The translations under genes were made by a program, and so were the position numbers. The notes under the pieces are model-generated. The model did no database searches. It was not told the DNA's origin and saw only the letters and a program-made list of their open reading frames with translations. Shown piece after piece: positions 1 to 31,416 of a stretch of DNA of 31,416 nucleotides; position 1 is the first letter of the stretch; the number at the start of each line of letters is the position of its first letter. Source of the stretch: Pseudomonadota bacterium (lineage in GTDB: Bacteria; Pseudomonadota; Gammaproteobacteria; Steroidobacterales; Woeseiaceae); NCBI GenBank assembly GCA_038533315.1, contig JBCAZB010000001.1, positions 1 through 31,416 on the forward strand, written 5' to 3'.

Positions 1-1
1 G

Positions 2-574
2 AAGCAGCTGAGCCTGTGGGACCGGCGCAACGACATCTCACGCAATCTGTCGGGTGGCATGAAGCGCCGTCTGATGATTGCCCGCGCGCTCGTCCACGAG
101 CCGCGCTTGCTGATCCTCGATGAACCAACAGCGGGCGTGGATATTGAGATTCGCCGTTCGATGTGGACGTTCCTGCGCGAGATCAACGAAAACGGTACGA
201 CGATCATCCTGACAACGCACTATTTGGAGGAGGCCGAGTCGTTGTGTCGCAACATTGCGATCATCGATCACGGCGAGATTGTCGAGAATACCTCGATGAA
301 CGCGTTGCTTCGTAAGCTGCAACGCGAAGTGTTCGTACTTTCACCCGCGGAGGCGCTTCAGGCCGCCCCGAAGCTGGCGGATTTCGATGTGGAGCTGCGG
401 CCTGATGGCGATGTCGAGGTAGCGATGACGCGGGAGCAAAACCTCAATGCAATGTTTGCCTTGTTGGCAGAACAGGGCATCACGGTGCAGTCTATGCGCA
501 ACAAATCTAATCGCCTCGAAGAGTTGTTCATGAGTCTCGTCGACGATAAAAAACGTAAGGCGGCACAAGCATGA
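2..574 (+). CDS. yadG: ABC transporter ATP-binding protein (YadG-like), 5' end outside window
   Basis: Frame is open from nt 2 (KQLSLWDRRNDISRNLSGGMKRRLMIARAL). ABC signature LSGGM, Walker B LILDEPT, H-loop TTHYLEEA. ATGA overlap with the downstream permease. Confidence 0.88.
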   Translation, partial: KQLSLWDRRNDISRNLSGGMKRRLMIARALVHEPRLLILDEPTAGVDIEIRRSMWTFLREINENGTTIILTTHYLEEAESLCRNIAIIDHGEIVENTSMNALLRKLQREVFVLSPAEALQAAPKLADFDVELRPDGDVEVAMTREQNLNAMFALLAEQGITVQSMRNKSNRLEELFMSLVDDKKRKAAQA

Positions 575-1356
575 GCGAGCCAACGATTGCCCATAACAAC
601 TGGGTCGCGTTCTGCACTATCGTGCGCAAGGAATATTTGCGCGTCATTCGTATCTGGGTACAGACGATTGTGCCACCGGCGATCACGATGACGTTGTATT
701 TTCTGATTTTTGGCACACTGATCGGTAGCCGTATCGGCACCATGGATGGCTACAGCTACATGCAGTTCATCGCACCGGGCCTGATTATGATGTCGGTGAT
801 CACCAACTCTTACGGCAATGTCGTGTCGTCGTTTTTTGGCGCGAAGTTCGCGCGTCACATCGAGGAGATGCTCGTCTCGCCAGTCCCGAACTCGATTATC
901 GTGCTGGGGCACGTCGCGGGCGGTGTGGTACGCGGGCTGATGGTCGGCAGCCTCGTGGCGATTGTTGCGCTCGCGTTTACCAAGCTCAGCATCGCGCATC
1001 CGTTGATCATGTTGTCAATGGTCGTGCTGACTTCCGTCGTGTTTTCGCTGGCTGGATTCATCAACGCGATGTTTGCGAAGAAGTTCGATGATATTTCGAT
1101 TATTCCAACGTTCGTGCTGACGCCATTGACCTATCTCGGTGGTGTGTTCTATTCGATTTCGTTGCTGCCTGAGTTCTGGCAAAAAGTGTCGATGGCCAAC
1201 CCGATTCTGTACATGGTCAACGCTTTTCGTTACGGCGTGCTCGGTCAGTCCGATATCCCGATCGTGACCGCGTATTTGTTGGTGCTGTTCTTCGTCGCAC
1301 TATTGTTCTCGGTTTGCGTCATCCTGATGAATCGCGGCGTTGGTATCCGCGAATAG
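571..1356 (+). CDS. yadH: ABC-2 type permease (YadH-like)
   Basis: 261 aa, several hydrophobic segments, YadH-type motifs (RIWVQTIVPPAITMTLYF, YMQFIAPGLIMMSVITNSYGNV, LTPLTYLGGVFYSI, NPILYMVNAFRYG). Confidence 0.9.
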   Translation: MSEPTIAHNNWVAFCTIVRKEYLRVIRIWVQTIVPPAITMTLYFLIFGTLIGSRIGTMDGYSYMQFIAPGLIMMSVITNSYGNVVSSFFGAKFARHIEEMLVSPVPNSIIVLGHVAGGVVRGLMVGSLVAIVALAFTKLSIAHPLIMLSMVVLTSVVFSLAGFINAMFAKKFDDISIIPTFVLTPLTYLGGVFYSISLLPEFWQKVSMANPILYMVNAFRYGVLGQSDIPIVTAYLLVLFFVALLFSVCVILMNRGVGIRE

Positions 1357-1359
1357 GTC

Positions 1360-2043
1360 ATGTGCGGCCGCTTCGCTTTTTACTCCGCTGCTGAGGCCGT
1401 TAACGATCTGTTCGGCGTAAGCTTGCCGGACGCCGGAATTCTCGCGCAGTACAACATCGCGCCCACCGATCTCGCCGCCGTCATCCGGCTCGATAGCGCC
1501 GGCAAGCGAGAGTTGGCGATGATGCGCTGGGGGCTCGTGCCGTTCTGGGCAAAGGATCGCAAGATGGCGGCGCGTATGATCAATGCGCGGAGTGAGACCG
1601 TGGCGGAAAAGCCAGCGTATCGCAAAGCCTTCGCAAGCCGTCGTTGCCTGGTACCCGCGGACGGTTACTATGAGTGGATCGCTGAGGCCGGTGGCAAGCA
1701 ACCGTATTACATTTCTCGCGAAGACGGTGCGTCGATAGCGATGGCTGGCATCTGGGAAACCTGGCGTGACGATCAGACCAGCGTGGAGACGTTCAGCGTT
1801 TTGACCATGCCCTCGTCGGGCTCGATAGAACATCTTCACCATCGCATGCCCGTTATGCTGGATGATGTGGCCACCGAACACTGGCTGGCTGGCGACGGCG
1901 ACAATCCGCCGGCGCTACGCGATCTTAGCGCGGAAGTTTATGCGGACAACCTGATTTGCTGGCCGGTCGCAAAGGCCGTGAATAATTCGCGCAATGAAGA
2001 CCCACGATTGATCGAGGCACAGCCCGTAGAATCCGACGACTGA
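1360..2043 (+). CDS. SOS response-associated peptidase (SRAP/YedK/HMCES family), abasic-site crosslinking protein
   Basis: N-terminal MCGRF (catalytic Cys2), YNIAP, RWGLVPFW, INARSET, RRCLVPADGYYEW, HHRMPV. Confidence 0.93.
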   Translation: MCGRFAFYSAAEAVNDLFGVSLPDAGILAQYNIAPTDLAAVIRLDSAGKRELAMMRWGLVPFWAKDRKMAARMINARSETVAEKPAYRKAFASRRCLVPADGYYEWIAEAGGKQPYYISREDGASIAMAGIWETWRDDQTSVETFSVLTMPSSGSIEHLHHRMPVMLDDVATEHWLAGDGDNPPALRDLSAEVYADNLICWPVAKAVNNSRNEDPRLIEAQPVESDD

Positions 2044-2052
2044 ATCTGCGCG

Positions 2053-3840
2053 TCAGCTCACCCGCATCAGCCCAACCACGATAAGCCCTGGGCCACCATG
2101 TACACCAAATGCGGAACAGACATCGGTGCAATAGCTGTCTTGCACATGCGGTAAGGCCGCGACCAGTTGCTCCTGTAGCGCCAGTGCATCGTCTTCGCAA
2201 TTCGCGTGTCCGAAGGCGAGTCGATAGGTTTGTGCCGGGTCAATCTGACGAACGATGTAACGCACAAACTTCGGCAAGCGATTGCTCTTGCCGAGGATCA
2301 TGCCGCCTGACGACACTGCGCCGTCCGGCTTGGTGCGCAACACAGGATTGATGTTGAACCAGTCCGCGATGACCTTGCGCGATGCCGGTACGCGTCCACC
2401 GCGCACGGCGTAGGTGAGATCCTTTACGAGCGCCAGCGTTTGCGTGTTGTCGATCGCGCGGTTGACTGCATCGCGTATGGTGGCGAGGTCTTCACCGGCC
2501 TGCGCCAGCTCGGCGGCGTATTTTACTATCAACCCCTGACCAAGCGACGCATTACGTGAATCGATGACGTGGACGGTGCCATTGGCGGCAACCCGACCCG
2601 CGGCGTTTTGTGCGGCAGACATCGTGCCACTGACTTTCGATGAGAGGCTGATGGCGAGAACATTCTTAAAATGGCTCGCAAGAAACTGGTATTGACGCCT
2701 GAAGTCGCCCGGTGAAGGTTGCGACGTTGTTGGGTGATGCGGGTTACTCTGCAGCAGATCGAAGAATTCGGACTGACTGATACTCAGCTTGTCGAGAAAC
2801 CCCTGCTCTCCGAATTGCACGCGCAACGGGACCATATGAATATCCAGGGCCTCCATGTCCTCGTCGGTTAAATCGGCCGCGCTATCGGTAATGATCGCGA
2901 CGCGGTCGGAATTCCCATGCGTCGTATGTTGCTGCTTGTGCATGTCATCAGCTTTTTCACCGCTAACAACGCCGTACTCGCGCGCCAGTGCAAAAACCTG
3001 TTCTGGTTCATTCACATGGACATGAATGCGCGCTTTGTAACGGGACCCTGCCAAAACCAGACTGCCACCCATCGCAGAAAGCTGTTCGCGTAGCTTGCGA
3101 CGGTCGATATCGTCGCCGGATACGATACATTCGGTGCAGAAACGATACTCGAGATCGACTTCATCTCCAGCCATCGGTGCATCCGGCAGGTCGGCTGGAA
3201 GGTCGATTGCCTCAATGGTCTCGCCATCGCGCACATAGGCCAACATGCCCTCGAGCAAGTGGACAAAACCCTTGGCGCCGGCATCGACGACATCCGCTTT
3301 GCGCAGTTCAGCAAGCTGGTTGGTTGTTGCATTAAGGGCCTTGTTCGCGGCCTTCAAACCATCGCTTAGTAAGGTCGGAAAGTCGACTGCGGCAGTGCCT
3401 CGTACACGCTCGGTAAGGTGGTCTGCGAACGCGTCGATCACCGACAGAATGGTGCCTTCGCGCGGTTCGGCGATCGCATCACGGGCATAGGCGCTGCCGG
3501 CTAACACGGCATCGCAAAACGTCTGTGCGCTAAAGCGGGTCAGTTCCGCCGCTTTGTCGCTGACACCTTGAAAAAACTGCGCCATGATGGCACCGGAGTT
3601 ACCCCGAGCACCATCGAGCAAGGCATCGGCGGCGCGTGCCAGCAATTTATGTAAAGGCAGTGCGTCGTCCTTCTGCAGTACCTGACCCATCGCGCCCATC
3701 GTCAGCGCGAGGTTGGTACCGGTGTCGCCATCGGCGACAGGAAAAACATTGATCCGGTTCAAGCCATCCTGGCTTTTGATGACGCGTTGGACGCCATTGC
3801 GAAGTGCGAGACGCATCGCCTCGCCATCAAGAAATTGCAT
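2053..3840 (-). CDS. DAK2-domain/DegV fusion (fatty-acid kinase FakA-FakB-like)
   Basis: N-terminal FakA/DAK2 motifs (NRINVFPVADGDTGTNL, GARGNSG, EGTILSV, DAGAKG, FCTEC, IHVHVN), then a complete DegV domain (AIITDSAADL, TTSQPSPG, LSSKVSGT, IDSRNASLGQG, GGR, HGGPG). Confidence 0.88.
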   Translation of the reverse strand: MQFLDGEAMRLALRNGVQRVIKSQDGLNRINVFPVADGDTGTNLALTMGAMGQVLQKDDALPLHKLLARAADALLDGARGNSGAIMAQFFQGVSDKAAELTRFSAQTFCDAVLAGSAYARDAIAEPREGTILSVIDAFADHLTERVRGTAAVDFPTLLSDGLKAANKALNATTNQLAELRKADVVDAGAKGFVHLLEGMLAYVRDGETIEAIDLPADLPDAPMAGDEVDLEYRFCTECIVSGDDIDRRKLREQLSAMGGSLVLAGSRYKARIHVHVNEPEQVFALAREYGVVSGEKADDMHKQQHTTHGNSDRVAIITDSAADLTDEDMEALDIHMVPLRVQFGEQGFLDKLSISQSEFFDLLQSNPHHPTTSQPSPGDFRRQYQFLASHFKNVLAISLSSKVSGTMSAAQNAAGRVAANGTVHVIDSRNASLGQGLIVKYAAELAQAGEDLATIRDAVNRAIDNTQTLALVKDLTYAVRGGRVPASRKVIADWFNINPVLRTKPDGAVSSGGMILGKSNRLPKFVRYIVRQIDPAQTYRLAFGHANCEDDALALQEQLVAALPHVQDSYCTDVCSAFGVHGGPGLIVVGLMRVS

Positions 3841-3889
3841 ACAAACCCCCCAAAACCGGCCAGCGCTCGCGTGCTGTGGTGGACGCAGA

Positions 3890-4585
3890 CTACGGCGTCA
3901 ACAGCAGGCGCTTAGCTCGATACTCGAGAATGATACCTTGTCGCGTGACTTCCAGCACACGCGGCCCTTCCGACAGTGTTGAGCCTTCGACCACTTTCTG
4001 TCCGTTAATGAACCCAAATCGTCCGCCTGGATCACTGGAGAAGACATGCAGCTCCATCGACAGTAGCGGCCATTGCAACTGCTGAGTGGCATTGATCGGG
4101 TCGTAAACGGGTGTCCTCGGCTCAATGGGGGTATTCGTTGCGGGCGCCGGTCCGGATGCCGGCACTGTGTCAGAAGCCACCTTTGTCGCATCTGTCGAGT
4201 CTATTTCGCCTTCGGTGGGGGGGATGTCCGGGGTTGCCGTTCGCCGCTGCTCTCGAGCTTCGTCGATGGTCTCCGCAAGTAGCGAGCGTACTGCAGCTCG
4301 CTCGACGGGTACGTTGTTAGTCGTCCGGGTCGCTGATGCCGGCTCTGCAGCCGCTGCCGCGGTAGTCTCAATCGCCCTCGTCGCGGCGTCGGTGGGTGCC
4401 TCGGTTGTGCGCATCAATACCCACACGAGCACGATGGCGTTGACCGCTAATAGTGCGACAACGGGCCACAGCCAACGCGGTGTTGTCGTCGGCTGAGGGC
4501 TACCCTGCGCTCCAGCGACGGTCGGTGCGCGATGCTCGGCGTGCTGATCATCCGACTTGCGCAGTGCATCCAGTATCAGAGACAT
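3890..4585 (-). CDS. gspB: Type II secretion accessory protein ExeB/GspB
   Basis: Start reassigned to ATG 4585 (MSLILDALRKS, typical ExeB N-terminus; 1-nt TGATG overlap with exeA). Single TM, Pro/Ala/Thr-rich linker, C-terminal domain LSMELHVFSSDPGGRFGFING...EG...GIIL. Confidence 0.82.
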   Translation of the reverse strand: MSLILDALRKSDDQHAEHRAPTVAGAQGSPQPTTTPRWLWPVVALLAVNAIVLVWVLMRTTEAPTDAATRAIETTAAAAAEPASATRTTNNVPVERAAVRSLLAETIDEAREQRRTATPDIPPTEGEIDSTDATKVASDTVPASGPAPATNTPIEPRTPVYDPINATQQLQWPLLSMELHVFSSDPGGRFGFINGQKVVEGSTLSEGPRVLEVTRQGIILEYRAKRLLLTP

Positions 4586-6261
4586 CAGCGCGACTCCGCG
4601 GTCATTGTGGCCGCCATCGTATCGGCTCGGCGCGACAGGCTCGGCACGTCGTCCAACCCTAAGTCTCGAATCATCATCATTTGTGTACGCTGACCAACCA
4701 ATCCGTCCACCTTCAACAGGCGTTGACGCTGGTAGTCGCGCACGTATGCCTCCAGCGTCTGGTCGAACAGCTCGGAATCGAGCGGTGTCATGGGCTGGCC
4801 CAGAATGGCGGTCAGGCTTTGACGTAGCCATAGCACGCCAACGCCGCGCACGCCCGCACGCAGGGCCTGAACTTCATTGTTTGGCGGTTGCCAGAACAGC
4901 AGCGATTCACCGTACCAGTATCGACTGAGCTCGCCGGCGTCGATGCGATGTTCGGCCGTACCGGCTTGCAACCAGAGATGATCATCATTAGCCGCTGTGA
5001 GTACCGCTTGATGCGCTTCGCCGTTGCGATCGCGGAGGGTAATAATTGCGGGTCGATCCAACAACAGTAGCTCCGCTAGCGACGTGCGATCTGCCACACA
5101 ACGTAGCGCTTGCGCGCGTGCTTGTTCACAGGCGCCAACATCGCCACCGCCAAACGGCTTGCCCCACAACGCAAACAACCGTGCGAACGCGTCTTGATTG
5201 CCCGTCTGGTCGCGATGTTGTTGCAGCCAGTCGTGCAGTGTTGTGTTTTCGGGTTCTCTAACCTCTGCCACAACGGCTTGTTGTGGAACGATGACCGGGG
5301 CCCTCTCAATCGCGACCGGTGTCGGTTCTACGGGTTCCGGTGCGACCGAGAATTGTCGCCAGAGCAACGCGGCCGACGCGACGATCAATACCGCCGCGGC
5401 TACCGCGATCCAACGCGATGACGAAGATCGCGGTGTTTTAGTCGCGATCGGAGCCTGCCCGAACACTTCCGCTGCGGCGGCATCGACCAGCTTGTGGTCG
5501 ACTTCGGATTGTTCCCGACTCCAGGCACCGAGCAGTGCACGGTCGCTGATCAAGTTCATCAGCCGGGGAATACCGGACGCCAGTTGATGAATACGTTTTT
5601 TTGCGCGCTTGTTGAGGATCGGCCGCAGCGCACCGGCCACCGCGAGCCGATGATCCAGGTATTCGGCCGCCTCTTTTTCGTTCAGTGGCAACAGGTGATA
5701 GCGGGCTGTAATGCGTTGTGCCAGTTGGCGCAGATCGTTGCGAGCCAATAGTTCGCGAAGCTCGGGCTGGCCGATCAACACAATTTGCAGCAGTTTGTTA
5801 CGGGTCGTCTCAAGATTGGTCAGCAAGCGGATCTGTTCGAGCACCTCGGCAGAGAGATTCTGTGCTTCGTCGACGACTGCGATGGTACGACGCCCACGAC
5901 CGTGTGCTTCGAGCAAATACTGGTTGAGCGCATCCGTCAGTGCCAGTGGACTGTTGGCGTCCTCCGGCATGTCGATACCGAGTTCGGAAATGATGGCATT
6001 CAGGAATTCGACGGCGGTGAGTTCCGGATTCAACACCAGCGCGACATCGGCTTCGTCTGGCATTTTCTGCAGCAAACTACGGACCAGTGTGGTCTTGCCC
6101 GTGCCAACCTCGCCGGTCAGCACGATAAAGCCGTCGCTTTCGGTCACACCGTAGATCAGATGCGCGAGCGCCTCCGCGTGCCGCTCGCTCATAAACAAAT
6201 AGCGCGGATCCGGTGTGATCGTGAACGGCCGCTCGTGCAGGCCAAAAAAGTCGAGATACAT
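4585..6261 (-). CDS. gspA: ExeA/GspA AAA+ ATPase with TM segment and C-terminal peptidoglycan-binding domain
   Basis: MYLDFFGLHERPFTITPDPRYLF, Walker A GEVGTGKT, Walker B VVDEAQNL, LIGQPEL, SGIPRLMNLISDRALL, TM, C-terminal YQRQRLLKVDGLVG. Confidence 0.9.
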   Translation of the reverse strand: MYLDFFGLHERPFTITPDPRYLFMSERHAEALAHLIYGVTESDGFIVLTGEVGTGKTTLVRSLLQKMPDEADVALVLNPELTAVEFLNAIISELGIDMPEDANSPLALTDALNQYLLEAHGRGRRTIAVVDEAQNLSAEVLEQIRLLTNLETTRNKLLQIVLIGQPELRELLARNDLRQLAQRITARYHLLPLNEKEAAEYLDHRLAVAGALRPILNKRAKKRIHQLASGIPRLMNLISDRALLGAWSREQSEVDHKLVDAAAAEVFGQAPIATKTPRSSSSRWIAVAAAVLIVASAALLWRQFSVAPEPVEPTPVAIERAPVIVPQQAVVAEVREPENTTLHDWLQQHRDQTGNQDAFARLFALWGKPFGGGDVGACEQARAQALRCVADRTSLAELLLLDRPAIITLRDRNGEAHQAVLTAANDDHLWLQAGTAEHRIDAGELSRYWYGESLLFWQPPNNEVQALRAGVRGVGVLWLRQSLTAILGQPMTPLDSELFDQTLEAYVRDYQRQRLLKVDGLVGQRTQMMMIRDLGLDDVPSLSRRADTMAATMTAESR

Positions 6262-6315
6262 GCTGTCTAGATTTAATAAATAGTGCGTTAGTCTACCTGT
6301 CCGTGCGGATCGCCG

Positions 6316-7509
6316 TCACTTGCTCTCCGGATCCGAGCGATCCAGCGTGCTGGCGGGCTGAAGCGCTGCGCGGCCCAAGTCACTGAAACGTTCGCGAACC
6401 GCGTCGACGGTACGGTCCACGCGTCCGCTGTCCTCTCGCGACATCTCGCCGAAGAGGTTGAGTTGCTGATCACTGGTCAGCTTCGCCGTGCCGACACCGA
6501 GCAGGCGAATCGCGGCGTCCGGTTGCTCTTGCCGCCATTCGCTCAGCAATTGGACGGCGGCATCGAAAATAAGTTTCGTCACGTTGCTGGGCTGCGCCAG
6601 CGATACCTGGCGCGTCGCGGTTACGAAATCGCTGCGACGGATCTTGATCTGCACAACACCGGCCAGCAGCTGCTTGCTGCGCAGCCGTTCGCCGGTCTTG
6701 TCGCTGAGACGGCGCAGCGCGTTATGCATCTCACGCTCGTCGCGAAGGTCCTCGCGGAATGTGTTTTCGCTGCTGATCGATTTCTCTTCGCGCCAGGCGA
6801 TGACCGGTCTGGCATCGCGGCCAAAGGCGCGTTCTCGTATGCGGCCCGCGTAACGACCGAACAGTTGCTCCAGCTGTTTGTCGCTCGCCTGTTGCAGGTC
6901 GCGAATGCTGATGATGCCGACGGCTTTTAACCGGGTTTGCATGCGCGGTCCGATGCCGGGCAACACGGCCGCTGGCAGACCAGCGAGTCGAGTTGCTTCC
7001 TCGCCATGCTCAATGACGGTCAGGCCGTTCGGTTTATCGAGGTCTGACGCAATCTTGGCCACCAGTTTGTTGGTGGCAACGCCGACCGAGGCCGTCAATT
7101 GCGTCTGGGCCAGAATTTGCTGCTTCAGGTGGTGTGCGATCGTGACGGGTGTTCCGAACAGGTCGCGACTGGCACTGACGTCGAGAAACGCCTCATCCAC
7201 CGACAAACCTTCAACATCCGGCGTGACGCTCCTGAAAATTTCGAAAACCTGGCGCGACACCTGTTGGTAGCGGCCCATGCTGGAGCGCACGCAGATGGCC
7301 TCCGGGCAGCGCTGCAGCGCCTCACGTATCGGCATCGCGGAGCGCACCCCGAAGCGTCTGGCTTCGTAGCTGGCCGCGGCCACGACCCCGCGGTTCTCCG
7401 TGCCGCCTACCAGCACCGGTTTACCTTTCAGGGCTGGATTGTCGCGCTGCTCGACGGATGCGAAGAAGGCATCCATGTCGACGTGCAATATCGCGCGCTC
7501 GCGGGGCAT
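6316..7509 (-). CDS. dinB: DNA polymerase IV (Y-family)
   Basis: ILHVDMDAFFASVE, VAAASYEARRFGVRSAMP, SVDEAFLD, ASVGVATNKLVAKIASDLDKPNG, PGIG, little-finger domain (EKSISSENTF, IRLLGVG). Confidence 0.95.
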   Translation of the reverse strand: MPRERAILHVDMDAFFASVEQRDNPALKGKPVLVGGTENRGVVAAASYEARRFGVRSAMPIREALQRCPEAICVRSSMGRYQQVSRQVFEIFRSVTPDVEGLSVDEAFLDVSASRDLFGTPVTIAHHLKQQILAQTQLTASVGVATNKLVAKIASDLDKPNGLTVIEHGEEATRLAGLPAAVLPGIGPRMQTRLKAVGIISIRDLQQASDKQLEQLFGRYAGRIRERAFGRDARPVIAWREEKSISSENTFREDLRDEREMHNALRRLSDKTGERLRSKQLLAGVVQIKIRRSDFVTATRQVSLAQPSNVTKLIFDAAVQLLSEWRQEQPDAAIRLLGVGTAKLTSDQQLNLFGEMSREDSGRVDRTVDAVRERFSDLGRAALQPASTLDRSDPESK

Positions 7510-7517
7510 CGGTATCC

Positions 7518-8402
7518 TCAGTCGTGACGGCGCACGATCAGTCTCGCCATGACGCGCAGCGGATCGGCGGCATTACCGAAATGATCCAGATGTTGCAGGC
7601 CTTCCGCGTAGAGCTTGTCGCAATCCGCTTTGGCCTGTTCAACGCCGAAGATGGCCGGCCAGGTCGCCTTGTCGTGCAGGATGTCTGAGCCTGCGGGCTT
7701 GCCGATCGTATCGGTGTCACCTTCGATATCGAGAATGTCGTCGCGGATCTGGAACGCGAGCCCGAGACATTCGGAGAAATCGATAATGCGTTGTTGATCG
7801 TCGGCGGCGAGCGATGGCGCCACTGCGGTGGCCATATCGCAGGCAGCGGTAATCAGCGCCCCGGTTTTCTGTGCAAACATCTTGCGTAACAAATCACCGC
7901 TGATCGTCTTACCTTCCGATTCGATATCGATCGCCTGACCGCCCGTCATACCCAGCGAGCCGCAAGCCCGCGCAAGTGACTGCACCATGCGTAACTGCGC
8001 GGGCGCATGATCGACGCTGGCTTTCGCGAGCACTTCAAATGCCAGCGGTTGCAGTGCATCGGCAGCGAGGATGGCGGTCGCTTCGTCAAATCGTCGATGC
8101 ACGGTGGGTTTGCCGCGTCGGAGATCATCGTCATCCATGGCGGGCAGATCGTCGTGTACCAGTGAAAACGCGTGGATCAGCTCCACGGCGATCGCGGGGG
8201 CATCGAGCAGCGCCTTCTCGACCCCAAGCAACTCGCCGGTCGCGTAGACCAATAGCGGCCTGATGCGCTTGCCGCCATTCAATGTGGCGTAGCGCATCGC
8301 TTCGTGCAGTTGGGTCGGTATTTCTGAGGCCGGTGGTAGCGTATCGGCCAGCACCGAGTCGACGCGAGCGATATAATCCGGGATAGAAAATTCAAAAGAC
8401 AT
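7518..8402 (-). CDS. ispA: Geranyltranstransferase / farnesyl diphosphate synthase
   Basis: GGKRIRP, FARM with insertion HAFSLVHDDLPAMDDDDLRRGKPT (aromatic Phe five residues before the first Asp, FPP-synthase type), GGQAID, KTG, SARM FQIRDDILD. ATG 8402 preferred over TTG 8411. Confidence 0.93.
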   Translation of the reverse strand: MSFEFSIPDYIARVDSVLADTLPPASEIPTQLHEAMRYATLNGGKRIRPLLVYATGELLGVEKALLDAPAIAVELIHAFSLVHDDLPAMDDDDLRRGKPTVHRRFDEATAILAADALQPLAFEVLAKASVDHAPAQLRMVQSLARACGSLGMTGGQAIDIESEGKTISGDLLRKMFAQKTGALITAACDMATAVAPSLAADDQQRIIDFSECLGLAFQIRDDILDIEGDTDTIGKPAGSDILHDKATWPAIFGVEQAKADCDKLYAEGLQHLDHFGNAADPLRVMARLIVRRHD

Positions 8403-8459
8403 ACAGGGCAAAATCCAGTCGATTCGCTAGGCGGCTATTTTGCGCGTTGGACACCTCAT

Positions 8460-9455
8460 TTGACAGCCTCTGAACCGACAAAATCCGCCGTAACCGTAAT
8501 CGCGCATCCGAATATTGCGCTCGTTAAGTATTGGGGTAAGGCCGATGCCCAGCGTAACTTGCCGGATGTCGGGTCGATTTCGATCACGCTCGATGCATTG
8601 GCGACACGCACGACGGTCGCGCTTGCAGAATCCGATGACCGCTTTTCGTTGAACGAGTCGCCGGAGCCCGCTATGGCCGCGCGCTTGTTTGGTTTCCTCG
8701 ATCACTTCTACGGGGCGGACCGGCCGAAACTCGCTGTCACTTCGTTCAATGATTTTCCCACGGCAGCCGGGCTGGCGAGTTCCGCATCCGGGTTCGCAGC
8801 ATTGGTGGTCGCCGTGGATCGCCTGCTGCAGGCCGGTCACAGCACGTCGACGTTGGCGCAACAAGCCGGGCGCGGCTCGGGCTCTGCCGCCCGCTCGTTG
8901 TTTGGCGGCTTTGTGCGGCTCGATAAGCCGACGGGTAGCGACGATGACATCACCGTCACAGAGCTGTGCGCGGCGGCGGACTTCCCGCTTGAGGTGGTCG
9001 TGGCCATCACCAGCGAACAACGCAAGACGATCGGCTCCACGGAAGGGATGCGCGCGAGCAAGCTGACCTCGCCGTTTTATCCCGCCTGGTTAGAAACCCA
9101 CGACGCCGATATGACGGCGGCGGCCACTGCGATTGCACAGCGTGATTTCGAGGTGCTTGCGGATATCAGTGAGCATAGTTGCCTGAAAATGCACGCCGTG
9201 ATGCAAGCGACGCGTCCGGCGATGTTGTACTGGAATTCAGCCACTGTCGCTTGTATGCACGCCGTCCAGGCGCTGCGTGCGTCGGGAGTCGGCGTGTTTT
9301 TCACGATCGATGCCGGGCCGCAGGTTAAGGCGGTATGCCTGCCGGAGCACGCATCAACCGTGGCGGATACGCTTGTGTCGATCGATGGCGTGCATCGGAT
9401 CCTGCGTTCCGGTCTCGGCGACGGTGCGCGCGTTCTGAGTCAGGAGTCCGACTAG
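8460..9455 (+). CDS. mvaD: Diphosphomevalonate decarboxylase
   Basis: AHPNIALVKYWGK, SISITL, N-FPTAAGLASSASGFAAL, GSGSAARS, MHA, FFTIDAGPQVK. TTG start is uncertain by a few codons. Confidence 0.93.
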   Translation: MTASEPTKSAVTVIAHPNIALVKYWGKADAQRNLPDVGSISITLDALATRTTVALAESDDRFSLNESPEPAMAARLFGFLDHFYGADRPKLAVTSFNDFPTAAGLASSASGFAALVVAVDRLLQAGHSTSTLAQQAGRGSGSAARSLFGGFVRLDKPTGSDDDITVTELCAAADFPLEVVVAITSEQRKTIGSTEGMRASKLTSPFYPAWLETHDADMTAAATAIAQRDFEVLADISEHSCLKMHAVMQATRPAMLYWNSATVACMHAVQALRASGVGVFFTIDAGPQVKAVCLPEHASTVADTLVSIDGVHRILRSGLGDGARVLSQESD

Positions 9456-10480
9456 TGCCGCAGCCATTGCGTGTCACTGTGCCCGGCAAGATTATGCTGG
9501 CCGGTGAGTATGCCGTGCTTCGCGGTGGTGTCGCCATGCTCGCCAGCACCACCCAGGTGTGTGAGGCGACGTTACGTCGGCACAGTGAGCCCGACCACAG
9601 TATTCGTACCGTCGGCTTTCGAGAAGGTACCTATCGATTCTCCATTGATGCACGTGCTCGAGTGACCGATGTCGGTGGTGACAGCGCGGCCGCGCTGCGT
9701 TTACCGGTTGCAGTGATCGAGGAGTTCCCGCCGCGTAAACCGGTCAGTTTGAGTCTCGATACCCGTGCGTTCTACACCGCTGATCGCAAACTCGGGCTGG
9801 GTTCCAGCGCCGCGGCGACCGTGGCGCTAGCTGAAGTGTTGGCTCGTTTCAATGGTGATCCAGACGTGCGGCGCAGTGCGCTCAACGCCCACCGCGCCTT
9901 TCAGGGTGGGCATGGCAGCGGCGCGGATATTTACGCGGTACAACAGGGCGGTGTGGTGTCTTTCCAGCGCAGCGAAGGGCGGAACAAACTGACCACCTTG
10001 CCATGGCCTGAGTCGTTGCATGCCACAGTGTTCACGTTGTCGACGGCTGCGCCCACCGTCTCGCATATCCAGCGGTTTGACGCCTGGCTCGAGAAAGACG
10101 CGACGGCCGAACGACTGCTTGGCGAGATGATCGCCGCGACGCACGCCTTGGGGAAGGTGTGGCGCAGCGGCGATGCAGCAGCGATAATTGAGAGTATGCG
10201 TGAATTGACGCAACACATGCTGGCCATCGATGCAGCGGGCGAGCTCGGCTATACAGCGGGTGGTCATGCGGCGCTGCTTCAGACCGAGACACCGGCTGGT
10301 GTTTTGTATAAACCGGTCGGCGCTGGTGGTGGCGACCTTGGGCTTGCGCTTTCGGATGATCCGACGGCACTGGCGGCCTTCGCAAGTCAAGTCACCGGCA
10401 AGAACTGCACTGTGCTCGACACAGCACTGGGCGTCACGCGCCCGACGCGCAGCTGGCAAGCGGATGAGGGGACATCATGA
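9455..10480 (+). CDS. mvaK2: Phosphomevalonate kinase (GHMP family)
   Basis: Start reassigned to GTG 9455 (overlaps the mvaD TAG). PGKIMLAGEYAVL, KLGLGSSAA, GSGADI, KPVGAGGGDLG, plus position within the MVA operon. Confidence 0.82.
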   Translation: MPQPLRVTVPGKIMLAGEYAVLRGGVAMLASTTQVCEATLRRHSEPDHSIRTVGFREGTYRFSIDARARVTDVGGDSAAALRLPVAVIEEFPPRKPVSLSLDTRAFYTADRKLGLGSSAAATVALAEVLARFNGDPDVRRSALNAHRAFQGGHGSGADIYAVQQGGVVSFQRSEGRNKLTTLPWPESLHATVFTLSTAAPTVSHIQRFDAWLEKDATAERLLGEMIAATHALGKVWRSGDAAAIIESMRELTQHMLAIDAAGELGYTAGGHAALLQTETPAGVLYKPVGAGGGDLGLALSDDPTALAAFASQVTGKNCTVLDTALGVTRPTRSWQADEGTS

Positions 10481-13293
10481 CGTCGGTATTTTCCGGGTTC
10501 TATCGTTTGGCGATCAGCGACCGACTGGCCGCGTTGCTCGAGGCCGGCGTATTGTCTACCAACGATTATGCGGCGCTGAGCAGTGGCGATATCACGCTGG
10601 ATCGCGGTACGGCAGAACATTTGATCGAGAACGTGATTGGCGTCGCCGGCCTGCCGTTTGCCGTCGCGCTCAACTTCCGGATCAACAAGCAAGAGCGGCT
10701 GATTCCGATGGTCGTCGAAGAGCCTTCGATCGTTGCCGCTTTGTCGTCGGCCGCGAAGTTGGCGCGGTCGGTCGGCGGGTTCGAGGTCGACAGTGACGAT
10801 GGCCTGATGATCGGCCAGATTCAGTTACTGGACGGCGAAGACCCGGATGCATCACTAGCGGCGCTGGCCGATGCCGAACAACGTATCGTTGACGCAGCCA
10901 ATGCGGTGCATCCAAACCTGATCAAACGCGGTGGCGGTGTGCGTGGCATGCAGCAATTCAGCTATCAACGTGCAGGTGGCGGTCACATGATCGTCGTCCA
11001 TTTGCTGATCGACACCTGTGACGCGATGGGCGCCAACCTGATTAATACGATCTGCGAGCAGGTCGCGCCGATGGTGGCATCGATTGCCGGTGCGCGTCCG
11101 CACCTGCGCATCTTGTCCAATCTGGCGGACAAAGCACTGGTGCGAGCCCGTATGCGTCTGCCGCTGTCAGCATTGCATGCGGACGAAGAAAAGGCGCGTT
11201 CGATTCGTGATGGCATCATCGCCGCCAACGAGTTCGCGGAACTCGATGTGCATCGCGCGACGACGCACAACAAAGGCATCATGAACGGTATCGATGCGTT
11301 GGTTGTCGCGACCGGCAACGACTGGCGTGCGGTGGAAGCCAGCGCCCACGCATGGGCAGCACGCAGCGGTCGTTACCGCTCACTAACACGCTGGACGGCG
11401 AATGAGCAGGGCGATCTATGTGGCGAGCTGTTATTGCCGATCAAACTCGGCATCGTCGGTGGCTCTGTACGTGTCAATCCTGTGGCGAAGTTAAGTTTGC
11501 GACTCGCAGGCATCGAGCGTTCACGTGAGCTTGACGAGATCGCCTGTGTCGTTGGTCTTGCGCAGAACTTTTCTGCGCTCAAAGCACTGGCGACGGACGG
11601 CATCCAGCGCGGCCATATGGCATTGCACGCACGCAGCGTCGCGATTCAGGCGGGCGCTCAGGATTCTGAGGTCGAGCCGGTCGTCGCAGCGATGACCGCG
11701 GAGGGCGTCGTTAAGACCTGGCGTGCGCGAGAACTCATCGAAGAGCTGCGTCTTAAGTCACCCGCTTATCCGCCACGTGAACTGATCGGCGAAGTCAGCA
11801 GTGCGGCGAAACTAATTCTGGCCGGCGAGCATGCGGTGGTTTACGGTCGCCGCGCACTGGGTTTGCCGATTCCGCGTGCGTTACGCGCCGAGGTGTTCAG
11901 CAGCAAGACACCGTTGACTATCCGCGTCGACGACTGGCAACTGCAGTATGACGCCAGCGATGATGCCGATCATCGCAGCCCGCTCGGCATGCTGGTCGAT
12001 ACGATCCTGTCGCTTGCCGCGATCGAAATGCCGAACGGTCATATCGATGTGTCATGCCAGATCCCGTTTGCGGCGGGCCTCGGCGGCTCGGCGGCCCTCG
12101 CCGTGGTGCTAATTCGTGCGATGGCGAAACTCACCGGCCTCAAACTGTCACCCACCGAGATCAACGAGATGGCGTTCGCCTGCGAGAAGCTCGCGCACGG
12201 CACACCATCGGGTGTCGACAACACGCTGGCGACTTTCGCTGCACCATTGCTGTTCTCGCCGCGTGCGACGGCGAAGACTCAAGACATCGCGATCGCCGCG
12301 CCACTGCAGCTCGTCATCGCCTTCAGTGGCATCAAAGGTGTGACGTCAGATTTGGTGGCGCGTGTGGGTGAACGTCGGGAGCGACGACCCGCTGCATTCG
12401 ATGCGATGTTTGACCAGATCGACGCCGAAGTGTCGGCGTGCCTCGCTGCGTTGCAGTCGGCGGATTGGCGATCACTTGGCGACAGCCTGAACCTGTGCCA
12501 CGGTCTGTTGAATGCCATCGGCGTTAGTCATCCAGAACTCGAGAAGATGGTGCACATCGCGCGCGATGCGGGTGCACTCGGTGCCAAGCTGACCGGCGCT
12601 GGCGGCGGCGGCTCGGTGATTGCGCTGTGTGAGGGCAATGCGGAGCAAGTCGCGACGGCCCTGCGTCAAGCACGCTACGAAGCACGCGTTATTGATGTGG
12701 CCGCTGCTGAGCCAGCGGACCCGATCGTTTCATTCGATGCCGAGGAACTGGTGCTCGTCAACGAGCAGGATGAGATCACCGGTTATCTACCGAAGGCCGA
12801 TTGCCATAACGGTGATGGTATTTTGCACCGCGCGTTTTCGTTGTTTGTGTTCAATGATGCCGGCGAGGTATTGTTGCAGCAACGCGCCGCGGACAAACGC
12901 TTGTGGGGCGGCTATTGGTCCAACAGCTGTTGCTCTCATCCGCGCCGCGGTGAGTCCATGGACGAGGCGACTCATCGACGCCTGCATCAGGAACTTGGTT
13001 GCCACGCCGAGCTCGAGTTTGTCTACAAGTTCAGCTACCAGGCGAGCTTTGGCAGTGCTGGCAGCGAACACGAGATGTGCTCGGTGTATGTAGGTCGTCT
13101 GAAAGACGAAGTGCGGCCTAATCGAACCGAGGTCGACGACTGGCAGTTTCTGGCGCCCGAGGCGGTCGACCGATGGCTCGCCGAAGACCCGGACACGCTA
13201 ACGCCGTGGTTCAAGATGGAGTGGGCGAAGTTGCGCCACGAGTATGCCGACAGCATCGAATCGCTGACGGCGCCGGTCGAGTCACCCGAGTAG
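10477..13293 (+). CDS. Trifunctional fusion: class II HMG-CoA reductase (~aa 1-425) + mevalonate kinase (~aa 440-740) + type 1 isopentenyl-diphosphate isomerase (~aa 756-930)
   Basis: HMGR: ENVIG, EEPSIVAA, DAMGAN, THNKGIMNG, GIQRGHMALHAR. MVK: AAKLILAGEHAVVYG, GLGGSAA, EKLAHGTPSGVDN, KLTGAGGGG. IDI1: LHRAFSLFVFN, LLQQRA, WSNSCCSHP, RRLHQELG, EHEMC, TPWF. One uninterrupted 938-codon frame. Confidence 0.93.
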   Translation: MTSVFSGFYRLAISDRLAALLEAGVLSTNDYAALSSGDITLDRGTAEHLIENVIGVAGLPFAVALNFRINKQERLIPMVVEEPSIVAALSSAAKLARSVGGFEVDSDDGLMIGQIQLLDGEDPDASLAALADAEQRIVDAANAVHPNLIKRGGGVRGMQQFSYQRAGGGHMIVVHLLIDTCDAMGANLINTICEQVAPMVASIAGARPHLRILSNLADKALVRARMRLPLSALHADEEKARSIRDGIIAANEFAELDVHRATTHNKGIMNGIDALVVATGNDWRAVEASAHAWAARSGRYRSLTRWTANEQGDLCGELLLPIKLGIVGGSVRVNPVAKLSLRLAGIERSRELDEIACVVGLAQNFSALKALATDGIQRGHMALHARSVAIQAGAQDSEVEPVVAAMTAEGVVKTWRARELIEELRLKSPAYPPRELIGEVSSAAKLILAGEHAVVYGRRALGLPIPRALRAEVFSSKTPLTIRVDDWQLQYDASDDADHRSPLGMLVDTILSLAAIEMPNGHIDVSCQIPFAAGLGGSAALAVVLIRAMAKLTGLKLSPTEINEMAFACEKLAHGTPSGVDNTLATFAAPLLFSPRATAKTQDIAIAAPLQLVIAFSGIKGVTSDLVARVGERRERRPAAFDAMFDQIDAEVSACLAALQSADWRSLGDSLNLCHGLLNAIGVSHPELEKMVHIARDAGALGAKLTGAGGGGSVIALCEGNAEQVATALRQARYEARVIDVAAAEPADPIVSFDAEELVLVNEQDEITGYLPKADCHNGDGILHRAFSLFVFNDAGEVLLQQRAADKRLWGGYWSNSCCSHPRRGESMDEATHRRLHQELGCHAELEFVYKFSYQASFGSAGSEHEMCSVYVGRLKDEVRPNRTEVDDWQFLAPEAVDRWLAEDPDTLTPWFKMEWAKLRHEYADSIESLTAPVESPE

Positions 13294-13425
13294 GTAGGCG
13301 CTAAGCATCCCACGGACGCTCAGCGATCCCTGTGTCTCGCTCAATGACGTTCGCTCAGGGAGCCGATCATTAATGGGGCGATCCAGCCCGAAAGTGGTTT
13401 GGGCCCGATTTGCCTCGGACTAAAT

Positions 13426-14895
13426 TCAAGCGCGGTACTTGTAGTACTCGATGCCGATATCCTGGAATTTGTGATCGGTCTTGCGGCCCACGTCGGCGAT
13501 AAAGAACTCGCCACCATTCGACGCCGGCAAACCCAGTGCACGTCGACCGTCGTGTAGTGCTTCGTACTGTTCGCGACTGATGTCGATGGGTTGCTCCAAC
13601 GCTTGGGCGAACCGTATCTTGCGCGTGGCTTCACGCCAGCCTGGTGCGACGTACATCGGGATGACTTCCGCCGCATCGCCACTGCCGTACCCGAGGGTCA
13701 GGATTTCTTGTCCGGTCAGGTCGATATCGTCACGCAGCGCTTCTTCAAAGCCGGACGCCATCCACGCCGGCAGTGCCGCCGTGTAAAGGTTGCCGAGATC
13801 GCGCATGCCTTCGCTGCCGAGTGCCAGTTTGCTTTCAACGGTGTCTACGAAATCGGGCATGCGACGGAACAGGCGCACCAGCGCCATTGTTAGCGGCATT
13901 GCATCGTCGTTGAGATGTTCTGCGCTCGCGAGTGACGCGATCGTGTGGTCTGCGCGCAGTTCAGCGACTAACTCGTCGCCATCCATTTCAGCTAGTGCTG
14001 CGTATTCACGCAAGCGTGCTTCGCCGTCATCGCTGTTGGCGAGCGCCCAGAACCACGCAACCGAGAAACCGTTTTCCGGCATACGTCGGTAAGGACGGTG
14101 CATGAATAAGTGTTTGACGGATTCCAAGTGTGCCGCTGGGTCGATACCTCGGCGACGATACATATCGGCGAGTGCGTGCAGCGTCTCGTCGATATAGCAG
14201 GTGGTGGAATACTTGCCATTGAACACCGGGAAATCCTGCACTTGATGCGATTCACTGCGGTCCTGACCGCAGAAGCGCAGCATCGGCTTACGGAAATCCA
14301 TGATGCGGTAGTCAGACGCGCTGCCACTGTTAATGAGATCGACCGTAGCGAGCTGCGGGTCTTCCTCAAGCAGCATGGCGATCGCGCCAGCGCCCTGCGT
14401 GGGTTCACCACTGCTGCCGCGTTGGTATTCTGCGATGTCAGCACAGACAACAATCGCCTTGCTGCCGCGGCCGTCAAAAGCGAGCGCGCGAATCGCGCTT
14501 TTCATCGCGTAGACGCCGCCGAGACACGCATGTTTGAACTCTGGGACTTCGCAAGCACGCGATAGTGCTGGCTTGCCGCGTTGCTCCAATGCGGCGTCGA
14601 CCATGCCTTTGACGATCACCGCGCCCGCGGAATTGTCGAGGCTCGATTCGGTACCCAGACCCAGGAAGCGAACGCTATCGGGATCGATGTCGTATTGGTC
14701 GATGAGTCGCAGGACTGCGGTCGCAGCCATCGTGTAAACGCTGTGTTCGTGACCACGCATTCGGAAGCTGTGGCCGACGACGGCGCTGATTTTAGACCAT
14801 TGCTGGTCTGTCCAATCGCACCATTCGTCGAGTTTTACACGATAAGGTGGCACATAGGCCGCGAGCCCACTGATTCCGATGTTTGTCATGGTCAT
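13426..14895 (-). CDS. mvaS: Hydroxymethylglutaryl-CoA synthase (long form)
   Basis: Start ATG 14895 or 14889 (MTMTNIGISGLAAYVP). GTESS (catalytic Glu), EFKHACLGG (catalytic Cys), GEPTQGAGA, HRPY (catalytic His), LGNLYT, GYGSG. Confidence 0.88.
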   Translation of the reverse strand: MTMTNIGISGLAAYVPPYRVKLDEWCDWTDQQWSKISAVVGHSFRMRGHEHSVYTMAATAVLRLIDQYDIDPDSVRFLGLGTESSLDNSAGAVIVKGMVDAALEQRGKPALSRACEVPEFKHACLGGVYAMKSAIRALAFDGRGSKAIVVCADIAEYQRGSSGEPTQGAGAIAMLLEEDPQLATVDLINSGSASDYRIMDFRKPMLRFCGQDRSESHQVQDFPVFNGKYSTTCYIDETLHALADMYRRRGIDPAAHLESVKHLFMHRPYRRMPENGFSVAWFWALANSDDGEARLREYAALAEMDGDELVAELRADHTIASLASAEHLNDDAMPLTMALVRLFRRMPDFVDTVESKLALGSEGMRDLGNLYTAALPAWMASGFEEALRDDIDLTGQEILTLGYGSGDAAEVIPMYVAPGWREATRKIRFAQALEQPIDISREQYEALHDGRRALGLPASNGGEFFIADVGRKTDHKFQDIGIEYYKYRA

Positions 14896-14971
14896 TCTGC
14901 GCTGACTGGTAGTGGCGCTGCCCAACGCGGCTTTCGGGCAGGAGGCCGACACAAATTTTGTCCCCGACGGC

Positions 14972-15000
14972 ATTGTAGGCCTGTGGCACGGTGCCTACAA
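14972..15000 (-). promoter_or_regulatory. Putative sigma70 promoter of mvaS, overlapped by an 8-bp inverted repeat
   Basis: Minus strand TTGTAG (15000-14995)-N17-TACAAT (14977-14972). Plus strand TTGTAGGC-N12-GCCTACAA (14973-15000). Confidence 0.55.
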
Positions 15001-15011
15001 GCCTCGTGGCA

Positions 15012-16319
15012 TCAATAAGTGGCGAAGATGTACAACACCATTGTGACAATAATGATAACGACAGCGGTGAGATAGCCTGCAAATAGCAGAACGTACTTGA
15101 ACAGCGTGATCACACGCCCCTGCTGGTAGACATTTCGCAACGCCTTGTACAAATAGATCGGAATATAAAGCCCAATCAATAAGTTAGGGATCAAATAGAG
15201 CCAGCTGGGCGCGGTCGTCAGTGACAGCAGGCTGTTGTAGCTGAACAGGATCGAGGCAGCGAAAAACAGGAAGCTGTGGTAGTGCACCAGCATCAGCAGA
15301 TGCTCGACGTAGTAACGACGTGACAGTGGGTACAAAAATTTCAGCAGCATCGCGAGCAACGGCAACAATGCCAATGCGCCAACCGCGAGGTTCTGCGTAA
15401 AGCGCTCGGTGAAACGCTGCCCGTTATCGTCTTTGATGTGGTCACAAATGGCTTCCGCACGTCGCTCTGTGATGTAGCGGTTAAGCCACGGCATACCGAT
15501 CTCGTCGAAATCGGCCTCACAAGGAATTTCTTCCTCGGCTTCGGCCAGCGCGTCCGCGTCTGTCGGCAGCTCGTTGTCATTGTCGAGTGTTGCGTCGTCT
15601 TCCGGCTCAGGGTCTCCGTCGCCGACGCGCAGATTGACACCATCGGCACCGATCGACAGCCCGGTGATACGTACCTCGTCATCGACCGACTCATCGATCG
15701 CGCTGCTCTCGGTGAAGGCGGTCGTTAGCAGGAAGAAGATGAAACTCATCACGAGATACATGCGGAACGGAGGCATGTAACGAGCGCGCCGCCCGCGCAG
15801 GTATTCGGCGGTCAGGTAGCCTGGGCGAATGGCGAGCGGGATCATCGTTCGCCACAGGCGCGAATCCAGCTCAAACATGTCCCCGAAGGCGTCCCTGATC
15901 AGTTCGAACAGGCTGATCAGGCGGGTGTTGCTGCGCTGACCACAATTCCAGCAATACTGACCGGAGATCTCAACGCCGCAATTCAGGCAACTCGTTGCCG
16001 ATGTTTCGCTGCGGGTCTCCATCGCACGGACCTGGCGACTGCTGCGTAAGTCTTCGCCAAATAGGGCGACTCCCGGTGCGCGCATCCGCTCCGCATGCTC
16101 TTCAAGGTATCGATCCAGCGCCTGTTGATCGGATAAGACGTATTGCACCGTATGTACAACGCGATCGTCTTGTGTCGGAGAAGGATCAAACCGGTGCGCT
16201 TCGATGAAGCCCGGCAATGCCAGCATGTCATCGACATGCGCAGGCAACCAGTCCCCGAGCGCTGCGCTGTCGCGCTCGGGGATACTCAGTTTAACTTCAT
16301 AAACAACGCGTCTACTCAG
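15012..16319 (-). CDS. DUF4286-like N-terminal domain fused to zinc-ribbon/DUF3667-like membrane protein; probable CTG start
   Basis: Frame is open upstream of the listed TTG to CTG 16319 (SRRVVYEVKL...DWLPAHVDDMLALPGF...YVL, DUF4286-like). Then CLNCG-x5-YCWNCGQ, LDSRLWRT, RPGYLTAEYLRGRRARYMPPFRMYL (DUF3667-like) and several TMs. Confidence 0.75.
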   Translation of the reverse strand: MSRRVVYEVKLSIPERDSAALGDWLPAHVDDMLALPGFIEAHRFDPSPTQDDRVVHTVQYVLSDQQALDRYLEEHAERMRAPGVALFGEDLRSSRQVRAMETRSETSATSCLNCGVEISGQYCWNCGQRSNTRLISLFELIRDAFGDMFELDSRLWRTMIPLAIRPGYLTAEYLRGRRARYMPPFRMYLVMSFIFFLLTTAFTESSAIDESVDDEVRITGLSIGADGVNLRVGDGDPEPEDDATLDNDNELPTDADALAEAEEEIPCEADFDEIGMPWLNRYITERRAEAICDHIKDDNGQRFTERFTQNLAVGALALLPLLAMLLKFLYPLSRRYYVEHLLMLVHYHSFLFFAASILFSYNSLLSLTTAPSWLYLIPNLLIGLYIPIYLYKALRNVYQQGRVITLFKYVLLFAGYLTAVVIIIVTMVLYIFATY

Positions 16320-18880
16320 CTTGCGTCCTTCTCAGTGGCTTTGCTGGTTTTCTTTTTGGCCGTCTTTTTGCGAACGGTTTTCTTCTTGGTGGTCGTCTTC
16401 TTCTTCGCAGCCGCTTTCTTGCGTGTGGCTGGCTTGCGCGCCTGCTGACCGATTTCGCTGGTATCGAAATCATCGACCGCAATCAGTTCCGCTACAGCGG
16501 TATGGTATTCCGTCAGCAGTGCGGCTTCCTGTTTTTCGAGCAGACCGATATCGAGCGCTTCCTCAATCTGGTGTGGCAGATAGTCGGATTTGAGTGTGCC
16601 TTTCTTCTCGGCATCGCGCAGGCGACGCTGCAGTGGCTGCACCGTCACTGTTTGCTCAAGCGCTGCCTGCAGCATCCCAAGCGGGTTACCCGGCTGTTGT
16701 TCGCGGTAAACCTCGCCGCACAGGCGATCGCGAGCACCGGTTGGGTTGATCATCAGCTCAACGATATCCTGACCAATGCGGTCAGACGGCGCTGAATAGG
16801 TGCGCCCGCGCGGGAAAATCAGCGCGCGCAACAACCATGCCACAGGACGGTTCGGGAAATTCTGCAGGAAGCTGTGCAATTGCTCCTGCGCCTGATACAT
16901 CAGCGTGCGCACCGACCACTCAACCAATGGCAAGTCCTGCGGTTGACGACCCTGGTTTTCGTAGTGCTTCAGGACAGTGCTGGCGAGGTACATGTAACTG
17001 AATACATCGCCGAGCCGTGCCGACAGGCGTTCTTTGATTTTCAGCTTGCCGCCGAGTGTCAACATCGCGAAGTCCGCTGTCAGTGCGAAAGCGGCGCTAT
17101 AGCGGTTGATGTTCTGGAAGTAACGCGACGTCGATGACTGCACCGGCACGTCGCTGAACTTGGCATGCGTCAGCGCCAGTACGAACGCGCGTGCTGCGTT
17201 GCTGATCGCATAGCCGATGTGGCCGAACAGCGCTTTGTCGAATTCGATCAAGCCGCGATTTTCGTCCTCGTCCTGTGCCGCGTGCAGCTCACGCAGTACA
17301 AACGGGTGACACCGTATTGCGCCCTGCCCGAAGATAATCAATGATCGGGTCAGAATGTTGGCGCCTTCTACGGTGATCGCGATCGGCAATGCCATATAGC
17401 CTCTGCCGAGGTAGTTGCGCGGTCCCATCATCACGCCTTTGCCGCCTTGCACATCCATGGCGTCATTAGCGACCTTCCGTGCAAGTTCCGTGCAGTGATA
17501 CTTCAATACCGCGGACGGTACGGCAGGCTTTTCGCCCTCCGTAATCGCCCCGGCGGTCACGTCGACGGCAGCATTCATGATGTAGGTGTTGCCGGCCATG
17601 CGTGCGATCGCCTCACCAACCCCTTCGAATTGACCAATCGGCAAATGGAACTGACGGCGGATGCGCGCATAAGCACCGGTCGCGAAGGTCGCAGCCTGGC
17701 CACCACCTGCACCACTGGATGGCAGCGTGATCGCACGGCCGACGGACAGCAGCTCGACCAGCATCTTCCAGCCTTTGCCGGCCATTTCTGGACCGCCAAT
17801 GATGTAGTCGAGCGGCACGAATACGTCCTTGCCGCTGGTCGGGCCATTCTGGAACGGAACGTTCAGCGGCAGGTGACGACGGCCATGTACGACACCCGGT
17901 GTGTTAGTGGGTACCAGTGCTGCGGTAATGCCGTAATCGTCGACATCGCCGATCAGGTTGTCCGGATCGCGTAGCTTGAACGCCAAACCGAGGACCGTGG
18001 CGATGGGGGCCAGCGTGATGTAACGCTTATTCCAGTTTAGCTTGATGCCGATGATCTCTTCACCTTCCCAGGTGCCCTTGCAGACAACGCCCGAGTCGAT
18101 CAAAGCAGCGGCGTCTGACCCGGCTTGCGGCGACGTCAGTGCAAAACACGGAATTTCGTCGCCGGATGCGAGGCCAGGTAGGTAACGCTGTTTCTGTTCA
18201 TCGGTGCCGTAGTGCAACAGCAACTCAGCCGGGCCCAGCGAGTTCGGTACACCGATCGTTGATGCGGCAACGGTGCAACGCGTCGACAGTTTCTTCAGGA
18301 TCAGCGCATTGGCGTACGGCGAGAATTCCAATCCGCCATACTCTTTCGGAATGATCATCGCGAAGAAGCGGTGCTCTTTGATGTAATCCCAGATTTCAGG
18401 CGGCATATCACCTAGCTCGTGGCTGATCTGCCAGTCGTCGAGCATGCGGCACAGCGTTTCGGTCGGCCCGTCGATGAAAGCCTGTTCCTCTTCCGTCAAA
18501 CGCGGCGCCGGCATTTGCATCAGACGATTCCAGTTCGGTAGTCCGGTGAACAGCTCTCCGTCCCACCACACGCTGCCGGCTTCAAGGGCTTCTCGTTCGG
18601 TGTCCGACATCTGCGGCAGCATCGTCTTATAGACGTTCAGCATGCGGCGCGTGATCTGATCACGACGGAAGTCATCGAAGTTCAGGACGACCATCGTCAG
18701 TACGATCAGCCACAGCAACAGCATGACGAACCCATAGCCATCGCCAAACAGCTGGTAAGCCGCGACGGCCGCGACGGCGGCGATCGTCGCTGTTTTCAAG
18801 TCGACACGCTTGTAAGCCAGCATCAGCGCGCCGCCAAACAGCAGCACGAACCAAAACAGTCCAAAAATGAAATCCAGCAC
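16316..18880 (-). CDS. fadE: Membrane-anchored acyl-CoA dehydrogenase FadE with Lys-rich C-terminal tail
   Basis: GTG start with GGAG SD, two N-terminal TMs, MSDTEREALEAGSVWWDGELF, VPNSLGPAELL, PCFALTSPQAGSDA, KRYITLAP, GRAITLP, ITVEGANILTRSLIIFGQGAIRCHP. Confidence 0.95.
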   Translation of the reverse strand: MLDFIFGLFWFVLLFGGALMLAYKRVDLKTATIAAVAAVAAYQLFGDGYGFVMLLLWLIVLTMVVLNFDDFRRDQITRRMLNVYKTMLPQMSDTEREALEAGSVWWDGELFTGLPNWNRLMQMPAPRLTEEEQAFIDGPTETLCRMLDDWQISHELGDMPPEIWDYIKEHRFFAMIIPKEYGGLEFSPYANALILKKLSTRCTVAASTIGVPNSLGPAELLLHYGTDEQKQRYLPGLASGDEIPCFALTSPQAGSDAAALIDSGVVCKGTWEGEEIIGIKLNWNKRYITLAPIATVLGLAFKLRDPDNLIGDVDDYGITAALVPTNTPGVVHGRRHLPLNVPFQNGPTSGKDVFVPLDYIIGGPEMAGKGWKMLVELLSVGRAITLPSSGAGGGQAATFATGAYARIRRQFHLPIGQFEGVGEAIARMAGNTYIMNAAVDVTAGAITEGEKPAVPSAVLKYHCTELARKVANDAMDVQGGKGVMMGPRNYLGRGYMALPIAITVEGANILTRSLIIFGQGAIRCHPFVLRELHAAQDEDENRGLIEFDKALFGHIGYAISNAARAFVLALTHAKFSDVPVQSSTSRYFQNINRYSAAFALTADFAMLTLGGKLKIKERLSARLGDVFSYMYLASTVLKHYENQGRQPQDLPLVEWSVRTLMYQAQEQLHSFLQNFPNRPVAWLLRALIFPRGRTYSAPSDRIGQDIVELMINPTGARDRLCGEVYREQQPGNPLGMLQAALEQTVTVQPLQRRLRDAEKKGTLKSDYLPHQIEEALDIGLLEKQEAALLTEYHTAVAELIAVDDFDTSEIGQQARKPATRKKAAAKKKTTTKKKTVRKKTAKKKTSKATEKDAS

Positions 18881-18893
18881 GGCAGTCTCCGTC

Positions 18894-19874
18894 TTAACCC
18901 AGCAGCGATTCGATGGCAGCGCGCTCTTCGCGTAGCTCCGCTTCGGTGGCGTCCATCAGTTTGCGGCTTGCTTCGGTCACTTCGAGTTCACGAATGATCT
19001 CGTATTCGCCATTGGCGCATTTGACCGGGAATGAATAAATGATGCCCGGCTCGATGCCGTAGCTGCCATCCGCCGGCACCGCCATGCTGATCCAGCTATC
19101 GCTGGCGCTACCGAGGGCCCAGTCATGCATGTGATCAATGGCCGCCGATGCAGCGGATGCGGCCGAAGAGGCACCGCGCGCCTTGATGATCGCGGCGCCG
19201 CGTTGTTGCACGGTTGGAATAAAGTCGTCGTTGACCCAGTCGGCATCGACGAGATCTGGCGCAGAACTCCCCGCGACAGTCGTATGTGTGATGTCGGGGT
19301 ACTGAGTCGCGGAGTGGTTGCCCCAGATCGTCATATTGCGCACGTCGCTCACGTGTTTGCCGGTCTTTTCAGCAAGCTGTGCGATTGCGCGATTGTGATC
19401 CAGGCGTGTCATCGCTGTGAAATTAGCCGCATTAAGATCCGGCGCGTTCGACTGTGCGATCAGCGCGTTGGTATTTGCCGGGTTACCGACGACGAGTACT
19501 TTGATATTACGGTCGGCGACCTTATTCATCGCCTGGCCCTGCGCCGAGAAGATTTTTGCATTGGCCTCGAGCAAATCTTTGCGCTCCATGCCTGGCCCAC
19601 GCGGGCGGGCGCCTACGAGCAATGCAAACTCGGCGTCCTTGAAGGCTACCTCAGCGTCGTCGGTGGCAACGACACCGGCCAGAGTACTGAACGCGCAGTC
19701 ATCCAGTTCCATCACGACGCCTTTCAAGGCATCGAGGGCAGGTGTGATTTCCAGTAGTTGCAAAATAACAGGTTGGTCGGCGCCGAGCATTTGCCCGGAT
19801 GCGATACGAAATGCGAGTTGATAGCCGATCTGGCCAGCTGCGCCGGTGATGGCGACGCGAACAGGTGCTTTCAT
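18894..19874 (-). CDS. mdh: Malate dehydrogenase (type 2 family)
   Basis: [80 protein letters not shown]. Confidence 0.97.
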
Positions 19875-19983
19875 TATGTGTCCCTTAATTTTTAAGACTG
19901 TCCCGATTGTCTTGGCAGTATCTCACAGGACCGCGGTTGTTGCATCGCAGCATTCCGTCGTCGCGATCGCGTCCAAGGCTGGG

Positions 19984-20023
19984 TTGCGTTTCTGAGTATT
20001 GGTGTTATAGTATGGTATAACAC
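19984..20023 (+). promoter_or_regulatory. Sigma70 promoter with overlapping palindromic operator (candidate GntR/YtrA site)
   Basis: TTGCGT (19984-89)-N16-TATAGT (20006-11) with TGn extension; alternative TGgTATAAC. Perfect repeat GTGTTATA-N6-TATAACAC (20002-20023). Confidence 0.7.
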
Positions 20024-20043
20024 TAACGCAGAGGCAGGAGATC

Positions 20044-20229
20044 ATGTACCTTAACGAATCGTCGGATCACAACATGGCGCGGGCTCGTGAGCATCGCGGC
20101 AACGCATGGAGCGGCGTTGTGGCACTGGCACTGCTTGCGATGTTTACTGTCGCGTTGATTGCCAGTGAATCGGCTACAGACGCGGAAGAATCGCACGATG
20201 CAGTAGCCATCGTGATTGCTGGTCAGTAA
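20044..20229 (+). CDS. Small single-TM hypothetical protein
   Basis: 61 aa, strong SD (AGGAG) 3 nt before ATG, one hydrophobic segment GVVALALLAMFTVALIA, first ORF after the promoter. Confidence 0.55.
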   Translation: MYLNESSDHNMARAREHRGNAWSGVVALALLAMFTVALIASESATDAEESHDAVAIVIAGQ

Positions 20230-20281
20230 TCGCGGTCCGATGAGTGCTGATAGTGAGACGACTGCGAGTGATTGGAGCCTG

Positions 20282-20641
20282 ATGGACCCTAAATGGAACG
20301 ATGATGTGCCGATTTATCGGCAGTTGCGCGACCGCGTTGTTGCGATGTTGCTGGAAGGTGTCCTTACCGACGGCGATCCGTTGCCGTCCGTGCGTAATGT
20401 CGCGGCCGAATACCGTCTCAATCCACTAACGGTCCTGAAGGGTTACCAGGAACTGGTCGACGAGGAACTGGTTGAGAAAAAACGTGGGCGCGGTATGTAT
20501 GTGCTGCCTGGGGTCCGCGAAAAACTGCTGAATGACGAAAAAGAGCGGTTTCTGCGAGATCAGTGGCCGGATGTGCTTGCGACGATCCAGCGTCTGGAAC
20601 TGGATCCTGCTGAGTTGCTCGCCAACGGCCACGACGAATAG
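20282..20641 (+). CDS. GntR-family transcriptional regulator (YtrA/YhcF subfamily)
   Basis: Start reassigned to ATG 20282 (GGAG SD). PIYRQL...GDPLPSVRNVAAEYRLNPLTVLKGYQEL...KRGRGMYV with a very short C-terminal helix, upstream of an ABC pair. Confidence 0.92.
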   Translation: MDPKWNDDVPIYRQLRDRVVAMLLEGVLTDGDPLPSVRNVAAEYRLNPLTVLKGYQELVDEELVEKKRGRGMYVLPGVREKLLNDEKERFLRDQWPDVLATIQRLELDPAELLANGHDE

Positions 20642-20668
20642 CCGCTTCACGCGAGGGGATAACAACAG

Positions 20669-21529
20669 ATGGCAGCTTTGATTGAGGCGCGCGGTGTTAG
20701 TAAGCATTTCGGAGACGTGCGAGCGGTCGACGACGTCAGCTTTAACATCGAACGCGGGCGTATCGTTGGTCTGATTGGTCCGAACGGTGCTGGCAAGACA
20801 ACCTTGCTACAGGCGGTCCTGGGTCTGACGAGCTGTAACGGCACATTGCGTGTCTGCGGTCATGATCCGTTTCGCGAACGACAGGCCCTGATGAACTCGG
20901 TCAGCTACGTCGCGGATGTCGCGGTCCTACCCAAGTGGATCACTGTGTCGCGTTTGCTTGACTATGTTGCAACGGTGCATCCCAAATTCGTGTTGAGCGA
21001 CGCAGAAGCTGCATTGCGACAAACGAAAATTAAACCCAACGCTAAGGTAAAAGCGCTGTCCAAGGGCATGGTCGCGCAACTGCATTTATCGATCATCATG
21101 GCGATTGACGCGGAGTTACTTATCCTCGATGAGCCGACGTTGGGGCTCGATATCTTGTTCCGCAAGTCATTCTACTCAGAGTTGTTGAGTGACTACTTCA
21201 ATGAAGATCGCACCATCATTATCACGACGCATCAAGTCGAGGAGATCGAGAATATTCTGACCGACGTCATGTTCATTGATGACGGCAAGCTCGTGCTCGA
21301 TGAGTCGCTGGAGTCGATCGGCGAGCAATACACCGAGCTGATGGCTTCATCCGAACATGCCGCGGCTGCGCGCGCCCTGACGCCGATTGCTGAGCGTAGT
21401 GTGTTTGGTCAGACCGTCTTTACGTTCGCGGGTACACCGAGAGAGCGTCTGAAGGAGCTCGGCGAGGTGCGCACCCCTGGCCTTGCCGATTTGTTTGTTG
21501 CAAGAATTTCTCGGGAGCGCGCCGCATGA
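20669..21529 (+). CDS. ABC transporter ATP-binding protein (YtrB-like)
   Basis: Walker A GPNGAGKTT, signature LSKGM, LILDEPTLGLD, TTHQVEE. Confidence 0.92.
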   Translation: MAALIEARGVSKHFGDVRAVDDVSFNIERGRIVGLIGPNGAGKTTLLQAVLGLTSCNGTLRVCGHDPFRERQALMNSVSYVADVAVLPKWITVSRLLDYVATVHPKFVLSDAEAALRQTKIKPNAKVKALSKGMVAQLHLSIIMAIDAELLILDEPTLGLDILFRKSFYSELLSDYFNEDRTIIITTHQVEEIENILTDVMFIDDGKLVLDESLESIGEQYTELMASSEHAAAARALTPIAERSVFGQTVFTFAGTPRERLKELGEVRTPGLADLFVARISRERAA

Positions 21530-22452
21530 TCCAGCAAATGCCGATGTTACTGCGTCGCGAGTTGTGGGAGCACAAGGCGTTGTACGTCACGCCGTTTGTC
21601 GTCGCTGCACTTATTGTGTTCGGCTTTATCCTGTCGTTTTTCGTTATGGTGTTTACCGGATCGTCTTTTAATGCTGCAGTCGCCGCGTTGGAGTTGACCG
21701 GCGCCCCTGCGTCACTGGCGGGCGGCGCGGCGTTGGTTGGCGTGCCGTTCGGGATGCTCAATCTGGCTTTAATCGCCGTTATCTTTTTCTACAGCATTGA
21801 TGCGCTCTATGCCGAGCGTCAGGACCGCAGTATTTTGTTCTGGCGTTCACTGCCGGTGACCGATACCGAGACCGTCATCTCGAAATTTCTGACTGCGATC
21901 ATCGCGGCACCGATAGTCACGATGCTGGTGATGCTCGTAACGCAAGTCATCTTGCTCACACTGGCTTCCATCGCGATTCTGTTGGGCAGTGGTAATCCGG
22001 TCGAATTACTGCTCGGTCCTCTGCCGTTCGTACAGACTTGGGTCCTGTTTGGTTATTTCCTGCTGGCCGGGTCGCTCTGGTTTGCGCCGGTTATTGCCTG
22101 GTTCCTGTTTTGCTCTGCATTTGCGAAGCGCTCGGTATTGATCTGGGTGTTTGTGCCGTGGATCGTGCTGATCATGCTGGAAGGCATCGTGCTCCGGCAG
22201 GGCACGATCCTTAACATGATCGGCCATCGTTTCAGCGCTGGCGTGCCGGCTGCATTCACGGCGCCCAGTGGTTTCGATATCAATCGGATCGACGACAATG
22301 AACTGGTCGACTTGCTCACCCGCGGTGACGTTAATGTCTTAGAGCTGATAGCCCCCGTTCAGTTTCTGACAACACCGGCATTGTGGGGTGGTTTCGCGGT
22401 AGCTGCCGCGCTACTGGCGGGCGCGATTTACTTCCGTCGTTTCCGTACCTGA
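21526..22452 (+). CDS. ABC-2 type permease
   Basis: ATGA overlap with the ATPase, about 6 hydrophobic segments, LYAERQDRSILFWRSLPVTDTETVISKF motif. Confidence 0.85.
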   Translation: MIQQMPMLLRRELWEHKALYVTPFVVAALIVFGFILSFFVMVFTGSSFNAAVAALELTGAPASLAGGAALVGVPFGMLNLALIAVIFFYSIDALYAERQDRSILFWRSLPVTDTETVISKFLTAIIAAPIVTMLVMLVTQVILLTLASIAILLGSGNPVELLLGPLPFVQTWVLFGYFLLAGSLWFAPVIAWFLFCSAFAKRSVLIWVFVPWIVLIMLEGIVLRQGTILNMIGHRFSAGVPAAFTAPSGFDINRIDDNELVDLLTRGDVNVLELIAPVQFLTTPALWGGFAVAAALLAGAIYFRRFRT

Positions 22453-23498
22453 GTCTGACGCCGTCTTGCATCCCTTCGCGTTTCCGCGTCCGGCTTGGCA
22501 CTGACATTCAGCTTTTTCATTCGTGATCGGAATTGGTGGTATGACAGCGCCAGCAACCCCGCTGCCGTTTTCTGATTGAAGTTGGCGCGTTCCAGCGCCT
22601 GTTCCACATAACGACGCTCGAAAGCGTCGCGTTCTCTTTTCAGGTTACAGGGCAACAACAACGGCTTGCCTGTTTGGACCGATAGGGTGCCGGGTGACGT
22701 CGCGGCAACCGGCTCGCTGACTAGCCGGAAAGGTGAGTCGAAGGCGTCGAAGATGATCTCGTCGACCAGCTCTTCGCTATCTTCCTGACGGTACACCGAA
22801 CGCTCAACTGCGTTCTTTAGTTCGCGAACATTACCGGGCCAGGTGTGCTGCAGCAGTGTTGAGGCCGCTCTTGAGTGGAAACCCGGGAAGTGGTCGCGAC
22901 GCAGTTCCGCACACATGTTGACAGCGAAGCTGTGTGCCAGTGGCAAAATGTCCTCGGCACGCTCACGCAGCGGCGGTACGGTGATGACGTCAAAGGCAAG
23001 TCTGTCGAGTAGGTCGGCTCGGAACGTGCCTCGGCTGACCCGAGCCGGAAGATCCTCATTGGTTGCCGCGACCAGCCGGACGTCGACATTGAGCGTTTCA
23101 CTGCCGCCAACCCGTTCGAATTCACCATACTCGATAACGCGCAGGATCTTCTCCTGCACGCGCATCGATACCGTGCCGAGTTCATCCAGAATCAGCGTGC
23201 CTCCGTCGGCGCGCTCGAAATGCCCCAGGTGCTGGCGGTTCGCACCAGTAAATGCGCCGGCTTCGTGACCAAAAAGCTCAGACTCGAGGATGCTCTCAGT
23301 CAACGCAGCGCAATTCACCTTAATGAGTGGCTGCTCCCAGCGTTCCGACAGAAAGTGCAGGCGGCCAGCGATGAGTTCCTTACCGGTACCACGCTCGCCG
23401 ATCACAAGAACGGGCCGCGCGACGGGGGCCGCACGGGACACGTGCTCCAGCATTGCCAGAAAAACGGGCGATTCACCAATGAGCTGAATATTCTGCAT
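22428..23498 (-). CDS. pspF: Phage shock protein sigma54 activator PspF
   Basis: No N-terminal regulatory domain, Walker A GERGTGKE, LSERW (PspA-docking Trp), ESELFGHEAGAFTGA, ILDE, WPGNVRELKN, C-terminal HTH; divergent from pspA. Confidence 0.95.
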   Translation of the reverse strand: MQNIQLIGESPVFLAMLEHVSRAAPVARPVLVIGERGTGKELIAGRLHFLSERWEQPLIKVNCAALTESILESELFGHEAGAFTGANRQHLGHFERADGGTLILDELGTVSMRVQEKILRVIEYGEFERVGGSETLNVDVRLVAATNEDLPARVSRGTFRADLLDRLAFDVITVPPLRERAEDILPLAHSFAVNMCAELRRDHFPGFHSRAASTLLQHTWPGNVRELKNAVERSVYRQEDSEELVDEIIFDAFDSPFRLVSEPVAATSPGTLSVQTGKPLLLPCNLKRERDAFERRYVEQALERANFNQKTAAGLLALSYHQFRSRMKKLNVSAKPDAETRRDARRRQTQVRKRRK

Positions 23499-23553
23499 TA
23501 GTCAAAAATACTATAAAAATAATAAAAATCGTAAAAATTAGTATAAATACTAA
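23498..23553. promoter_or_regulatory. Two candidate PspF upstream activator sites
   Basis: TTAGT-N7-ACTAT (23498-23514) and the perfect palindrome TTAGTAT-AA-ATACTAA (23538-23553), directly abutting the pspF start in an AT-rich region. Confidence 0.6.
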
Positions 23554-23600
23554 ATCTATTGAATCAGATGAATCCACCGGAAATTCAAAAATACATCTTA

Positions 23601-23613
23601 AAACAACAAGTTA
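23601..23613 (+). promoter_or_regulatory. Candidate IHF site
   Basis: AAACAA-CAAG-TTA versus consensus WATCAA-N4-TTR (1 mismatch), with an upstream A-tract, between the UAS and the sigma54 site. Confidence 0.5.
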
Positions 23614-23629
23614 TAATAAATCTTCGAGT

Positions 23630-23644
23630 TGGCACGGTTCCTGC
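23630..23644 (+). promoter_or_regulatory. Sigma54 (-24/-12) promoter of the psp operon
   Basis: TGGCAC-GGTTC-CTGC; GG-N10-GC spacing is exact; ends 41 nt before the pspA ATG. Confidence 0.88.
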
Positions 23645-23685
23645 TCTTACCTGAATGAGACCGAAGTATTTTTGAGGCACTGACT

Positions 23686-24363
23686 ATGGGTATCTTTTCT
23701 CGCTTTAGCGACATCGTGAATTCAAATATCAACGCCATTCTTGAGAAAGCGGAGGATCCGGAGAAGATCGTCCGGCTGATGATTCAGGAAATGGAAGACA
23801 CATTGGTTGAAGTCCGTTCGGCCGCCGCGCGTTCTATCGCGGACAAGAAGCTGCTTAACCGCAAACTGGAAGCGCTGGAGCGTGATGTCGTCGAATGGGA
23901 GGCGAAAGCTGAGCTAGCGCTGACCAAAGGTCGAGAAGACCTCGCCAAAGCGGCGTTGATCGAAAAGAACAACGCTGACCAGGCCGCTCAATCGATCCGC
24001 GAAGAGTATCAAGCGGTAGAAGAGGGGCTAGGCAAGCTGAACGACGACATCGCCCGGCTGGAGGCTAAGCTGAAAGATGCCAAGCTACGTCAGCAATCGT
24101 TGTTGTCGCGCCATGAAACGGCCAGCAAGCGACTGAAGGCACGTAATCTGACGCACAGTTATAAGGTGGACGATGCGCTGACTCGGTTTGAGCAGTATCA
24201 ACGCCGTATGGAAGACGTGGAGAGCCGCGTGGAGGCTTACGATCTCGGTACCCCGAAAGATCTGGATCACGAATTCGCGAGCCTGGAAGCGGAAGAGAAC
24301 ATTCGAGACGACTTTGAGCGTTTGAAAGCGCGTCTCGCTGAGCGGGAGGGTCAGCAGCACTGA
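23686..24363 (+). CDS. pspA: Phage shock protein A
   Basis: MGIFSRFSDIVNSNINAILEKAEDPEKIVRLMIQEMEDTLVEVRS; coiled coil; GAGG SD. Confidence 0.97.
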   Translation: MGIFSRFSDIVNSNINAILEKAEDPEKIVRLMIQEMEDTLVEVRSAAARSIADKKLLNRKLEALERDVVEWEAKAELALTKGREDLAKAALIEKNNADQAAQSIREEYQAVEEGLGKLNDDIARLEAKLKDAKLRQQSLLSRHETASKRLKARNLTHSYKVDDALTRFEQYQRRMEDVESRVEAYDLGTPKDLDHEFASLEAEENIRDDFERLKARLAEREGQQH

Positions 24364-24590
24364 TGAGCGACTACGTATTTGTACTGTGCATTCTGTTTCT
24401 AACGATTGCGTTGCCACTGGCGATTATTTTGCACTTCGTAACCAAATGGAAAGCATCAAGAGAATTGACGCACTCGGATGAGTCGCTCATTGAAGAAGTA
24501 TGGGACATTGCCCAGAAAATCGAGACTCGTGTGCAAGTGCTCGAAGAAATTCTGGACCTGGAATCACCGGATTGGAGGAACAAGACATGA
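24363..24590 (+). CDS. pspB: Phage shock protein B
   Basis: 75 aa, N-terminal TM, LHFVTKWK, RVQVLEEILD...PDWR; TGATG overlap with pspA. Confidence 0.9.
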   Translation: MSDYVFVLCILFLTIALPLAIILHFVTKWKASRELTHSDESLIEEVWDIAQKIETRVQVLEEILDLESPDWRNKT

Positions 24591-24853
24591 GACGCGACTA
24601 TCGTCGTTACCTGAGCGGGTTGTATCTTGATCGTGAAAACGGCTGGCTGTTTGGCGTAGCTGCAGGTCTCGCCGATCGATTTGCTATCGATGTCTCTGTC
24701 GTCCGGATCCTGATCGCGCTTGGCTTTATCTTCTTTACACTGTTAACGGCCGTGGGCTATGGGCTCGCCGCAGCATTGTTGAGCGATCGACCGTTGGCGC
24801 CGAGCGATCCGGAGCGTGAGCGAGACTTCTGGCGTAGTCCGAGGAGCTATTAA
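24587..24853 (+). CDS. PspC-domain protein (short paralogue)
   Basis: Start reassigned to ATG 24587 (ATGA overlap, GGAGG SD). LYLDRENGWLFGVAAGLADRFAIDVSVVRIL is a PspC domain; 88 aa, lacks the long C-terminal helix. Confidence 0.82.
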   Translation: MRRDYRRYLSGLYLDRENGWLFGVAAGLADRFAIDVSVVRILIALGFIFFTLLTAVGYGLAAALLSDRPLAPSDPERERDFWRSPRSY

Positions 24854-24857
24854 TCTG

Positions 24858-25235
24858 ATGAGCAATAACAACTACAGAAGATTCTACCGAGATCGCAGCA
24901 ACCGCAAAATCGCGGGGGTCTGCGCAGGGTTGGCCGATTACTTTGGGTTCGACCTGACAGTCACCCGCATACTTGCTGTCATCGCCTTGCTGGTGGCCCC
25001 GCCGCCCGTCATCATCCTGTATCTCGGCATCGTGTTCCTCGTCCCGGCGCGCGACAATGCGCCAATCGTCGAAGAGCCCCGCCGTAAGTTCAGGACGCAT
25101 TTGCGTTCATCGCCATCCGCTACAGTGACTGATGTGAAGCGCAGCCTGTTACGGTTGGATGCGCGCCTGGCGAAGATGGAGCGGGTTGTCACCTCACCCC
25201 GTTTCGATCTCGACCGAAAAATACGTAATCTATAA
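24858..25235 (+). CDS. pspC: Phage shock protein C
   Basis: Start reassigned to ATG 24858 (GAGGAG SD). FYRDRSNRKIAGVCAGLADYFG, TM, C-terminal MERVVTSPRFDLDRKIRNL. Confidence 0.92.
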   Translation: MSNNNYRRFYRDRSNRKIAGVCAGLADYFGFDLTVTRILAVIALLVAPPPVIILYLGIVFLVPARDNAPIVEEPRRKFRTHLRSSPSATVTDVKRSLLRLDARLAKMERVVTSPRFDLDRKIRNL

Positions 25236-25288
25236 GCGCGTGCGCGCAGAACCGACTACGATTCCAAACACTAAAAGGGAGTGCGTTA

Positions 25289-25525
25289 ATGTTTCCGAGT
25301 AACCCGTTCAGTATGGTCGTCGCCATTGTGTTCATTGGCTGTATCTACAGCATCGTGACGCACTACATCGATTCGCGCGCGAAAAGCCGCGAAGCTGGCG
25401 CCGATTCTGCGGGCAATGACGAAGTGATTAGAATCATTGAAAGCCTCGAGCACAGGATCGTCGTACTCGAGCGTATCGTCACGGACAGCGGTTATAGTCT
25501 TAAGCGCGAGATTGATAACCTGTAA
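25289..25525 (+). CDS. Small Psp-associated membrane protein (PspB-like layout, PspC-like tail)
   Basis: 78 aa, GGGAG SD, N-terminal TM, LEHRIVVLERIVTDSGYSLKREIDNL. Confidence 0.8.
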   Translation: MFPSNPFSMVVAIVFIGCIYSIVTHYIDSRAKSREAGADSAGNDEVIRIIESLEHRIVVLERIVTDSGYSLKREIDNL

Positions 25526-25541
25526 CGCGCCGATCGATTGT

Positions 25542-25898
25542 CTACTCGGAGCGCGCCTTGTATGCACGCACCTGGACGTTAAACTCCGCAGCCAGCGTTT
25601 CCATCTCGGTAACCGCCGCGTTGTAGCGTTTCGTCATTAGCGTGTTGCGCTGTTCCGTAATCTCGGGTGCTTCGTCTGCACTCGCAGCAGATTTGGCTTC
25701 TGCCTCGATACAATCCAGATACGTGTTCATTGAGTTCATGTAACTCTTGACCGCTTTCTGGCCCGCCACCATTTCTTCCTGCGATGCCTCGCTGCCATTC
25801 GGCACCGGTACCTTGGACGGATATTCGCAGGCAGCTTGCGCACCGGCAGACAGGAGCAGCAGGCCGGACAGTGTAAAAAGTGTATTCAACATTTTCAT
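25542..25898 (-). CDS. Secreted/periplasmic hypothetical protein
   Basis: GGAG SD, Sec signal peptide ending AQA, two Cys in the mature part (ACEYP..., YLDC), helical C-terminus. Confidence 0.8.
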   Translation of the reverse strand: MKMLNTLFTLSGLLLLSAGAQAACEYPSKVPVPNGSEASQEEMVAGQKAVKSYMNSMNTYLDCIEAEAKSAASADEAPEITEQRNTLMTKRYNAAVTEMETLAAEFNVQVRAYKARSE

Positions 25899-26050
25899 CG
25901 GTAATCTCCGTGCGCAAGAGACACGGACGCTAAACCGGCGCCTCGCTGTCCCCTGCGATTAATGTCGTCATGATATAAGCAATGGCGGCTGATTTCTAAC
26001 CGCAGCAGCGAGCTTGAAACCGAGAATGGGGAGTAAAGCCCGTATAAGGC

Positions 26051-28516
26051 TTAACCAAACAGAGCGCGATGCTGATCGGTGCCATCTTGCTGCGCACTAA
26101 GCCGGACTGCAAAATCGTCTGCGTCCATCGGTTCCCCGAACAGCATGCCTTGTCCGAAATCGCACTTGAGCGAGCGGAGTAACTTCAACTGGGCCTCGTT
26201 TTCGACACCCTCCGCGACCACGTCAAGTCGCAGGTTGCGACTCATATCAACAATCGCAGAAACGATAGCTGCATCGTTGTCGTCGGTTGCCACGTTGGTG
26301 ACAAACGAACGGTCGATTTTGAGTGTTTTGATCGGGAATTTCTGTAAGGCACTCAGCGACGAATAGCCGGTGCCGAAATCGTCGATCGCTAACTCGAGGC
26401 CATAAGCGCGCAGTTTGTCCAATACCGCCACAGTGCGTGGAATGTCCTCCATCAGCGTCGTTTCGGTGATCTCAAACTCGATATCCGACGGCTTGATGTC
26501 GTAACGCTGGAAGATCCGGTTGATACGATTGAAGAAGTTTCGCTGGCGGAGCTGCTTCAGCGACAAGTTGATCGCGATACGTCCGCAGTCGCCAACCCGA
26601 TTGTGCCAGTCGGCTATGTCTTGGCAGACGCGTTCGATCACCCATTCCCCGATCTCGATGATCAGATTGGTTTGTTCTGCTAATGGAATGAAATCGTTCG
26701 GCTGAATCCGACCGTGATCGGGTAGGTCCCATCGCACAAGAGCTTCTGCGCCTGCGATTTGCCCGCTGCGTAGGTCGTATTTCGGTTGGTAATTCAGTAG
26801 CAATTCGTCGCGTTCAAAGCTACGCCGCAATCGGCTTTTCAGCATCAAGCGCTCGACCGCAGCGTCGTTCATGGCGCTGTCGTAGAACGACAGGCGATTA
26901 CCGCCTGCCTGTTTGGCCGAGTACAAAGCGGCATCGGCGTTGCGTAACAGGTCGATGACGTTATCGGCATCGTCAGGGTACAGTGCGATACCCAGGCTCG
27001 CTGTCATATAGACCTCGTTAGTCTGCACCATGAACGGCTCTGCGATGTCAGCGAGCAGTGCGCGCCCGGTGCCGCGCAGACTCTCCTGCATATCATCGAC
27101 CAACGGCAGATTGTCGACGAATGCCGCGAATTCATCGCCAGCGAGGCGGCCAATGGTCGCGCCTTCCGGGAGCCCTTCCTTCATGCAGCGCGCCATGGTT
27201 TCGAGCGTTGTATCGCCAGCCAAATGGCCAAAGGTATCGTTGATGTCCTTGAACTGGTCGATATCGAGATAGAACAACGCGAGTACTGTGCCGTTGCGTC
27301 GTGCCTTCGCAATCGCACGCTGCAGCAAATGTTGAAACTGCATCCGGTTTGGCACTTTGGTCAGTGGATCCATGCGGGCCAGATAACGTATGCGTTCTTC
27401 CGACCGCTTCCGCTCGCTGACATTCTGTGCCGAGTAGATACGACCGGCGAGCAACGGGTCGTCGGTTTTGATCATCGACATTGTCCAGGCCACCGGTACC
27501 GTCTCGCCGCTATAGGTCAGCATTTGTGCGTCGCGCGGCTGCATACCGGGTGTCATCTTGGCGAACTGGGCCTTGTCGCTATCGTCGATGAGTTCGTCGA
27601 TCGTCATGCCAAGCAACGCGGTCTCTGTGAAGCCAGTCAGATTGATCGTGGCAGCATTGCAGTGGGTGATGAGCCCCTCGTTGCTGGTCACGATGATCGC
27701 GTCGTTCATGCTCGCTAGCACGTTATCGACATAGTCTCGCGATATCGTCGTCTGGCGTAGTTGGTCGCGCATCGCATTGAAGGAGTGCGCGAGTGTGCCC
27801 AGCTCGTCATCGCGGCCAACCTCCAGTGGCTCGCCATAGTCGCCGGCCTGCAATCGCTTGGCCTGACGGGTGATAGCACTGATCGGATCCACCAGACGAC
27901 GTGCTGCGATCCAGCTCGCCGCGCCACAGATCAGCGCAGCCAGTAACGATACACCGATCGTCCACAACGTCGCCCGCTGGCGCCAGGCAAGCCGGGTCTG
28001 TTGTTGGCGTGCTGCAAAGTTCGCAACCTGCTGATTCAGGCCAGCTAGCGAAAAATCGAGCTGAAGTTCGCCGAGCTGGCGACTTCCCAGCAAAATCTCG
28101 CGTCGAACCGTTAGGCGGTTGTCCGTCCACGTTGCTGCAGCATCGCTAACCGGCGCCGCTGGACGATTGCTGGTGCTGGCAACGAGCTGGTTTTGCCGAT
28201 CGAATACAAACGCTGCATCCAGTTGCGGTAAATCGCTGACAGATTCGTCGATAGAGCGTTGTACATCGTTGATGCGATCGTCACGCAGCAAACCGTCGAT
28301 CTCACGCTCCAGTGACAGCATCGCTTGATTCGCGCGTACTTCAAATTGCTGAGTTAGCGTCTGACGGCGAGAATCGATGCTGTCGTTAAGAAACCGATCG
28401 ATGATGCTATTGGTGTTGGCGTAAAGAATCAGAATCGCAGCACAAACCATGGCCAAAGTGACCATCAGCGCACCAAAAAACAGTCTTGGTGCGAGTGCCT
28501 GCGGGAGCAGGCGCAT
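26051..28516 (-). CDS. Membrane sensor with HAMP-PAS-GGDEF-EAL domains (c-di-GMP enzyme)
   Basis: Two TMs, HAMP (GDYGEPL...DDELGTLAHSFNAM), PAS, GGDEF domain (DIDQFKDINDTFGHLAGD, RLAGDEF), EAL domain (AEALVRW, EITET, IDDFGTGYSSL, KIDRSF, AEGVE). Confidence 0.93.
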   Translation of the reverse strand: MRLLPQALAPRLFFGALMVTLAMVCAAILILYANTNSIIDRFLNDSIDSRRQTLTQQFEVRANQAMLSLEREIDGLLRDDRINDVQRSIDESVSDLPQLDAAFVFDRQNQLVASTSNRPAAPVSDAAATWTDNRLTVRREILLGSRQLGELQLDFSLAGLNQQVANFAARQQQTRLAWRQRATLWTIGVSLLAALICGAASWIAARRLVDPISAITRQAKRLQAGDYGEPLEVGRDDELGTLAHSFNAMRDQLRQTTISRDYVDNVLASMNDAIIVTSNEGLITHCNAATINLTGFTETALLGMTIDELIDDSDKAQFAKMTPGMQPRDAQMLTYSGETVPVAWTMSMIKTDDPLLAGRIYSAQNVSERKRSEERIRYLARMDPLTKVPNRMQFQHLLQRAIAKARRNGTVLALFYLDIDQFKDINDTFGHLAGDTTLETMARCMKEGLPEGATIGRLAGDEFAAFVDNLPLVDDMQESLRGTGRALLADIAEPFMVQTNEVYMTASLGIALYPDDADNVIDLLRNADAALYSAKQAGGNRLSFYDSAMNDAAVERLMLKSRLRRSFERDELLLNYQPKYDLRSGQIAGAEALVRWDLPDHGRIQPNDFIPLAEQTNLIIEIGEWVIERVCQDIADWHNRVGDCGRIAINLSLKQLRQRNFFNRINRIFQRYDIKPSDIEFEITETTLMEDIPRTVAVLDKLRAYGLELAIDDFGTGYSSLSALQKFPIKTLKIDRSFVTNVATDDNDAAIVSAIVDMSRNLRLDVVAEGVENEAQLKLLRSLKCDFGQGMLFGEPMDADDFAVRLSAQQDGTDQHRALFG

Positions 28517-28686
28517 CAGCGGTGCCCGCCGATCGCGTATTGCGTAACGTCCATCACGCCCATCTTTGTCGCCTTGCCGGTTGTTATTGTTATTCCGTGG
28601 CTATTTTTGCCTTCATGGGCATATTGACGAATGTGGGTCGAAGCGTCTAGCGCTGTTTCTGCCAGTTTTTCAACATTACATAGACA

Positions 28687-28716
28687 ACGCCCCCGACGCA
28701 AAGCGTGCGGAGGCGT
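28687..28716 (-). terminator. GC-rich hairpin downstream of the bactofilin gene (possible terminator or stabilising stem)
   Basis: Minus strand ACGCCTCCG-C-ACGC-TTT-GCGT-CGGGGGCGT, about 13 bp with one bulge, 23 nt after the stop; U-tract is weak. Confidence 0.4.
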
Positions 28717-28739
28717 GGTAGAGAAGAGCAAGCTTTTGT

Positions 28740-29168
28740 TTAACTTGCTTTTTTGTGTTCCTGGACCAGTTTGTCGTCGCTGCGTTTTTCGACGAAATGA
28801 TTGGAAGCATCTTTACCGATTATTCGCATATCACCGTCAATCACCGCACCTTCCGCGACCGCGATCATATCGCCGGTGACAGTGCCTTTAATTCGCGCGG
28901 TCGACGTGATCTCGATCTTGCCGCTGGCGATCACATCGCCGTCGACTCGGCCGGAGACGATGACATTGGCGGCCTTCAGTGTGCCTGACCATTGTCCGCT
29001 GGGCGTGATCGTGACGACGCCGGACAAGTCGCTGTCGCCTATGACCGTGCCGCTCAATAAGAAGTCATTATCGCCCGACAGACTGCCGTTCAGGCAACAG
29101 CCCTCAGCGATGATTGTCGTCGGCCCTGTTGCAGTATCGCGCACCCGGCGCTTGCCAAACCCTGCCAT
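28740..29168 (-). CDS. Bactofilin (polymer-forming cytoskeletal protein)
   Basis: TIIAEG...G.L.G...L.G.V.G....G.VTITPSG...G.L.A..VIVSGRVDGDVIASGKIEITSTARIKG.V....IAVAEGAVIDG beta-helix pattern. Start ATG 29168 (GGAG upstream) or 29195. Confidence 0.9.
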   Translation of the reverse strand: MAGFGKRRVRDTATGPTTIIAEGCCLNGSLSGDNDFLLSGTVIGDSDLSGVVTITPSGQWSGTLKAANVIVSGRVDGDVIASGKIEITSTARIKGTVTGDMIAVAEGAVIDGDMRIIGKDASNHFVEKRSDDKLVQEHKKAS

Positions 29169-29409
29169 GTCTTCGATCTCCCGTTGCAATGCCATTTAGC
29201 ATAACGTCAGTTCGCAGGAAGAATTGTGACGTGGTTGGCACGTCCACTAATTCGATCCCTTCCGCAGATCACCATGAAGGACGCCCATATTCCCATGCAA
29301 CGCGATTTCCTCGGGTATCCACGGCATCCTCATGACGAAGGCGCTCGCTGGTCGGCAGGTTCGTGTGGTCCGATTCGTGTGAACAGTGGCGACCCTTAGA
29401 CAACGCGCC

Positions 29410-29415
29410 TACAAT
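29410..29415 (+). promoter_or_regulatory. Candidate -10 box for gshA
   Basis: TACAAT 25 nt upstream of the ATG; no convincing -35. Confidence 0.35.
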
Positions 29416-29440
29416 TGACGTTTGAGTGTAAAGGCCTGCA

Positions 29441-31003
29441 ATGACTGCAGTGTTCGAAAAACGCCTGTCGGCTTTGTCTGCCTCCGATCGCAATGCTGCT
29501 GCCGGTGCCCTGACCGGCATCGAGAAAGAGTCCCTGCGTGTCGGTACGGATGGTTTTATCGCAAGCACCGGTCATCCGATCGCGCTCGGTTCTTCACTCA
29601 CCAATCGGTTTATCACCACCGATTTCTCCGAAGCATTGCTCGAGTTCGTAACGCCGGCTTACGACGCGCCAGAACAGGCGCTGACGTGCCTGCACGATAT
29701 TCATCAGTTTACGATGGCGCAGCTCAATGACGAGTTACTGTGGAACGCGAGCATGCCGTGCCTGATTGGCAACGATCAGTCGATCCCGCTCGCACGCTAT
29801 GGCAACAGTAATGTCGCGACGATGAAGACCGTGTATCGACGTGGCCTGAGTTACCGCTACGGGCGTGCGATGCAAGCGATCGCCGGTATTCATTTTAACT
29901 TCTCGCTGGCAGAACAGTTCTGGCCAGTGTTTCAGCAATGCACCGAAGACGGCCAACCGTTAGAGGCGGCACGCGATACAGCCTATATGGCGCTGGCGCG
30001 TAACTTCCGACGCGTCGGCTGGATCGTCTTGTACCTGTTTGGCGCATCTCCGGTGATGTGCAAGAGTTTTCTCGGCGATCGCACCAGTGCTCTCGCAGAA
30101 TTCGATAGTGATACGTTGTTTGAGCCGTACGCCACGTCACTGCGCATGAGTGATCTCGGTTACAACTCCAATGCGCAATCGAGTTTGCGAATATCGCTGA
30201 ATAGCGTGCAGCAGTATGTCGAAGACCTGACCGCCGCGATCATGACATCGCATGCGGCTTACGAACGCATCGGCGTGCAGGTGGGGGGGCAGTGGCGACA
30301 GCTCAACACGAGCATCCTGCAAATCGAGAACGAGTACTACAACACGATCCGACCGAAGCAAGTTGCTCGCAGCGGCGAACGGCCAACGCTAGCGCTGCAG
30401 CGCGGCGGTGTTCAGTATGTCGAAATTCGTTCGCTCGACATCAATCCATTTTCGCCAGTTGGCCTTACCCTCGAGCAGATGCACTACATGCAAGCGTTGC
30501 TCGTGTATTGTCTGTTGCTCGATAGCCCACCGATCGACGAGGCGGAGCTCGCTGAACACGCGGCCAATCATGCACTGGTCGCGCACAGCGGGCGTGCGCC
30601 GGCACTCGAATTACGTCGGCGTGGTAGTAGTGTTTTGCTGCAGGATTGGGCACGCGAGATTCACGAAGGCGTCAGCGCCGTAGCGGCATGGCTCAGTCAG
30701 GAAGACTCCCGCTATCAGAGCGCAGTCGCTGCCATCACGCCGTTAATCGAAGACGCCGACGCCACACCGTCGGCACGTGTGCTGCGAGAAATGCGTGATA
30801 GTGGTTTGCCTTATCACGCGTATGCCATGCAGCAAGCTCGGGACCATGCAGCTTATTTTGCGGCTTTGCCACCAATGCCGGAGCAGCTTGCACGGGCCAT
30901 GCATCGTGAAGCCAGCGAATCGCTGCAAAAACAACAGCGTGTCGAAGCAGAGGATACCGGTAGTTTCGAGGACTATTTGGCGGACTATTTCCGCCTCGAC
31001 TAA
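29441..31003 (+). CDS. gshA: Glutamate--cysteine ligase (E. coli type)
   Basis: GIEKESLRV, HPIALGSSLT..FITTDFSEALLEFVTP, YRRGL..RYGRAMQAIAGIHFNFS, ATSLRMSDLGY, LQIENEYY..IRPK, YVEIRSLDINPF. Confidence 0.96.
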   Translation: MTAVFEKRLSALSASDRNAAAGALTGIEKESLRVGTDGFIASTGHPIALGSSLTNRFITTDFSEALLEFVTPAYDAPEQALTCLHDIHQFTMAQLNDELLWNASMPCLIGNDQSIPLARYGNSNVATMKTVYRRGLSYRYGRAMQAIAGIHFNFSLAEQFWPVFQQCTEDGQPLEAARDTAYMALARNFRRVGWIVLYLFGASPVMCKSFLGDRTSALAEFDSDTLFEPYATSLRMSDLGYNSNAQSSLRISLNSVQQYVEDLTAAIMTSHAAYERIGVQVGGQWRQLNTSILQIENEYYNTIRPKQVARSGERPTLALQRGGVQYVEIRSLDINPFSPVGLTLEQMHYMQALLVYCLLLDSPPIDEAELAEHAANHALVAHSGRAPALELRRRGSSVLLQDWAREIHEGVSAVAAWLSQEDSRYQSAVAAITPLIEDADATPSARVLREMRDSGLPYHAYAMQQARDHAAYFAALPPMPEQLARAMHREASESLQKQQRVEAEDTGSFEDYLADYFRLD

Positions 31004-31038
31004 TGCGTTCTGTCACAATCCGGCAGCGCTTTTTGGTA

Positions 31039-31104
31039 ACTGCGTCACAGATTTACCATAATCGAATACTGAGTCACAGCGCGAGCGCCTACACTGCGTA
31101 ACAG
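31039..31104 (+). repeat. Three imperfect 12-bp direct repeats ACTG(C/A)GT(C/A)ACAG
   Basis: ACTGCGTCACAG 31039-50, ACTGAGTCACAG 31068-79, ACTGCGTAACAG 31093-104, all intergenic. Confidence 0.75.
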
Positions 31105-31127
31105 GCAATTTGCAGGGTTTGAATGCT

Positions 31128-31415
31128 GTGCGACTGACGATACTCATTGGATTTCTGGGCGGGCTAATCGGCTCGCTGACACTGGCGTATATGGCGCCTT
31201 TTCTCGAGCAGTCACGCGTTCGTGGACTAACCGAGGTCGTCACCAATGGGGGGCGTCTGGAACGCTTCGAGATTCATCTCGACGACGATATTCTGATGCA
31301 GGCGCCCGGCACTCAATCGGAGGCGGTGACGATTCCGGCTTCCGCTGAGTGGTTTCCTGAGCTCGCACCCTTCGCCGGGCTGGCAGCTGTGTATCGATTG
31401 CGCAATGAGAACAGT
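31128..31415 (+). CDS. Hypothetical protein with N-terminal membrane anchor/signal, runs off window
   Basis: GTG 31128, open for 96 codons to the window edge: MRLTILIGFLGGLIGSLTLAYMAPF...; not in the ORF track because it has no stop. Confidence 0.7.
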   Translation, partial: MRLTILIGFLGGLIGSLTLAYMAPFLEQSRVRGLTEVVTNGGRLERFEIHLDDDILMQAPGTQSEAVTIPASAEWFPELAPFAGLAAVYRLRNENS

Positions 31416-31416
31416 G

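Follow-up and report, generated by a model that had tools for sequence, protein, structure and literature searches.

In Gram-positive cocci, the operons for the mevalonate (MVA) pathway comprise mvaK1-mvaD-mvaK2 with fni, plus mvaS and mvaA/mvaE. Enterococcus faecalis MvaE (PDB ID: 7m1z/7m3h) is a natural fusion of thiolase and class II HMG-CoA reductase (HMGR), covering steps 1 and 3 of the pathway. The class II HMGRs of Pseudomonas mevalonii (1qax) and of Delftia and Burkholderia (6dio, 6p7k) are stand-alone proteins, and these enzymes are NAD-linked and catabolic. The pathway itself is textbook knowledge, and MVA clusters have already been published for some Gammaproteobacteria. According to Hoshino and Gaucher (2018, PMC6107057), MVA genes occur there in a minority of genomes, are clustered, and are inferred to spread together as a syntenic set. 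That study does not name the Woeseiaceae, and fused partners were trimmed away in it.

The locus described here lies in a window of 31,416 nucleotides (the whole stretch of DNA analysed), which is the longest contig of a fragmented Woeseiaceae MAG (71% complete) recovered from a marine metagenome. Pfam and NCBIfam profile searches place seven mevalonate/isoprenoid activities in five genes between positions 7518 and 14895. The gene order is FPP synthase (−), mvaD (+), phosphomevalonate kinase (PMK, +), a fusion of HMGR, mevalonate kinase (MVK) and type-1 IDI (+), and HMG-CoA synthase (HMGS, −):

7518–8402, minus strand: ispA, farnesyl diphosphate (FPP) synthase, 294 aa from the ATG at 8402; PF00348 204 bits; NF045485 (FPPsyn) 328 against a cut-off of 275
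8403–8459, no strand: divergent ispA/mvaD intergenic region of 57 bp with presumed promoters, none recognised
8460–9455, plus strand: mvaD, predicted diphosphomevalonate decarboxylase, 331 aa, TTG start; TIGR01240 257 against 171; PF22700 and PF18376
9455–10480, plus strand: putative phosphomevalonate kinase of GHMP type, 341 aa, GTG start; PF00288
10477–11760, plus strand: fusion domain 1, class II HMGR, residues 1–428; PF00368 328 bits; TIGR00532 356 against 260
11797–12711, plus strand: fusion domain 2, MVK, residues 441–745; TIGR00549 240 against 163
12724–13293, plus strand: fusion domain 3, type-1 IDI, residues 750–938 and the stop; TIGR02150 150 against 106; NF002995 173 against 127
13426–14895, minus strand: HMGS, convergent with the fusion gene, 489 aa from the ATG at 14895; PF01154 57.9 bits, PF08540 37.6 bits

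The initial annotation had listed seven enzymes with catalytic motifs in this interval. Family profiles and motifs bear out every activity, but the genes number five, since MVK and IDI are domains of the HMGR protein. The 1-nt and 4-nt stop/start overlaps that it had described along mvaD, PMK and the fusion gene can be read directly from the coordinates. The mvaD stop (TAG, 9453–9455) has one base in common with the PMK start (GTG, 9455), and the PMK stop (TGA, 10478–10480) overlaps the fusion ATG at 10477 to give ATGA. These three genes probably form one translationally coupled operon. For FPP synthase, the TTG at 8411 proposed earlier is allowed by the open frame, but the ATG at 8402 is the more likely start. 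For HMGS, the preference for the ATG at 14895 or 14889 over 14973 holds, as stops lie just upstream of MNIGISG in relatives. Between 7300 and 15200, a scan for sigma-70 promoters returned 0 sites (3.0 expected by chance), and a terminator scan returned 8 terminator-like sites (6.9 expected), nothing above chance. The predicted folding of the convergent intergenic region (13285–13435) is no more stable than that of shuffled sequences (z −0.46). An open reading frame at 8427–9020 on the minus strand, considered as a possible separate IDI, is regarded as spurious because it has no family match and is antisense to mvaD.

We propose that this is very probably a functional, chromosomally native MVA locus of the classical, eukaryote-type kind and the sole route to IPP and DMAPP in this Woeseiaceae bacterium. 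The predicted chemistry is the same as that of the operons of Gram-positive cocci, with HMGS, class II HMGR, GHMP-type MVK and PMK, and MDD, and the locus would likewise be the sole IPP source without MEP. It differs in that HMGR, MVK and IDI are in one polypeptide, FPP synthase lies within the locus, the isomerase is of type 1 (Nudix) and not the type 2 FMN enzyme, and the gammaproteobacterial host is Gram-negative. In addition, the sequences of HMGS and PMK diverge too far to reach the NCBIfam cut-offs. Like MvaE, whose structures are among the PDB matches of the HMGR domain, the fusion protein joins class II HMGR to another MVA enzyme, but with a different partner and in a different orientation, HMGR-MVK-IDI (steps 3, 4 and 7), and Pfam finds no thiolase domain in its 938 residues.

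The three parts of the fusion protein are contained in a single open reading frame (Pfam domains HMG-CoA_red, GHMP_N/C and NUDIX). Class I HMGR models give only 21–30 bits on this protein, against 356 for the class II model TIGR00532. The HMGR domain contains the motifs ENVIG, DAMGAN, NKGIMNG, GNDWRA and GHMALHAR; all but DAMGAN, which together hold the catalytic Glu, Lys, Asp and His, align with 1qax. The MVK domain carries KLILAGEHAVV, GLGGSAA, GTPSGVDN and KLTGAGGGG, and its top PDB matches are all MVKs (2hfs, 4.7e-34). The IDI domain matches 3hyq at 3.3e-29 and contains WSNSCCSHP and SEHEMC. Its NSCCSHP (catalytic Cys) and EHE (catalytic Glu) can be aligned to the structures of IDI from Salmonella and E. 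coli.

Two of the remaining enzymes are divergent, since both fall under every NCBIfam equivalog cut-off. HMGS scores above the gathering thresholds of PF01154 and PF08540, but TIGR01835 gives 171 bits (cut-off 360). Its best PDB match is 5hwp (1.3e-27), with the HMG-ACP synthases PksG and CurD far behind (1e-9). The motifs GTES, HACLGG, MHRPY and GYGSG are present, and the Glu, Cys and His motifs are kept. The GHMP kinase beside mvaD shows weak matches to MVK and PMK models, all under cut-off. A profile of 30 orthologues matches the phosphomevalonate kinase Lin0012 of Listeria (3k17) over the full length at 8.7e-51. The same profile matches MVKs at about 1e-25 and Streptococcus pneumoniae PMK at 1e-22, placing 3k17 26 orders of magnitude ahead of the MVKs. 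An AF2 model of the kinase (pLDDT 92.7) has its best TM-score, 0.82, to 3k17. With this model, Foldseek does not separate PMK, MVK and galactokinase because all are GHMP folds, and the TM-score alone favours 3k17. An Atlas look-up returned only unnamed 'GHMP kinase' clusters. A search for the animal-type PMK (PF04275) gave no match and carries no weight, as the control also matched nowhere. From the profile and the model, the protein is read as a putative phosphomevalonate kinase.

The most serious alternative concerns the decarboxylation step. In an MVA route of the haloarchaeal/Chloroflexi type, the 'MVD' would be a PMD making isopentenyl phosphate and the GHMP kinase would not be a PMK. The position of that kinase under all PMK model cut-offs fits such a route, and so does the overall similarity of mvaD. 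Its nearest PDB entries are those of the Anaerolinea thermophila enzyme, aligned over 318 residues (6n0z, 2.7e-60; 6n0x, 8.3e-59), ahead of the true MDDs (about 1e-48). A sentence in PMC9254496 identifies the Anaerolinea thermophila structure as PMD. The two entries differ at two positions, 6n0x having N and 6n0z having K in YWG-x, and 6n0x having H and 6n0z having M after GSTQG. Together with that sentence, these differences suggest that 6n0z is a specificity-switch mutant in which the K and M sites were engineered. At these positions the mvaD of the window carries K (YWGK) and M (GSTEGM), like the E. faecalis and Streptococcus pyogenes MDDs and 6n0z, where 6n0x has N and H. Among the MVDs of related cassettes, K is found in all 59 that could be scored, and M in nearly all. 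The MDD model TIGR01240 is passed (257, cut-off 171), whereas the PMD model NF040704 gives 123 (cut-off 475). Isopentenyl phosphate kinase (IPK, NF040647) is above cut-off in none of five genomes of the genus (best 44 bits, cut-off 120), and the sub-cut-off matches are of the generic amino-acid-kinase type seen likewise in E. coli and other controls. With the neighbouring kinase profile matching the Listeria enzyme, we consider the isopentenyl phosphate route improbable. The pathway is predicted to be classical and not IPK-dependent, since the decarboxylase has MDD-type residues, the putative PMK adjoins it and no IPK was found; an MDD specificity is likewise predicted from these residues.

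A further alternative is that, as in some terpenoid clusters of actinomycetes, the MVA cluster is accessory and serves a secondary metabolite, while housekeeping falls to an MEP pathway. The MEP genes could then sit in the unassembled part of the genome, and a related triple-fusion cassette of another lineage does adjoin carotenoid genes. The evidence from relatives argues against this. Of the four MEP markers searched for, Dxs, Dxr, IspG and IspH, none is above cut-off in the source genome or in four congeners that are 97–100% complete. MEP absence rests mainly on these congeners, because the source genome is only 71% complete. Dxr is also absent in 24/24 Woeseiaceae members sampled. Across 151 genomes of the order, MVK is above cut-off in 97 and Dxr in 50, with an overlap of 0. 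The two markers are thus mutually exclusive, and nearly all-or-none by family. Searches of the window for terpene synthases, cyclases and carotenoid genes found none, and the genus yielded no squalene-hopene cyclase. We regard an accessory role as very improbable. The lack of an acetoacetyl-CoA thiolase gene in the cluster, remarked on in the initial annotation, is confirmed: TIGR01930 is above cut-off at no place in the window and at at least five places elsewhere in the genome. UppS and UbiA are also present. With thiolases and isoprenoid consumers at hand and MEP markers not found, the mevalonate cluster is most likely the cell's only IPP source.

The HMGR domain could also work in the opposite direction, oxidising mevalonate as in P. 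mevalonii. Orthologues of the fusion protein are named 'hydroxymethylglutaryl-CoA reductase, degradative' at NCBI. Taken as a whole, the domain most resembles the catabolic, NADH-using enzymes from Pseudomonas, Delftia and Burkholderia, with a full-length class II fold match at 369–378 bits (6dio, 4.6e-112; 1qax, 2.9e-109; also 6p7k) and every catalytic motif in common. Unlike those stand-alone enzymes, it is joined to MVK and IDI, biosynthetic enzymes that act downstream of it, in a cluster with PMK, MVD, HMGS and FPP synthase, and no HMG-CoA lyase is found in the cluster. The cofactor patch differs as well. The residue aligned to D146 of P. mevalonii HMGR is H, the L148 position is N, and IKRGGG follows, which resembles VKRGGG of the NADPH-preferring S. 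pneumoniae enzyme and not NSLGGG. Friesen and colleagues are reported to have identified D146 in 1996 as the determinant of NAD specificity. The patch suggests that the cofactor is probably NADPH. The missing MEP pathway further disfavours catabolism, since a biosynthetic route is needed, and a degradative function is hardly credible.

The initial annotation had suggested a gammaproteobacterial host and an old, ameliorated acquisition, with no integrase, IS or obvious compositional break around the cluster. The nearest loci bear out the host and place it in the family Woeseiaceae. The cluster genes have a GC content of 0.58–0.62 (genome long ORFs: mean 0.577, sd 0.021), and their GC3 and codon usage are ordinary for the genome (z 0.03–1.7), so that the cluster is native in composition. 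The arrangement DinB-FPPS|MVD-PMK-HMGR=MVK(=IDI)|HMGS-DUF3667 is conserved across the Woeseiaceae, including the cultured Lentisalinibacter, with ispA divergent from mvaD in all loci of the family. An old acquisition is supported by the native GC3 and codon usage, the conserved DinB and DUF3667 flanks, and the mutual exclusivity of MVA and MEP. Recent horizontal transfer or a mis-binned contig is scarcely conceivable: MVA cassettes of this type are common to several phyla, Salinisphaeraceae sequences fall with Planctomycetota in the HMGR+MVK tree and the MAG is fragmented, but the fusion gene lies between the same flanks in 17/18 congeners, the Woeseiaceae sequences stay together in that tree (SH-aLRT only 92), the window, free of any recognised integrase or IS, is the longest contig of the genome, and GC, GC3 and codon usage are typical.

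In the proposed classical pathway, an unlinked thiolase would supply acetoacetyl-CoA, which HMGS would convert to HMG-CoA. Fusion domain 1 would reduce HMG-CoA to mevalonate, probably with NADPH as judged from the cofactor patch, and domain 2 would phosphorylate mevalonate. The separate PMK and then MVD would lead to IPP, and domain 3 would equilibrate IPP and DMAPP. The divergently encoded FPP synthase would make the FPP that is needed by UppS and for ubiquinone and other products. The cluster was probably gained before the Woeseiaceae diversified, replacing the MEP pathway, the common route in bacteria. Within one genus, IDI would then have been fused in frame to an older HMGR-MVK gene through loss of an overlapping ATGA stop/start.

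The likely precursor arrangement is widespread. Cassettes with a two-domain protein (MVD-PMK-HMGR=MVK-IDI) are present in other Woeseiaceae, Salinisphaeraceae, Planctomycetota, Acidobacteriota, Ignavibacteriales and Bdellovibrionales. They share the gene order, their orthologous proteins are 45–61% identical, and databases again name only the reductase. Their separate IDI gene overlaps or abuts the MVK stop, as in the ATGA overlap of the sister lineage (L067/L068). In the genus of the window there is no such stop, and the two domains are connected in frame through roughly 10 aa of linker; IDI is in one open frame with HMGR and MVK in 17/18 genomes. A second clade of triple fusions includes Desulfobacterales MAGs, and its linkers are unrelated to those of the Woeseiaceae genus. 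An AU test did not significantly reject a single clade for the two sets of triple fusions (p 0.076). Independent origins are nevertheless likely, though not proven, on the basis of parsimony (2 changes), the unrelated linkers and the IDI identities. A broader reading can be offered tentatively, and taken as a whole we think it rather unlikely. The 938-aa protein would be a working three-activity enzyme that arose at least twice independently, in the Woeseiaceae genus and in the clade with Desulfobacterales MAGs. It would have been selected since a physical link between the pathway's first committed steps and its final one couples flux and IPP/DMAPP balance, in an order that replaced MEP with MVA throughout.

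The initial annotation had also raised the possibility that the same cluster is conserved and already described across the family. It is conserved, but literature searches for Woeseiaceae with mevalonate found no paper describing the cluster. Searches for an HMGR-MVK(-IDI) fusion returned nothing relevant, and no paper was found describing either family-wide MEP replacement or the triple fusion. What is new here would be the lineage and the genus-specific triple fusion, and the 938-aa protein seems not to have been studied.

The databases label both the fusion and its HMGR-MVK precursor only "degradative HMG-CoA reductase", so pathway-prediction pipelines can overlook MVK and IDI and report an incomplete pathway. 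The decarboxylase, PMD-like overall and MDD-like at the specificity positions, is a natural data point on the evolution of substrate choice. For isoprenoid engineering, the compact five-gene Gram-negative MVA module, with its natural fusions, is a ready-made part. The Woeseiaceae (JTB255) rank with the most abundant marine-sediment bacteria, and MVA appears to have taken the place of MEP in the entire family and in most of the order. This swap affects the metabolic reconstruction of Woeseiaceae genomes, predicts that MEP inhibitors will not act on these bacteria, and matters for how the carbon isotopes of their isoprenoid lipids are read. If the replacement is indeed order-wide, isoprenoid lipids of these bacteria would carry an MVA isotopic signature, and members of the order would be insensitive to fosmidomycin.

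The mevalonate (MVA) cluster that the initial annotation had placed at 7518–14895 was confirmed. An ORF listing and family scans of the window show five genes within this interval, with family matches.

Genes of the MVA locus and domains of the fusion protein
7518–8402, minus strand: ispA, FPP synthase (NF045485, 328 bits, cut-off 275); 57 bp divergent gap to mvaD
8460–9455, plus strand: mvaD, diphosphomevalonate decarboxylase, MVD (TIGR01240, 257 bits, cut-off 171)
9455–10480, plus strand: GHMP kinase (family scan)
10477–13293, plus strand: 938-aa fusion ORF with three full domains, namely class II HMG-CoA reductase, HMGR (TIGR00532, 356 bits, cut-off 260), mevalonate kinase, MVK (TIGR00549, 240 bits, cut-off 163) and type-1 IPP isomerase, IDI (TIGR02150, 150 bits, cut-off 106)
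13426–14895, minus strand, convergent: HMG-CoA synthase, HMGS (two Pfam HMGS domains above gathering scores)

The three plus-strand genes overlap as first described: base 9455 is common to TAG and GTG, and ATGA lies at 10477–10480. In translation, each domain shows its expected catalytic motifs. The best solved structures belong to each domain's own family (HMGR: 6dio, 4.6e-112, and 1qax, 2.9e-109; MVK: 2hfs, 4.7e-34; IDI: 3hyq, 3.3e-29; HMGS: 5hwp, 1.3e-27). HMGS scores below the cut-off of every NCBIfam HMGS model in the family scan. The annotated right-hand coordinate of HMGS, 14895, is its real start, since HMGS in relatives begins with MNIGISG and stops lie immediately upstream. The protein has about 38 residues more than the Myxococcus HMGS (5hwp), between two alignable blocks, in the region of residues about 263–390 of the long ORF. 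An ORF at 8427–9020 (minus strand) was discarded because it has no family match and is antisense to mvaD.

The closest solved relatives of MVD are 6n0z and 6n0x. This structure is assigned in PMC9254496 to the Anaerolinea thermophila phosphomevalonate decarboxylase, which was switched by mutagenesis to diphosphomevalonate decarboxylase (MDD) specificity. The sequences of the two entries differ at exactly two positions, N/K in YWG-x and H/M after GSTQG. The true MDDs of E. faecalis and S. pyogenes carry K and M at these positions, as does the window MVD; K is present in 59/59 scorable cassette MVDs and M in nearly all. The GHMP kinase alone is ambiguous in single-sequence scans. A profile of 30 orthologues matches Listeria Lin0012 (3k17), a phosphomevalonate kinase (PMK), over its full length at 8.7e-51, with MVKs at approximately 1e-25. 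The AF2 model (pLDDT 92.7) also superposes best on 3k17 (TM 0.82). No isopentenyl phosphate kinase was found over cut-off in five genomes of the window's genus. On the MVD residues, the PMK-like profile of its neighbor and the lack of this kinase, the locus is read as encoding the classical pathway, in which MVK is followed by PMK and a predicted MDD.

The database name of the HMGR orthologues is "degradative", and the nearest HMGR structures are Pseudomonas, Delftia and Burkholderia enzymes. Residues D146 and L148 of the P. mevalonii enzyme, which Friesen et al. reportedly identified in 1996 as NAD-specificity residues, are replaced in the window HMGR by H and N in the 1qax alignment. The adjacent IKRGGG resembles VKRGGG of S. 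pneumoniae HMGR, an NADPH-preferring enzyme, and not NSLGGG. Read with the place of the gene in its operon and the lack of MEP markers, this residue patch points to a biosynthetic, probably NADPH-linked reductase.

Neither Dxr nor IspG turned up in the window's own genome (71% complete), and a search of 24 other family genomes found no Dxr. Neither IspH nor Dxs reached its cut-off in the own genome or in four congeners of 97–100% completeness; weak matches to the Dxs model are transketolase-like fragments. Thiolase is encoded at at least five places in the own genome. UppS and UbiA are present, and IPP is therefore needed; a search for squalene–hopene cyclase found none. Of 151 sampled genomes of the order Steroidobacterales, 97 carry MVK over cut-off and 50 carry Dxr; none has both, and the families are almost all-or-none. 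In 400 genomes spread over the Gammaproteobacteria, the MVK model matches 48 at E ≤ 1e-40 and 27 over cut-off. The MVA pathway is thus patchy in the class, yet not vanishingly rare. One congener (G005, 90% complete) lacks both a detectable fusion gene and Dxr, and is the only congener without a detectable IPP route; an assembly gap is most likely.

The window is the longest of the 438 contigs in a marine-metagenome MAG of 2.77 Mb. Its closest loci in named records belong to MAGs of Woeseiaceae and to Lentisalinibacter, a cultured genus, which narrows the "probable gammaproteobacterium" correctly proposed at the outset to Woeseiaceae. The flanking genes at 16316–18880, 22428–23498 and 26051–28516 are ordinary housekeeping and regulatory genes.

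Flanking genes
2053–3840, minus strand: one 595-aa chain, FakA-type Dak2 and middle domains joined to a full DegV (FakB-like) domain
15012–16247, minus strand: protein of 411 aa carrying DUF4286 and DUF3667 domains, the conserved right-hand neighbor of HMGS throughout Woeseiaceae
16316–18880, minus strand: FadE-type acyl-CoA dehydrogenase
22428–23498, minus strand: PspF-like sigma-54 activator, neighbor of psp genes
26051–28516, minus strand: HAMP-PAS-GGDEF-EAL protein

The initial annotation had interpreted the cluster as an old, ameliorated acquisition, and native composition and family-wide synteny support this. No mobile-element genes were seen among the flanking genes, and the window has no GC break. 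By GC, GC3 and codon usage, the five genes fall within the spread of the genome as a whole (GC3 z 0.03–1.7). The layout DinB-ispA, mvaD-PMK-HMGR=MVK(=IDI) and HMGS-DUF3667, with a strand switch between blocks and "=" denoting a single ORF, recurs in Woeseiaceae loci down to 45–60% protein identity, which argues for vertical descent of the locus within the family. Outside Woeseiaceae, the core order MVD-PMK-HMGR=MVK-IDI is shared by Salinisphaeraceae, Planctomycetota, Acidobacteriota, Ignavibacteriales and Bdellovibrionales. The HMGR+MVK tree groups Woeseiaceae together (SH-aLRT 92) and places Salinisphaeraceae with Planctomycetota. This tree and the shared core order agree with the view that bacterial MVA genes move as a syntenic set (PMC6107057). 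A congeneric MAG (G014) carries two whole copies of the locus, DinB to DUF3667, on one 1.57-Mb contig, approximately 105 kb apart in opposite orientation, with 78–79% identity to the window fusion. Either the locus is truly duplicated or two strains were assembled into a chimera (bin contamination 4%).

HMGR=MVK is a single ORF in nearly all lineages sharing the core order; they are encoded separately in Binatia and in two MAGs, one titled Deltaproteobacteria (NCBI rank Myxococcota) and one titled Virgibacillus. HMGR=MVK=IDI is a single ORF only in the window's genus (17/18 genomes) and a second clade of 935–953-aa proteins, some from Desulfobacterales MAGs. One member of this clade has the same layout, a polyprenyl synthase followed after a strand switch by MVD-PMK-fusion, adjoining carotenoid genes. 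In the sister Woeseiaceae lineage, the MVK stop overlaps the IDI start in ATGA. The window's genus has a linker of approximately 10 aa (AAEPADPI) leading directly into the conserved IDI N-terminus VSFDxEEL. The two triple-fusion clades require two changes on the tree, and their linkers are unrelated and differ in length. A single origin is not formally rejected by the AU test (p 0.076).

In NCBI records, fusions of 750 aa and of 938 aa alike (orthologues P0001–P0120) are named "hydroxymethylglutaryl-CoA reductase, degradative", so pathway reconstruction that relies on names cannot see their MVK and IDI activities. Hoshino and Gaucher trimmed off fused partners in their analysis (PMC6107057). 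Our literature search found no paper joining Woeseiaceae to mevalonate, and none on an HMGR-MVK or HMGR-MVK-IDI fusion. The triple fusion with a type-1 IDI is an architectural variant that is under-annotated and apparently unstudied. The cluster itself is a known pathway in a new instance at lineage level, useful to the specialist rather than startling.

What the first reader, a model, noticed from the sequence alone, without database searches (positions are those of the whole stretch)
10477..13293. Three-enzyme fusion HMG-CoA reductase - mevalonate kinase - IPP isomerase: candidate MVA metabolon scaffold
One 938-aa frame carries three intact catalytic domains joined by short linkers (LKSPAYPPRELIGEV; VAAAEPADPIVSF) (seen). 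It joins two consecutive steps (HMGR, MVK) to the last step (IDI) and skips PMK and MVD, which are the two coupled genes just upstream. The well-known bacterial MVA fusion is enterococcal MvaE (thiolase-HMGR); I do not recall a characterised HMGR-MVK-IDI protein. Class II HMGRs are intertwined oligomers and many MVKs are feedback-inhibited by prenyl diphosphates (established). The HMGR core could therefore multimerise MVK and IDI, dock PMK/MVD, and place the DMAPP source next to its feedback target (inference). It could also be useful for terpenoid engineering.
Basis: partly seen in the sequence, partly recalled or inferred. Interest (0 to 1): 0.92.

Follow-up and report, generated by a model that had tools for sequence, protein, structure and literature searches.

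The report
Natural HMGR–MVK–IDI triple-enzyme fusion
One real gene in this marine Woeseiaceae bacterium encodes three mevalonate-pathway enzymes as a single 938-residue protein; it arose when the stop codon between an already common two-enzyme fusion gene and the next gene was lost, and it is genuine, rare and unstudied, with no evidence yet that it is a special scaffold.

Summary
Window 10477-13293 (+) is one stop-free 938-aa ORF. It carries a class II HMG-CoA reductase, a mevalonate kinase and a type 1 IPP isomerase. All three score above the curated HMM cut-offs and all catalytic residues are present. It is not an assembly artefact. Contigs from other runs of the same study cross both junctions without differences. 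No stop interrupts the frame in any of the 17 other species-level genomes of the genus that have the gene.

The other 15 genera of the family carry a fused HMGR-MVK gene, a stop, and a separate idi 10-90 nt downstream, often in the same frame. The triple protein is therefore a genus-level stop-loss extension of a widespread two-enzyme fusion. This scan has met that two-enzyme fusion before on other genomes.

The genus lacks Dxr, IspG, IspH and a type 2 IDI. The fusion is therefore its only recognisable route to IPP/DMAPP, and it evolves under strong purifying selection.

A second, unrelated triple-fusion lineage exists, as do a likely third one and an MVK-IDI fusion. Among 1.84 billion representative proteins only two clusters cover all three domains. 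No paper on the fusion was found.

The "metabolon scaffold" idea is untested: the model's pTM is 0.52, so it does not fix a domain arrangement. This is a new variant of a known kind, of moderate interest.

The parts
10477..13293 (+). Whole fusion gene (938 codons plus stop TAA/TAG/TGA at 13291-13293)
   Evidence: unique match in own genome
10477..11751 (+). Class II HMG-CoA reductase domain (aa 1-425), including the C-terminal flap region; catalytic E82, K266, D282, H380
   Evidence: TIGR00532 356 bits. Aligns over residues 9-427 with PDB 6dio at E 5e-112, and with 1qax. Catalytic residues are invariant in 56 of 56 aligned fusions.
11752..11796 (+). Linker 1 (aa 426-440, LKSPAYPPRELIGEV). It is conserved in the genus as SPAxxPR..GEV and is about 14 residues shorter than in other HMGR-MVK fusions.
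   Evidence: pLDDT dips to 64-80 here
11797..12696 (+). Mevalonate kinase (GHMP) domain (aa 441-740); K445, E451, S538 (GLGGSAA), D581 (TPSGVDNT), GAGGGG 707-712
   Evidence: TIGR00549 239.5 bits; PDB mevalonate kinases 2hfs and 4hac at E 1e-32 to 1e-34; residues invariant
12697..12735 (+). Linker 2 (aa 741-753, VAAAEPADPIVSF). It occupies the place of the mvk stop codon, the short spacer and the idi start found in sister genera.
   Evidence: Same length to within one codon as the stop-containing stretch in relatives such as L015. Junction bridged by contigs of runs X2 and X3.
12736..13290 (+). Type 1 IPP:DMAPP isomerase (Nudix) domain (aa 754-938); H777, H784, C819, H821, E839, Y854, E864, E866, W911
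   Evidence: NF002995 172.6 bits and TIGR02150 150.1 bits; PDB 3hyq and 1i9a at E 1e-27 to 1e-29; all nine residues invariant in 39 of 39 triple fusions
8460..9455 (+). Diphosphomevalonate decarboxylase (MVD), first gene of the operon
   Evidence: TIGR01240 257 bits, cut-off 171
9455..10480 (+). Divergent GHMP kinase, inferred phosphomevalonate kinase. The true start is GTG 9455 (AGGAG upstream), not the ATG 9335 of the mechanical ORF list.
   Evidence: Below cut-off matches to PMK and MVK models; position conserved in all related clusters; start region
7518..8411 (-). Farnesyl diphosphate synthase, divergent from the operon
   Evidence: NF045485 328 bits; synteny conserved
13426..14973 (-). 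HMG-CoA synthase (long form), convergent with the fusion gene
   Evidence: Pfam HMG_CoA_synt_N/C; NCBIfam matches below cut-off; synteny conserved

Best explanation
This is a genuine, expressed-as-written trifunctional gene of the classical mevalonate pathway. The N-terminal class II HMG-CoA reductase makes mevalonate. The central GHMP kinase phosphorylates it. The C-terminal type 1 isomerase interconverts the pathway's end product IPP with DMAPP. The upstream, translationally coupled PMK and MVD supply the two steps in between. The gene arose in the common ancestor of one Woeseiaceae genus, when the stop codon between a pre-existing hmgr-mvk fusion gene and the closely following idi gene was lost. 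The old MVK tail, spacer and IDI N-terminus became a linker of about 8-13 residues. Because the genus has no MEP pathway and no other IDI, HMGR or MVK, the polypeptide is indispensable and all three domains are kept active. The most likely benefit, if there is one, is fixed 1:1:1 co-production of the three enzymes. They would be co-localised on the obligate HMGR dimer, and mevalonate could pass directly from HMGR to MVK. No dedicated scaffold or regulatory mechanism needs to be invoked. Shown here: the ORF, the domains, the residues, the distribution, the origin by stop loss, pathway dependence and purifying selection. Inferred: the enzymatic activities, the full-length product and any kinetic benefit.
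For: The ORF and the three domains score above curated cut-offs. Catalytic residues are invariant across 39 triple and 56 total fusions. None of the 17 other genomes of the genus that have the gene shows a stop in the frame. Fifteen matches are full length, one stops about 10 residues short at a contig end, and one is cut by its contig end after linker 2 (G116). All 15 other genera of the family have HMGR-MVK, then a stop, then idi; in 11 of 15 loci inspected idi is in the same frame with one to three stops. The linker length equals the ancestral tail+stop+spacer to within one codon. The IDI domain and the HMGR-MVK part of the genus both sit next to unfused Woeseiaceae sequences in trees. Dxr, IspG, IspH and type 2 IDI were not found in four genomes of the genus that are at least 98% complete, while the controls were positive. 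The only type 1 IDI lies in the fusion. Several complete genomes have a single match to the whole query. dN/dS is 0.015-0.07 in every domain and linker against the 97%-identical orthologue, with dS about 0.9-1.2. Contigs from other runs of the same study cross both junctions. There is no Shine-Dalgarno plus start combination at either domain start. Operon coupling is by overlapping stop and start codons. Each domain is modelled confidently (mean pLDDT 86.7).
Against: There are no protein-level data, so the full-length product, all activities and the cofactor preference are inferred from sequence. One genome of the genus (G108, 90% complete) gave no match. The dS values are near saturation, so dN/dS is approximate. 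The direction of change (fusion rather than fission) rests on parsimony with unfused outgroups, not on a rooted species tree. A real selective advantage is not demonstrated; fixation could be neutral.
Confidence: 0.8

Rival explanations
1. Metabolon scaffold. The oligomeric HMGR core multimerises MVK and IDI, docks PMK and MVD, and places the DMAPP source beside a feedback-inhibited MVK, so the fusion is an organising hub with regulatory consequences.
For: The linkers are short and conserved within the genus, which forces the domains close together. All partners are encoded in one translationally coupled operon. The fusion recurred independently, which hints at a selectable benefit. By established knowledge, class II HMGR is an obligate dimer and mevalonate kinase is a dimer, so cross-linked assemblies are geometrically possible.
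Against: The single-chain model has pTM 0.52, so it shows no confident inter-domain packing. IDI is not adjacent in the pathway to MVK, so direct channelling between them is impossible. Fifteen sister genera manage with idi as a separate gene. Simple stop loss between same-frame neighbours is a cheap, frequent mutation that needs no adaptive story. No sequence marker tells whether this MVK is feedback-inhibited.
Confidence: 0.12
2. The gene is translated or processed into separate enzymes through internal initiation or proteolysis at the linkers, so the fusion exists only at the DNA or mRNA level.
For: The ancestral idi had its own start at this place. A GTG at aa 741 and a GTG at aa 759 with GAGG upstream exist.
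Against: The GTG at aa 741 has no Shine-Dalgarno sequence. The GTG at aa 759 lies inside the conserved IDI N-terminal strand. The ancestral Met is gone in all species of the genus. The linkers evolve under purifying selection.
Confidence: 0.06
3. Assembly or sequencing artefact: a lost stop, a frameshift or a chimeric join in a fragmented MAG.
For: The genome is a 438-contig, 71%-complete MAG. A Logan contig of run X1 ends at 12699 in Illumina adapter sequence.
Against: The same uninterrupted frame occurs in 17 other species-level genomes, including contigs up to 1.57 Mb, and in about 18 protein clusters from NCBI, ENA, JGI and Logan. Contigs of two other runs bridge junction 2 and a 1977-nt contig bridges junction 1, all with 0 differences.
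Confidence: 0.01

Closest known systems
HMGR-MVK two-domain fusion proteins (about 740-780 aa; annotated only as 'hydroxymethylglutaryl-CoA reductase, degradative') of Woeseiaceae, Wenzhouxiangella, Rhodanobacteraceae, Calditrichaceae, Acidobacteriota, cultured Cryobacterium and others
   Same: Same first two domains in the same order, 45-51% identical. Same operon layout: FPPS(-) | mvd pmk fusion(+), with idi immediately downstream. This is the direct ancestor state.
   Different: They end with a stop after MVK and idi is a separate gene. Their linker 1 is about 14 residues longer. They too appear uncharacterised (earlier scan notes).
Enterococcus faecalis MvaE (acetoacetyl-CoA thiolase fused to class II HMGR)
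   Same: A natural bacterial fusion involving a class II HMGR of the mevalonate pathway. The HMGR domains are homologous (PDB 7m1z/7m3h, E 1e-87). MvaE-type architectures of about 810 aa with HMGR at the C-terminus appear.
   Different: In MvaE the partner is thiolase and sits N-terminal, leaving the HMGR flap free. Here HMGR is N-terminal and its flap helix runs straight into MVK. There is no thiolase domain here. MvaE has two activities, this protein three.
IspDF bifunctional enzyme of the MEP pathway
   Same: A natural, common fusion of non-consecutive steps of an isoprenoid-precursor pathway, with the intervening enzyme encoded separately (PMC13001223, as quoted). It is the best conceptual analogue for joining MVK to IDI.
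   Different: Different pathway and unrelated folds. It has been characterised biochemically and structurally; this one has not.
Diatom IDI-SQS fusion (PtIDISQS of Phaeodactylum tricornutum)
   Same: A type 1 IDI naturally fused to another isoprenoid enzyme that is not its pathway neighbour (PMC12168105).
   Different: It is eukaryotic, IDI is N-terminal, and the partner is squalene synthase.
Second triple-fusion lineage ('clade 2', 935-953 aa, e.g. P0033 and P0039; some members named Desulfobacterales MAGs)
   Same: Identical domain order and conserved catalytic residues. The same mvd-pmk-fusion operon lies next to a polyprenyl synthase.
   Different: Only 41-47% identical, and both linkers are longer and unrelated in sequence. 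It branches apart from the window's genus in every tree, and a single clade of all triples is rejected on the concatenated data (p-AU 0.008). It is probably an independent fusion.

Membership tests
Class II HMG-CoA reductase (TIGR00532 / PF00368) | Full-length match above the curated cut-off | tested here: met
   356.4 bits against cut-off 259.95, residues 2-385. The class I models score only 20-30 bits.
Class II HMG-CoA reductase (TIGR00532 / PF00368) | Catalytic Glu, Lys, Asp and His (P. mevalonii E83/K267/D283/H381; numbering recalled) and the C-terminal flap | tested here: met
   E82, K266, D282 and H380 are invariant in 56 fusions. The alignment to PDB 6dio and 1qax runs through residue 427.
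Class II HMG-CoA reductase (TIGR00532 / PF00368) | Reductase activity and NAD(P)H preference | not testable with these tools
   Needs an enzyme assay. The label 'degradative' is only the model's name; the genomic context (sole isoprenoid route) implies a biosynthetic role.
Mevalonate kinase (TIGR00549, GHMP superfamily) | Match above cut-off, the three GHMP motifs, and the catalytic Lys and Asp | tested here: met
   239.5 bits against cut-off 163. K445, E451, GLGGSAA with S538, D581 and GAGGGG are invariant.
Type 1 IPP:DMAPP isomerase (TIGR02150 / NF002995, Nudix fold) | Match above cut-off, plus the catalytic Cys and Glu pair, the metal-binding His and Glu residues, and Tyr and Trp (E. coli C67, E116, H25, H32, H69, E114, E87, Y104, W161; numbering recalled) | tested here: met
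   172.6 and 150.1 bits against cut-offs 127 and 105.8. All nine positions are conserved in 39 of 39 triple fusions.
MvaE-type thiolase-HMGR fusion | N-terminal thiolase domain | tested here: not met
   No thiolase family among the Pfam or NCBIfam hits; HMGR starts at residue 2.
Classical (eukaryote-type) bacterial mevalonate pathway cluster | HMGS, HMGR, MVK, PMK, diphosphomevalonate decarboxylase and IDI all present | tested here: met
   MVD is above its equivalog cut-off. HMGS is recognised by Pfam. PMK is assigned only by position and weak GHMP matches. Thiolase was not looked for.
Metabolon / scaffold complex | Physical association of the fusion with PMK and MVD, or defined inter-domain packing | not testable with these tools
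   Only a single-chain model was possible. Its pTM of 0.52 indicates an undefined domain arrangement.

The most novel reading that the evidence does not exclude
The short-linkered HMGR-MVK-IDI polypeptide assembles into a defined higher-order particle through the HMGR dimer or hexamer and the MVK dimer. That particle would recruit PMK and MVD, channel mevalonate, and couple DMAPP/IPP levels to MVK or HMGR activity. It would be a natural, self-organising mevalonate 'isoprenosome' that evolved repeatedly and could be transplanted for terpenoid engineering.
Probability: 0.1. Interest if true: 0.75.

Novelty: new variant of a known kind. Interest (0 to 1): 0.45.

Why it matters
This is a natural single polypeptide with three mevalonate-pathway activities, in a lineage that depends on it completely. 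It is therefore an evolved and presumably well-balanced module. Metabolic engineers build such fusions by hand, and nature here offers about 40 sequence-diverse versions, together with matched unfused controls in sister genera. It also gives a clean, datable example of how operon neighbours become multidomain enzymes by stop-codon loss. Finally, it exposes a systematic annotation gap: these proteins are labelled only 'HMG-CoA reductase, degradative', which hides MVK and IDI and can make pathway reconstructions of Woeseiaceae and other marine sediment bacteria look incomplete.

Tried and rejected
(1) Assembly artefact: rejected by orthologues and by contigs of other runs. (2) Internal start sites for separate MVK or IDI products: no convincing SD plus start was found. 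(3) A single origin of all triple fusions was not rejected by the HMGR-MVK part alone (p-AU 0.16) or the IDI part alone (0.19). It was rejected on the concatenated 943 columns (0.008). That test used LG+G4 without a mixture model and a group named after seeing earlier trees, so I treat independent origin as likely, not proven. (4) A scan of GTDB representative genomes with a clade 2 protein returned no clade 2 genome, only unfused or two-domain relatives, so the taxonomy of clade 2 stays uncertain. (5) Seven literature searches for any description of HMGR-MVK or HMGR-MVK-IDI fusions found none. Hoshino and Gaucher 2018 only mention trimming fused partners from alignments. The library holds open-access papers only. 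(6) dN/dS for more distant pairs failed in my script and would be saturated anyway. (8) No RNA run holding the locus was listed, so transcription was not examined.
Full report
OBSERVATION. The window holds one uninterrupted ORF at 10477-13293 on the + strand, 938 codons long. Pfam finds HMG-CoA_red (residues 14-385), GHMP_kinases_N and _C (519-586, 656-732) and NUDIX (783-912). NCBIfam equivalog models place each part precisely and above the curated cut-offs. Class II HMG-CoA reductase TIGR00532 scores 356 bits against a cut-off of 260. Mevalonate kinase TIGR00549 scores 239.5 against 163. Type 1 IPP isomerase NF002995 and TIGR02150 score 172.6 and 150.1 against 127 and 106. Each part aligns end to end with solved structures: class II HMGRs 6dio and 1qax (E about 1e-110), mevalonate kinases 2hfs and 4hac (E about 1e-33), and E. 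coli/Salmonella IDI 1i9a and 3hyq (E about 1e-28).

CATALYTIC RESIDUES. I mapped the catalytic residues through those alignments; the reference numbering is from memory. For HMGR they are E82, K266, D282 and H380. For MVK they are K445, E451, S538, D581 and the GAGGGG loop. For IDI they are H777, H784, C819, H821, E839, Y854, E864, E866 and W911. All are present, and all are invariant in 56 aligned fusions (39 for the IDI part).

IS IT REAL? The genome is a fragmented MAG (438 contigs, 71% complete) and the window is a whole contig, so an artefact had to be excluded. Four marine-metagenome runs of one study hold the sequence. A 1977-nt Logan contig of run X1 covers 10744-12699 with no difference, which spans junction 1. 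Contigs of runs X2 (12623-12818) and X3 (12675-12892) bridge junction 2, also with no difference. No indels or joints were reported. The X1 contig break at 12699 is followed by Illumina adapter sequence.

The stronger evidence comes from relatives. In a survey of 151 genomes of the family, 17 of the 18 other species-level genomes of the window's own genus match the query with no stop in the frame. Fifteen matches are full length (residues 1 to about 935). One is cut about 10 residues before the end by its contig end. One is cut by its contig end just after linker 2 (G116). The contigs reach 1.57 Mb. The protein database holds about 18 clusters of 935-939 aa at 67-96% identity from NCBI, ENA, JGI and Logan. 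NCBI names one member 'Woeseiaceae bacterium' and labels the proteins only 'hydroxymethylglutaryl-CoA reductase, degradative'.

WHERE IT CAME FROM. In all 15 other genera of the family the match either stops at about residue 736 or continues to about residue 930 with one to three stop codons inside. I fetched 16 such loci and found the same pattern in every one. A fused HMGR-MVK ORF of 731-770 aa ends in a stop, and a separate idi with its own Met starts 10-90 nt downstream. In 11 of 15 loci idi is in the same reading frame; in the rest it is in another frame. In the window's genus the stop and the Met are gone. The stretch from the last MVK strand to the first conserved IDI motif (IVSF/S..EEL) has the same length, to within one codon, as tail+stop+spacer+N-terminus in relatives such as L015.

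The whole cluster is syntenic across the family: FPPS(-) | mvd pmk fusion(+) | HMGS(-) | DUF3667 gene. Trees of the HMGR-MVK part and of the IDI part both place the genus as one well-supported clade next to unfused Woeseiaceae sequences (L028, L062). Unfused outgroups from Rhodanobacteraceae, Calditrichaceae, Acidobacteriota, Myxococcota, Salinisphaera and others show the same HMGR-MVK | idi arrangement. The parsimonious reading is a single stop-loss fusion in the ancestor of this genus, on top of a much older and very widespread HMGR-MVK fusion. That older fusion includes cultured Cryobacterium, and earlier agents of this scan noted it on other genomes.

HOW RARE IS THE TRIPLE FORM? An exhaustive HMMER search of 1.84 billion 50%-identity representatives found only two clusters that cover all three domains: the window's own (P0013) and 'clade 2' (P0033, 45% identical). 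About 15 clusters are HMGR-MVK. Clade 2 comprises 21 clusters at 90% identity, 935-953 aa long. Its members sit in the same mvd-pmk-fusion operon, in one case next to carotenoid genes. Both of its linkers are longer and unrelated in sequence to the window's.

The two triple clades are never sisters. Monophyly is not rejected with either part alone (p-AU 0.16 and 0.19). It is rejected on the concatenated 943 columns (p-AU 0.008, delta lnL 68). That test used a simple model and a group chosen after seeing trees, so independent origin is likely rather than proven. A partial protein, P0044, is a third triple fusion with yet another linker; its sister is a two-domain protein with full support. P0146 is a stand-alone MVK-IDI fusion of 504 aa. 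Loss of the mvk stop in front of idi has therefore probably happened several times.

IS IT NEEDED AND MAINTAINED? In the window's genome and in four genomes of the genus that are at least 98% complete, Dxr, IspG and IspH were not found. The same searches hit 9 of 14 control genomes. No type 2 IDI reaches its cut-off, and the only type 1 IDI is the C-terminal domain of the fusion. Several complete genomes have a single match to the whole 938-aa query. The mevalonate pathway is thus the only recognisable source of IPP/DMAPP, and an MVA-only organism needs an isomerase. This argues that all three domains work. Against the 97%-identical orthologue, dS is about 0.9-1.2 and dN/dS is 0.015-0.07 in each domain and each linker.

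The operon is tightly coupled. The PMK start GTG 9455 shares a base with the MVD stop. The fusion ATG 10477 overlaps the PMK stop as ATGA, with GAGGGG 5 nt upstream. No Shine-Dalgarno plus start pair exists at the MVK or IDI domain starts.

MECHANISM. What is shown is that one gene, and most probably one polypeptide, carries steps 3, 4 and 7 of the classical pathway. The upstream genes carry steps 5 and 6, and the convergent gene carries HMGS. What is inferred follows from established facts: class II HMGR is active only as a dimer, and GHMP mevalonate kinases are dimers. The fusion must therefore bring at least two copies of each activity together and fixes a 1:1:1 ratio. The HMGR-to-MVK hand-over of mevalonate is the only consecutive pair.

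The AlphaFold2 model built on 56 homologues has a mean pLDDT of 86.7 but a pTM of only 0.52. pLDDT dips at both linkers and in the HMGR flap. The domains are well defined, but their mutual arrangement is not predicted. One feature deserves a structural look. Linker 1 in this genus is the shortest of all the HMGR-MVK fusions aligned here, about 11 residues directly after the mobile flap helix that carries the catalytic His.

It is compatible with the data, but nothing measured here supports it. Sister genera do without the fusion, and the mutation that creates it is trivial. I give that reading about 0.1.

COMPARISON WITH THE KNOWN. The closest relatives are the uncharacterised two-domain HMGR-MVK proteins. 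The closest characterised fusion with a class II HMGR is enterococcal MvaE, but there the partner is an N-terminal thiolase, which is absent here. The best functional analogies are two. IspDF of the MEP pathway is a common fusion of non-consecutive steps (PMC13001223). The diatom IDI-squalene synthase fusion joins IDI to a non-neighbouring enzyme (PMC12168105). No paper describing HMGR-MVK or HMGR-MVK-IDI was found in seven full-text searches of an open-access library.

VERDICT. It is a new variant (three enzymes) of a known kind (natural fusions of isoprenoid-precursor enzymes). Its evolutionary origin is clear and ordinary, and it has an untested but practically interesting biochemistry.

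Noticed in passing
L005 (G124:C2:1412110-1417917) and L027 (G124:C2:1516300-1525200): One genome of the genus carries two complete copies of the MVA cluster (mvd, pmk, triple fusion, HMGS) about 100 kb apart on the same 1.57-Mb contig. The two fusion proteins are only 83% identical and group with different species in the IDI tree. This suggests an old duplication or acquisition from a congener.
   Followed up: partly
P0146 (504 aa): A stand-alone MVK-IDI two-domain fusion with its own start (MASAAGKIILLGEH...). It shows that idi has also been fused to mvk in a lineage where HMGR is separate.
   Followed up: partly
P0044 (758 aa, N-terminally truncated at a contig end): A third HMGR-MVK-IDI lineage with a different linker 2. 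Its sister, with 100% SH-aLRT support, is a two-domain protein (P0118).
   Followed up: partly
P0172 (1453 aa) and P0167 (932 aa): Other class II HMGR fusions exist. One is HMGR + polyprenyl synthase + squalene/phytoene synthase. The other is HMGR + a squalene-hopene-cyclase-like domain. HMGR appears to be a frequent N-terminal fusion partner in isoprenoid clusters.
   Followed up: no
window 9455-10480 (+): The presumed phosphomevalonate kinase is very divergent. It scores below the cut-off for every PMK and MVK model (best 52-59 bits) and is only 32-49% identical even within the family, while its neighbours are 50-85% identical. Its real start is GTG 9455, not the ATG 9335 of the mechanical ORF list.
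   Followed up: partly
window 13426-14973 (-): The HMG-CoA synthase is a long form (515 aa) that scores far below the bacterial equivalog cut-off (171 against 360 bits) and matches in two stretches. The long form is conserved across the family (64-80% identity).
   Followed up: no
window 15012-16247 (-): A DUF4286/DUF3667 gene sits next to HMGS in the window and in several family members (L014, L027, L028). This conserved neighbour of the MVA cluster has no known function.
   Followed up: no
L029 1-5825: In clade 2 the MVA operon lies beside crtI-, crtB- and lycopene-cyclase-like genes and a BCD (carotenoid oxygenase family) gene. The cluster there may feed carotenoid or retinal synthesis.
   Followed up: no
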